From: Glaucostegus cemiculus
Lineage: Eukaryota
Assembly: GCA_976551045.1 (NCBI GenBank)
Contig: CDPCPM010000053.1
Coordinates: 310,001-374,000, forward strand
Reading direction: 5' to 3'
Length of the DNA stretch: 64,000 bases
The position numbers and the translations under genes are program-made. The notes beneath the pieces were generated by a model. That model was not told the origin of the DNA, did not search any database, and was given only the letters and a program-made list of their open reading frames with translations. Of this stretch, positions 1-64,000 are shown one piece after another; the stretch's first letter is position 1, and the number at the start of each line of letters is the position of its first letter.

Positions 1-3000
1 TTTTGTCTGTAGGTAAATCATACTTCACATGACGCAGTAGTCCAGCTGATGTCTTGGTTCATTATTGACCAGTACGCCACTTCACGTGCTCTATGTTTAC
101 ACATTTCCTCCCCAAGGTGCCCTTCGTGTATATTCTGGATCATCTCCTTGCGTCGTGACACTGGAGTCACAAAACTGTTACCTTCGAAACCATATATTTC
201 ACTACAGACAGTTCAGCTCTGCATGCCCAATAATCCCGAATGCACATTGGAGAATCATCCTTTTCTTCTGGCCATCCTTACCATATCGTATCTTTGTGTA
301 CCTTCATTGTTTCATGTGCTCTGCTGCTTTCCTAGTGTGCTCTGTTCTACTCGGATATACTGGAAGAGAGCTGACAATCATGTCAACAAAGGCCTGTATA
401 TCTACTTTAACCTGTTAGTCACTTTTTTCCGGTCTTGTCCACTGCTCGAGACAGAACATCAGCAGCAAACATATACTTCCCTTTGCGTAGCTCACCTTCA
501 CATCATATTTCTGCAGTCTTATCAACATGCACTGTATCCTCAAGGAACAGCCATTCAGTTGTACATAATGAATTCAAAAGGGTCATGTCTGTCTCTACTT
601 CAACAGCATGCCAACAGATGTCCTGGTGGAACCTTTCACATGCAGATGTCGTGGAGAGAAGCTCTCTCTCTATTTGTGCATAGTTGGCTTCCGCACTCGT
701 TAAAGCCTTTGATGCATAGGCCACAGGTTACCATATGCCATCATGCTGCTGCAGTAGTACTGAACCAAGGCTGTGCTGGGACGCATCAGCTGATATCCTG
801 ATTCCCTTTTCTGGTTCATAAAATTTCAGCACGAGCTCTCCATTTCGGACCCTTTTCAACGTCTGGAAAAAAAACTCTTCTTGCTCATGAGACCAAAACC
901 ATTCAGTTTTTTGTTCCCTGAGGGAGTGACCTAAGTGGTGTTGACACTGTTGACAGTCGAGGGATGAACTTATCCAGGTAAGTCACTATCCCTAAGAAAC
1001 GTCTCACTTCCGCATTGTTTTGAGGACTCTCCATGTTTTAAATGGCTGATGTCTTTCTTGGGTCAGGCTTCACCCCCTCTTCAGATATGACATCTCCTAT
1101 GAAGGTCAGTGTCTTCACATCAAACTCACATTTCTTTTTATTTAATTTCAAATTGACTTTCCTTGTCACGTCAACCACTTGTCTCAGTTGACCAACGTGG
1201 TTCTCTTTGGTGGACCCCCAGACGATGTTGTCATCTATCATGATCTCCACACCAGGTATGCCCTCTAAAAATCATGTGGATGGTTTTATGGTAGACGTCC
1301 GCTGCAGGCAGTATCCCAAATGGCAGCCGATGATAGCGATGTCTTCCATTGGGTGTGTTAAAAGTACACAGTCTCCAACTTGCCTAATCAAGCGTCACCT
1401 GCCAAAATCCAGACGATGCGTCGAGCTTGCTAAATCATTTGGCACCTGAAAACAGAAACATGATCTCTTCCTTTGTTGGCAATTTAAAATACTCTCTCTT
1501 GATGGCTTTTTTCAGATCTCTTGGGTCTAGATATATCCGTAATGCTCCATTTTTCTTTTGCACGGTGATCAGTGAACTCACTCAATCTGTTGGTTCTTCA
1601 ATTTTCAGTATGATATTCATTCGTTCCATGCGTGCTAATTCTTGGTTAAGTTTATCTCCAAGTTGAAACGGAACTTTCCTGCATGCATGGACCACAGGAG
1701 CCACTGCCCCATCTATGTGAATTTTGTGTACACCAGGAAAGCATCCGAGCCCGTCAAAGACATCAGGATACACTTCCATGAGTGTTGTGTGGTCATCTTT
1801 GGTATGTGAAGCTACTATGAAAGCTCTTTTCACTAGGTGGAGCTTTACGCAGGCAATCGGACCTAATAGTAGCTGTACTCTCTTTTCTACAATCAGTAGC
1901 TGTGATTTTTAAGTACTGCCATTTGTGTTTAAAGGTCACCATACAGCCCTCTTTTACTGGAACTTTCCCTCCAGTGTATCCTGTCACTTTTAGCTTTACA
2001 GGGTAAAACTAACTCTTTACTGTGAGAGTCTTATAATCATCCATGAACAACAGATTCACCTGAGCACTGGTGTCAAGCTCGAATGGAATTGCTGTCTCAT
2101 TCACCGTTATTGGAAGAACCCATTGTTTTACCAGCAGCCTCAGTCTTTACAGAATCTCTAAAGAATTCCTCAATTTTCTCATCAACAATGTGCATCTTTC
2201 TCTTGTTGGACCCAACTTTACAGCATCTTGCAAAGTGATTCTTCTTCCATCAGCTATTGCAGGGCTTCCCATAAGCACGACATGTCATTGGAATGTGTTT
2301 ACCTCCACATCTGCTGCATATGCTGTTTGAGCCTTCCTTTTTGGTTTGCTGTTGCTCTCCGAAACCCCTTGGGTACTACTTCTCTGTTTTCACAACATGT
2401 ACTGTTGTGTCTGCTCTGTAAAGCTCGTTAGCTTGTGCCCGGATGGCTTCTGCTGACCTACAAGTATTCATCACCTTTTCCAGGGTCAAATCATTTTCAC
2501 GCAACCATCTTTCTCTGCGTCCGTTAATGGAATTTCACAAACTATTCTGTCTTTAACTAGTGAGTTTCTCAAATCTCCAAATTCACAAGACTTACTCAAT
2601 GTGTGAAGATCAGCTGCGCATCGTTCGAAGCGAACACCTTGTTTCAGGTTACAGAAAAAGAATTTGTTTCCCATGTTTTACTTGGGATAAAATGCTACTC
2701 AAATCTTTCCATCAGCTGCCTAACTGAAAATCTATTTCATCAAAGTGAAAGCTGTTATAGATGTCCAAAGCATCTTCGCCAATCACGTGCAGAAAAATAG
2801 ACGCTTTCAATTTTTCATCGTTCCTTCCCACTCCACTAGCATCTGAACATATGTTGAATCCCTATTTGAAGCGTTTCCAATTATCGTCTAGATTGCTCGT
2901 AAACTGCATAGGCTTGGGAGAACATAGGTGATCCATAATAGGAAATCTCGGCCTCTCAACTGAATCTCTTTGGCAAATCCGGTGAATGCTGAACTTCAGG

Positions 3001-3381
3001 AACAATGTGCTCCTTCGCCACGTTGGCCGGCTTTTTCTCCGTCTTTTTGCAGCTTTTCTTTCGTATTTACTGAGTCAATTTCTCAACTGCACACAGTATT
3101 CGTTTACTTTCCTTGTTCAGACCTCAAACCAACTTCTGATACCATGTTATGTTTGTTCTTCATCACGAGACGAACTTGGCGTGGCTTTAAACGTCTGAAC
3201 ATTTAATTAAAACAACAAAAGAACAACAAAAGACTGCACAGACTGGGGCTGCACAGGGAAAGACAGGCTGGCTGGTTTCTTCCGGTCTTTCCAGCTACTT
3301 CTTGTTACCCATGTGACCCCTTGCATTGCCTGTTGGGAACTGTAGTCCTTTATTAGAACTACATAATAACACATAATAACA
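1..3381 (-). mobile_element. Decayed Ty3/Gypsy LTR retrotransposon, copy A (gag-pol remnants plus 5' LTR 3145-3381; continues left of the window)
   Basis: Minus-strand fragments: gag (EFGDLRNSLVKDRIVC), RT (YPDVFDGLGC, PVVHACRKVP, DDNIVWG, LKLNKKKCEF), RNaseH (AYASKALTSAEANYAQIERELL), with many frameshifts. LTR is TG...CA. PBS TGGTATCAGAAGT at 3132-3144 resembles the tRNA-Leu-type TGGTGTCAGAAGT. Confidence 0.92.
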
Positions 3382-3384
3382 CAA

Positions 3385-4370
3385 CTGCCTATATGTCGGG
3401 AGTAGAACTACAACCAGATGATGGGATTTGACGAAGTGGGACATAGGATTGCATAGGTAAGTGTTTTTGATGGTGGTGTAGCAGTGCTCGAGTGTGTTAA
3501 CTCTTCTAGTTTCACAGGTAACATGCTGGTGGTAGTTGGCCAGAGACTTCTTCAAGATGGCCTGGTTGAAGTCTCCGTGATGGTCAGGAAGGCATAAGGG
3601 TGCGCTGCCTCCTGACCAGAGATCACGGTGCTCAGCTCCTCCAGTATAAGATTGACACTTGCTAGGGGTACACCGCAACCATGATGACGTCAGTGAACTC
3701 CCTCCGCAGGTAAAACGGACGACACTTGAACATCAGATGTTCCAGATCGGGGAGCAGCACTGAGTCAGAACTGTCACGTCGGTGCACCACGAAGAGTTAA
3801 TCATGAAGCCAGCACCGCCGGCTCTGCCTTTACCTCTTGCTGTCGTCCGGTCCATGCGGTGAATGGCGAAGCCCTCGGGCTGGAGCTCTGATTTCGGAGT
3901 GCTGTGGGTGAGTCCTCTCTCTAAGAAGAAAAGTATCTAACAGACCCTGATGTCCCTATGGTTTTGTTGTCTTGCTCTGAGGTCTTCCATTTTATTTACC
4001 ATAGAATATACATTAACCAGGAGGATGGTAGCCGGGGGGTTGGGGGAGGAAGGACTGAGACATGGCCCTGCCTGCGTCTCAATTTTCCCTGCCATCATGC
4101 CTGCAGCCACGTTTCCTGAAACAATGGAGACGCTCCCTGAGGTGGTGGTCTGGAGTCCTGAGCCTGCCGGTTGTTACGATCGTTAGTTTCTTTAAAGGAC
4201 TTGAAAAAATGTTGTAAGCGGGAGCATTGGGATCTCTCGGGATCTGCATAAAAACTGTTGCCTCTCTCTGGTGCCTTTTCCTTGAGGCATTGCAAACAGG
4301 TAATCATGCCAGAGTGACAGCTTGAAAGCGTTAGTGCTTGCTGCTTAATAAAGGAGACTTCATTGCCTTC
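3385..4370 (-). mobile_element. Rex1/Babar-type LINE, 5' (APE endonuclease) portion, copy A
   Basis: ORF 3295-3678 contains GDFNQAILK...YHQHVTCETR..NTLEHCYTT, typical of this LINE endonuclease. Interrupted by the Gypsy element. Confidence 0.75.
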
Positions 4371-4522
4371 GCCGAAATAACAACAGAAAGATTTACAAAT
4401 GCTCAATACCCTTTTAACAAGTGAGATTTAAAAATATCTTTTTTTTTCAATTTTTTTCTCATCTTTACATTTGTTTCTTTCCAGGGCGGAAACGCAGTCA
4501 ACAGAAGAAAACAGAATTCAGA

Positions 4523-5141
4523 TCAATAATGGAGGAACCTAAGCACAAAGTAGCACCAAAGTAAAAGTGCGTAGGAAGCGCTGATGACTGTTGCGTTTGG
4601 GGACCCGTGAACTCGCGAGGCACCTTCTCCAGCTTGTGGCTTTGTTTTCTCCAGCGATAGCTGTTCATTGTCAGTAGATATTTCCGTTGGCCACTGATGA
4701 GAGGAGCCCATGAGATCAGGTTTACTTCAGTTCTCAACACTTCTTAATGATTAGTTTCGAACATCCAATCGTTAAACGTTATGTTTACATTTGCCTCGAC
4801 GAATGTGAATTAAAATGCAATTCTCAAGCTTATTTAGCTAAGGATTCAAGCTCATGGAATGGGCGCAGGAATATAATGTGAGACTTGCGGATTCATTTTC
4901 TCCAACAGTGCTAATGTTTAAAGGATTAAATTAAAGTTGGGTTCAAACCAGACCCTGGTAACCTATACCCTAGCACAGTTCTTTTGTGTCGGCTTCCCTC
5001 TTGTGTCTGCTACTTCAATCTCCAAGAAAGTACATCTATTTTGGTTGCAGGCAGCTCAGCCAATGCTCCTTGGAACTTTCTGCAGCTTCTTTGCTAGCTG
5101 GCAGACTTTTCTTCGGTTCCGCCTGTCACTGCAGGAACTGA
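4523..5141 (-). pseudogene. Possible remnant of an antisense gene with a GPI-signal-like terminal exon, copy A (exons 5141-4969 and 4693-4523)
   Basis: AG/GT-bounded phase-0 exons. The terminal exon ends ...NATVISASYALLLWCYFVLRFLHY*. The upstream exon has an in-frame TGA and a 1-nt deletion relative to copy B. No homolog recognised. Confidence 0.25.
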
Positions 5142-5961
5142 CTGTGAAATTGTATGAACCTCAGAGTGTAATGTGGGGGATGGGCATTGCAGTAAGAATA
5201 GAGGCGATTTAATTCGGACACTCATGGCTAAACTAAAACGTTAATAATGAAATCGGCAATGGATTGACGTGGACAGAAAGAGAGCGTCGGCAACAAAGGG
5301 ATGTAGAGAATGTGGATTAATGCAGTAACAGCAGCGAGAGTATCACCTGAAACCTAATAAACACTTAAATAGAGAAGGGCACTGCGTCAAAATAACAACT
5401 TAGAAACTAACAGTCAGTTCAAAAGTGAGGCATTTGGATTATTGTATCTTCGCCGTCTGATCGAATAACGCTTCGTGGATATTAAATAGTGTTTCCAAAT
5501 CTTGTTATATTCATAGCGTGAAATAATCTTGACAAGTTTAATCTGTTAGCTTCTCTTCAGAACGCTTATTGCATGTTATCGAACCAATAGCGAGTGTATC
5601 ACACTTTTCTCTTTCCGCGAACCTCAGCAGCGACACGTTGCAAATGGCCCCTGGTTAGACAACAAACAAATGGAAACATTCTAAGAATGATGTCAAAACA
5701 ACGCTTGCAGTTTTCCACTAGCAGTTTCCAGAATCTGCGATTTCAGTAGTTGTTACAATTAACAACCTAAACGTTGCAGTTATTCAAATGTATTGTATAT
5801 GGACGCTTCATCCGCAGAAAAACAATCCTTTCACTCAGACTAATAATATAAACTAAGTCCAACGAATGGATTGGCTAAGTAAGCTACCAACCGAACCATT
5901 AGGTGCCATAAGCAATCAAGCAGGAGTAAACATTGTGGACCACAGCTTTTTTTAGTTACAA

Positions 5962-6188
5962 TAGAAGAAAGAAGAANNNNNNNNNNNNNNNNNNNNNNNN
6001 NNNNNNNNNNNNNNNNNNNNNNNNNNNNNNNNNNNNNNNNNNNNNNNNNNNNNNNNNNNNNNNNNNNNNNNNNNNNNNNNNNNNNNNNNNNNNNNNNNNN
6101 NNNNNNNNNNNNACAAAGAAGGAAAAGGAGAAAGAAGGAAAGAGAGAAATAAAGACAGAGAATGAAATAAAGAGAGAAAGAAAGAAAG
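5962..6188. repeat. GA-rich microsatellite, partly N-masked (5977-6112)
   Basis: GAAA/GA runs. The paralogous tract 22842-23062 is fully resolved and of nearly the same length. Confidence 0.85.
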
Positions 6189-6327
6189 GCACAGCAGACT
6201 TCTGAATGAAAGTCGCCCTTTAGTCTCCATTTCTTGTGCTGCCGTGCAAATTGAGGAATATCGCCGTCTACTTCATGTTTCAATGGGTCTGATTTTGTTC
6301 GACATATATCAAATTATCCGATTATAT
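6173..6327 (-). repeat. Left arm of a 155-bp inverted repeat (partner 8377-8531)
   Basis: Reverse complement matches 8377-8531 ungapped with 6 mismatches. Confidence 0.93.
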
Positions 6328-6586
6328 GAAAATAACGTGAAAAACTTGGTTAGAAATCTTACGCGATTTATTTGTGCTTCCAAGTTATTGTTTGCGTCTT
6401 TTGTTTAGTTAAGATACGTCCTTTAAATATATCAGCTCTGAAATTAACAACTGGAGCGAGTTTCCTCTGGTAAACAGAGGACCTATTTCAGGGATTTAAA
6501 CAATTAATTCATGTCGCTATCGTCCTTTCATGCCAGAGAAGAATGATCGACTTGTGGCTCGATTATTCACAACACAATTCTTCCCA

Positions 6587-6662
6587 TGACGTCAGATTTT
6601 ATTTTACAAGATGTTCACTTCTGTATTGGCAGCATTTCAATGTCAGGTGACCTCACACGTGT
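6587..6662 (+). promoter_or_regulatory. Candidate proximal promoter of gene A: CRE palindrome plus E-boxes
   Basis: TGACGTCA at 6587-6594, then CAGGTG and CACGTG, all within ~170 bp upstream of the ATG. Retained in copy B (23461 onward). Motif match only. Confidence 0.3.
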
Positions 6663-6755
6663 GCATGGACGCATCGGAGGTATCGGTATATTCGCTGCAC
6701 TTTCATCAACTTTCTGTCAGTCGCACGGAAAGATCAATCTATTTTCTTCATCAGT

Positions 6756-9700
6756 ATGTTAATACGCGGTCTACTTTTATACATCTGTTCCTGGAGTACA
6801 TTGTACAGAGGTACAAGTTAAATCTATTTGTTTATTGTTACATCTTCATGAGACAAAATCGCACAAATGCTATCACGCAAAATTAATCTTCATTTCAAGA
6901 GAATGCGTGTTTTAGATGTAACATGTTCCCTCTTTCCTTGTTAAAAATGAGGAGTATTTTGTTGTTTTGAAATTCTAATGCTGACTGAAGTAAAGCAGAT
7001 ATTGTTTGTTTTCCCTAATGGTAATTGTTATTAATTTATGCATCACTGGACCTAACTCAAAATAGTTGTTGATAGTGCAAATTATCTTCGCTGAAAGGGA
7101 ATGATTTAACCCCAATTTTCATGGTTTATTCATAGCCACTTTGCAGAGTTCTTGCAATGAACCAAGCAGCGTTGTGCAACATAAGGCTCTCAGAGGGACA
7201 AACGTTACCTGGCGTTGTCCTTTCCCCTTCCAGCTGGATCCATCGAAAGTAAGGGTTTACTGGTGGAGAGGTGCAAATCGGACTCTCCTCAATAAAGACA
7301 GCAGAAAAGTTTTCATTGTAAAGAAGGGTTGTGCTTATCTTCATCTCCTGAATGTGACCATAACGGACGCTGGCCGATATCACTGTGCAATCAAGTATGA
7401 AGATCAAATGGCTGGAAAGGAAACTGAAGGGGAACTTTTTGTCTATGGTGAGCGTTGTAAACATGTGAAAGTGCCTAGGTATTGGATTGTGCTCCGAACA
7501 ATGGCCACAAAAATATATCGCAGGGATTTAATAACAGATATACAAAGTTAATAGCAGGCTAGCTTTGCTTCTGGATCGCATTGAACTCTCTCAAAAATAT
7601 ATTGCTAATATGAAGTTAAATAGTGTGGAACAGTATTGCCCAAATATTCTGTTTTATCTGTATTTTCTTATTCTACGTTTAGCCGCACCTGCTCCTTTGA
7701 AGATTGTTTCCATACAATCAGAATCCCCATCTCCATTTCCGAATCTCCAGTGTGCAACGACAGCATTTTACCCAAAGGAGTTTAATCTTACCTGGTATAA
7801 AAATGGGACCGAAATCCGGACTGGAATTGAGAATGAACTAAAGACCAACACAGATGGGTTATCCGAAGTTATCAGCTTCTTACAAGAAACGGAAGCAGTG
7901 AAGGGCAGCACCGTTTACACCTGTCGAGTACATCATATTTCTATTTCAATTCCAGCAACTGCCAACTATACGGTTCCTATTGCAGGTAACGTGACTCCAT
8001 GCTCGAAGTTCCATCATAAAGTGCAAAATAGATTATTTCATAAGATATATTTGGAGCTGTCATTTAATATTCTGTGAGACAAATGGACAATATCCACTAT
8101 TCAATTTCCCTCTAAGTGGCTGCAGCCGTCCACTTTATTATTGGTTTGAACCAAATCTGAGGTATACTCGGCACTCAAATTATCTCATGGCAAATACCCT
8201 GATCATACATTCACGGCAATTAATCTAAATAATGTAGTCTGAACATAGTTGATGCCAAAAACATAGTGCGAGGGGGATGGAAAGAATGGATGACACAGTG
8301 TGCATACTTCAAGTAAAGCAAAATTCTCGCTCAGTTCCAGTAAATGCAATCTGTACTGCTGTCAAAGCAGGTAAAGATATAATCGGATAAGTTGATATAT
8401 GTCCAACAAAATCAGACCCATTGAGACATGAAGTAGACGGAGATATTCCTCAATTTGCACGGCAGCACAAGAAATGGAGACTAAAGAGCGACTGTCATTC
8501 AGAAGTCTGCTGTGCCTTTCTTTCTTTCTCTGGCTATTCTGGCCGCTGGAATGCTCCGACTACCCCCCTTCCGCTGAGTGGGTCTAACCACCCTTCCGTT
8601 GTTTATTGGAAGCAAATGTGAAATGCATTGGACGATCACAAATTACCACATGTACCAGCCGTAAGCAAAATGTTCAAAAGATCAGAGTAGTTAGTTTGAC
8701 GATACAATGTGGACAGATTGATGAAAAAATCTACCCGGATAATTTAGCACAAGCTGAATTATCGTGTAACATGAGATCTTCGGAATCCTGGAAACAACAA
8801 GCATCTCAACGTTAAAGAAAGACACAAACTGCTGGACGAGTTCAACGGATTAGAAAACATCTACGGAGGGAAATGGGCAGTCGACGTGTGGGGTCGAGAC
8901 CAACTGGAGCAGTCTGCCTGACCTGGTGAGTTCTGCCAGAAGATTTCTCGGCACTATATTCCAGCATCTGCAGTCTCTTGTGGCAGCATCCCAAGTTCAT
9001 CTCAAGGAAGCACGCCGGCAATATCTCGCTACTGAGCCAAATACGGAATAAGATTCACGCTGTTCCAATTTACTGTGGAATGTGATGATCATACAGAACA
9101 GAAATTAAGAAAAGAATCATTTCCCTGACTGTAACTTCTTTTTTCAAATTTTGGGAATTTATATCCTGATTGATTGTAACCTATTTCAATCTTTATGTTT
9201 CGTAATACTGAAAATAAATGAACGCACTTGAATTATTCTCCCACGTGATGCAAGGTCATGTATAAGAAATTATGCTTCGACAAAATGGAAAGTTAGCGTT
9301 GGTTCTCAATTGTTTTTTTACCTCTTATTTCTCATTGTGCACTCAGCCAAATTGCTGTTTTTACTATATACTCCATTTATGATTCCCTGAAAATTACCTG
9401 AGGAGATAATGACACTGATATATACAGTCATTAGTTGCTATCTTATTTTCTTGTCAGAGGAGCATGTAGTATGTAGACAGGACGGTTGTTAATTTGAACC
9501 TTTTTATATCGGTTAACTATTGCGCAGGTTCCAATAAATCATCTCAATTTCATGCTGCCATAATTGCTGGACGTGTCGGAGGTGCGGTGTTAATTCTGCT
9601 GTTGACAGTCATGCTTTTGAAAAGAGTTCGACTCAGAGGTATGACGTTCTTCTTTACGAGCTTTCTAATGGCGTATTTTAACAAATTAGTTAATCAAGAA

Positions 9701-11076
9701 TTCGACAAAATCACTAGTGACGAAGGGAAAAAAAAAAAAACAAGATTCCTACTGGCAGCACCTCCGGTTGCGAAATTCCTCAGTTATGCTTCCAATGTAT
9801 ACTGAGAAAAATGTCTTGTGTTATCCCTGGTTCAATTAAAATACCAAAAGTTTGTTGGAAGCTCCCTTTCACGATCAGAAAGTCTGTTTGTGGATGCTGG
9901 TTTTAATATTATAATTTGTTCTCCTTCATCGTTAGTAACAAGGCACAGAGAACGCGCGCACTTTTGTTTTTAGTCAGGTATAATGTGGAATCTGTGGTGT
10001 CGCGGAACACAAGGCTTAAGTACACCATGGAATTTATCAAATTATATGTGATTTCCTTGGTCTGTTGATGAAATAAATAACACTCTTACGTGTATTTTGA
10101 ATATAATATCACTCTCTGTCAGGTACAAAAGCGCGTTCAGGAAATGAAACTCAAAATAACGAAAGGGTAAGCTGAAGTTATTTTCTCTATATTGAGTTAG
10201 AACATTCCTCAGGCGGCTTCGGAATTGAAACATACATTAAGTTGCTTAATCCGTTCCACATTTGGCTCTGGAACTTGACTATTTTTAGAATATCAAGGAT
10301 TCTGATGATTTGAAGATGCAGAGCATTGATGTGTATTTGGACGTTTTCACACATATTATGGCAGTGGAATTAATATTTTAAATCCGCTTTACTGTCAGCA
10401 TCATAAAGAAATATTGTATCCAATCAATCTTGGGTTTCACGAAAGTAACGTCGTCCTGTTTAGTCACATGGTTAATTATAATTCATAAATTAAAAATTGC
10501 GTTTGAATCGTTTCTCAGATTGGTGTTCGCCTTCGTGTGCGTTCCTTTTTTCGTAGTGTCCCTTACATTTAATTCTAATCTAAAATGAGTTCCACCATTA
10601 TTATTAATAACAACAAACATATGGCAATCCAAGGGTAACATAATGAACGACGATTACGTTCTGAACTTAGGAACTGAGTCTTTATCTAAAAAAAATCCCC
10701 AAAGTTTCATTATTTTTACACAGCTTAAAACGTTGATCCTGTAGGACATTTTGTTGCCATTCCTCGGTAAGCGTTTGCCACTTAAAGAAATATTGCATGT
10801 TCTAGACTCTAAATATAATTTCCAACAAGATAAATGTTTCACAATTTGCCTAGAATATGCAATTGCTAATTGATACTTGAAGGTTCAGAAAAATACTGTT
10901 GCACTCACTGAACATTTCATTTTCAGAACCAACAAGAGGATGACGTCGATATAGTCACGTACGTGGATTTGATCCGCAGGTTGGAGAATGATCCACCAAA
11001 ACGGCGCGAAAATAGTTCGGTGTACGCAATGGTAAAGCTCATTTCACACAAGAAAAATAAGGGCTCTGGCAATTAG
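6756..11076 (+). CDS. Gene A: non-rearranging IgSF V-C1 type I membrane receptor with TM Arg and two ITIM-type motifs (NCR3/SIRP-like), 324 aa
   Basis: Exons, all GT-AG and phase-compatible: 6756-6810 leader MLIRGLLLYICSWSTLYR; 7136-7447 V (WRC, YWWR, DAGRYHC); 7683-7985 C1 (C.TTAFYP...LTWYKNG...YTCRVHH); 9528-9638 TM (AAIIAGRVGGAVLILLLTVMLL); 10123-10166; 10927-11076 with VTYVDL and SVYAMV, then TAG. AATAAA at 11306. Confidence 0.9.
8377..8531 (+). repeat. Right arm of the 155-bp inverted repeat, in the C1-TM intron of gene A
   Basis: Inverted copy of 6173-6327. Confidence 0.93.
8815..8985. mobile_element. Short quasi-palindromic repeat derived from Penelope-like element termini (related pieces near 25700-25865, 35485-35585, 36515-36680)
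   Basis: CTGCTGGA...CATCT.TGGAGGGAAATGG.CAGTCGACGT followed by CTGCCTGACCTG.TGAG...TTCCAGCATCTGCAG. The same motifs end the Penelope fragment at 43400-43468 and 45184-45215. Confidence 0.5.
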
Positions 11077-12069
11077 GATTAAATTCCTCGTGATGTGGAT
11101 CAGGATAATTATCTGATGTCATTTTCATTCGGCGCTTTTCAACTGCAATTTAAATATCTTCATGTGTTTCTTTTAAATAGACCAAAGGTTACGCTGATGA
11201 CACCAAACTGGCGTAAGCTGCAGTGGATTTGAAAGGTTCCAAAAATATGCCGGAACTTCAAAAAAAAAGAAACAAAACTAATATACGGCGTGGTGAAAAC
11301 TGGCGAATAAATTCCACTGGAATATCGGAAAGGTTTTGGACTCTCTGTTATCCCGACATAACTTTGTATTGCCTTTTTATGTAACTCTAGTATTGCCACT
11401 TTGCCAGCCTTTTATTTTCTCGATGTCGTGGAAAGACACTGTTGGATTCTGCCCATCTATGCAAGGCACAGTCATTCTGAAGCGTACCCTCGAACAACAG
11501 ACTTAATTTAGTTTGCACCAGCATCACTGTTCTAATCTTCTTTCAGTGGTCGTTTGCTACCACTTGACGGCAATTATTCTGCCTCTTACGATCCCACAGA
11601 TAACGAATTGTAAATCTAAATGGGGCTCAAATCAGAAATAGATACTTCATACATTTTTACCCATCTCCCTTTTTCTCTACGCCATGTCCTTTACTGAACT
11701 CTTGATCAGCGGTAGTTTGTTTTCATCGTTTCTTATTTTGGGAACATCACATTCAGTTTCCATAATTCATGACTTTCCCTCATGTATTTCAACGTCCTAC
11801 AGTTTTACGTTTCCCCTCAGATTGTTCCATTATTTCAGCATGGCATTATTTATCCGAAATCACCGTGTGTACCATAGCCAACCTAAATTGATTGTGTCTT
11901 ATCCACTTTTCCCCAACCCCTTGTGGTCCACTGGACAGGAGAGCATATTTAAGCACATGATTTTCTCGGCTTTCCCCGTTTTTGTTTTCATTGGGACATT
12001 TGGTAAATACTCTGAGCCGAATATCATGTCAAGTAAGAGTGGGCATTTAAAGGAAATTACTGAAAGAAG

Positions 12070-12750
12070 CAATGTTGATGTGCAGTAAGAACTCGATGTC
12101 CAATTCCACTGCTGACTAGAAGAGGGAATGCAGGTCGATAGAGTTGTGAAAAAGACATAGACATGCTTGCCTTCAGAGGTTGGGGCACAGATTATAGAAT
12201 TTGGAAAGTTATGTTTCAACTTTACAAGACAGTGGTTTGGCCAAACTTTATTGCCAACATTTCTGTTCACCAGTTAATAGGAACTAAGCGATTGCGCTTG
12301 AGGGAGTGCAGAGGAGACTCGGCAGCACACTCCCTGGTTTGGAAAAACATGCTTCTAGGGACTGGATAGGTGGTTTTGATTTCTCTTCAACGAAGAAGAC
12401 TGAGTTGTGACCTGCTATTATCTAAAATTATGAGAGGAATGGAAGGCATTGACAGTAGAAATACTTTTTTATTGACATAATGCAAGATGGAAAGGTTTAA
12501 GATAAGAGATTCGAGTGTGAAAGGGGTCTGAGGGGGTCAGTGTTTGACGCAGAGAGCTGTTGATATCAGAAAGTTGCTGCCAGAAGAAGTGGTTGAATCA
12601 GATGAAGTTACCATGATTAAGAGTCATTTGGACATATTTATAAACATCCTAATGGAGGGAAATTGAATTAGTGTAGATGGGCAAAAAGCTCGGCATGGAC
12701 AAAATGGGCCAGGTACAGTTTTGCGCCATACAACTTTATGTTGTGGATCG
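12070..12750 (+). mobile_element. CR1 LINE 3' fragment (paralog 28850-29550)
   Basis: VMFQLYKTVVWP-like CR1 RT C-terminus and CR1-type 3' UTR, decayed. Confidence 0.75.
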
Positions 12751-13254
12751 CTGAACAAAATGTGTCATTACCTTTTTAAATAAAATACTCTAATCTGCTT
12801 CAATGATTGTTGATTCTGATATCTTACTGAGTGTATCTTTAGACGTCTATGGTGGAAATTAAGCATATTGAACTAGAACAAAGGATTATTTGTAACGCTT
12901 GGAAAATCAAAGTATTATGAAGGTCAAAATCCTTAACACACGATTGCACGTCATCCGTGCTAATAAACTGTCCCTGTTTGTGAAGACTGTTTCTGCAATA
13001 GAAGGTTAAGCAGATGAAGGCCAACGTCGTCAAACGGGCGCCATCCAAAATCTCTAACACCAACCCACCCAAAACAGGAGCCCATCCTTCTTTATACCCA
13101 TGTCATGCAACACGACCTCCGGCTGCTGTAACTACCGCTATAGAACGTCTGCAGCTTCTCTGAGATGAACCTGACACTAAATCGGGCAAGCAAAACACCA
13201 CTCTGGAATCTCTTTTGCAGCCACAGAATCTTTGACTATCACTGCCGCCTTGAT

Positions 13255-13390
13255 TGAATTCCACCTTACACGCTGAGCCTCAACAGACGACCCTCAGAAG
13301 TATCCAAAGCGATATTCATGGTGCTGAATGAAACAGCCACGGGGACACCCTGCACTGTCTGCTTCTTCCCCTTACCTCTCCTGTTGGACC
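13255..13390 (-). mobile_element. Short CR1 ORF1 fragment
   Basis: RRGKGKKQTVQGVPVAVSFS..ALDT resembles the ORF1 segment of the CR1 at 52600-53400 (RQIVQRTPEVVSLSDKFSALEA). Confidence 0.45.
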
Positions 13391-13689
13391 TCAGCCCAGA
13401 ATCCGACTCAAGTAAGGCCGTCTCCAAACTTCTTTCACGCATCGTCATGGTGCATTTGATGCAACCTGCAAAACAGTTAACCACAAGTCTCTGTATTTAA
13501 GGTGGTCGCAGTGTTAAGTAATTAAGGACAGTTTTCCATTACAAGTCAATTTCTTAAGGTCCATTTGTCTGATTTTCTGAACACTGCAGAAGAGCGCAAT
13601 ATGACGTCAGATATAGGGAATGTAAATTCCAAATTAATAACCGTTGGCAACTTCATGCAGCTAAACCTTAGTGAAAATCGAAGTATTGG

Positions 13690-15638
13690 GATGCAGGTTT
13701 TTTATCACTGAAACATGCCGCGATTTTTTTTTATTTTGTGGCGGTAGTATAGTGCAAGGCAGAAAGACATAAAAAATACTATTAGTAGGAATAATAAAGA
13801 TAATGGGGTCGTGTTCATGAGCTCATTGAGCATTCATATATCTGATGGTCTGATGCCAGTAGTGAAGAAGCTTTTGGTAATACGTTGAGTGTGGGTCTTC
13901 AGGTTCCTGTACTTCCTCCCAGGTGCCAGTAATGTGAAGAAGGCGTGTACTGGAGGTGAGGGTCTTTAATGATGGATGCTACTTCTTGAAGCACCGCCTC
14001 TGGAAGATGTCCTGGAAGATTGGGAGGGTGCTGCTCATGTTGGAGCTGGCTGAGTCTCCGACTCACTGTTGTCTTCTTTTGATCCTTCACATTGGATTCT
14101 CCAAACTCGGGGTTAATGTAACAAATCAGAATGTTTTCCACAGTACATGTGTAGAAATTTGCAAGAGGTGACATAGCAAATTTCCTCAAAATCTGAATAA
14201 AGTAAAGGAGCTGGCGTGCCTTCCTCCTGATTTGGTCAATGTATTGGGTCCAAGATAGATCCTCCGAGATATTCATTCTCGTAAACATGAAGTTGATCAC
14301 CGGTTCCACCCTTTCCTTCAGTTCACAATCAATTCCTTGTTCTTGATGACATTAAGTGCGAACGTGTTTTTGCAGTATGACTCAACCAACTGGTCTATCA
14401 TACGACTCCTCATCACCATCTGTGATTCTGTCAAATATGGTGTCAGCGGAGAATTTATGGATGGCATTTGAACGGTGCCTAGCCACACAGTCATGAGTGT
14501 AGGGAGAGTAGAGCAGTGGGCTAAGGACGCACCCATGAGGTGTATCTGCATTTATTGTCATCGAGGAGGCACTACCGATACGCACTGATTGCGTCTTCAA
14601 ATAAGGAAGGCTGGGATCCATTTTCAGTCAGGGGGGAAGCAGAAGTACAGGTTGTTAAGCTTGTTGATTAGTGCTGAGGGGTTGATGGTTTTGATTGCCT
14701 CTCTGTATTCGATAAACATCGGCCTGATGTATGCTTTGTTGTTGTCTTAGATTCTCCAAAGCCGAGTGGGGAGCCAGTGAGATTGGCTCCAGTGTAGACC
14801 TGTTGCGGTGGTAGGGAAACTGCAGTGGGTCCAGGTCTTTAATCAGACAGGAGTTAATTCTAGCCATGAACAACTTCTCAAAGTATTTCGTTACAGTCGA
14901 TGTGAGTGCTGCCGGTAGATAGTCGTTGAAGGCAGCTCACCCTGGTCTTCTTGGGCACCGGTATCATCAGTGCCCCTTTTAAGCAGGTGAGAACCTCAGG
15001 CCGCAACAGCGAGAGGTTGACGATGTCCTTGAACACTGCAGCCAGTTGGTCGGCACAGATTTTCAGTACCCTCTCAGGTACACCGTCGGGTGTTGTGTAG
15101 TGTCATTATCCCTTTCAATGACATACAAGTGCACTGTCATTATCCCTTTCAAAGTGTGCATAAAGGCATTGATCTTGACGGAGAGTGAAACATATCTGCC
15201 ACTTATTCTGTTTAGTTTCTCCTTAGGGGAAGTTATAGCATGCAAGCCCTAGCACAGATGCCGTGCATCCGAGTGGCTTCCCTCAGAATTGCCTTTTCGC
15301 TCAAACCATGGCCTTCCGTGCGTCGCAGCTGGACTTTATGTAGGGTTCTGGATATCCGGTTTTGAATGTCACAGATCTCGCCCTCAGAAGACTTGAATCT
15401 CCTCGTTCATTCAGGTCTTCTGCTTTGTTAAGATTCGGGAGGTTTCGAAGGCAGACACTCATCCACGCAGGTCATGATGAAGTCCGTGATGGCTGTGGCA
15501 TATTCATTCAGTTACGACAGTGAATCCCTAAATATATTCCAGTCCACTGGTTTAAAGTAGTTCAATAAACACTCCTCCACCTCCCTGGATTTCACCTTTG
15601 CAGACCTCAGCACTGGCGTTGGGTGCTTCATTCTCTGC
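13690..15638 (-). mobile_element. Rex1/Babar-type LINE, RT and 3' portion (5' part continues at 20272-21260 beyond the Gypsy insertion)
   Basis: LDPLQFPYHRNRST, PHGCVLSPLLYSPYTHDC, KFSADT, FYTCTVENIL motifs. The reading frame LLPTYRQ/RMKHPTPVLR rejoins across the Gypsy element. Confidence 0.85.
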
Positions 15639-18600
15639 TGTTATGTTTGTTCTTCATCACGAGACAAACTTGGCGTGGGTTTAACATCTGAACATTTTAT
15701 TAGAACAGCAAAGCAACAACAACAGACTGTACAGACTGCAAAGAGAGGCTGTCTGGCTTTTCTCACACTTTCCAGCCACTTCCTGTTCCCCCATATTACC
15801 CTTTCCATTGTCGCTGGGAACTGCAGTTCTTTATTACAACTACATAATAACACATACTAACACACCTTCCCCTTTGAAGAAAAAAAAGCAAACACAATAC
15901 TCTGTCCTTATAAACCTACCAAGAACACTTGTCTACTTAGCAGCTTTCAATCAGTCTTTGAGATGGTTTTATGGTCCCTGTTGGTCTGGTACTTATTTCT
16001 GCCGGCGTGTTGCTTTCATTTCCTGCATTGGTGTTTTACTTGTACCTCTGGTCCACAAGTTCATTTTCTCCATATGCTGGCCCCTTTGGTGTACTGACAG
16101 GAGACGGGTTACAGCCATGGGTCGAAGATTGTGGCCGTAGATCCATGCGGTTCCCCCTCAGAATCGTCCTTCGCTCCGTCTGGCTATAGTACGAATGTAG
16201 ATTGACTTACTCTTGCACAGCTCATTGCATGGATCGTTTGTCAGAATCATGATCTCAGATTCGCAAATAATGCCCAGGTTTCAAGACTAGTAGGCATTTC
16301 ACTGTCTTCTCCTAATTCTGTTTCTGCTTTTCTTTGTTTCATCTTTAGCCTGTTTGACCTTGTGTGCTCCTTGAGGTGTCAACAGGTTTTCATGTATTGG
16401 AAGGTTAGTGCGAATACATCGACGCATCAGCAGTTGGGATGGTGAAAGTCTGATCTGCAGTGGCACACTATGTACATCATTGGACTTCGATGTAAATCCT
16501 CTCGTCCATCTTGCGCTTTCTTCATGAGACCCTTCACTACCTTAACTGAACTCTCTGCGAGGCCTTATGACTTTGCGTGATGTGGGCTTGAGGTTATATG
16601 TCGAAACCCCCCAAACATTGACAAAGGATTCAAACTCACTCTCGAATATTGTGGACCATTGTGTGATACTACTTCACATGGATCTCCATGCCTCACAAAC
16701 ACATCTTTCAGGAAATTGATAACTGCTTGGCTGGACGTTGATTGCAGTGTTGCAGACTCTGGGTAATTGGAAAAGTAGTCTGTTGCAACAATATGGCTCT
16801 TCCCACTACAGTCAAATAAATGCACTCCAACTTTGATATGCGGCCTGTCTGGTACAGTATATGGTATAAATGGTTCTGATTGCTGCTTTTGTCTGTAGGT
16901 AAATCATATTTCACATGACGCAGTAGTCCGGCTGAAGTCTTGGTTCATTATTGACCAGTACGTCACTTCACGTGCTCTATGTTTACACATTTCCTCCCCA
17001 AGGTGCCCTTCGTGTATATTCTGGATCATCTCCTTGCGTAGTGACACTGGAATCACAAAACTGTTGCCTTCGAAACCATATATTTCACTACAGACAGTTC
17101 AGCTCTGCATGCCCAATAGTCCCGAATGCACATTGGAGAATCATCCTTTTCTTCTGGCCATCCTTACCATATCGTATCTTTGTGTACCTTCATTGTTTCA
17201 TCTGCTCTGCTGCTTTCCTAGTGTGCTCTGTTCTACCCGGATATACTGGAAGAGAGCTGACAATCATGTCAACAAAGGCCTGTATAACTGCGTTAACCTG
17301 TTAGTCACTTTTTTCCGGTCTTGTCCACTGCTCGAGACAGAACATCAGCAGCAAACATATACTTTCCGGTGTGTAGCTCACCTTCACATCATATTTCTGC
17401 AGTATTATCCACATGCACTGTATCCTCACGGAACAGTCATTCAGTTGTACATAATGAATTCAAAAGGGTTATGTCTGTCTCTACTTCAACAGCTTGCCAA
17501 CATATGTCGTGGTGGAACCTTTCACATGCAGATGTCGTGGAGAGAAGCTCTCTCTCTATTTGTGCATAGTTGGCTTCCGCACTCGTTAAAGCTTTTGATG
17601 CATAGGCCACAGGTTGAAATGTGCCATCATGCTGCTGCAGTAGTACTGAACCAAGGCTGTGCTGGGACGCATCAGCTAATATCCTGATTCACTTTTCTGG
17701 TTTATAAAATTTCAGCACGGGCTCTTCATTTCGGACCCGTTTCAACGTCAGTAAAAAAAAACTCTTCTTGCTCATGAGACCAAAACCATTCAGTTTTTTG
17801 TTCCCTGAGGGAGTGACCTAAGTGGTGCTGACACTGTTGACAGACGAGGGATGAACTTATCCAGGGAAGTCACCATCCCTAAGAAACGTCTCACTTCCGC
17901 ATTGTTTTGAGGACTCTCCATGTTTTAAATGGTTGATATCTTTCTTGGGTCAGGCTTCACCCCCTCTTCAGATATGACATCTCCTATGAAGGTCAGTGTC
18001 TTCACATCAAACTCACATTTCTTTTTATTTAATTTCAAATTGACTTTCCTTGTCACGTCAACCACTTGTCTCAGTTGACCAACGTGGTTCTCTTTGGTGG
18101 ACCCCCAGACGATGTTGTCATCCATCATGATCTCCACACCAGCTATGCCCTCTAAAAATCATGTGGATGGTTTTATGGTAGACGTCTGCTGCAGGCCGTA
18201 TCCCAAATGGCAGCCGATGATAGCGATGTCTTCCATTGTTGTGTTAAAAGTACACAGTCTCCAACTTGCCTAATCAAGCTTCACCTGCCAAAATCCAGAC
18301 GATGCGTCGAGCTTGCTAAATCATTTGTCACCTGAAAACAGAAACATGATCTCTTCCTGTGTTGGCAATTTAAAATGCTCTCTCTTGATGGCTTTTCTCA
18401 GATCGCTTGGGTCCAGATATATCCGTAATGCTCCATTTTTCTTTTGCACGGTGATCAGTGAACTCACTCAATCTGTTGGTTCTTCAATTTTCAGTATGAT
18501 ATTCATTCGTTCCATGCGTGCTAATTCTTGGTTAAGTTTATCTCCAAGTTGAAACGGAACTTTCCTGCATGCATGGACCACAGGAGCCACTACCCCATCT

Positions 18601-20268
18601 ATGTGAATTTTGTGTACACCAGGAAAGCATCCGAGCACCTCAAAGACATCAGGATACTCTTCCATGAGTGCTGTGTGGTCATCTTTGGTATGTGAAGCTA
18701 CTATGAAAGCTCTTTTCACTAGGTGGAGCTTTACGCAGTCAATCGGACCTAATAGTAGCTGTACTCGCTTTTCTACAATCAGTAGCTGTGATTTTTAAGT
18801 ACTGCCATTTGTGCTTAAAGGTCACCATACAGCCCTCTTTTACTGGAACTTTCTCTCCAGTGTAGCCTGTCACTTTTAGCTTTACAGGGTAAAACTAACT
18901 CTTTACTGTGAGAGTCTTATAATCATCCATGAACAACAGATTCACCTGAGCTCTGGTGTCAAGCTCGAATGGAATTGCTGTCTCATTCACCGTTATTGGA
19001 AGAATCCATTGTTTTACCAGCAGCCTCAGTCTTAATAGAATCTCTAAAGAATTCCTCAATTTTCTCATCAACTATGTGCATCTTTCTCTTGTTGGACCCA
19101 GCTTTACAGCATCTTGCAAAGTGATTCTTCTTCCCTCAGCTATTGCAGGGCTTCCCATAAGCACGACACGTCATTGGAATGTGTTTACCTCCACATCTGC
19201 TGCATTTGCTGTTTGAGCCTTCCTCTTTGGTTTGCTGTTAATCTCCGAAACTCCTTGGGAACTACTTCTCTGTTTTCACAACATGTACTGTTGTGTCTGC
19301 TCTGTAAAGCTCGTTAGCTTGTGCTCGTATGGCTTCTGCTGACCTACAAGTATTCATCACCTTTTCCAGGGTCAAATCATTTTCACGCAAACATCTTTCT
19401 CTGCGTCCGTTATCTGGAATTTCACAAACTATTCTGTCTTTAACTAGTAAGTTTCTCAAATCTCCAAATTCACAAGGCTTACACAGTGTGCGAAGATCAG
19501 CTGCGCATCGGTCGAAGCTAACACCTTGATTCAGGTTACAGAAAAAGAATTTATATCCCATGTTTTACTTGGGATAAAATGCTACTCAAATCTTTCCATC
19601 AGCTGCCCAACTCAAAAGCTATTTCATCAAAGTGAAAGCTGTTATAGATGTCCAAAGCATCTTCGCCAATCACGTGCAGAAATATGGACGCTTTCAATTT
19701 TTCATCGTTTCTTCCCACTCCACTAGCATATGAACATATGTTGAATCCCTATTTGAAGCGTTTCCAATTATCGTCTAGATTGCTTTTAAACTGCATAGGC
19801 TTGGGAGAACATAGGTGATCCATAATAGGAAATCTCGGCCTCTCACCTGAATCTCTTTGGCAAATCCGGTGCATGCTGAACTTCGGGAACAATGTGCTCG
19901 ATCGCCACGTTGGCCGGCTTTTTCTCCGTCTTTTTGCAGCTTTTCCTTCGTATTTACTGAGTCACTTTCTCAACTGCACACAGTATTCGTTTACTTTCCT
20001 TGTTCAGACCTCAAACCAACTTCTGATACCATGTTATGTTTGTTTTTCATCACGAGACGAACTTGGCGTGGCTTTAAACGTCTGAACATTTAATTAAAAC
20101 AACAAAAAAACAACAAAAGACTGCATAGACTGAGGCTGCACAGGGAAAGACAGGCTGGCTGGTTTCTTCCGGTCTTTCCAGCTACTTTCTGTTACCCATG
20201 TGACCCCTTGCATTGCCTGTTGGGAACTGTAGTTCTTTATTAGAACTACATAATAACGCATAATAACA
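15639..20268 (-). mobile_element. Two-LTR decayed Ty3/Gypsy element, copy B (3' LTR 15639-15862, 5' LTR 20032-20268)
   Basis: Two TG...CA LTRs, PBS at 20019-20031, and polypurine tract AAAGGGGAAGG next to the 3' LTR. Order gag-PR-RT-RH-IN (integrase TDYFSNYPE, HNGPQY, HITSSPH). Probable CTGC target duplication, with 3 extra nt on the right side. Confidence 0.93.
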
Positions 20269-20271
20269 CAA

Positions 20272-21260
20272 CTGCCTATATGTCGGGAGTAGAACTACAA
20301 CCAGATGATGGGACTTGACGAAGTAGGACATGGGATTGCATAGGTAAGTGTTTTTGATGGTGGTATAGCAGTGATCGAGTGTGTGAACTCTTCTAGTTTC
20401 ACAGGTAACATGCTGTTGTTAGTTGGCCAGAGACTTCTTCAAGATGGCCTAGTTGAAGTCTCCGTGATGGTCAGGAAGGCATAAGGGGGCGCTGCCTCCT
20501 GACCAGAGATCACGGTGCTCAGCTCCTCCAGTATAAGATTGACACTTGCCAGGGGTACACCGCAACCATGATGACGTTAGTGAACTCCCTCCGCAGGTAG
20601 AACGGACGACACTTGAACATCAGATGTTCCAGACCGGGGAGCAAAACTGAATCAGAACTGTCACGTCTGTGCACCACGAAGAGTTAATCATGAAGCCAGC
20701 ACCGCCGGCTCTGCCTTTACCTCTTGCTGCCGTCCGGTCCATGCGGTGGATGGCGAAGCGCTCAGGCTGGAGCTCTGATTTCGGAGTGCTGTGGGTGAGT
20801 CCTCTCTCTAAGAAGAAAAGTATCTAACAGACCCTGATGTCCCTATGGTTTTGTTGTCTTGCTCTGAGGTCTTCCATTTTATTTACAATAGACTATACAG
20901 TAACCAGGAGGATGATAGCCGGGGGGATTGGGGGAGGAGGGACTGAGACATGGCCCTGCCTGCGTCTCAATTTTACCTGCCATCATGCCTGCAGCCACGT
21001 TTTCTGAAACAATGGAGACGTTCCCTGAGGTGGTGGTCTAGAGTCCCGAGCCTGCCGGTTGTTACGATCGCTAGTTTCTTTAAAGGACTTGAAATAATGT
21101 TGTAAGCGGGAGCGTTGGGATCTCTCGGGATCTGCTTTAAAACTGTTTGCTCTCTCTGGTGCCATTTCCTTGAGGCATTGCAAACAAGTAATCATGCCAG
21201 AGTGACATCTTGAAAGTGTTTGTGCTTACTGCTTAATAAAGGAGACTTCAGTGCCTTCGC
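20272..21260 (-). mobile_element. Rex1/Babar-type LINE 5' portion, copy B
   Basis: Paralog of 3385-4370. Confidence 0.75.
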
Positions 21261-21406
21261 CGAAATAACAACAGAAAGATTTACAAATGCTCAATACCCT
21301 TTTAACAAGTGAGATTTAAAACTACCTCTTTTCAATTTTTTCTCATCTTTACATTTGTTTCGTTCCAGGGCGGAAACGCAGTCAACAGAAGAAAACAGAA
21401 TTCAGA

Positions 21407-22026
21407 TCAATAATGGAGGAACCTAACCACAAAGTAGCACTGAAGTATAAGTGCGTAGGAAGCGCTGATGACTGTTGCGTTTGGGGACCCGTGAACTCGC
21501 GAGGCACCTTCTCCAGCTTGTGGCTTTGTTTCCTCTAGCGATAGCTGTTCATTGTCAGTTGATATTTCCGTTGGCCACTGATGAGATGAGCCCATGAGAT
21601 CAGGTTTAGTTCAGTTCTGCACACTTCTTAATGATTAGTTTCGAACAAGCGATCGTTAAACGTTATGTTTACATTTGCCTCGACGAATGTGAATTAAAAT
21701 GCAATTCTCAAGCTTATTTAGCTAAGGATTCAAGCTCATGGAATGGGCGCAGGAATATAATGTGAGACTTGCGGATTCATTTTCTCCAACAGTGCTAATG
21801 TTTAAAGGATTAAATAAAAGTTAGGTTCAAACCTGACCCTAGTAACCTATACCCTAGCACACTTCTCTTGTGTCGGCTTCCCTCTTGTGTCTGCTACTTC
21901 AATCTCCAAGAAAGTACATCTATTTTGGTTGCAGGCAGCTCAGCCAATGCTCCTTGGAACTTTCTGCAGCTTCTTTGCAAGCTGGCAGTTTTTTACTTCG
22001 GTTCCGACTGTCACTGCAGGAACTAA
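21407..22026 (-). pseudogene. Possible remnant of an antisense gene with a GPI-signal-like terminal exon, copy B (exons 22026-21853 and 21577-21407)
   Basis: 174-nt phase 0/0 exon LVPAVTVGTEVKNCQLAKKLQKVPRSIG*AACNQNRCTFLEIEVADTRGKPTQEKCAR joins in frame to WPTEIST...SASYALILQCYFVVRFLHY*. One internal TGA. Confidence 0.3.
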
Positions 22027-22841
22027 CTGTGAAATTGTATGAACCTCAGAATGTAATGTGGGGGATGGGCATTGCAGTAAGAATAGAGGCGATTTAATTC
22101 GGACACTCATGGCTAAACTAAAACGTTAATAATGAAATCGGCAATGGATTGACGTGGACAGAAAGAGAGCGTAGGTAACAAAGGGATGTAGAGAATGTAG
22201 ATTAACGCAGTAATGGCAGTGAAATTATCATCTGAAACCTAATAAACACAAGTAGAGAAGGACTCAAAATAACAACTTAGAAGCTAACAGTCAGTTCAGA
22301 AGTGACGGCATTTGGATTATTGTATCTTCGCCGTCTGATCGAATAACGCTTCGTGGATATTAAATAGTGTTTCCAAATCTTGTTATGTCCATAGCGTGAA
22401 ACCATCTTGACAAGTTTAATCTGTTAGTTTCTCTTCAGAACGCTTATTGCATGTTATCGAACCAGTAGCGAGTGCATCACACTTTTCTCTTTCCGCGAAC
22501 CTCAGCAGCAACACGTTGCAAATGGCCCCTGGTTAGACAACAAACAAATGGAAACATTCTAAGAATGACGTCAAAACAACGCTTGCATTTTTCCACTAGC
22601 AGTTTCCAGAATCTGCGATTTCAGTAGTTGTTACAATTAACAACCTAAACGTTGCAGTTATTCAAAGGTATTGTACATGGACGCTTCATCCACAGAAAAC
22701 AATCCTTTCACTCAGACTGTAATAATATAAACTAAGTCCAACGAATGGATTGGCTAAGTAAGCTACCAACCGAACTATGAGGTGCCATAAGCAATCAAGC
22801 AGGAGTAAACATTGTAGACCACAGTTTTTGTTAGTAACAAT

Positions 22842-23062
22842 AGAAGAAAGAAGAATCAAGATAGAAAGAAAGAAGGAAGGAACGAAAGAAAGAGAGAAAG
22901 AGAAAGAAAGTGAAAATGAGAGAAAGAAAGATAGAATGAAAAAGAAAGAAAGGAAAGAAAGAAAGAGAGATAGAGAATGAAGGAAGGGACAAAGAAGGAA
23001 AAGGAGAAAGAAGGAAAGAGAAAAATAGACTGAGAATGAAATAAAGAGAGAAAGAAAGAAAG
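22842..23062. repeat. GA-rich microsatellite
   Basis: Degenerate (GAAA)n/(GA)n tract. Confidence 0.9.
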
Positions 23063-23201
23063 ACACAGCAGACTTCTGAATGAAAGTAGCTCTTTAGTCT
23101 CCATTTGTTGTGCTGCCGTGCAAATTGAGGAATATCGCCGTCTACTTCATGTTTCAATGGGTCTGATTTTGTTCGACATATATCAAATTATCCGATTATA
23201 T
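23047..23201 (-). repeat. Left arm of the inverted repeat, copy B (partner 25258-25412)
   Basis: Paralog of 6173-6327. Confidence 0.92.
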
Positions 23202-23629
23202 GAAAATAGCGTGAAAAACTTGGTTAAAAATCTTATGCGATTTATTTGTGCTTCCAAGTTATTGTTTGCGTCTTTTGTTTAGTTAAGATACATCCCTTAA
23301 ATGTATCAGCTCTGAAATTAACAACTGGAGTGAGTTTCGTCTGGTAAACAGAGGACCTATTTCAGGGATTTAAGCAATTAATTCATGTCGCTATCGTCCT
23401 TTCTTGCCAGCGAAGAATGATCGACTTGTGGCTCGATTATTCACACCATAATTCTTCCCCTGACGTCAGATTTTATTTTACAAGATGTTCACTTCTGTAT
23501 TGGCAGCATTTCAATGTCAGGTGACCTCACACGTGTGCATGGACGCATCGGAGGTATCGGTATATTCGCTGCACTTTCATCAACTTTCTGTCAGTCGCAC
23601 GGAAAGATCAATCTATTTTCTTCATCAGT

Positions 23630-26600
23630 ATGTTAATTCGCGGTCTACTTTTATACATCTGTTCCTGGAGTACATTGTACAGAGGTACAAGTTAAATCTG
23701 TTTGTTTATTGTTAACTCTTCATGAGACAAAATCGCACAAATGCTGTCACGCAAACTTAATCTTCATTTCAAGAGAATGTGTGTTTTAGATGTAACATGT
23801 TCCCTCTGTCCTTGTTAAAATGAGGAGAATTTTAAGTTGTTTTGAAATTCTAATGCTGACTGAAGTAAAGCAGATATTGTTTGTTTTCCCTAATGGTAAT
23901 TGTTATTAATTTATGCATCACTGGACCTAACTCAAAATAGTTTTTATAGTGCAGATTATCTTCGCTAAAAGGGAATGATTTAACCCCAATTTTCATGGTT
24001 TATTCATAGCCACTTTGCAGAGTTCTGGCAATGAACCAAGCAGCGTTGTGCAACATAAGGCTCTCAAAGGGACAAACGTTACCTGGCGTTGTCCTTTCCC
24101 CTTCCAGCTGGATCCATCGAAAGTAAGGGTTTACTGGTGGAGAGGTGCAAATCGGACTCTCCTCAATAAAGACAGCAGAAAAGTTTTCATTGTAAAGAAG
24201 GGTTGTGCTTATCTTCATCTCCTGAATGTGACCATTACGGACGCTGGCCGATATCACTGTGCAATCAAGTATGAAGATCAAATGGCTGGAAAGGAAACTG
24301 AAGGGGAACTTTTTGTCTATGGTGAGCGTTGTAAACATGTGAAAGTGCCTAGGTATTGGAATGTGCTCCGAACAATGGCCACAAAAATATATCGCAGGAA
24401 TTTAATAACAGATATACAAAGTTAATAGCAGGCTAGCTTTGCTTCTGGATCACATTGAACTCTCTCAAAAATATATTGCTAATATGAAGTTAAATAGTGT
24501 GGAACAGTATTGCCCAAATATTGTTTTATCTGTATTTTCTTATTCTACGTTTAGCCGCACCTGCTCCTTTGAAGATTGTTTCCATACAATCAGAATCCCC
24601 ATCTCCATTTCCGAATCTCCAGTGTGCAACGACAGCATTTTACCCAAAGGAGTTTAATCTTACCTGGTATAAAAATGGGACCGAAATCCGGACTGGAATT
24701 GAGAATGAACTAAAGACCAACACAGATGGGTTATCCGAAGTTATCAGCTTCTTACAAGAAACGGAAGCAGTGAAGGGCAGCACCGTTTACACCTGTCGGG
24801 TACATCATATTTCTATTTCAATTCCAGCAACTGCCAACTATACGGTTCCAATTACAGGTAACGTGACTCCATGCTCGAAGTTCCATCATAAAGTGCAAAA
24901 TAGATTATTTCATAAGATATATTAGGAGCTGTCATTTAATATTCTGTGAGACGAATGGACAATATCCACTATTCAATTTCCATCTAAGTGGCTGCAGACG
25001 TCCACTTTATTATTGGTTTGAACCAAACCTGAGATATACTCGGCACTCAGATTATCTCATGGCAAATACCCTAGGCAGCATGATCATACATGCGCGGCAA
25101 TTAATCTAAATAATGTAGTCTGAACATGGCTGATGCCAAAAACATAGTGCGAGGGGAATGGAAAGAATGGATGACACAGTGTGCATACTTCAAGTAAAGC
25201 AAAATTCTCGCTCAGTTCCAGTAAATTCAACCTGTACTGCTGTCAAAGCAGGTAAAGATATAATCGGATAAATTGATATATGTCCAACAAAATGAGACCC
25301 ATTGAAACATGAATTAGACGGCGATATTCCTCAATTTGCACGGCAGCACAAGAAATGGAGACTAAAGAGCGACTGTCATTCAGAAGTCAGCAGTGCCTTT
25401 CTTTCTTTCTCTGGCTATTCTGGCCGCAGGAACGCTCCGACTACCCTCCTCCCGCTTAGTGGGTCTAACCACCCGTTCCGTTGTTTATTTGAAGCAAATG
25501 TGAAATGCATTGGACGATCATTAATTACCACATGTACCAGCCGTAAGCAAAATGTTCAAAAGATCAGAGTAGTTAGTTTGACGATACATTGTGGACAGAT
25601 TGATGAAAAAATCTACCCGGATAAATTAGCACAAGCTGAATTATCGTGTAACATGTAATCTCGGGAATCCTGGAAACAACAAGCATCTCAACGTTAAAGA
25701 AAGGCACAAACTGCTGGACGAGTTCAACGGATTAGAAAACATCTACGGAGGGAAATGGGCAGTCGTCGTGTGGGGTCGAGACCAACTGGAGCAGTCTGCC
25801 TGACCTGTGAGTTCTTCCAGAAGATTTCTCGGCACTATATTCCAGCATCTGCAGTCTCTTGTGGCAGCATCCCAAGTTCATCTCAAGGAAGCACGCCGGC
25901 AATATCTCGCTACTGAGCCAAATACGGAATAAGATTCACGCTGTTCCAATTTACTGTGGGATTTAATGATCATACAAAACAGAAATTAAGAAATGAATAA
26001 TCTCCCTGACTGTAACTTCTTTTTTCAAATTTTGGGAATTTATATCCTGATTGATTGTAACCTATTTCAATCTTTATGTTTCGTAATACTGAAAATAAAT
26101 GAACGCACTTGAATTATTCTCCCACGTGATGCAAGGTCATGTATAACAAATTATGCTTCGACAAAATGGAAAGTTAGCGTTGGTTCTCAATTGGTTCTTT
26201 ACCTCTTATTTCTCATTGTGCAATTAGCCAATTCTTGTCAGAGGAGCATGTAGTATGTAGACAGGACGGTTGTTAATTTGAACCTTTTTATATCGGTTAA
26301 CTATTGCGCAGGTTCCAATGAATCATCTCAATTTTATGCTGCCATAATTGCTGGAAGTGTCGGAGGTGCGGTGTTAATTCTGCTGTTGACAGTCATGCTT
26401 TTGAAAAGAGTTCGACTCAGAGGTATGACGTTCTTCTTTACGAGCTTTCTAATGGCGTATTTTAACAAATTAGTTAATCAAGAATTCGACAAAATCACTA
26501 GTGACGAAGGGAAAAAATATTTCCAAGATCCCTACTGGCAGCACCTCCGGTACGAAATTCCTCAGTTATGTTTCCAATGTATACTGAGAAAAATGTCTTG

Positions 26601-27855
26601 TGTTCTCCCTGGTTCAATTAAAATACCAAAACTTTGTTGGACGCTCCCTTTCACGATCAGAAAATCTGTTTGTGGATGTTGGTTTTAATATTATAATTTG
26701 TTCACCTTCATCGTTAGTAAAAGGCACAGAGAACGCGCGCACTTTTGTTTTAAGTCAGGTATAATGTGGAATCTGTGGTGTCGCGGAACACAAGGCTTAA
26801 GTACACCATGGAATTTATCAAATTATATGTGATTTCCTTGGTCTGATGATGAAATAAATAACACTCTTACGTGTATTTTGAATATAATATTACTCTCTGT
26901 CAGGTACAAAAGCGCGTTCAGGAAATGAAACTGAAAATAACGAAAGGGTAAGCTGAAGTTATTTTCTCTATATTGAGTTAGAACATTCCTCAGGCGGCTT
27001 CGGAATTGAAACATACATTAAGTTGCTTAATCCGTTCCACATTTGGCTCTGGAACTTGACTGTTTTTAGAATATCAAGTATTCTGAAGATTTGAAGATGC
27101 AGAGCATTGATGTGTATTTGGACGTTTTCACACATATTATGGCAGTGGAATTATTATTTTAAATCCGTGTTACTGTCAGCATCATAAAAATATATTGTAT
27201 CCAATCAACCTTGGGTTTCACGGAAGTAACGTCGTCCTGTTTAGTCACATGGTTAATTATAATTCATAAAATAAAAATTGCGTTTGAATCGTTTCTCAGA
27301 TTGGTGTTCGCCTCCGTGTGCGTTCCTTTTTTCGGAGTGCCCCTTACATTTAATTCTAATCTAAAATGAGTTCCACCATTATTATTAATGACAACAAACA
27401 TATGGCAATCCAAGGGTAACATAATGAACGACGAATGCATTGTCAACTTAGGAACTGAGTCTTTATCTAAAAAATCCCCAAAGTTTCATTATTTTTGCAC
27501 AGCTTAAAAAGTTGAGCCTGTAGGACTTTCTGTTGCGGTTCCTCGGCAAGCGTTTGCCACTTAAAGAAATATTGCATGTTCTAGACTCTAAATAAAATTT
27601 GCAACAAGATAAATGTTTCACAATTTGCCTAGAATATACAATTGCTAACTGATACTTGAAGGTTCAGGAAAATACTGTTGCACTCACTGAACATTTCATT
27701 TTCAGAACCAACAAGAGGATGACGGTGGTATAGTCACGTACGTGGATTTTATCCGCTGTAAGGAGAATGATCCACCAAAACGGCGCGAAAATAGTTCGGT
27801 GTACGCAATGGTAAAGCTCATTTCACACAAGAAAAATAAGGACTCTGGCAATTAG
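23630..27855 (+). CDS. Gene B: non-rearranging IgSF V-C1 type I membrane receptor with uncharged TM and tyrosine motifs VTYVDF and SVYAMV, 324 aa
   Basis: Exons 23630-23684, 24010-24321 (V), 24555-24857 (C1), 26312-26422 (TM AAIIAGSVGGAVLILLLTVMLL), 26904-26947, 27706-27855. Same sizes and phases as gene A, open frame, intact GT-AG sites. Confidence 0.9.
25258..25412 (+). repeat. Right arm of the inverted repeat, copy B
   Basis: Paralog of 8377-8531. Confidence 0.92.
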
Positions 27856-28849
27856 GATTAAATTCCTCGTGATGTGGATCAGGATAATTATCTGATGTAA
27901 TTTTCATTCGGCGCTTTTCAACTGCAATTTAAATATCTTCATGTGTTTCTTTTAAATAGACCAAAGGTTACGCTGATGATACCAAACTGGCGTACGCTGC
28001 ACTGGATTTGAAACGTTCCAAAAATATGCCGGAACTTCAAAACAATGAATCCAAACTAATATACGGCGTGGTGAAAACTGGCGAATAAATTGCACTGGAA
28101 TATCGGAAAGGTTTTGGACTCTCTGTTATCCCAACATAACTTTGTATTGTCTTTTTATGTAACTCTAGTATTGCCACTTTGCCAGCCTTCTATTTTCTCG
28201 ATGTCGTGGAAAGACACTGTTGGATTCTGTCCATCTATGCAAGGCACAGTCATTCTGAAGCGTATCTTCGAACAACAGACTTAAATTAGTTTGCACCAGC
28301 ATCACTGTTCTAATCTTCTTTCAGTGGTCTATAGCTACCACATGACGGCAATTATTCTGCCACTTACGATCCTCCCGTTAACGAATTGTAAATCTAAATG
28401 GGGCTCAAATCAGAAATAGATACTTAATACATTTTTACCCATCTCCCTTTTTCTCTACGCCATGTCCTTTACTGAACTCTTGATCAGCGGTAGTTTGTTT
28501 TCATTGTTTCTCATTTTGGGAACATCACATTCAGTTTCCATAATTCATGACTTTCCCTCGCATCATGTATTTCAACGTGCTACAGTTTTACTTTTCCCCT
28601 CAGATTGTTCCATTATTTCAGCATGGCATTATTTATCCGAAATCACCGTGTATACCATAGCCAACCTAAATTGATTGCGTCTGATCTTCTTTTCCCCAAC
28701 CCCTTGTGGTCCACTGGACAGGAGAGCATATTTAAGCACATGATTTTCTCGGCTTTCCCCGTTTCTGTTTTCATTGGGACATTTGGTAAATACTCTGAGC
28801 CGAATATCACGTCAAGTAAGAGTGGGCATTTAAAGGAAATTACTGAAAG

Positions 28850-29550
28850 AAGCAATGTTGATGTCCAGTAAGAACTCGATGTCCAATTCCACCGCTGACC
28901 GGAAGAGGGAATGCAGGTCGATAGAGTTGTGAAAAAGACATAGACATGCTTGCCTTCATAGGTTGGGGCACAGATTATAGAATTTGGAAAGTTATGTTTC
29001 AACTTTACAAGACAGTGGTTTGGCCAAACTTTATTGCCAGCATTTCTGTTCACCAGATAATAGGAACTAAGCAATTGCACTTGAGAGAGTGCAGAGGAGA
29101 CTCTACAGCACACTCCCTGGTTTGGAAAAACATGCTTCTAGGGACTGGATAGGTGGTTTTGATTTCTCTTCAACGAAGAAGACTGAGTTGTGACCTGCTA
29201 TTATCCAAAATTATGAGAGGAATGGAAGGCATTAACAGTCAAAATACTTTTTTATTGACATAATGCAAGATGGAAAGGTTTAAGATAAGAGATTCGAGTG
29301 TGAAAGGGGTCTGAGGGGGTCAGTGTTTGACGCAGAGAGCTGTTGATATCAGAAAGTTGCTGCCAGAAGAAGTGGATGAATCAGATAAAGTCACCATGAT
29401 TAAGAGTCATTTGGACATATTTTTAAATAGGCCAGCCGGAGAATAATTCCATTCTAATGGAGGGAACTTGAATTAGTGTAGATGGGCAAAAAGCTCGGCA
29501 TGGGCATAATAGTCCAGGTCCAGTTTTGCGCCGTACAACTTTATGTTGTG
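28850..29550 (+). mobile_element. CR1 LINE 3' fragment, copy B
   Basis: Paralog of 12070-12750. Confidence 0.75.
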
Positions 29551-31249
29551 GATCGCTGAACAAAATGTGTCATTACTTTTTTTAATAAAATACTCTAATC
29601 TACTTCAATGATTGTTGATTCTGATATTTTACTGAGTGTATCCTTAGACGTCTATTCTGGAAATTAAGCAAATTGAACTAGAACAAAGGATTATTTGTAA
29701 CGCTTGGAAAATCAAAGTATTATGAAGGTCAAAATACTTAACACACGATTGCACGTCATTCGTGCTAATAAACTGTTCCTGTTTGTGAAGACTGTTTCTG
29801 CAATAGAAGGTTAAGCAGATGAAAGCCAACGTCGTCAAACGGGCGCCTTCCAAATTCTCTAACACGAACACTCTTGCTGGTACCTTACTATGATGAAGCA
29901 GATTATTCGCGGGCAATGTCTAATTTCACATCAGATCAAAACACCTGTTTTTAGTTTTGTTTTACTTTGGATAACCTTTTCTCTAATTATATTTTGAATA
30001 ATTTCAGACCCTCTGTGTTATAATCTCCATACACACGACTTGGTAAAAGTTCTGTTTTTCTGCTTCAAACCCGCAAAATCTGTGCCTGTGTGGTGGAAAT
30101 AGTGTAGATATGGAAAAGTTATTGCATGTTTATTTAATTCATTGATTTAATAAATAAAATATTTACATTTCATAAAGAATTCTACTGAAATCATATGAGA
30201 CATTTCGGATGAAATTATGACTCTGGAAATGTCGCAGATTTTTGTCTGGTGTTGGTTCTGTGGTATAAAGAGAAGGTGCTCGTACAACAGATATTCTGGA
30301 ACATTGGGGTTACTTTCGTTAATCCCAAACTCTTAATTTTTTCTAACACGTTACGCAATGACATAATAGATATTCAAAAGAAACTTGATTGGTGCGGGAA
30401 ATAGAAAAAAAAATGCTGACCCCCGCTCCGTCCACTAACCTCGTTGATTTCCAAACTCAAATATTCTGGAAGTCAACCCCAGCTCTAGTTTCACATTCAG
30501 CCAGGGAACCTCAGTTCACATTCCAGACCATTGTGTGTGGCAGAGGCAGGAATATCAGGATTTACAAAATAGCAGGTGCCAGTCTGAAAACTTCACTGGT
30601 ATGTAGGATCAATATTGATAGGCACAACGGGCACATCGAAATGTTGTGCCGAAAGGCTTGCTTCTCCACTGTACGGCTCTGACTCTTCAAGTCTGAAAAC
30701 ACGGGTGTATTTTTTTCATTAACCCAGGGTTTTGCAAATCTGATAGCCCAAGGATCATAACTTGGGGTTTATCTATTTACAACTAACAGGGAAAGGAAAA
30801 TAATAACCCTATTTTCCTGAAGATGCAAACTTCGATGAAACCAATGATGTTTAAAGATGCGAAATCCGTGAAAAATACATTACTCGTTGCCAAAAGCAGA
30901 TCAAGAGCAAGGTATGGACTTCGATATTGGTTGCTCGGTGACCAAAATTGTAACGTCCGTCTTGTTTTCCAAACGTGAAACATTGATAATTGTTAGGATT
31001 CAGAAAGATTTGTCTTCTCTTCTACATGCATCACCGAGAATATTCGCACGATTAATATAATAAAACTGAATGTTCTACTCAGGTGATACACTAAGATGAA
31101 TGAAGGGGAACATTCATACGTTCAAGCTGTTGTGAAATTGCATCCAGAGTACGTTGTGCAGTTTTGGCCTACTGATCAAGGAAATGATAATATGAGTCAG
31201 AACCGGTGTAATAAATGGTCCCTCGTTTGAGTCCGAAGAATGTAGGATG

Positions 31250-32460
31250 CCTCCATAAAAATCCTATTCTTAATAAAGCAGGATACATCAAACCTGTCTA
31301 ATTACCACCTAATCGGACTGCTATCAATCCTTAACAAGGTGATGTAACATATTATAAACAGTGGTATCCGAAACTAACAACGCAACAAAAACCTGCTCGC
31401 CAGGTTTCACCAGGACCACTGAATCCTGACCTCATCAATATGTTGACGAAGCATGAGGCAAAGAGCTGAATTCCAGAGGTGAGGAAAGAGTCAATTTCCC
31501 TGACTCAAAACAACATTCGAGGCATGAATCATCATGGAGTACTGAAAAATATGAAGATGGCGGGAAGTAGGATAGACATATTCCTCCACTTCGACCATAA
31601 GAAAATTCCTTGTGTTGTCAGTTATGTATCATCCCAGTACATGCGCATCGAATCAGGAGTCCCTCGTGGTCGTGCCCTCGGTAGAATTGCTCTTATTTGC
31701 TGCATCAACTGTCCTCCTTCTAATGGTACGGAAAAGGTTGATATTTCATTGATGTTTATACAATGATCAATTATATTGGCAACCGCTGAATAAATGAAGC
31801 AGTCCACGCTGCATGCAATCATCAAAGAGGTGGAACCACGAAATATTCAGAAACAGGTACATAACTAGCAGACAGCATTTTAGCTAAAAAAAAAAGTATT
31901 GCTGATCATCTTCAAGAGCGTCGAATTATCTTCGTTTGATATTTAATGGTATGGCTGTCGCGAAGTTCCTGACATCAACATCTTAAGGGACATTGAGCAG
32001 AAAGTAATTGCATCAGACACTTACATCAACTGTGGATGCAATAACATGAAATAGGCAGGGTCTCTTGGGGCATTTACGGACACTCCGAACTATTCACACT
32101 ATTGCAAGATTCTGGCCGTTAACATGATAGAACACTCCAGGTTTTTTGCAGCTGTGCCCATCCAATCATTCTCAGGAAGCTCATGGAAAACCAATAATAT
32201 ATCAGCTTGCCGCACACTGTGTGAGATTCTCAGTAGTTCCTACAGTTCCTTTAGCCTACATTACCTCCAATACTAAGCACAGTTCTTCTGCTATACTTAT
32301 TCGACGGGACCTCCCAAGGTCGCCACGTCTGCCACAAGGAAGAATGGGAAGAGCTGACGCATACGAATGTCGTTACCTACGTAATGTTCCTCCAAGACAC
32401 ACATCATTCTGACCCGGAACGTCGTTTGACCAAAGTTTTGGCGATCCACACCATTTTCCC
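31250..32460 (+). mobile_element. Old CR1/L2-group LINE RT remnant
   Basis: SNYHLIGLLSILNKVM (NYRPISL-like) and SGVPRGRALG (GVPQGSVLG-like), heavily decayed. Confidence 0.55.
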
Positions 32461-32799
32461 AATGCAGTTTCACCAGGCCCCTGTAAAGATACATCAGAAT
32501 TTGTGTATTTTACAGCACATTTTCCTTCATTAACCTATCTAATTATGTGTTGACTTTATCTGTTTCACGTACTGGAACACTCAGCACGCTTTATATAATA
32601 TCTTCTTGCAAACTCACTTCTTTTAAACGAAACATTTTTACTTCTTTCCTCCTACAGAAGAGGATAATATCATAAATTCCGCATCAGTTATCTTGTAACT
32701 TCACTTAAAGTACAACTTCGCAGTTTCTTTGAAACTTCCTCACAACTTGATGACACATCTATTTTTGTATAATAAACAAATATGGCTACTGCGCGCTCA

Positions 32800-34260
32800 T
32801 ACAATCACAGAATTATAGAGGCACAGAGCATGTGAATAGCTATGTCAGCCCAGCTGGTCCATGCCGACCAGCGTGGCTATCCAAGCTATTTCCATTTTCC
32901 CGCGTTTGGACCAGAGTTTTGTAAACCTTTCCTATTCACATAAGAGTCCAGGTTTATTTTATATGTTGTTAATGTACCTGCCTGAAACAATTCCTCTGGC
33001 TGCGTACTCCATATACGGACCATCCTCTGGGATAAAACGTTAGCCTTCACGTTCCTATTAAATCACTCCGCTCTCACCTTAAACCCATGCCCTCTAGTTC
33101 TTGATTGCCTAACCGTGGGAGAAAAAAGTTCGTGTTAACCCTATCTATGACCTTCATGATTTTATACACTTAACAGTGTCATACCCCATTCTCCTACTCT
33201 CCCATGAATAAAGTCCTAACCTGCTCCACCTCTCTCTATAACTCAGTCCCTCGATTTCTGCCAACATACTTGTAAATATATCCTGCAATCTTTTCAGTTC
33301 AATAACATATTTCTTATAGCAGGGTGACCAAAACTGAACACAATACTCCAAGTGAGACCTTATCACCGTCTTGTCCAACTGCAAAAGAACTACCCATCTT
33401 CTATACTGAAGTATCTGACTGATGATTCATGTATCTGACTCCAAGCCTCATCCGTTCTAAAACACTCCCTAGGGTGCTGCCTTTTTCTGTGAAAGTCCCA
33501 CCTTAACTTGACTTTCCAAACTGCAACACTTTGCACTTATCTGAATCAAACTCTATTTGCGACTCTTCAACGCACTCACCCAGCTCATCAAGATCAAATT
33601 GATATACTTGAGAATTTTCTTCGTTGCGCACGTAATTTAATATCAGCTGCAATCTTGTTGGCCATGGTTTGTACATTCTCATTTAAATTATTAACATAGG
33701 TTCAAACAACAATGGGCCTAGCACGAATTCCGGAGGAACGCCTCTAGTCAGGGATGTCCAGTCCGAGAAACAGCATTCGACTATCACACTCTGCTTCCTA
33801 CCATCAAGCCAACTGTGTATCGAATTACCAGGTCTCACTGGATTCCATGCAATTTAATGTCCCATAGCAGCTTACTGAAGTCCGTGAAGACCACCTCTAC
33901 CGCCCTGCCCTCATAGACCCTGTTGGTTACTTGATCAAAAAGAATCGTGAAGCGCGATCTCCCTCTCGCAAAGCAATAATGAATATCCCTAATTAACGCC
34001 TGTCTCCCAATGTGCATGCTTATTTTCTCCTTCAGAGTTCTCTCCAGTATCTTACCTACCACAAATGTTAGGCTTACTGGCCTATAGTTCCCAGGTTATT
34101 TGTATTTTGCAACACTTCTTAAATAAACTCCCCTCCAGTTTTCAGGCATCTCATACGTGGCTTAACAAAGATGTAAATATCTTAGTCAGGACTCCTGCTA
34201 TTTCACCGTAGTCTCCCATCGGGTTCTGGATATACCTGGTCTATCTACCACCATACATTT
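32800..34260 (-). mobile_element. CR1 LINE RT/3' fragment
   Basis: HLEYCVQFWSP, LSYRER.SRLGLYS, VGKILER motifs on the minus strand. Confidence 0.85.
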
Positions 34261-34334
34261 TAAAATATATCGTGATGTGAGCCAACTGGATTGGAAGACA
34301 GAGAGTGAAGAAAAGGGGAAAGGCTACAGAGGGG

Positions 34335-34950
34335 GAATGTTCAGCAGAAGTTTGAGAATTTGATGTGCATGCTGCCAGGTTGGAGACTGCCCATGCAGAA
34401 TGCAAGGTTTCGTTCCTGTAATTTGCGTTTAGCCTCGAATTCGATGTAGAGGAGGTTGAAGACAGTAATGACTGTGTGGGGATGAGAAAAGGAATTAATA
34501 TGACTAGTCAGCGCAACATCCCGCAAGGCACGGCGGACAGAGCGTAGGTGCTCGGCGCAGTGGTCGCAGAGCGATCCCTGCAGAAGGATGAACCAGGATG
34601 GAGTGGGAAATATACCGTGATGGGATCATATTGCACATGGAGGAAGTTTCAAAGAATTATATGTTGGATGTGCAGGCTGGTGGTGTGTTTGGTCAGAACC
34701 TGGGGAATGCTATTGCTATTCTGCATGGGGAATGGGAAAACGTGCAGGAAATAGATGAAATGCGGGCGAATGCTCCATCAATAGCAGTGTGCGGGCTGAC
34801 ACACTGAAAAAGGAATGTCCTGGAGTGGAAGACCTCATCTCAAGAACGGGCTCGGCAGATAAGGAACAACTGAGAAAAGGGAATGCCGTCCTTGCAAGTG
34901 ACAATGTGGAAGGGGTTGTAGTCAAGGCAGCTGTGAGCGTCAGAGAGTTT
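34335..34950 (-). mobile_element. Penelope-like element fragment
   Basis: Minus-strand KRKLQERNLAFCMGSLQPGSMHIKFSNF (end of GIY-YIG endonuclease). Similar to 56130-57620. Confidence 0.65.
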
Positions 34951-35104
34951 TGGAGAGTGATTGGTGCAGTGTCGCAAGGATGTCGTACCTCTTTTGTTAA
35001 AGATGTCTTCTGACTTTTAGGGAATATTCAGCACAGCTAGTCACTGATATCGAAGTTTAACTGCCCAATGTTCGTAGGGACACCGTTTTGTATCTGTTTA
35101 TAAT

Positions 35105-35335
35105 CATTCCCGGAAGTCGCACATCTTTCAATTGTGACATGTGTGGAAGTCCTAAAAAGGAATAGCCGAGTTTCTGTTCTGATATATAATTCAACCCAGT
35201 GGCAAAAAAAAAAATAGTCCTTAAAAGTACACAGCGTAGGCCAGACTCAGCTGGGTGAATGGCGGAAGTATTGTGTTTTCATCATGGAATGCACTTCCAG
35301 ACAATCGTTTACGAAACTTATCCAGGAAGCTGTTA
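35105..35335 (+). promoter_or_regulatory. ETS-motif cluster upstream of gene C
   Basis: CCGGAAGT, GTGGAAGT, GCGGAAGT and CAGGAAGC, 270-500 bp upstream of the ATG. Motif match only. Confidence 0.25.
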
Positions 35336-35603
35336 TTCGAACAGGTGCCGTTGTGCCATTTTGAAATGGACGTCTTGTCCACAAGTCCGCTTCAAATTAC
35401 TTTTTTTTTCTTCTGCCTGTGGTTATTCGCAGTAAAGACAGGAAACTGCATGATGCAATATGTTCCATCTGACCAAGTGATTTTGACCTGAAACGTTAAC
35501 TCTAATTCTCTTTGCACAGGTGCTGTTGACCTGCTATTTTCAGCTATTCCCGTGTTCATTACGGATTTCCAGCATTTACAGCATATGATTTTCTTGCTTC
35601 ATT

Positions 35604-38600
35604 ATGCCTTTTTCCGACGTGATTCTGTTTCTGTCGTTGCTGAAGATCACAAATGCAGGTATTCTTTATTCTTCTGTTCTTACCAACGCTCACACTCTAT
35701 CACAAGTACCTCACCGGTGCATGCGAAACTATTAGAAGTGCGGTTAATTGTGTCTCCCTGAGTCTTATTTGGAATTAATTGCCTGATTTTCATTGTGCCT
35801 ACAGTTGACAGTGAACTACGAGTCTCCCAAGAACCGAAAAGCAAAAATGTGCTCGTGGGTTCAAATATCACTTTTTATTGCATTATCCCCATCTCTCAAA
35901 ACCACTGGACTCTGGACATTTATTGGTGGAAACTTGGTGAAAGTAAATTTCTGCAAACAGCCTCTGACAGTAGGATGATATTTATTCGTTTTGAGCAAGG
36001 TGGGGCTGCCTTTCATCTTCTGAATATCAACGTGAAGGACTCTGGTGTCTACTACTGCGAGGTGAGAAACCTGGCAAGCAGGACAGTAAAAGGAACAGGC
36101 TCCACAATCAAAGTATTTGGTAGGTATGACAGTGGAAGCAAATGTGCTACAATATGGATATTTATCGTGTTTGCATTGCCTACTCTGTCATCCAGGCTTG
36201 TAAAAATAATCCAGATGACCGTTTGATTTGCTGTTAGTCTATTTTTAAGAGGCTGATTCTGCTGAAAATTCACGAAAATGTTGAATTGAAATCAGTTGCT
36301 ATTTCTTTCCTAGTTATGATAGCTGTGGATCTAACTTCCACTTCTAATTCACCTTGATCATCTCTAAATTCTGAATAAACCTACACTGGATTTCGATGTG
36401 CTCATTGATATATTTGCTCGTGTGTGTATTGCACCATTAATTCGGAATGTTCTTTCAAGCAAGTTGTACAATATTGACTGTTTAAAACTAAGATTTAAAA
36501 TGAGAGAAAATGGGAAAATGTGAATAAACTCGAAGTTCAGACGGCAACATCTGTGGAGAAAGGAACAGAGTTACAGATTCAGCCCATTCTACAAACAAAG
36601 GGTAGGGATTTGAAACGCCGAATAGTTTTCACTCTGCAACTGCTGGCTGTGCCGTCGACTATTTCCAGCACACTTTTGAAATGCTAAATACAGGATCACG
36701 TTGCCCAGATGATCATATGGAACTTTACGTTGTTTGATTTTCTGAAGAACTACCGGAAGTAATATTGAAATATATAGTTGTATCCATGTATCTTTTTGCA
36801 GACCACACGCAAATTTTCTCCCTTACTTTTGCAGTTCCTCCGAGTCATCCCAGAATCTCCAAAATATCTGATCTAAACTCCACTACGCTGCATCTCGGAT
36901 GTGAAGCTGATGAATTTAGAAGTTTTATATATAAACATTATGCCGCGAAGATTAAGTGGAACCATTATGTGGCTTGATTTTCTGAACTGACAAAACAATG
37001 TTGATTTCGCGAACAGTTGCCATAATCATCAATTACGAGATAGTTAACAAAAATCGTGATATATAGTTGTATAAGTGTATCACTTTTCAGATCACAAATA
37101 GATGTTTGTCTTACTTCTGCAGTTCCGCCAGGTCACCTCAGGATCTCCAGAATGTCTGATCTAAACTCCACTACCCTGAATCTCGCATGTGAAGCTGATG
37201 AATTTTATCCGGGAACCCTCAACCTCACATGGTACAAAAACGATATTGAGATTGTAACCGGCATAGACACAGTTGTAAAACTTAATATGAATGGATTATA
37301 TGAAGTATCGAGTCAATTAAGTGAGACGCAGCCCCTCCAGGACGGGTCTCTTTACACTTGCCAAGTGGCGCACGTCACTCTCTCTTCTCCAGTTGCTGCC
37401 ACATATCGTGTTCCAGATCATAGCACAGGTAATGGATTGCCAAATGTAGGCTTTTCTGAAATAAGAACGTTATATGGTTTCAGTACTAAGGCACGTGCTC
37501 TTTTTTAGTTCTCGAAAGCTGTACGAATTAAAACAGTATTTAAGATCGATTTTAAAAATGTTCTCCATAATTAGCAAGCAGTGTATTTTAACTTCTGCAA
37601 TAAACTCAAAATGCTTGAAAGAACCAAAGTTTTAATTCCTCCAAACCCGATGATTGGCTTACATTAGCATTCTTATGTTATCTTTCTAACTGAAAGATTA
37701 CAGGTACATTTCTTCTCATTTTAATAGGCTGGAAAACGTGTTGTTTCCTTCAAGGGAAAGATGGGCAAGCATAAGACGAGATTCGAAATATTTCTTCCAG
37801 ATATGCAGTTGTTACATTCCCAGGTTCTACTCTGAATGTGTGACTGTTTGTGTATTGTTGACTGTTTGGAACAAAACAACTGCACTGAAGACGGTTATCC
37901 GATGAGGAAAATAACAATATTTCAAAATTAAAGAGTACTAACACAACATCATATCTAATATGAGTTACACAAAGAGAAAAAAAAATGTTTAGACCCGCGG
38001 GGCAAGTGTGTGTAATTTGAAATCATAAGAACATTTTTGCCAAAGTTCTTTCCAGTTTCAATCAGATAGCCAAGGGATATGTTACGAGTTTCCCGCCAAT
38101 AAGCAAAAACAAAAATGGTATTGGGGAGTTCGTGGGGTAGGGAGAGGTTCGTAGTATTATTACCACGGACAGTAAATTGCAAAATAATCTGAAAAACCGT
38201 TCCAAACAAAACTTAACCAGGGCTTACCTTATGCCATTGTACTTACTTCTTTCTATATTACGGCTCAGAATATAATCTTAATTCATACAATATTAGTATT
38301 GTATCAATTGGTATTGGTACATTTCACACACAGAAGAATTCATATCCGAATTATTTAAACTCCTACAATTTTTGGGGCGCTGTGTTATTTTCAGTGTGTA
38401 TACTTCCCCTTATTTCATATTTTCTCTTCAAAAGCCAACAATCGCCAATGTTGTGATGGGGGATTTTAATTTCGCAAACTTCGACTGGAATCTCCAGACA
38501 GTGAGGGGTTTAGATGGGATTGAGTTTGTTCGGTGTGTTCAGGAAGGGTTCGTGATACAACATGTAGATATACCTACAAGAGGAGAGGACGTGATTGATT

Positions 38601-41600
38601 TGATTTCGGGAAATGAACCTGTTCAGGTGTCAGATCTCTCAGTGGGTGAACTTTTTGGTGATAGTGATCATGATTCTATCTCCATTTCGTTAGCACTGGA
38701 GACAGATAGGAACAGACTGACAAGAAAGTTGTTTACCTGGAGTAAAAGGAATTACGAGGCTCTCAGGCAGGAAACTGGAAGATTAAATTGGGAATAGATG
38801 TTCTCTGGGAAAAGTATGGAAGATATGTGGCAAATATTCAGGAGGTATTTGTGTGGAGTGCTGCATAGACATATTCCCATGAGACAGGGGAGTCACGGGA
38901 TGATGCAGGAACCGTGGTGTTCGAAGGCGATAATAAATCTAGTTAAAAGGAAAAGAAAAGCGTAGAAAAGGTACAGAGAGCTAGGTAATGTTAGAGATCT
39001 GGAAGAGTACAGGGCCAAAAGGAAGGAACTTAAGAAAGAGATTAGGTGAGGTAGACGGGGACATGCGAAGGCCTTGGCGGGCAGGATTAAGGAAAACCCC
39101 AGGGCGTTCTACAAGTATGTGAAGAATAGGAGGATGGGATGGGAAAGAATAGGACCTATCAAATGCAGCAGTGGGAAAATATGATGAATCTGGAAGAAAT
39201 ATCGGAGGTACTTAATGAATGCTTTCCGTCACTATTCACTGCGGAAAAGATCCGGGGGAATTGTCGTGGGGAGGTGCAGCGGCTGAAAAGCTCAAGAGGA
39301 ATACTGTATTAATGGTCGGACTTTTGGAAGTGTGGAGTATCAAAGGGATCTTAGGGTCCGAGTCCGTAGGACGCTCAAAGCGGCTGCACATGTTGTCTCT
39401 GTGGTGAAGAAGGCATATGGTGTATTGTCTTCATCAATCGGTGAATTGAATTTAGGAACTCAGAGGTATTGTTGCAGATATACAGGTCCCTCGTCAGACA
39501 CCACTTGGAGTATTGTTCGCAATTCTGGTCGCCTTACTACAGGTAGGATGTGGAAGCCATAGTGAGGGTGCAGTGTAAATCTACAAGGATGCTGCCTGGA
39601 ATGCAGTGCATGCCTTATGAAAGCAGGTTGAGCGAATTCAGCTTTTTCTCCTTGGAGAGACGCAGGATTAGGGGGGACCTGACAGAGGTCCCCCAATCTT
39701 CCTTTTTACAGAAGGCAATTCTGCCTTTTCCCCACAGCTGAAGTGGTGGCCACAATAGGACATAGGTTATGGTGCTGGGGAGTAGATATAGAGTAGATGT
39801 CAGGGAAAAGATTTTTTACTCAGAGAATGGTAAGTGTTTGGAATGGGCTGCTGACATCGGTGCTTGGAGGTGGATACGATATGGTCTTTTACGAGACTGC
39901 TGGATAGGTACATGGAGCTGATTAAAATAGGGGGCTATGGGTAAGCCTAGTGCTTTCTAGGGCAGGGACAAGCTCGGCACAGCTTTGTGGGCCGAAGGGC
40001 CTAAGTTGTGCTGTACATTTCCTCTGTTACTGTGTTTCTATGGCCAATTGTTCTGTGCATTCTGGTCACGATTTGAATTAATTTATTTGACAGCAGTTAT
40101 AATACATTTCATTTGAAGACCGAATTGGTATTGTACAGTTTAATTCACACAAAAGCGTATTGGCAAATTAAATACCTTAATTTGTATCTTTGTGCAACAA
40201 TTTAAATACACAGGTGCTAATTTGTGGCGCAAGTTCAGTACTGTTCTCATTGCTCGTGGCGTCGTGGGTGCTTTAGTGATTATTCTCCTGATCGTTATTA
40301 TCGTGGGAACGACTTTTCTCGAAGGTATGATCTACACGGATGTTCTGCGCCAATTACTTTGCAGTCAAGTATTTGAAGACATGAGTTAAGTTAGACTGGA
40401 ACAACATCATTATTATTCGTGTAGAATTAGAACCAAATTTATTAGTACTGAGATATGACGTGCAATTTTTGGTTTTGAGGGAGCAGTGCAGTGCAAGACA
40501 TAAAAGTCTTTAGATTGCAAAAGATGTGCAAGAAAAGGAATAATGAGGTAGTGTTCATGGGTTCTTCGAACATTCAGCCATCTGATGTCGGAGGGGAAGA
40601 CGCCGTTCATAAATCATCTACTGCACGTCTTCAGGCTCCTGTACCTCCTCTCAGATGGTAGCAACAAGAATAGCCCTCCTGAATGGTGTGGGTCCTTAAT
40701 GATAGCTTCGCCTTCATGGGGAACCGCCTGTTGAAGATGTCCTCGATGGTAGGGTTTGTTGTGCTTCTAATGGAGTAGTTAGCTGTACTTTCCTCCGCAA
40801 CCTGTTGCGACCCTGCGCATCGGAAGCGCCAAAACAATCTGTGATGCAACCAGTCAGAATAGTCACCACTGTACATCTATCGAAATTTATAATTGTCTTT
40901 GGTGACATACCAAATATCCTCAAACTCCGAACGGTATAAATCCGCCGATGTGTCTTCTTCTTGATTACATCAATATGTTGGGCTCAGGATAGATCTTCTG
41001 ACAGACATATTGACGCCCAGGAACTTGAAGCTGTTTGCTCTTTCCGGCGTTAACTCCTCAGTGCAGAGTGGTTTGACTTCCCCTGTCTTAGCCCTTGTTG
41101 AAGCAATCATCGCTTCCTAATACGCAGGAATGGGTAACAGATTGATTGAACATGATATTTTTGACAAGGGTACTGCCTACTTATCCACCTGATTCTTTAA
41201 AGTAGATATTTTTTCTCAAAATATGCCTTGCTACAGATCAAGATCAAGCTGCCTTTTATTTTAGATCAAATTGCCGGGAGTCTGACTATTTTTATGTTGA
41301 ATTTAAGAAGGCTATTTGCTCAGATACAGTTTGGGAATACCACAAAATATTCGTAAGGTGTACTTGGTAATAACTGAAATAGAGGACGTTTCCTCAGATT
41401 CTATCGTAAAACAGAATGGTACCACATTCTTTTTCTTGCTAATTCGCGGTTTATATATTTTCCATCAGCTACCAAGAGGCAATCGGTAAAGGCCAAACGC
41501 CTAGAAAATTGGGTGAGTTCAATCTGTTTTCGCTCCTTTCATTTTAATATTACGGAAAGGGTTTCAGATTTGCACCAACATTAAATAGATTTAAGTGCTC

Positions 41601-42627
41601 ACATTGCATTGGCTAGTCCCTTTCCTGAAAACACTGTAACAATGTAATTATATGATGGTGGGAATATAGCGCAGTGTACGATCGTTGCAGCAGAGAATGC
41701 CCATTTTATGCTAGACCAAATAAACGGTTTCGTTACATTTCACACGGCTGGTTTTACTTTTGAGGAATTCGTAAGTTCACGCAAGTCCCAACATTGATCT
41801 TTGCGTTGGAAATATTCCCAAGTGAATTCAAATCACTGTCGTTTTAAAATCTCGCCTGCAACTACGTTTGTATTGCGTCCATATTATCAAATATATTTTC
41901 ATTCCAAAAAAACGGCGTGACATCTACCAGTGTCGTTAGTAATCATAATATAGTTCAAAGCAACTCAGACTTGAATTATTCAATAAAACATTCTGCTTAC
42001 ACGATTTAAATCACATATTTTAAGTATGGATATCTAATTTACAAATGTTCATTGAACGTTGCACAAGAATATCTTAAATATTTTCTCGAAATTAGCATGT
42101 GCCGCACACCTCCCTTAGACAGCAATATACACAGCAGCAATGCCATATATTGATTTTCACGATATTTACTATCGGAGTGGATACTTTCTCGCGAGATTCC
42201 ATTCACAGTAAGTGGAGGTGATATCGTAAGAATATATGAAACGAATACAATAATGTAAACATAAATTGTTGGAATGAAAAATGACTTACGGAACCTTGAA
42301 ACACCATAAAATAAATAGATAGGTGCTTAGCATGTGTATTTCTGCAAAGGGCACAAGGAAGATACAAGGCGACAGATATCTGATATCATTTGAGCCAGGA
42401 CTGAGCCAAATATGCTGCAGAATAGCACTTTGAACAGACAATAACTCATTCCACACATGAGCGAAAAATAAAATCAATCTGACTGAGTTAATTTTGATGT
42501 GGAAATGTAAAAAAAAAAATCTTTATCTATTCGGACCCAAAAGGTCGCCACTAATCGTAAACCGGCAAACATTGCTTTGAATTTACAGATTTCTGAAGAA
42601 TACGGGAACACCATGACCCAGGTCTAA
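35604..42627 (+). CDS. Gene C: non-rearranging IgSF VJ-C1 receptor with TM Arg and short tail (NCR3/NKp30-like, putatively activating), 289 aa
   Basis: Exons: 35604-35658 leader MPFSDVILFLSLLKITNA; 35805-36119 V with LRVSQEP, YWWK, DSGVYYC and J-like GTGSTIKV; 37123-37428 C1 (C.ADEFYP..LNLTWYKN...YTCQVAH); 40214-40324 TM STVLIARGVVGALVIILLIVIIVG; 41469-41512; probable last exon 42589-42627 ISEEYGNTMTQV*. Leader, TM and first cytoplasmic exons have the same lengths (55/111/44 nt) as in A and B. The last exon is the least certain. Confidence 0.85.
36835..36977 (+). other. Partial duplicate of the gene C C1 exon with its own acceptor (pseudo-exon or alternative terminal exon)
   Basis: ccttacttttgcag|VPPSHPRISKISDLNSTTLHLGCEADEF copies the first 28 codons of the C1 exon, then runs through 19 unrelated codons to TGA at 36977. 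Confidence 0.75.
38445..40040 (+). mobile_element. Internally deleted CR1 LINE in the C1-TM intron of gene C
   Basis: Endonuclease VMGDFNF...GDSDH, then a jump to the RT C-terminus (VKKAYG, LEYC..FWSP) and 3' UTR. Confidence 0.88.
40430..41085 (-). mobile_element. Rex1/Babar-type LINE 3' fragment in an intron of gene C
   Basis: FGMSPKTIINFDRCTVVTILTGCIT. Homologous to 13690-14310. Confidence 0.8.
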
Positions 42628-42784
42628 ACGTGGAGGTGAGAAGAAAAGACAGAAGCTTGTCAGGAGGCACAGTGAAGATTGGAGTGATGTTTCATCTGCA
42701 GTTGTGATATATTTTTATGTTTATCTGATGCTTCCTCTACACAAACTCTATCCATATCATGTATTTTTGAAAATTATGTCATGC

Positions 42785-43468
42785 CACGCAGGGGAAGTAG
42801 CACTTTGACGAGCACCTGCGCTCCGTCAAAGACAACAATCCGGAGCTCCAGCTAGCATGCATTTATACTTCTTCTTCCGTTTCCCACACCGTCCTGTTTG
42901 TCATCGGCCTCATCCACTGACAAAGTGAAAAGAAACGCAAACTAAAGGAGCAGCAAATCATCTTCCCCTGGCTCGTCTCCAACTCGATTGCATGAACACT
43001 GAATTCTCCAATTTCAGTTAAGATGCCACACATTTTCATTTGTCTCTCCTTATAATCTACCCAAGTCCTGTCGCACGCTCTTTTTCCAAAACCACACCCG
43101 CTGCTTCCGACTACCCCAGCTACTCCATCTTCTTGTCATCCACACACACCCTTTACAGGCTTCTTTCTCGCACTGTTCCCATCTCCTCTTTCCCCTTTAT
43201 TTGTTTTCATAATCTGTTAGATTCCATCATCTATATCCCTTTATCCCCCCACACAACACTTAACACATCCCAACGTCTATCACCTTTCTCTCCCCCGCCT
43301 CAGTATCTGCCAATAAACAATTTCTCTGGAAGATCCTCCTATTGCTTGACAGCTGCTGCCTTTCCACTCACCTTTATACCGGCTAAATTCCCTAAAACCT
43401 TCTGCCCAGATGAAGGGTCTAGACCCGAAGCATTAACTGTCCACTTCCCTCTACAGATACTGCCTGGA
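42785..43468 (+). mobile_element. Penelope-like element 3' fragment (terminus resumes at ~45184-45215 after an L1 insertion)
   Basis: EHLRSV...PELQLA, KRKLKEQQIIF...MNTEFSNF, then a pyrimidine-rich UTR and a degenerate hammerhead-like CAGATGA-GGGTC-GACCC-GAAG. Confidence 0.7.
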
Positions 43469-45185
43469 TGGTGGTATAGCATTACCTAATTTTAGATTTT
43501 ACTATTGGGTAATTAATATTAGATACATAAAATTCTGGGCACCATATTTAGATGCAATTCATGGTCCTTGTTGGGTACACCTTGAGTCTGAATCAATGCA
43601 AGGATTTTCATTAGTTTCTATTTCAGGAGCTTCACTCCCTTTTGCACTTACTAAATTGAATAAACAAATGACTAATCCAATAGTTAAACATACAATACGG
43701 ATATGGTTTCAATTGCGTAAATATTTTGGATTGAATCAATTTAATTTATCAAGCCCTATTCAATCTAATTTATTTTCTTTCAACCATCTGGAATGGACTC
43801 AGTTCTTTATTTATGGAGAATGAAGAGAATGACATGTTTTCGAGATTTATTAATTGATAACTGTTTTTTAATCGTATGAACAGTTGTCTAATAAATACAA
43901 CCTGCCTAGATCACATTTTGTTTCATATTTACAGATTCGATTTTTTTTAAAGTTACTTTACCTTCTTTTCCGACACTATATAAAACTGAAATTATGGGAA
44001 AACTTTAGATTTTAATCCTTATCAGAAGGGCCTAATAGCAATAATTTATGATCGGATTAAGAAAATACATTCAGATGAATTTCATGAAGTTAGGGATGAA
44101 TGGGAAAGAGAAATTCAGATACGTTCCCCTACAGAGACATGAAAGAAGATTCTTCAATTAGTTAATACATCTTCAATGTGTGCTAGACACTCTATGATAC
44201 AGTTTAAGGTGGTTCACAGGACCCACATGTCCAAGGGCAAGTTAGTTTATTTTTATCATCATATAAATCCTATATGTGACAGATGTAATTCGAAGCTGGT
44301 TTCCATGACGCATATGCTTTGCTCCTGTCCCCTTTTTGAAAAAAATTGGAAAGATATTTGTAACATTATTTCATCTGTATTGAACATTGACTTACAACCT
44401 CATCATATTACCGCAATGATTGGGTTACCAATGATGGAATCTCGCAATTTATCTGTTTCTTCTCGTCGTATGATCGGCTTTGTCACATTAATGGCCAAGC
44501 GATCCATTTTGGTCAAATGGAACGATCCAATACCTCTCACCACTTCTGAGTGGTTTTCTCAACCTATAACATGTTTAAACATAGAATAAATTAGGAGTAG
44601 TACTGTTGATCCATCACTTAAATTTGAGGAAGTTTGGTGACCATTTATTCAATACCTCCAAGAAGTTGACCTTTCTCAGATCCCTTTGAATAATCTTTGA
44701 ATACAGAGGAGAGGAGTTGACGACATAATAATCCTTTTGTTTGTTTTTAATCGAAGAAATNNNNNNNNNNNNNNNNNNNNNNNNNNNNNNNNNNNNNNNN
44801 NNNNNNNNNNNNNNNNNNNNNNNNNNNNNNNNNNNNNNNNNNNNNNNNNNNNNNNNNNNNNNNNNNNNNNNNNNNNNNNNNNNNNNNNNNNNNNNNNNNN
44901 NNNNNNNNNNNNNNNNNNNNNNNNNNNNNNNNNNNNNNNNNNNNNNNNNNNNNNNCTTCTTTCATGCAATTAAATGTTATTTATTTTCAATCGTTCCTTT
45001 TGTATTTCTTCACTTAATAAGAGAACGGGAGGTCTAGATTACTTTTTTTTTACTCCTTTTGATTATACATATTAACTGCTATGATTGCTATTCTGATCTC
45101 TTTACACCATATGTATAATTTCTAATGTGATATATATTATTTTGTGCTAATTTGAACCTTAATAAAGAGATTGAAAAATAAAAAT
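43469..45185 (+). mobile_element. 5'-truncated L1/Tx1-clade LINE (contains N run 44761-44955)
   Basis: ORF2 C-terminus CARHSMIQFKVVHR, zinc knuckle CDRC...HMLCSCP, AKRSILVKW. AATAAA plus A-rich tail. Flanked by the repeat ATRCTGCCTG (probable target duplication). Confidence 0.85.
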
Positions 45186-45429
45186 GCTGCCTGACCCGCT
45201 GAGAACCCCCAGTTTCTCTTCGACTATATCTCACCCAGTGTAGAAATGGAAATAATAAGTGGGTCACTTGATATTGTCAACACTGCTTCATTCACTTGCA
45301 TTTCCGGTTTGTGTTTCAAAAAGAAACCTATCAATTATTCTATCATAGTTCGCTTCCGTGGTCAAATCTTTCGTAATTGAACACGTACTGAACAGCAAAG
45401 GCCAACAGATCATATGTTTGGAATCTTAG

Positions 45430-46680
45430 TCATAGATTAATACAGCATGAGAGCAGGCCCTCCACACAACTCGTCCATGCTGACCGAAATGTCTTACTGA
45501 GATGACGCCATTTGTTTCTTTGCCCATTTCCCTGTAAACCTTTGCAATCCACGTACCTGTCTCAATTTTTTTTAATTATAAACATCACCCACGTCTGCAG
45601 TGTACACTGGTTGCTCGGTTGTATAACTACCACCCTGTGTGTGTGAAGATTTCCCAGCAGATCCCTTTCAAAGCTTGCCCCGCAATTTAAGAGCTATGAT
45701 TTAGACCCGTGTGCTGATCTAGTTCTGGACTCACGACCTCTGGGAGAAGGATATGACCATCTATCTTAGTTACACCTCTCATTAGTTTATATATATATAT
45801 TTCAGGTCACACCTAAACCTACGATCGAAGGACAACGTTCAAGGCCATCCATCCTTTCCTTATAATGCAAAACCATCCCCCTACCCCCCACCACCAGTCC
45901 TGATAACATCCTCGTGAATGTTTTATATACCCTTTCCAGCTGAATGTCGTCCTCCCCATAGTTCGGAAAAAAGAATAATGCATAATACTCCAAACGTGGT
46001 CTCACCAACGACTTGTACAGTTGCAACATAACCTTCCAGCTCATGTACTCAGTGCCCTGACGGATGTAGCCAAGCTGCCAAAGCCCTTCTTCACTATCCT
46101 GTCTCCTGGTGTCGTCTCCTTCTGGAAACGATGTATGCGCACTCCAGTTCTCTTCTTTCTACAATACTTTCTGGGGCCCTACATTTAATGTGTAAGCCCT
46201 GCCCTGGTTTACTTACCAAATTGCAGCACTCGAACGTCTGAGTGAAATTCTATCTGCCACCTAGACCACTTCGCCAGTTTATAGAAATCCTGTTGCAACC
46301 TTAGATAACCATCTTCACTTTGTGCTGCATTACTTTGTGTTTTTTTCTGCAAAATTGACAACGGTGTTAACAATATTGTAGTCCAAATCGTTACTACAGA
46401 TTACAACAATAATCTGAAAAACAAACCTGCACAACCACCCTCTCTCTCCTTTCACCATGGCAGTTTTGTATCCAGTTGGCTAGCTCACCCTGGATCCCAT
46501 ACTATCTAATTTTTCATTCCAGCAGACCGTGCGGGACCTTGTCACATGCATTACAAAGCACTCCGTATATAGAACGTCTACCGCCTGCCTTAATGAATCT
46601 TCTTGATCACCTCTTCAAAATATTCAATCAAATTTGTGAAGCACGACTGGCCACGCACAAGCCATGCTGAGTATCCTGTA
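45430..46680 (-). mobile_element. CR1 LINE 3' fragment
   Basis: VMLQLYKSLVRPRLEY on the minus strand. Confidence 0.82.
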
Positions 46681-48555
46681 CAAACGTGTAATTATTGTTC
46701 GCTCATGTTCCCTTTAATTTCGTTCGTGGCTTCGCCAGGTCAATGTAAATGATCAGCAGTGCTTTCATTATGCGCAACCGTTTTTTCATTCTCTTTGTTT
46801 CCAAATGTTTTGCTGATTTTTTTTGCTGGGAAAGGAACCAATAAGACATTCCATGTTCCTTGTTTTTGTTCTTTTGTGCCCCAATAAATATTGATTTATT
46901 TCTGATTACCATTTTACTGAAATCTGCCAGATCTTTTAAACAAACACAACCGTCATTCTTCTTGACTACCCTGCTGTTTTTAGCCTTCTCCGTGGAACCA
47001 CCAACTAATGATTGGGAATTCTATCTTCTATAATTTCGTTTAGGTCAATATGCCATGCCATTTAGAAAATTATTCCGCAGAACTGATCCAAGTATGAATT
47101 GTCTTTCGTCAATATCTTCGCAATAGGTATGACATTTCTGCAAGATAGACTTTGGCTGCACGTTGTTTTTACTGACATGTTCTTCGAACCACAAATTGTC
47201 AATGTCTAATATGGAGATTAGCACGAAAAAAAAACTTTGTCAAGGAAGGAAAATAAGATACATTCAAATCATGTAAAACGTCTAAACAGCTTGAATGCCT
47301 TGCGTCTTTGAGTGCAATTTGGATAAATCTAGAGGTTGGATGTATGGAAAGTACGTGTGGAATGCATTCTTCTGGCAATGTATAATCAACATCAATCAGT
47401 TAGAAAAGAGACATAGCTTAGATTCCTGGCGAAGCAGATGCACACACATTATTATATGCGAGCAAGGAAGGCTAATTTCATTCATATAAGCCTATTTTAA
47501 AGTGATACCTGGGATACATTGCAACACTTTGGTCACAATACCCGAGGAGTGATAAACAATAGAGGCAAATACATTTGTGATGAGAGAGGTTATTTTGGAA
47601 AAAAAAATTATTGTTCTAATTCTACGAGAAGGGATGTCTTGCTGGAAGATGCACCATTGTCAGGTGACTTCACTCTTTGAAAATTGAAATCGATTGTTTT
47701 AATTGCTATAATAATCCAGAACTGGTGGAGATAATTATGCAGCCAATGACTCAGGGTTGTATTAAACTAACAATCACATTTCCTCACTCATTGGCTTATG
47801 ATTCACCAGTTTCTTTTTACTCCGGAAGCTGAGTGTACTTGGTCATTAGGACATTCGTGTCTAAGTTCAATAGTTTTTTTTTAGTACTCATGGAAATGAA
47901 AGTTCATATATTGATGTGACAAAGGAGAAGACATGAACAGAGATAGTTAGATAAGCATATGGAGGAATTTACACACTGCACTCAATGAGTCGTGGCACAG
48001 ACAATTTGAGTTTATTTAAACACCACAGTATAGAGCGTGAGCAGTGCCCATGAAGGCAAATTACATATTTATATAGATCCATCCAGTGAGCATCCCATAC
48101 GGATGCAACAGGGCATTGTCTCCGCTGCCGTTCCAATGAATGGGAACATCAGTAAGTTGCTTCTTGGCAAAGGCGCCGGCACCTGTGGGTTGAACGGGAC
48201 ACTACAATAGCCATATACTATATTTTCCTACCATTTTCAGTGGTTTGGAATTGAAAGACAATCGAAGAGCTCTCCACAGGGCTTGCAGAATAGGACTAGG
48301 TAATCCAACGAGTTCCCTCCTATCCTGTTGCACAGTATGTCTTCGTCTGCTTCTATATTCACCACCAATTCCAATGGAAGTTCTGGATCGCTCTGAGTAG
48401 ACCGGCTGATTAAACCTCGTTTGTGCATTTCCGCATTCATGGCAGCTGTAGACTGCGTGAACATTCAGTTGAAGAGTTCTTTATTTAAATGGATTAAAGA
48501 GTCAACCTTAGTTGAACTCATACATCTGATACAAACTACTAGCATGCATTGATAT

Positions 48556-48691
48556 TGTTACGAACTCGGTTACAATTGGCGAATGCTGCTTTAAGATAGA
48601 GAATAGTGATGTGTGTTGGTGTGGCAAATACAACAGGAGATAAAGGACGCAATGGCGTTTTTGAAGCAGTCAGTTGGTGTCAGAAGAGTGG

Positions 48692-48723
<32 letters not shown>

Positions 48724-49416
48724 AGAGAAAGTAGAAGAGAGAGAGAGCAGGTTGCTAGTCTCTATTGATGGATGAGCAACAGTAACTGTGTCTGTTACTA
48801 CAATCCACGTTTGGATTGTTGGAGTAATCCGGTGGAGTTCACGTAGTCGTTAACTTACAGAGTGAAACAGGTATTGGAGTGGACGGACATGTCTCGGATG
48901 CTTTTCGGGGTGGCAGATGCTTCGGAACAAAGCAGTGGAGTTCACCTTGTTACTGACCTGTTGAATGTAGCAGGTATTTGTGTGAGTGGTCACGATTCGA
49001 GAGCGTTTCGGGGTGATCAAGATGCGGTGGAGTAGTCACTGTTGAGAATACACTGAAGTTTCGTTTGGGTTCCAAAGAGGAACATTTGGATTTCGTAATT
49101 AATCTCTATGTTCTCTCTACATCAACGTTTTGTCTTCAGACAACGGTGGGTGTTGAAGAAGCCGTTGCTCATGCTTCACCTTACAGCTTGCTGAACTCAA
49201 CTTTGAAAATTATTCCTGGACTTGAATTTGGGATTTTGCCGCACACACACGTCGCGTTCAGTTTTGGTGGTTAATGTCTAAGATTTAATATTTTTACTTC
49301 TATCATACCAACATTTTTACTTTTATTCAACTTATTATCATACTTAGTTATTCATGAAGTAGTTTATAACACGCATACATGACTCGGTGTGTTTCTTTTG
49401 TTCCTGGTTCGGAACA
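48556..49416 (+). mobile_element. Probable solo LTR containing a (GA)n tract
   Basis: Terminal inverted ends TGTTACGAAC...GTTCGGAACA with flanks ATAT/AAAT. The 3' end resembles the LTR ending at 59807. Confidence 0.6.
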
Positions 49417-50124
49417 AAATCGACTGAACAAAACTTTCTCATCGTTTCCATTCGGTTCTGCATGTGTCTTCAAATGAATGCTGTCACCGTTGTCACTGGT
49501 GAAAACGCCGGGTGAAAGTTACTAAGTAGCAACTCAGTTTCGGGCAATGCAGTGCTACCAATAGAGGGAGTAGAGAATAGAGGAACAAGATCAATGTGCA
49601 CCATCATCGGACCTCCATGGGTTCCATCAACTTTCAGAGACACACCTGCAGCCTCCTTGGGAAGGTCGGGACGTCAGCCATGAGATGAGATCCGCCTAAT
49701 TTTATCAAAATTGGGCAATTGTCTTTAAGTATCATGCAATGGAGTTAAGTTTCAGTAGACTGACAGTTAAATGTTATAATATTATGGTATTATTAAACAT
49801 AAACATGCTGATAAATAAACGGAAGTTACTGCGGATGGAAACTGAGTAAAATTTCATACAGCAAATATTTTGAAAAGCATCGTGCACACTCCCCACTTGT
49901 CCCTCAGATTCGGGCCTTGTATCTGTCACCTCCACCCTGGAATGATGCGGACCATCACAGTTATCGATATTCAGACCTGAAAGCAATTGGCATCCGCGAA
50001 ATCGAGTAAGAAGCAAATATAGCCAAAGCGGGGGCTCTAAGACCCAGCCTTAGGTATCTCTGAAAGCGGTTTTCAAAATAAAATTGAAACTAATTAGCGG
50101 AAAATAAAAGTTACAACAATAATA

Positions 50125-53100
50125 TTGATCCTCTGTGGATATGAACCCCAGATCCCTCTGCTACTCCTCACTGCCGAGAATCCTGCCATGACCTTGTACT
50201 CAGCCTTGGAGTTTGTCCTTCCAAAGTGTACCACCTCATCCTTCTCCGGGTTGAAATCCATCTGCCACTTGTCAGCACTGCTCTGCATCCTATCAATATT
50301 TCTCTGTAAGTTTCAACAGCCCTCCGCACTATCCACAACACCAACGATATTTCTGTCATCTGCAAGCTTGCTAACCCAGTCATCCACCCACTCACCTAAG
50401 TCATTAATAACAAATCGTAGAGGTCCCAGAACCGATCCCTGTGCGACAGCACGAGTCACAACCCTCCAATCCGAATGCACGTCGTCCACCACAAACAACT
50501 GATTTCTACAGGCAAGCCAATTCTGAATCCACACGGCCAAGCCTCCCTGGATCACTAAGCCTATGACTTTCTGAAGAAGCCTACCACGTGGAACTTTGTC
50601 AAAAGACTTAGTGAAATTCATGTAGACCTCATCTACTGCACTACCCTCATCAATATTCATGGTCACCTCCTCAAAGAACCCTATCAGGTTTGTAAGGCCT
50701 GATCTTCCCTTCACAAAGCCATGCTGGCTGTCCCTAATCAATCCATGATTCTCTAAATGCTATAGATCCTATCTCTTAGAATACTTCCGAACAGCTTACT
50801 TACCATAAACGTAAGGCTCACTGGTCTGTAATTCCCTGAACTATACGTACGACTTTTTTGAATAAGGGGACAATATTCGCCAGCCTTCAATCCTCCGCTA
50901 CCATCCCCGTGGACAACGGGGACTCCAAGATCCTAGCCAACGGTTCAGAAGGTTCTTTCCCCGCCTCACGATGTAGCCTGTGGCATATTCCGTTAGGCCT
51001 CGGGGGCTCAGCTGTCCTTATATTTCCCAACAACTCCAACACATCCACTCTCTTGATATCCATATACGCCTGAATATTATACTTACCATCACTGTCCTCA
51101 GCGTTATCAAGACCTCTCTCCTTGGTGTGTATGAAGAGAGGTGTTCATTGGGAACCTTACCCACATCCATAGCTTCCAGGCACATATTCCCACCTTTGTC
51201 TTGATTGGATCTACTTTTACTCTAGCAATACTTCTGCTCTTCATGCACGAGAAAAAAAGCCTTGGGATTCTCCTTAACTCTACTTACCAAAACCTTTTTA
51301 TGTGCCCTTCTTGCTCTCCTCAGCCCCTTTTTAAGTAACTTCTTTGCAACTCCATATTGCTCACGAGCCCTATCCGATGCTTCCTGCTTGCACCTTATCT
51401 ATGCTGCCAGCTTCTTCCTAACATGTTGTTCCACCTCTCTTTTACCCATAGTTCAGACATCCTGCCATTTCTTCTCTTCTTTACCGGGACAAATTTATGC
51501 CGACCATCCTGCAAGAGATCCCTGAGCATCGACCAAATCTCCACAATACATTTCCCTTCTAAAATGTCATCTTAATTTCTCGCCGAACAATCTCATAATT
51601 TGCCTTTCCCTATTTAAATATTATCCCGTCCTCCTTGCCCCTATCCCTGTCCATGACAATGCTAAAGGGTATTGAGCAGTGGCCACTGTCCCCCAAATGT
51701 TCACCCACCGACAGATCTGTCACCTGAACCGATTCATTGCCTAAAACTAGATCTAATATGGCTCCACTCTCGTCGTCCTTTCAACACACTGTGACAGGAA
51801 CCCGTCCTGGACACACTTAACAAACTCAACCCCGTCTAAACCTATGGCACTAAGCAGGTGCCAATCAATATTTTCGAAGTTGCTGTCTCTCACGAACGTA
51901 ACCCTCTTATTTTTGAATCTTTCAAACATCTGCCTCCCAATCTGCTCCTCAGTTTGCCTACTGCGACAGGGGGTGGGGGAGGGGCTAGCGAATACTCCCA
52001 ATAGAGTAACCGCTCCTTTACTGTCCCTAACTTACATCTATATTGACATCTATATAGAGAGGATCCTTGTATATTATTCTCCTTTTCTGCATCTGTAATG
52101 CTGTCCCTGAGCAATATCGCCACACATCCTCCTCTTCTCCCCCTTCCTTCTTCCTTTAAAAACAATGAAAACAAGGAATGTTCAATATCCATTCCTGCCC
52201 CTTGTGTCAGCCGTGTCTCTTTAACAGCCACAATATCGTAGTCCCATGTACATATCCAAGCTCTCAGTTGCGCTCTCTTATTCCCGGTGCTTCTTGCATT
52301 TAAGTAACTGCACTTTTCCCATACACCTTTCCACTTTCATAGCATGTACTCTGCTTTTGTACTTTCCCCCATCCCCTTCTTCCTCTGACCTACTCCTCCG
52401 GTTCACATCCCCCTCGCAAAGTAGTTTAAACCCTCCCGACCCATCCTTGTAAACATACCTGCAAGATTATTGGCCGGCCTCAGGTTCTGGTGTAACCAGA
52501 TCTCGCTGTACAGGTCCCACCTTCCTCATAACAGATCCCAATGATCCAGAAATCCAAAACCCTCCCCTACACCCACTTCTAATCCACACATTTATTTGCC
52601 ATCTCCTCATATTCCTACCTTCACTATGGCGTGGCACCGGCAGCAATCCCAAGATCGCTACCCTTGACGTCTTGTTCTTCAGCCTTCTGCCTAGCTCCCT
52701 CGACTCTCTTCAGGACCTCATCCGTCTTCCTGCCTATGACGTTGGTACCGACATGAACCACGACTTCTGGCTGTTCTCCTTCTCGCTCAAGAATCCCCTG
52801 ACATCGATCAGTGACATACCTGACACTGGCACCTGGGAGGCAACATACAATCCGGGATTCATGCTCTCTGCCACAGAACCTATCTGTTTCCCTGACTATC
52901 GTATCCCCTATCACTCCTCCCTTCCTCTTCTCCTCCCTTCCCTTGTGAGCATCAGGACAGGCCCCAGTGCCAGAGACCTGGCTACTGCTGCTTGATCCCT
53001 GCAAGTCAATCCCCTCAACAGCCTCCAAAGCGGAAAACTTGTCACTGAGGGAAACAACCTCCGGGGTCCTCTGCACTATCTGCCTATTCGTTTTCATTTT

Positions 53101-53640
53101 CCTTTTTTTCTCTCCCGTCAGTCACCCCTCTATCTACTTCCTGGACCCGACAAGTACCTGCTCTAAGGGGGGTGACTGTCACATGATGTACAACATCTAC
53201 ATAATTCTCTCCATCCCTGATGTTCTGCAGTTTTTGAAACTGCAACTCCAACTCATCGATTGTGAGCCGAAGTTCCACCAGCCTCAAGCACTTACTGCAG
53301 ACGTGGCCTTTGTGGACCGCAGCAGGGTCCAAGACCTCCCACATCAACAGCTGCAGCACACCACCATGTCCTCCATCTGAACTAGTTCTCCTTTTACCGC
53401 CTACCTAGTGTTTCCCTACTTAAAAATTTACCCCAGCTAACAGGTAAACCTTACCTTTACCTACCTACCAGCTACGCACCTGCATCATCCATTTTATCTG
53501 AAGCCATTGGAGCCAAAGCCCAAACCCTCTGCTCCCTCTCACTCAGCTGCCTGCTCCGACACTGCCCGCTGGATACAGCGGTTTGCTTTTTAAACTAGCC
53601 GTGCTTTACCTCCTGACATCACGCGCCTACGCAGTCTTGC
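50125..53640 (-). mobile_element. Long CR1 LINE (5' UTR, ORF1 zinc-finger/esterase, ORF2 APE-RT), decayed and lacking its 3' end
   Basis: ORF1 HVCSKCLRL, IGDTIVR...CLPGA...VVVHVGTN. ORF2 SQHGFVKGRS.LTNLI.FFEEVT, AQGSVLGP, KLADD. Confidence 0.93.
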
Positions 53641-53844
53641 CCCCACTATTCACGATGAGAACTTATATAAAAACTCATAAGAAACTTATGAAACAACACC
53701 TTATAATGAAAACCTTATTAAATAAAAATGGAAAGCTTATCTGTTCCGAAATCCCGACGCCTTCTGAAGCGAGTCCCACGAAACCTATATCTAATTATTC
53801 CTGTATCAATCTATTCCCCTCTGTCCATTCTGCTCGTTACCATT

Positions 53845-54205
53845 CAATCATAGAAAAATACAGCACAATACAGGCCATTCGGCCCACCATGTTGTGCCGC
53901 CCTTCAAACCACACCTGTCTGCCTAACTACTTTCTCCCACATATCCCTCCCAACGTAAATTCTTCCATGTGCTTATCGAACGATCTCTTGAACTTGACCA
54001 ACATATCTGCCTCCACTGCCATCTCAGGCAGCGCATCCCATGCGCCAACCACTCTCTGGATTGAAAACCTCCCTGTGACATCTCCCTTGAACTTCCCACC
54101 CATTACTTTAAAGCCATACCCTCTTGTATTGAGCATTGGTGTCCTGGGAAAGAGGCGCTGGCTGTCCACTCTATCTGTTCATCTTAACATCTTGTATAGC
54201 TCTAT
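53845..54205 (-). mobile_element. CR1 LINE extreme 3' fragment
   Basis: LFPR...NTRGYGFKV.G.KFKGD...RVVGAWDALP. Confidence 0.85.
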
Positions 54206-54879
54206 CATTCCAATTTCAGATTTACCTATTTTCTTGAACTTCACATTCTACTACTGCCATTTTTAGACTTATCAGTACACCTCAGTTTCAATGGTCGAGA
54301 TTTCTTATTGCTTTTCAGTAATTTCATAAATCACTATTTTCACACTGATTCAATTGTCTGGAGAATATGGAATTATTTCGAACACAGTGTTCCCCTTGTC
54401 AGAGTTTGAAATGTATAACTTTCTCGCCCAACCGATCAAACACTCAAAATCCAGGAAAAGATACATTTCGCTACACACGCCTGCAACGTGCTCAGTGCCA
54501 TGTAGAAGGGAGAATTATTTTCCAAATTGGAAAGCTGAATTGATTCCACAGAGTATTCAGCTTCTGACAAGTCATGTTTTTTTTTATCATTCATTCTCAA
54601 CTGCATGCTACCAACAAATCGAGAAAGAACATATCTCCACACGGCATTCAGCTTGAGTAACTGTTTTCTGTTCCCTTTTCCCCCTCTTTGCCGAATTTAT
54701 CGTGAGCCTAATTTATTCATTTTAACTTCTGTAAATTTATTTTACGTTTGAGGTCTTTTGGGGCTGCATCAACTCAGAACAAGAGATTGCAGTTTTAAAG
54801 GAAGAAAAGCTGTCTGAGTGGTTGGCCTGACGTTATCCCAAATGTGGAAATGTTCAGAACTCAACTATATTAAAAAGTC

Positions 54880-55915
54880 TATTTTGTAATGTAAACGTGG
54901 ATGGGCAGATTAGTAAGTTGCAGATGACAACTTACAATCTACAAAAACTGGTGGTGTTGTGGATAATATCGACAACTAGCAAATGAGACAATGGGCTATA
55001 GATCCGTTTACAGGTCTGGGCAGAGAAATGACAGATAGAGTTTAATCTCGGAAAGTGTCAGGTGCTGAACTTTGAGATATCAAATGTAAAGGGGGAGTAC
55101 ACAGTTAACTTCAGGACCACGAACTGCGTTGTTGTACAGTGGGATTGTGCTGTCCAAGTATATAGGTTTATGATTCTGAGTACTGGCCCTTGATTTGGCT
55201 CCTTGGATGATTTGTTGTACAACACATAGATTCCATGTTGGACTGATTGCATAATGACACACACCTGAGCCCCATCAGGGGCCTAGCATAAGTACCTGGG
55301 TTTCTCTAGCACTAGATGCCAGTGTATTAGTCAACCTTGAAGACTCAGTTTGGATCCTAGTGGCTTAGAGTGGACTACTCCAGGGCAGTCCTGTATTCTC
55401 TGTTCCAGCTTGAAGATTCAGTTCGTGTTGGGATTACTACTCAGATCACTGAGGAAAGATGTACTTCCAGTGTTGCCTGTGTCCGGTCCTGAGGAAGTGT
55501 CCTGACTCCAGTCTTGTACCAGTGTGCCGCATTAGGGTTCTCTGTGGTCTTGTTCTTCGATCAACATTGTGACATGTAGCTCCTTGAAAGTAGCAGCACA
55601 AGTCGACAGGATGTTAAAGAAGGCGTATGGTATTCGCATCTTTATTTATCAAAGCATTTGGTTCAAGAGTCGAGAACTTATAATGTACTTTTATAGAATT
55701 CCGATGAGGCCGCATCTAAAGTATTGTATTCAATTCTTATCGCCACATTACAGGAAGGATGTGCAGACTTGGAGAGGATTCAAATGAGTTGCCAGGTTTC
55801 TGTTTCCATTGGACAGTGTGTACTATAAGGTGAACCAGGACACACTAGAGTTGTTTTCTCTGGAGCAGCGCGGGCTAAATGGAGACCTGACAGAAGTTTT
55901 AAAAAATCTGAGATA
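54880..55915 (+). mobile_element. CR1 LINE RT fragment, interrupted by a solo LTR
   Basis: ISK.ADD, SLKVAAQVDRMLKKAYG, RPHLKYCIQF.SP. Confidence 0.8.
55166..55574. mobile_element. Short solo-LTR-like insertion, copy 1
   Basis: Homologous to 56485-56819. Ends TGACA, with flanks TATAG/TGTAG. Confidence 0.7.
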
Positions 55916-56129
55916 TTACCACAAATATCCAAACCAGTTCTTTCCAACTCCCATCTGCCTAGCTGACCTTGGTCTTATCTACAAGCAACTTCTCATTTGT
56001 CTCATCTCACTTCCAGCAATTCAAAGGTTTATCCTTGCGTACACGCATGAGCCCAAGCTTTTTCTGACTTTTCGTTTTCTACATTGAATAGTCCCTGTTC
56101 CAAATCTTCAAGATTAAATCTCCCAAACT

Positions 56130-57620
56130 CTCTCTCTGTTCCATTGTTGTCTGCATTGGCGCTGCATCCTGCACCCATGCCGAACACATACATTTTATCA
56201 CCTCCGCCATTGATTTCCACCCAGCTCTCAAATTCACGCAGGCAACTCTAACACTAATCTCCCTTTTCTACATCTCTCCGTTTTGATCACAGGCGGAAAA
56301 ACTATCCACAGATATTTATTATAAAACACTGACTCCCACAGCTACTTAGACTACACCTCTAACAACCCTATATCTCGTGAGGATGCCGTCCCCTTCTCCC
56401 ACATTCTCCACCCACGCTGCATCTGCTCTCAACAGAAGGCTCTCTATTCCAGGCCACAGGGAATGTCCTCGCTTTTCAGGAAGCTGTCATGATTCTCAGT
56501 ACTGGCCCTTGATTAGGTTCCTTAGATGTCTCGTTGTACAGCACATGGTTTCCATGCTGGACTGATTGCATAATGACACACACCTGAGCCCCATCAGGGA
56601 CCTAACATATGTACCTGGGTTTCTCTAGCATTAGTTGCCAGAGGATAGGTCAGCCGTGAAGATTCAGTTTGTGTTGGGATTACTACTCAGATCTCCGAGG
56701 CAAGATTCATTCCAGTGTTGCCTCTGTCCGGTGCTAAGGAAGTATCCTGACTCCAGGCTTGTACCAGTGTGCTGCATTTCGGTTCTCTGTGTGCTTGCTC
56801 TTCAATCAGCATTGTGATAGAAGCGTGGTTTCCCTTCTGCCGTGTTTGATGGAGTTCGCTCTCGCATCTCCTCTGCTGTCGTACTTCTGCTCTCATCTAT
56901 TCTCCCTCAAGACAAAACAGAGATAGAGTACCTTTTGTCCTCACCTTTCATCATCTGAACCTGCGTATCGACCGTTTCATTCTTCGTCATTCCCGTCAGT
57001 AAAATGAGATCCCACCATTAGCCCATCATTTCTCTATTGTTTCCACCTTCCGCAGAGACGAATTCCACCGTGTTTTCTGGTCCGAAGATGCGTCCCCACG
57101 CACCCGTCCCTGACCCCTGGCACTTTTCCCTGATATGGCAGCATGTGAGACATTTTTTCTTACATTTCGTCCCTCAGCAGCAGTCAGGGACCGAAACCGA
57201 CCTTCCTTCAAGCTGAGACGAAGCTTCACGTTCAGATCCTCCAACCACGCTGACTCCATTTCGTGCTCACAATTTGGCCTCCTCTCCGTGAGACCAAAGG
57301 CAGACCGCGACCATTTTGCAGAGCACCTGCGCTCGGTCCGCAATGGGCATGCTGAGCTGTGTATCAGACGGGCTGACGTCTACCTTGCAGAGGCCTAAGG
57401 ACGGGTCTCGGATCCTACCCATCTCGAACACCCAGTTGCGTGCCATTTCAATGCCACTCTCATCCCCACACTAACCTGTCCATCTTTGACCTTCTACATT
57501 GGCAAGAAGAGGGCTAATGCATGCTATGGGATCAACAGCTGAGCTGCATACAACCAAATGACATGAAAATTAAGTTTTCCTTTTTTTAGTAACCCACTCC
57601 CTCCAGTTGGTTCTTTCCCC
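56130..57620 (+). mobile_element. Penelope-like element (RT thumb and GIY-YIG remnants)
   Basis: FHPALKFT, LSTDIYYKNTDSHSYLDY, DHFAEHLRSVR. Interrupted by a solo LTR. Confidence 0.85.
56485..56819. mobile_element. Short solo-LTR-like insertion, copy 2
   Basis: TGTCA...TGATA termini with a perfect 5-bp target duplication GAAGC (56480-56484 and 56820-56824). Confidence 0.8.
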
Positions 57621-59101
57621 CATATCTACCATTCCTTCCTCTCTTCTGAGGGAATGGTACCGCTCTGGCAGATTGTCCTGACCATTGGATGTAATTCCCA
57701 TTAATACCCAAACATATTTTGGTTGTTTTTCATTACCTATTACACCGAGGAATAATGAACTTTCCAATCAACTTGGTGATTATAACTGGAGCGGGAAATA
57801 TGCAAGCAATCCAGACTCCATTCATGTCCACTGACTATCTCGCGTTCCTGTGTCCACGTATTCTGGACACCAACCGCAGTTGCACGTCCAGCTTCCGGCC
57901 TGAAGTCCAGTTCATATTCCGGATAGGTGTTTGGGCCAGATGCAGTAGTATCAGGACACACGAAAACCCAGCTTCAAGCTGAGAACCTAATGCTGATATC
58001 CAGGACGAGTGTTGATGGGTAGAGCATGTGCGTCGACAAAGTGTGCTGAAAGGCCAGTTTCTGTACTGTACCACTCTAATACTCGTTAACTCCAAGAACG
58101 AGAGTGTCATTGTTTCGTGACTACGGTGTTTACAAATGGTGCAGCGCAAGGACCACGATATGAGCGTGATGCATTTATAATTGATACTCGTGACGTTGCA
58201 AGAAAATCGATGGTAATATGCCTTGAAAACCTTGCCACACAAAGCTTGATGAAACAAATTATATTGAATAACGTTAGGAGTCTGCAAAACCCATTCTCTA
58301 TTGCCATGAACGAATGAAGTGTAAGATATGAACCTTTGAAATGTGTTTCTCAGTGAGCAAATTTAAACATTGTTTTGTTTTCCAAAATGTGAGACATTGA
58401 TATTTGTTATTATTCAGGCCGAGTTTTGGGCAGTTGTGACCATCACGTGGAATATCTGCACACAGTTAACTTATGAAATGTTATGTTCTATTCAACTGAA
58501 GCACTATGTGTAATGAAGAAGGGAAAACATCGAGTTGTGAATTTACAACTAGAGTACGTTTTACAGTTGTGATCAATTAACTTGAGAAGAAAGACAGATA
58601 TGATTCAGAACGGGTAAAATGAATGTTCCCTCGCTTGATTGCAGAAGGAAAATATTGGTATCTCATAGAAAAATTATAACCCAATCAGAATAATATCAAT
58701 ACAGAGCAAAGAGATGGAACAAATGGAGGCAGTAGTATCCAGCGGTATCTACTCAACAAGACCAATCACTTTTCTCCAGGGCCATTGTTTGCAAATACCA
58801 GCACCAGTTTCATCAGCATGGGTCAAATACATGAATTCTAGAGTTGGTCACGAAGGAGACCTGAAAAGAAACGACGATGTTGAGTATCAGGACAGAAGTA
58901 TTCCTATATCTCGAACACAGAAACATATCTGTGATCACCAACATTCAATTCTCCAATACCAGCTCATCAAAGAAGCGATCCTTATTTTTTTCAATTGTTA
59001 TTATTCTGTCATTATCATTTCTGATTGATAATAATAATAGGATTGTTCTGTCGTTCCCACTACAGAATAATCCTCAGTTGTTCCATAAACTGCCTTCCTT
59101 C

Positions 59102-62100
59102 TGTTATGAGGCAGGTTACCACTTGATGACTGAACAGGCCCCTGAACAGTTGTTTCGCAGTGTGTGTGCTGTTACCTGACGACTGCAAGACTGTATCTGG
59201 AGCGTACTGGCTGTTGCCTAGACAGATAGAGAGACGCTGTGGGGGATGCAGAAAGAGAGAGACGGACCCGCACTCTGTATCGATGGATGAAGAACAATAG
59301 ATGTGACTGCCACTATACAATCCATGTATGTATTTTTAGAGCAATCTGTGGTATCCACTTTTTCGTTAACTTGTACTGGAAAGCAGGAATATCTGTGGGC
59401 GGCCACAAATCGAGTGTCCTTGGTGTGGCAGATACTTCAGAATAAATCAATGGAGATCATCGGTGATTGATGTGTCGTATTGGTTCCATCGTGGGACATC
59501 TGGATTTTGTAAATTTTCTCTACACTCTCTCTATATTCTCTCCACAACAAACTGTGGTTTTACAAAAGCCTTTGCTCGTCGTCCCAATTTTTGATTTGCT
59601 TCACTGAGCTTGGAGAACTATTCCTAAAGCTAGGGTTTGGGAAATTACCACATACACACTTCGAGTTATGTTTTTTTTTGGGGGGGGGGGTGTCACTGTT
59701 TAATAGCTAACGTTTATATTCCTCCTATTATTGCATGTAGTTATTAAAAATAGATTCTAACATTTCTACAAGGCTCGTTGTGTTTCTGTTGTTGCCGATA
59801 CGTAACAAATTGGGGCCACGTCCGGGATATGAACCCGGGATCACACGCACCCAAAGCGAGAGTCATACCCCTAGGCCTGTGTCTCCTTTACAGTTAGGGA
59901 TGAATTCTGTTCTTTTGTGTCAGTGTGTTTTGTTTCACTGACAGTTGGGTCAGCCCAAGTGCCGGTGAAAATCCTTAGAGATAGTGGGGCTTCGCAGTCC
60001 ATCTTGTTAGAGTGTGTTTAAAATTTTGGTGAGGGGACTGCTACTGGTGAAGTAAATCGACTCTGAGGCATTACAAGTGATACTCTGTCTGTACCTCTGC
60101 ACAAGGTAATTTCGAAGCCGGAGTTCGTAGAAGGACCTGTTAAGGTATGACTACGACCTAATCTATCGGTGGAAGAAGTTTCTTTGTGATAAGGGAATGA
60201 ATTTGCGGGTAGTAAAATTATCTCTCTGTTACAGCTGACGACAAAACCAATTATTGATGAGTCAAATATCGATTCAGATATTTATCCATCCTGTTCAGTG
60301 ACTCGAACCAGGGCGAATGAATTGGCCAAGGCAGATAGTCACGTGCAGCCTGACTTTGTTCCCTGTGACAGCCCAAAACAAGATGCAAGATATGATGACT
60401 TCTCATAGACTTTTCAATCTTCACTTGAGGATCAAATTCATTGTGTTGAATCCGAGTACAAAGACTTGGTTCTATGCATAAAATAATTTATAATAGAACA
60501 GGCTAAAGACCCTGAGCTTACTGAATTGAGAGAAAACACACTCTCAATTGATGAGATTGAGAAGGTGCCAGTTGGATATTACTTTAAATATGGAGTGTTA
60601 ATGAGGAAGTGAATATCTCCTGATATTCCGGCTATTAAAGAATAGACAGTTGTTCACCAAGTTGTAGTCCCCCAAATATATAGGAATGAAAATTTAAGCC
60701 TGGCCATTGTTATGCCCTTAGATGGTCATGGTGGTGTGAATAAGAAATGTTTTGAAACAATTCTTTTGGGCCGCTGTGAGAAAGGATGTTGTGATGTTTT
60801 GTAGGACTTGTCAGACATGTCAGATGGTAGGTAAACCGGATCAGAATCCCCGTGCGGCTCCTTTGCAGCCTATTACTGTATTTGGTGAACCCTTTGTAAA
60901 TGTGTTTATGGGCTGTGTTGGCCCATTGTCAAAGTCTTAAGGCTGGGAATCTGTATTTGTTAACTATCATGTGTGCAACTTCTGGATTTCCAGAGGCAAT
61001 ACTGCGCAGAAATATTAAGGCCAAGAATGTGTCACAGTCTCTTTTAAAATTTTTCACTTTAGTTGGTTTGCGTAATGAAATTCAGTCAGATCAGGGAAGT
61101 AATGTTATATCAAAGCTATTTCAACAGTTAGTTTACGAGCTTGGAATTAAGCAGATTGTATCGTCTGCGTATTACTCAGGATCTCAGGGGGCTTCGGAAA
61201 GATTTCATTGCACTCTCGAAAGTATACTGAAGACTTACTTCTTTAAAAAAGCAAAAGGATTGGGATGAAGGAATTCATTTGCTTTTCCTTGCAGTAAGGG
61301 TATCAGTGCAAGCAACTCAGGGTTCAGTCCCTTTGAACTTGTATTTGGACATTAGCTTAGAGGATCTTTAGTATTACTAAAGGAACATTGGGTTAATGAA
61401 GATACATTTCAATTTGTTGGATTATATTCTGAAATATACAAACCGATTGCAAAAGGGTTGCCAATTAGCAAAGGAGAATTCAAAAGCTACCCAGAGTAAA
61501 ATTAAATCATGGTATGATAAACAAGCCCGCTCAAGGACTTTCAAAACAGGGGACAAGGTCTGCGTGTTTTCCTCATTCATACAAATCCCCTTAAATCTAG
61601 ATCCCATGGTCCTTACGAAGTTGTGTCTAAGGGTAATGAAGTAGAGTGTGTAATCAAAACACCTGTTAGAAGAAAGCATAGACAGCTCTGTCATGTAAAC
61701 ATGCTTAAAAAGTATTATGAAAAAGCTGCATCTGTGGCAGTAGCTATTGACTCTAAATTGTCTGAAGTTGCGTCTGTCGGAGGTCATGTCAGAAAGAAAA
61801 TACTATAAGCGAGACAGCCGAAGGAGAATGTATTGAAAAAAACATTGAAACAAAGTTGGCACATTTACAACATCAGAAAAAATCAACAAATATAGGAGTT
61901 AATTTTAAAATTTCGAAATTCATTCCCTAATGATCCAAAGAGAATTCCAATAGTTTATCATGATGTTGATGTTGGAGATGCAGAACCGGTAGGGCAACGA
62001 CCATATCGAATGAATGGAGAAACGAGTAAACTTGTTGACCAGGAGATTGAGCATATGTTAGAGAATGATATTGTTAGACTATCCACTCAAATTGGAGTTC

Positions 62101-62205
62101 ACCCTGTGTGAAAGTGTTAGGTTTTGTACTGATTATAGAGAAGTGAATTCTATAACGAAGTCAGATGCTTAACCTATCCCGAGGGTGGATGATTGTATAG
62201 ACAGA
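59102..62205 (+). mobile_element. Gmr1-type Ty3/Gypsy LTR element (LTR to 59807; gag missing; PR-IN-RT order), cut by a CR1
   Basis: LTR ends GTAACA (start uncertain, 59102 or 59170). Protease VKILRDSGASQS at ~59965. Integrase FFW...KDV..FCRTCQTCQ and IQSDQGSN at 60750-61260 precedes RT HDVDVGDAEP..QRPYR, FCTDYR at 61960-62200. Confidence 0.88.
59811..59877 (-). pseudogene. Reverse-transcribed copy of mature tRNA-Pro(UGG) (about positions 9-76 including CCA) at the LTR primer-binding site
   Basis: Minus strand GGCCTAGGGGTATGACTCTCGCTTTGGGTGCGTGTGATCCCGGGTTCATATCCCGGACGTGGCCCCA aligns ungapped at 59/67 to the vertebrate tRNA-Pro(TGG) as I recall it. Lacks the first 8 nt, so it is not a functional tRNA gene. 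Confidence 0.85.
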
Positions 62206-64000
62206 TCACAAGATCACAAGATAATGGAGCGGAAGCAGGCCACTCGGCCCATAGAGTCTGCTCCAAAGGGAAGGGAGGGTGGGGAAAAATAGGGGAAAAG
62301 AGGATGAAAAATAATGAGAAAAAAACTATTCTAACTCCAAATTCTCGCCTTATTTCCATATCCCTTGATACCTCAACCAATTAGATATCTACTATTTACT
62401 TCTTGGATATCCCTAATGATCTGGCTTCCACTGTTTTCTGTGGTAAGGAGTTCCACAAGTTCACCACCCTCTTGCTAAAGAAATTGCTCCTTATCTCTGT
62501 TTTGAACCTGCTTCCTCTAATTCTAAGTTTGTGCCCTGTAGTCCTGGACTCGCCCACCTAGGGAAACAACTTGCCCACATTCACTCTGTCCATTCCTTTC
62601 AACATCTTGTACGTTTCTGTTAGGTCCCCTCTCATTCTTCTGTACTCCAACGAGTACAGTCCAAGTGCCGACAGTCGCTCATCATATGTAAGCCTTTTCA
62701 TCCCAGGAATCATCCTAATAAATCTCCTCTGAACCCTCTCCAACATCAGCACATCCTTCCTAAGATATGGGGCCAAAGACTGTACACAGTACTCTAAATG
62801 GGGCATCACCAGTGCCCCGTATATCCTCATCAACACTTCCTTGCTTTTCTATACTATACCCCTAGAAATAAATGCCAACTTAGCATTCGCTTTCCTTACC
62901 TCCGATCCAACCTGGTGGTTGACCTTTAGGTTGACCTGTACGAGCACTCCTAAATCCCTTTGTATTTCTGTACCTCCGATTTTATCTCCTTATAGATAAT
63001 AGTCTGCCCGTTTATTTCTACTTCAGAAGTGTACAACTACACATTTTTCCACGTTGAACATCATCTGCAATTTCCTCTCCCATTCTCCGAGACTATACAA
63101 GTCTCTCTGTAAGTTTCCTGTCTCTTCACTACTCTCCACTCCTCCCGCGATCTTAGTGTCATCCGCAAACTGAGCCACAAACCTATTAACTCCTTCGTCT
63201 AAATCATTAATATACATGGTAAAAAGAAGGGGCCCCAACACCGACCCCTGCGGAACACCACTAGTAACCGGCAGCCAACCAGAACAGGAACCTTTTATTC
63301 CCACCCTCTGCTTCCTGCCATCCGGCCAACGCTCCACCTATTCTGTTATCCTGCCTGTTATTCCGTGATCTCTCATCTTACTAATTAGTCTTTTGTGCGG
63401 CACCTTGTCGAATGCCTTCTGAAAGTCCAAATACACTACATCTACGGCCTCTCTCTTGTCCACCCTGCCTGAGATTTCTTAAAAAAAACTCCAATAGGTT
63501 GGTCAAACAGGGTCTTCCCTTCACGAACCCATGTTGACTAGGACCTATCTTGCCTTGCACCTTCAGCTATTCCATCACCTCGTCCTTGAGGATCGATGCT
63601 AGTATCTTCCCCACCACAGACGTAAGACTGATAGGTCTGTAATTTCCTTTATGCTGTCTTATACAACGGAACTACATTTGCCACCCTCCAGTCCTGCGGA
63701 ACTACGCCAGCGTCTATCGATTCCTGAAAAATTATCACTAATGCCTCCACTATTTCTAAAACTACTTCCTTCAGTACCCGGGGATGTATCTCATCCGGAC
63801 CGGAGACTTATCAGTCTTTAACCCATTTAGCTTCCCCAACATTTTCTCTCCAGTAATCTTAACTGAACTCAGCTCCGTCCCTCGAGTCCCTTGACTAACC
63901 GGTATATTGTTAATGCATTCCACTGTGAAGACCGACGCAAAATACTGATTTAGCACCTCCGCCATCTCTTTATCATCCATAATAATCTCTCCCGCACCAT
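62202..64000 (-). mobile_element. CR1 LINE ORF2 3' half with tandem-repeat tail (continues beyond the window)
   Basis: SGVPQGSVLGPLLF, FADDTK, HLEYCVQ..APYL. Tail (AGATCACA)n at 62202-62221. Confidence 0.93.

Follow-up and report, generated by a model that had tools for sequence, protein, structure and literature searches.

Two adjacent receptor genes with almost the same ectodomain may both inhibit, or one of them may have begun to turn into an activating partner of the other. This question is raised by a 64,000-nucleotide stretch of Glaucostegus cemiculus DNA (contig CDPCPM010000053.1, positions 310,001 to 374,000; hereafter the window, whose own coordinates are used throughout), in which two copies, A and B, of such a gene lie side by side. 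A first-pass annotation of positions 26312..27855, made by eye from sequence, had proposed that the copies share a ligand and that selection re-tuned their signalling exons. Here the gene models, the divergence of each exon and the homologs in other cartilaginous fish are used to ask which changes set the copies apart and what these changes would do.

A tandem duplication of a receptor gene

A and B arose by tandem duplication of one receptor gene encoding a V domain, a C1 domain, a transmembrane (TM) segment and a tail with tyrosine motifs. The duplicated units are as follows:

-2486 to 13064, forward strand: duplication unit A, which begins about 2.5 kb to the left of the window (1..13064 within it)
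13075..29869, forward strand: duplication unit B, head-to-tail downstream of unit A

The non-coding parts of the two units differ at 529 of 14235 aligned sites (3.72%), and this value of about 3.7% was taken as the neutral baseline. It is unlikely that A and B are alleles assembled in tandem; over 1371 nt, A-type contigs from a short-read run, X1, match A at all but 3 sites (0.2% divergence), as against 3.7% between A and B. Both tail types occur in run X1, which also speaks against alleles, the contigs used lying outside the 13064-13075 junction. As it departs from the assembly at a few sites, X1 represents another haplotype or individual, and may be the other haplotype of the assembled individual. 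The contig holds many additional members of the same receptor family. One paralog close by shares 87-94% identity in its individual exons with a sawfish protein, as would be expected in a ray.

The receptor tail very likely extends beyond the exon first called last

The exons of A, as modelled, are:

6756..6810, forward strand: leader exon (55 nt), assigned by its length, its position and its likeness to paralog leaders
7136..7447, forward strand: V exon, whose codon at 7153 encodes an additional, derived Cys
7683..7985, forward strand: C1 exon
9528..9638, forward strand: TM exon
10123..10166, forward strand: cytoplasmic exon 1
10927..11031, forward strand: cytoplasmic exon 2, with the canonical proximal ITIM VTYVDL
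11181..11310, forward strand: last exon, broken by a stop at the ITIM Tyr, a Leu>Val change and a 1-nt insertion near 11260

Those of B are:

23630..23684, forward strand: leader exon (55 nt), predicted from its match to paralog leaders in length and place
24010..24321, forward strand: V exon
24555..24857, forward strand: C1 exon (Pfam C1-set, E 5e-11)
26312..26422, forward strand: TM exon, uncharged
26904..26947, forward strand: cytoplasmic exon 1 (44 nt), with a Q>E difference between A and B
27706..27810, forward strand: cytoplasmic exon 2 (105 nt), with the non-canonical proximal motif VTYVDF and a donor GT at 27811
27811..27959, forward strand: predicted intron (149 nt), the read-through of which gives the 150-nt 'last exon' of the first-pass annotation
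27960..28088, forward strand: last exon, intact, with the ITIMs LAYAAL and LIYGVV followed by a stop

All acceptors in both models are AG and all internal donors GT, and the predicted products are 352 aa for B (357 aa in a horn shark homolog) and 321 aa for A. Leader candidates near 21100 and in an insert found only in B were ruled out by a stop or by the lack of a donor.

The earlier gene model had missed both the 44-nt exon at 26904-26947 and the last exon, which in A contains the stop. Positions 27706-27855 are very likely not the last exon; on the homology and splice signals described here, the exon would end at 27810 and be joined to 27960-28088. Homolog searches found this further ITIM exon just past the stop at 27855, with a pyrimidine-rich AG ahead of 27960, and the alignment of annotated homologs crosses the 27810/27960 joint and runs to the C-terminus with the same end as B. 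A donor after the second tyrosine codon group was seen in all four of the other two-exon tails inspected on the contig, and the short intron at this conserved donor measures 131 nt in paralog D and 149 nt in A and B. Given the donor at 27811, the second 'ITIM' previously described would take its last residue from intron read-through. That donor has A at +5, and a read-through of the 149-nt intron would mask the stop in A; in B the read-through frame is open until a stop at 27853-27855.

A has gained a TM arginine and a stop predicted to remove its distal ITIMs

Two features of A are absent from B:

9572..9574, forward strand: derived Arg codon in the TM helix of A (Ser in B and in paralogs C and D)
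11214..11216, forward strand: stop codon (TAA) at the ITIM tyrosine of A

The Arg was taken to be derived because Ser occupies the same site in B and in both paralogs, and it lies within the best hydropathy windows of 19, 21 and 23 residues. Behind the TAA, the last exon of A carries Leu>Val, Arg>Gly and the 1-nt insertion, which falls in an A-run; in all, 7 substitutions and this insertion separate it from the last exon of B besides the stop. Paralog D has Tyr and a Leu-type codon at the positions of the stop and the Val of A. Judged by sequence, B in its predicted splice form would carry two canonical distal ITIMs and A would carry the proximal ITIM only; having lost two distal ITIMs and kept the proximal one, A is not a clean activating form. 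A simple neutral model, rough and applied post hoc, gives a chance of 1.5-2.4% that the TM Arg and the stop would both fall in one copy.

Run X1 supports both changes. One X1 contig over the TM exon of A keeps the Arg letter, and its single other letter changes Lys to Glu. At A position 11216 the total depth was 8.09, of which the B letter accounted for 3.79; the difference of about 4.3 indicates a second X1 contig carrying the stop of A, the contig itself not being among the listed pieces. The 1-nt insertion lies outside the coverage of the A-type X1 contig, so that the support from X1 applies to the Arg and the stop only. A further run, X2, yielded nothing more on these sites.

We reasoned that these changes could represent successive steps of a switch. 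An uncharged, long-tailed ancestor was duplicated in tandem; on the polarity given by paralogs C and D, Ser was then replaced by Arg in the TM helix of A; and Tyr was replaced by a stop in its last exon, behind which the sequence decayed, a change present in the DNA whose effect would depend on the predicted splice. From general knowledge, the A message would evade nonsense-mediated decay because the stop lies in the last exon. The Arg would be predicted to pair with the Asp of an ITAM adaptor of the FcR-gamma or CD3-zeta type, and purifying selection, perhaps together with conversion, would keep the ectodomains at the low divergence observed. Two TM exons with Asp from the zeta/FcR-gamma family are present in this genome as candidate adaptors; a complex prediction of the A TM exon with two copies of an FcR-gamma-like TM exon, run without controls, scored 0.02. 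We consider it somewhat probable that A is an early activating or bifunctional partner of a likely inhibitory B, with the same predicted ligand. Early paired-receptor divergence over a shared ectodomain, as first proposed, is supported on firmer grounds than those first given, by the derived Arg and the stop at the ITIM Tyr and not by the excess of replacements to which it had been attributed.

The ectodomains have diverged less than their surroundings

The shared ectodomain lies within the following feature:

23968..24850, no strand assigned: low-divergence tract of the V exon, the V-C1 intron and the C1 exon, ascribed to purifying selection and possibly to conversion

The earlier counts for V and C1 were reproduced exactly, with 6 differences in 615 nt, of which three are silent and three change an amino acid (C>G, R>K and A>T). 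That these exons lie below the flank level was likewise borne out (3 of 312 and 3 of 303 nt, where the baseline is 3.7%; P about 0.003 for either exon), and none of 1000 permutations gave an 848-column window as low as the lowest one observed (9/848 nt). In the ectodomain dN was 0.0067 and dS 0.0185, and the V-C1 intron stood at 0.013 (3/233). When polarised by paralog C, only 1 of the 6 V and C1 differences falls on the A lineage, against 11.4 changes expected under drift (P=1e-4), which argues that the ectodomain of A is under selection or has recently been overwritten.

On these patterns, it is plausible that conversion between A and B has acted on the ectodomain. The V-C1 intron together with the silent sites differs at 6 of 395 positions (P=0.009 against a flat baseline). 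Compared with paralog C, the same intron differs by about 11-12%, versus 18% downstream, and once this slowness is allowed for P becomes 0.20-0.25. Other pairs of the receptor cluster show patchy identity.

Arginine-bearing, short-tailed copies recur among homologs

All named homologs come from cartilaginous fish; SIRP-alpha-like and tapasin-like are common among their automated labels, and many are called 'tyrosine-protein phosphatase non-receptor type substrate 1-like' in databases. From 61 V-C1 hits, 45 with a TM segment by hydropathy and 2 near the threshold were kept; removal of 6 same-cluster duplicates and of 1 without an anchor left 40 rows, and removal of 5 misaligned rows left 35. 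A TM Arg is present in 14 of the 35, one column before that of A in 12 of them, at +2 in one and at +3 in another; none of the 35 has Arg at the column of A itself, which is one residue C-terminal of the usual position. Tails of at least 90 aa were found in 0 of the 14 TM-Arg homologs versus 11 of the 21 uncharged ones (Fisher P=9e-4, Mann-Whitney 5e-4), P values that are generous, since related sequences were compared and the threshold of 90 aa was chosen after seeing the data. The two groups were not separated by ITIM content alone: an ITIM was present in 4 of 14 versus 12 of 21 (P=0.17; P=0.105 for all 40 rows), and two or more ITIMs in 0 of 14 versus 6 of 21 (P=0.06, again among related rows).

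A tree built from 25 V-C1 sequences placed A with B, horn shark P0003 with P0004 and zebra shark P0163 with P0167 as separate sister pairs (support 96/93, 100/99 and 100/100, respectively), each made up of an uncharged, long-tailed copy and an Arg-bearing, short-tailed copy. Zebra shark P0167 has lost the distal ITIM and kept the proximal one, as in A; the sequences of P0004 and P0167 come from automated gene prediction. The Arg lies at three different columns in the three pairs, which suggests separate origins, though conversion could mimic sister ectodomains. Paralog C, the sister of A and B, carries its TM Arg at the column usual for the family, but its V exon is frameshifted and no tail was detected; the Arg state thus occurs in dead genes as well.

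The broken state of paralog C gives weight to a different reading of A, namely that A, being redundant, is decaying into a pseudogene, in which the Arg, the stop, the frameshift and the Cys are unselected damage and the V-C1 region was recently converted from B. The low-divergence tract would fit such a history in that it takes in the intron, the Arg of A sits off the usual column of the family, no count test rejects neutrality of the signalling exons, and the frameshift of A and its new, unpaired Cys are what decay would be expected to leave. Set against this, the lesions of A have struck the two features that define the switch, the same pairing recurs in two other sharks, and A has kept its leader, V, C1 and TM exons and every splice site intact, although the last point is weak, the expectation for 930 nt being about 2 indels (P0=0.12). 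We regard pseudogene formation as unlikely, albeit as an explanation of some standing, and return to A as an early activating or bifunctional partner.

A wider proposal follows from the homologs: cartilaginous fish could possess a large V-C1 paired-receptor system, in which activating forms would arise repeatedly by acquiring a TM Arg of flexible position and losing the terminal ITIM exon, with an intermediate, bifunctional stage of one ITIM, of which A would be an example. This is offered tentatively, as a possibility that we hold with some doubt.

Changes around the proximal ITIM are clustered and compatible with neutrality

The signalling exons had been described as differing only by replacement changes, and this did not survive recounting; one codon change is silent, and replacements are no more frequent than chance allows. 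Three changes in the TM exon (K>E, H>Y and R>S) were recovered, of which K>E is not fixed, as the A-type X1 contig has Glu. The count of 9 differences in 150 nt at 27706-27855 was also recovered, though in an exon that is very likely not the last and with 8 of the 9 coding, the G>D change being intronic. Over the 291 nt that are coding in both copies, 13 differences were seen against 10.8 expected (P=0.29; P=0.26 when counted as 9 events), and the four signalling exons together differ at 20 of 389 nt (P=0.09); with the earlier boundaries, dN was 0.054 versus 0.037 (P=0.14). Cytoplasmic exon 2 alone (105 nt) has 8 changes, P=0.042 uncorrected. The per-exon test against the intron baseline, by which the first-pass annotation had itself proposed to be judged, was not significant, and the replacement excess can no longer serve as a sign of selection on the proximal ITIM (ITIM1).

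The cluster around ITIM1 is real, with 8 changes in 37 nt, but it has non-coding equals in the same alignment (8 in 36 nt at 22196 and 7 in 36 nt at 26517). Two of the 8 internal clusters of at least three changes lie in cytoplasmic exon 2, and the non-coding sequence of the duplicate holds more such clusters than expected throughout (9 versus 2.7). When polarised by paralog D, the B lineage has acquired Gly-Gly in place of Val-Asp, Phe in place of Leu and, likely, Cys in place of Ser, and the A lineage has altered two codons next to the changes of B in one three-base run; the eight changes would thus amount to about four mutational events split between the lineages. A genome search for a third paralog as donor of these clusters returned only A and B, and across the 588 kb of the receptor cluster examined the best other match had at least 7 mismatches in 25-26 nt. 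As judged from this pattern, the ITIM1 changes look mostly like neutral or relaxed by-products, and the proximal motif of B looks dispensable. The available part of an SH2-specificity review (PMC7337045) gives no answer as to whether SHP2 accepts Phe at pY+3.

A derived proximal motif in B would also be expected if both copies were inhibitory and had divided the motifs between them, with A using the proximal ITIM and B the distal pair, and with the Arg tolerated and no adaptor recruited. The losses are complementary, A being without distal motifs, and in one B-type X1 contig (depth 5.3) the Tyr of the proximal motif is changed to Asn; this letter comes from one contig only, and the division of motifs leaves unexplained the TM Arg of A and those of the two other sister pairs, so that we judge it improbable. 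The model of the first-pass annotation itself, in which both copies end in a 150-nt exon and positive selection re-tuned ITIM1 through Leu versus Phe at pY+3, is very improbable; the open read-through frame, the uncorrected P value and the two clusters in this exon can be cited for it, and are outweighed by the conservation of the donor and the next exon in paralogs and homologs, by the few events over both lineages, by the excess of similar clusters in non-coding sequence and by the available portion of a study according to which multinucleotide changes can mimic selection (bioRxiv 10.1101/165969). The interpretation of A as a nascent activating or bifunctional receptor draws instead on the Arg and the stop.

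Relation to known paired receptors

SIRP ectodomains have the layout V-C1-C1, and SIRP-beta1 bears a Lys and uses DAP12; NCR3/NKp30 has a single V domain ahead of an Arg-bearing TM segment. The A/B pair resembles SIRP-alpha/SIRP-beta1 in having V and C1-set domains, and SIRP-alpha is the top PDB hit for the C1 exon (E 3e-12); for the V exon, the PDB search gave generic Ig matches only. A and B differ from SIRP in that one V and one C1 exon, not two C1, precede the TM exon, and from NCR3/NKp30 in that a C1 exon is present. UrIg, as set out in the accessible part of its description (PMC12227049), is V-C1-C2-C3. By sequence, the pair would work in the manner of KIR/Ly49 or PIR pairs; the domain count separates it from SIRP, and it is not NKp30 either.

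According to the available portion of Abi-Rached and Parham (2005; PMC2213150), activating KIR arose through a positive charge in the TM segment and a stop inside the ITIM; activating KIR and Ly49 forms were born repeatedly and were short-lived; and which of the two changes came first in KIR could not be told, as both map to one branch. A is alike in the charge introduced into its TM segment and the stop in an ITIM, and the repeated births may be compared with the three separate pairs and the broken, Arg-bearing paralog C. A differs in being an unrelated V-C1 receptor of cartilaginous fish with Arg in place of Lys, in that its stop lies in a distal ITIM with the proximal one kept, and in being known from sequence alone.

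Charged TM segments recruit adaptors of the FcR-gamma type, and receptors with both a charge and an ITIM exist, as the accessible parts of two papers describe (PMC3601082, PMC3210942); among these, KIR2DL4, CHIR-AB and bifunctional rat Ly49 combine a positive TM charge with an ITIM, as A does by sequence. Chicken CHIR-AB, on the same partial sources, has a long tail with two ITIMs, and A differs in being a very young derivative beside a near-identical inhibitory twin. In merohomogenization, as far as the available part of Fossum et al. (2011; PMC3210942) describes it, similarity peaks over the ligand-binding exons and falls in the stalk/TM exon and the tail, as it does between A and B; both forms are older than speciation there, whereas A and B are young, so that purifying selection alone may suffice.

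The principle of an inhibitory-to-activating switch is already known; in the largely non-subscription literature searched, no paper was found that describes the present V-C1 family of cartilaginous fish or its pairs, which does not prove that none exists. The most informative change sat just beyond the interval 26312..27855 given in the first-pass annotation. The appeal of the locus is moderate and lies in how few mutations part the two copies; with 3.7% divergence, a single TM substitution and a single stop, it amounts to a minimal natural experiment in a basal lineage of jawed vertebrates. If the proposed switch is true, the order and the effect of each of its steps would be directly testable in A, and, to judge from the similar pairs of horn shark and zebra shark, the rule of inhibitory-first origin and recurrent birth may not be specific to mammals.

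Alignment of the A and B copies

When the two head-to-tail receptor genes were aligned, each copy was found to carry a segment absent from the other:

window 13733-15023, 1292 nt, B only
A 9351-9447, 97 nt, A only

Across the whole A/B alignment, substitutions occurred in clusters of at least two in excess of expectation (57 observed, 37 expected); clusters of at least three numbered 9 against an expected 2.7, one of the nine being a ragged alignment end. Transitions and transversions were about equally frequent (271:266).

The V domains of both copies have a cysteine at a position held by glycine in homologs, and their G strands are without the usual Gly-x-Gly; the A V exon additionally encodes a derived extra cysteine close to the N-terminus (window 7153). 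In one B-type contig assembled from the short-read run X1, at a depth of 5.3, the proximal ITIM tyrosine of B (window 27739-27741; A 10960) is replaced by asparagine; either an allelic variant or an error could explain this change.

Further members of the family and candidate adaptors

Another family gene follows in the window, for which TM and tail exons were not located (window 35604-37430):

window 35604-35658, leader candidate
window 35786-36115, V
window 36819-36917, partial C1 repeat, ahead of the full C1
window 37119-37430, full C1

Elsewhere in the genome, two candidate adaptor TM exons, L092 and L093 (contigs C143 and C524), carry the conserved cysteine and aspartic acid and match Pfam PF11628 above cut-off; by likeness, they are labelled CD3-zeta-like and FcR-gamma-like.

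To the left of the window lies paralog C, which the tree grouped as sister to A plus B with support of 100/100:

G000:C53:287255-290900, ~19-23 kb left of the window, leader, V, C1 and TM exons

Its TM exon encodes arginine at the column usual for the V-C1 family, its V exon contains one deletion and one frameshift, and no tail exon was found in the 16.6 kb downstream. By its sequence, paralog C looks like an older activating derivative, now dead.

A second large cluster of V exons, more distant at 30-42% identity, was observed at G000:C238:2.64-3.32 Mb. On C53, the contig carrying the window, ectodomain identity was patchy in two other pairs:

G000:C53 451-453 kb and 533-535 kb
G000:C53 118-121 kb and 222-225 kb

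As an example among the C53 pairs, V differed at 8/310 positions, versus 14-16% in intron and flanks; this patchiness suggests that these pairs have undergone exon-wise conversion.

What the first reader, a model, noticed from the sequence alone, without database searches (positions are those of the whole stretch)
35604..42627. Gene C looks like NKp30 with an added C1 domain
Seen: N-terminus LRVSQEP, in-exon GTGSTIKV, TM STVLIARGVVGALV, and a ~30-aa tail with no ITIM but EEYGN. Known (from memory): human NKp30 has LWVSQPP, GNGTRLVV and TM GTVLLLRAG, but no C1; YxN is a Grb2-SH2 motif. Inference: the activating member of the cluster and a possible structural link between NKp30 and V-C1 antigen-receptor chains.
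Basis: partly seen in the sequence, partly recalled or inferred. Interest (0 to 1): 0.7.

Follow-up and report, generated by a model that had tools for sequence, protein, structure and literature searches.

The report
Activating twin in ray VJ-C1 family
This intact gene of a probable ray belongs to a family of over 50 antibody-shaped surface receptors, not to the NKp30 genes found elsewhere in the same genome, and it is likely the 'on-switch' partner of an 'off-switch' twin lying just beyond the window.

Summary
The gene and all four motifs are real: six exons, 289 aa, leader-VJ-C1-TM-short tail. The NKp30 reading fails. V-C1 is the plan of a family with 57 V matches on two contigs. A separate NKp30-like cluster without C1 lies on other contigs. 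Trees reject gene C grouping with it (AU p 0.0003-0.009), though a deep sister link of the whole family is not excluded (p 0.33-0.35).

The 'activating' inference holds for another reason. Across the family a basic residue at the start of the membrane helix goes with the lack of ITIM exons (2 of 10 versus 19 of 24; 6:0 independent pairs), and it arose about five times. Gene C is a mosaic. Its V is shared with the ITIM-bearing neighbour gene D, its C1 exon was likely copied recently from D, and its TM/tail comes from another lineage. Sharks have counterparts of both. Likely mechanism: Arg240 couples to FcRgamma or CD3zeta (untested). The YxN motif is unconserved.

This scan noted the family before on other DNA.

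The parts
35604..35658 (+). exon 1, leader peptide
   Evidence: open frame and GT donor; gene D has a same-length leader exon
35805..36119 (+). exon 2, single-exon joined VJ domain; compact (Cys-Cys 59 aa), GxG bulge without the F/W of FGxG, no RSS nearby
   Evidence: Pfam V-set; model pLDDT 90; spacing and RSS scan
36770..36917 (+). relic of gene C's older intron end and first 28 codons of a C1 exon; keeps a strong acceptor at 36835 and runs into a stop
   Evidence: 80% to gene D, 82% to C's working C1; acceptor score
36915..37449 (+). 535-bp patch holding the working C1 exon, 94% identical to gene D; D is the only other match in the genome
37123..37428 (+). exon 3, C1-set domain; no spare Cys for a disulfide-linked dimer
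   Evidence: Pfam C1-set; Cys list
38500..40050 (.). multi-copy interspersed repeat in intron 3
   Evidence: many blastn matches in fetched DNA
40214..40324 (+). exon 4, transmembrane helix; belongs to the A/B/E TM lineage, not to D's
   Evidence: TM DNA tree 100/99, AU p 0.013 against C+D
40255..40257 (+). Arg240 codon, at the site where most ITIM-bearing paralogues have Gly
41469..41512 (+). exon 5, 44-nt phase 1-to-0 cytoplasmic exon, same size and phase as in gene D
42589..42627 (+). predicted last coding exon with the Y-G-N-T motif and the stop; first AATAAA after the stop at 43312
7147..11216 (+). paralogue gene A, V exon to stop: V-C1-TM, one ITIM exon, last exon stops early
24012..28090 (+). 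paralogue gene B, V exon to last exon (approximate ends): V-C1-TM with two ITIM exons; tandem copy of A

Best explanation
Gene C is an intact member of a large elasmobranch family of non-rearranging VJ-C1 receptors and is likely the activating partner of its ITIM-bearing neighbour gene D. Shown: the exon structure, family membership, separation from the NCR3-like genes, the Arg/ITIM split across the family, and gene C's mosaic make-up. Inferred: the V domain binds a cell-surface or pathogen ligand related to D's; Arg240 at the outer end of the helix pairs with the Asp of an FcRgamma or CD3zeta dimer, whose ITAMs would recruit Syk/ZAP70; D would counter this through SHP-1/2. Also inferred: gene conversion keeps the two ectodomain scaffolds alike while the binding loops diverge, as in mammalian paired receptors. 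The Y-G-N-T motif may add Grb2 binding, but this is the weakest step.
For: Family: 57 V matches, all on contigs C53 and C238; the best 56 of 75 C1 matches lie on the same two contigs. Shark and ray RefSeq proteins have the same plan. Tree: family one group at 99/98; C+D+two shark proteins at 100/99. Gene D is intact, with ITIM-consensus motifs in two exons. Basic TM residue: 2 of 10 genes have an ITIM exon, against 19 of 24 without it (Fisher p 0.002); Arg at the exact site 0 of 7 against 21 of 27; independent pairs 6:0 with 2 ties, p 0.031. Arg TMs are not one clade (5 changes, AU p 4e-5). C versus D: C1 dS 0.07, V dS 0.37; 12 of 26 V differences fall in two loops of 24 residues (p 0.003, loops chosen after seeing the alignment). 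Heterodontus P0002 joins a C/D-type V to an Arg TM of gene C's clade (95/91); the TM of Heptranchias P0001 best matches D and its tail has two Tyr motifs. Two zeta/FcRgamma-type TM exons with the Asp exist in this genome. N-terminal TM Arg coupling to FcRgamma was tested in Xenopus XFLs (PMC2413239, passages).
Against: Exceptions exist: gene A (Arg one residue later) and C53:561253 (Lys) keep ITIM exons, and 5 of 24 genes without a basic residue have none found. 16 of 50 loci were dropped (15 had no TM exon called, 1 had too little DNA). Gene C lacks the Asn of the NxxR motif described for FcRgamma-coupled TMs (PMC2413239, passages). The closest relative for the TM and tail, gene E, is a frameshifted pseudogene, so some Arg/no-ITIM genes may simply be decaying. 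The TM acceptor scores weakly (10.2) and the relic acceptor strongly (20.0) on my crude score. One short stretch between C and D reads N and could not be scanned.
Confidence: 0.68

Rival explanations
1. Gene C is an NCR3/NKp30 gene that gained a C1 exon.
For: Joined VJ exon with a GxG bulge and a TM Arg, both also features of NKp30 (PMC6514059, PMC11599192, passages).
Against: NKp30 is not among the top 60 PDB matches of gene C's V (lowest listed 21 bits), whereas a V on contig C736 has NKp30 as its best single-domain match (43 bits, E 4e-10). That V retrieves 14 matches, on C736 and C300 only, and no C1 was found in the 21 loci fetched there. AU tests reject C with the NCR3-like group (p 0.0003), and C+D+shark orthologues with it (p 0.001; mixture model 0.009). 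The flanks are septin-7-like, an LRR gene, a GST and anamorsin, and no MHC class I match lies on C53 or C238.
Confidence: 0.04
2. The whole family is the sister group of NCR3 and keeps an ancestral VJ-C1 plan from which NKp30 lost C1, so it works like an NK-receptor cluster.
For: Family+NCR3-like as one clade is not rejected (p 0.35, 0.33).
Against: Family+antigen-receptor V is not rejected either (p 0.18), so the node is open. The family V is shorter (Cys-Cys median 59 against 67). The language-model neighbours of P0001 are SIRP-alpha clusters (0.97).
Confidence: 0.13
3. Gene C is a non-signalling, decoy or decaying copy: it lost its ITIMs, the Arg is incidental, and the relic acceptor may yield a secreted V-only product.
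For: Strong relic acceptor followed by a stop; gene E, its closest TM/tail relative, is a pseudogene; birth-and-death debris throughout the cluster.
Against: Open frame over six exons; V dN/dS 0.38 against D; Arg recurs at one site in about five lineages and in two shark proteins.
Confidence: 0.15

Closest known systems
SIRP paired receptors (SIRPalpha/SIRPbeta)
   Same: Joined VJ plus C1 ectodomain; ITIM member paired with a short-tailed member carrying a basic TM residue (PMC12975943, passages). RefSeq labels several family members 'PTPNS1-like'; Atlas neighbours are SIRP-alpha clusters.
   Different: One C1, not two; a shorter V; Arg at the outer end of the helix rather than DAP12 coupling; over 50 genes; no SIRP among the top 60 PDB matches of gene C's V. 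Orthology is not shown.
NKp30/NCR3
   Same: Single-exon VJ with GxG; TM Arg able to use CD3zeta/FcRgamma (PMC6514059, passages).
   Different: NKp30 has one IgV only. NCR3-like genes form a separate group on other contigs, and gene C is rejected from it.
PRARP and UrIg (non-rearranging VJ-C1 genes)
   Same: VJ-C1 plan without rearrangement (PMC10751288, PMC12227049, passages). UrIg2 tops the PDB list for the C1 exon, helped by its several C1 domains.
   Different: UrIg is secreted, has three C1 domains and is MHC-linked. A lone V-C1-TM gene on C143, on the same contig as a zeta-type adaptor, falls outside the family and may be the PRARP counterpart (the identification rests on recall).
FcRgamma-coupled activating receptors (LILRA2, NKp46, GPVI, Xenopus XFL TM1)
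   Same: Arg at the N-terminal end of the TM, short tail, intermingled with ITIM twins (PMC2413239, passages).
   Different: Those carry NxxR and non-VJ Ig domains. Here the Arg arose repeatedly from the family's own Gly-type TM exons.

Membership tests
NCR3/NKp30 | single-exon VJ-type V domain | tested here: met
NCR3/NKp30 | one extracellular Ig domain followed directly by TM | tested here: not met
   C1 exon present and family-wide
NCR3/NKp30 | V groups with NCR3 | tested here: not met
   AU p 0.0003, 0.001, 0.009. The NCR3-like set is this genome's own, labelled from one PDB match and the tree; no named NCR3 sequence was in the tree
NCR3/NKp30 | basic TM residue | tested here: met
   Arg240
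NCR3/NKp30 | MHC linkage | tested here: inconclusive
   0 of 38 MHC_I matches on C53 or C238; flanks not MHC-like; contigs are not chromosomes
NCR3/NKp30 | binds B7-H6 | not testable with these tools
   no ligand data
SIRP | VJ plus C1 ectodomain | tested here: met
SIRP | V-C1-C1 (two C1 domains) | tested here: not met
   one working C1; one skate model has two near-identical C1 repeats (P0011)
SIRP | paired ITIM and adaptor-coupled forms | tested here: met
   by sequence only
SIRP | V orthology or synteny with tetrapod SIRP | tested here: inconclusive
   no SIRP row available for the tree; SEP-domain marker genes lie on C7 and C37 (marker chosen from recall)
SIRP | CD47 binding | not testable with these tools
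   none
rearranging antigen receptors | split V and J with RSS; FGxG pairing motif | tested here: not met
   no RSS-like site near gene C; F/W-GxG in 3 of 48 family V domains
elasmobranch VJ-C1 paired family (unnamed) | V and C1 nest in the family; shared exon phases | tested here: met

The most novel reading that the evidence does not exclude
Sharks and rays have an undescribed KIR/LILR-like paired receptor complex built on an antigen-receptor VJ-C1 scaffold. Activating forms were made from inhibitory ones about five times by placing Arg at one TM site, or by exon shuffling. The C/D pair predates the shark-ray split and is kept matched by gene conversion, so it would be a working on/off pair for one class of ligand and a prime candidate for the missing variable NK or myeloid receptors of cartilaginous fish.
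Probability: 0.35. Interest if true: 0.65.

Novelty: new variant of a known kind. Interest (0 to 1): 0.42.

Why it matters
It removes a false 'missing link', and it supplies a testable on/off receptor pair in the oldest jawed lineage. Repeated Gly-to-Arg switches and ectodomain conversion mirror how mammalian paired receptors evolve (recalled for KIR and Siglec), which suggests the same pathogen-decoy pressure. Databases already hold the family under inconsistent labels: Ig lambda-like, tapasin-related and PTPNS1-like.

Tried and rejected
RNA: no RNA holder was listed.

Complex prediction of gene C's TM with an FcRgamma-type TM dimer gave no answer (score 0.02).

Fold searches do not separate IgV families: the NKp30 complex ranked 40 in Foldseek among VNAR, Ig, TCR and NCAM, and it is not in the VIA top 50.

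Profile searches of PDB and of protein representatives were swamped by multi-Ig proteins. The search for named NCR3 proteins found none, so no labelled NCR3 or SIRP row entered the trees. The Atlas did not hold gene C's V.

The SEP marker gave no synteny answer.

An alternative ITIM exon was considered: 18 AG-led continuations with an ITIM consensus occur in the 26 kb before gene D, but none scores on the family ITIM-exon profile.

YxN as a conserved signal was rejected: gene E's homologous exon stops right after the Tyr, and the shark Arg-type tails have no Tyr.

Not held, so recalled only: Kinlein 2021, Flajnik 2012, Ohta 2019, Dornburg and Yoder 2022. These papers and their supplements could already describe this family.

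Full report
Observation. Six GT-AG exons give a 289-aa leader-V-C1-TM-tail protein; Pfam confirms V-set and C1-set, and the V folds confidently as an IgV. The last exon is predicted, not observed. It is the best of five candidate acceptors in the first 1.5 kb after exon 5 on a crude score, and its acceptor region is conserved in paralogue gene E about 58 kb upstream.

Context. The window lies on contig C53. Gene C's V finds 57 matches, all on C53 and C238, and the best 56 of 75 C1 matches lie on the same contigs (lower bounds). V-C1 is therefore the family plan. RefSeq holds such proteins from Heptranchias, Heterodontus, Mobula, Amblyraja and Leucoraja under mixed labels. Sampled flanks of C53 carry septin-7-like, LRR, GST and anamorsin exons; MHC class I matches are on five other contigs.

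NKp30 test. I sampled 20 V-set loci from elsewhere in the genome. One, on C736, has NKp30 as its best single-domain PDB match (43 bits; SIRP-beta 36). It defines a 14-match cluster on C736 and C300 in whose 21 fetched loci no C1 was found. Gene C's V does not list NKp30 in its top 60. In a 77-row tree of 107 columns the family is one group (99/98), the NCR3-like genes another (91/81), and gene C sits with gene D and two shark proteins (100/99). AU tests reject C, or the C/D clade, joining the NCR3-like genes (p 0.0003 and 0.001; 0.009 with the mixture model). They do not reject the whole family as sister to NCR3 (0.35, 0.33) or to antigen-receptor V domains (0.18). Limits: short alignments, no named NCR3 or SIRP rows, and an NCR3-like label that rests on one PDB match and the tree. 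The family V is also more compact: Cys-Cys median 59, against 67 for NCR3-like and about 72 for Ig.

Activating or not. Gene D starts about 4 kb beyond the window end (C53:378001). It is intact, 75% identical in V and 89% in C1, has Gly where C has Arg240, and carries ITIM-consensus motifs in two exons. I modelled 50 C1 loci in the fetched DNA, which is most but not all of the family. 34 had a TM exon and enough downstream sequence; for five of them the TM call came or 57 rather than 81. ITIM exons follow 2 of 10 genes with a basic residue near the TM start and 19 of 24 without (p 0.002). On the V tree 8 independent pairs give 6:0 with 2 ties (p 0.031). The six Arg TM exons that entered the TM tree need five changes, and their monophyly is rejected; in the cleanest twin pair a Gly codon became an Arg codon in an otherwise near-identical exon. 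Against: two basic-residue genes keep ITIMs, five genes have neither feature, and gene E is a pseudogene.

Mosaic. (i) The V exon is 84% identical to D, with dS 0.37. (ii) A 535-bp patch with the C1 exon is 94% identical (intron part 96%, dS 0.07). It begins inside a relic of C's older C1 exon that is only about 80% like D, and D is the only other match in the genome. So the C1 was likely replaced by a copy from D, not added to an NKp30. (iii) The TM and tail belong to the A/B/E lineage (100/99; C+D rejected, p 0.013). Heterodontus P0002 has the same combination and Heptranchias P0001 resembles D, yet V and C1 trees join C with D and the two sharks with each other. This fits an old pair under concerted evolution. 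The two shark proteins come from different species and the TM alignment is only 37 columns, so this step is tentative. C-D differences concentrate in the CDR1- and CDR3-equivalent loops (post hoc).

Mechanism. Inferred: ligand binding by the V; Arg240 pairing with the Asp of FcRgamma or CD3zeta, both types having TM exons in this genome; ITAM signalling opposed by D's ITIMs. The precedent is FcRgamma coupling of N-terminal-Arg TMs (PMC2413239, passages; PMC4536121, passages) and of NKp30 (PMC6514059, passages). Y-G-N-T fits the Grb2/GADS consensus given for CD28H (PMC11599192, passages), and YxN is uncommon among candidate continuations (3 of 180), but it is not conserved.

Known and new. Non-rearranging VJ-C1 genes are in print: PRARP, UrIg and others (PMC10751288, passages; PMC12227049, first of eight parts and passages). 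Joined VJ is shared by CD79, NITR, SIRP, CD8, NKp30 and PRARP. SIRPs are V-C1-C1 paired receptors (PMC12975943, passages). Seven library searches listed no paper on this family, but four key papers were not held. Earlier notes of this scan describe the family on other DNA.

Verdict. Real gene, wrong family, probably the right sign. New variant of a known kind; interest 0.42.

Noticed in passing
window 1-13064 and 16887-29869: Genes A and B are a 16.9-kb tandem duplicate at about 96%. A has Arg one residue after the family site (Ser in B) and an early stop in its last exon, so it may be midway between inhibitory and activating forms.
   Followed up: partly
window 6173-6327 / 8377-8531 and 23047-23201 / 25258-25412: A 155-bp inverted repeat (94-96%) brackets the V and C1 exons of genes A and B; it could promote inversion or exchange of ectodomains.
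   Followed up: no
window 36835: The relic C1 acceptor is the strongest of those scored; its use would give a V plus short tail without TM, a possible secreted decoy.
   Followed up: partly
G000:C736:196358-488237 and C300:1340007-1361585 (L114, L121-L140): NCR3-like cluster of at least 14 V exons; the L114 TM carries Lys, and one locus (L139) has a weak ITIM-like hit.
   Followed up: partly
L111 (G000:C143:7677000-7686999): Lone V-C1-TM gene with TM Arg residues, outside the family, 1.4 Mb from a zeta-type adaptor gene; possible PRARP counterpart.
   Followed up: partly
G000:C238:2800194 and 2804432: One gene has two candidate TM exons, one with Arg and one without, a possible splice switch.
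   Followed up: no
P0074, P0093, P0121: Turtle proteins with 4-6 tandem compact VJ domains (Cys-Cys about 61), one with ITIMs, score high on the family profile; their relation is unresolved.
   Followed up: partly
L101-L104, L108, L109, L107: Many germline-joined Ig light-chain-like V exons on C50, C157 and C436, and a joined heavy-chain-like V on C165.
   Followed up: no
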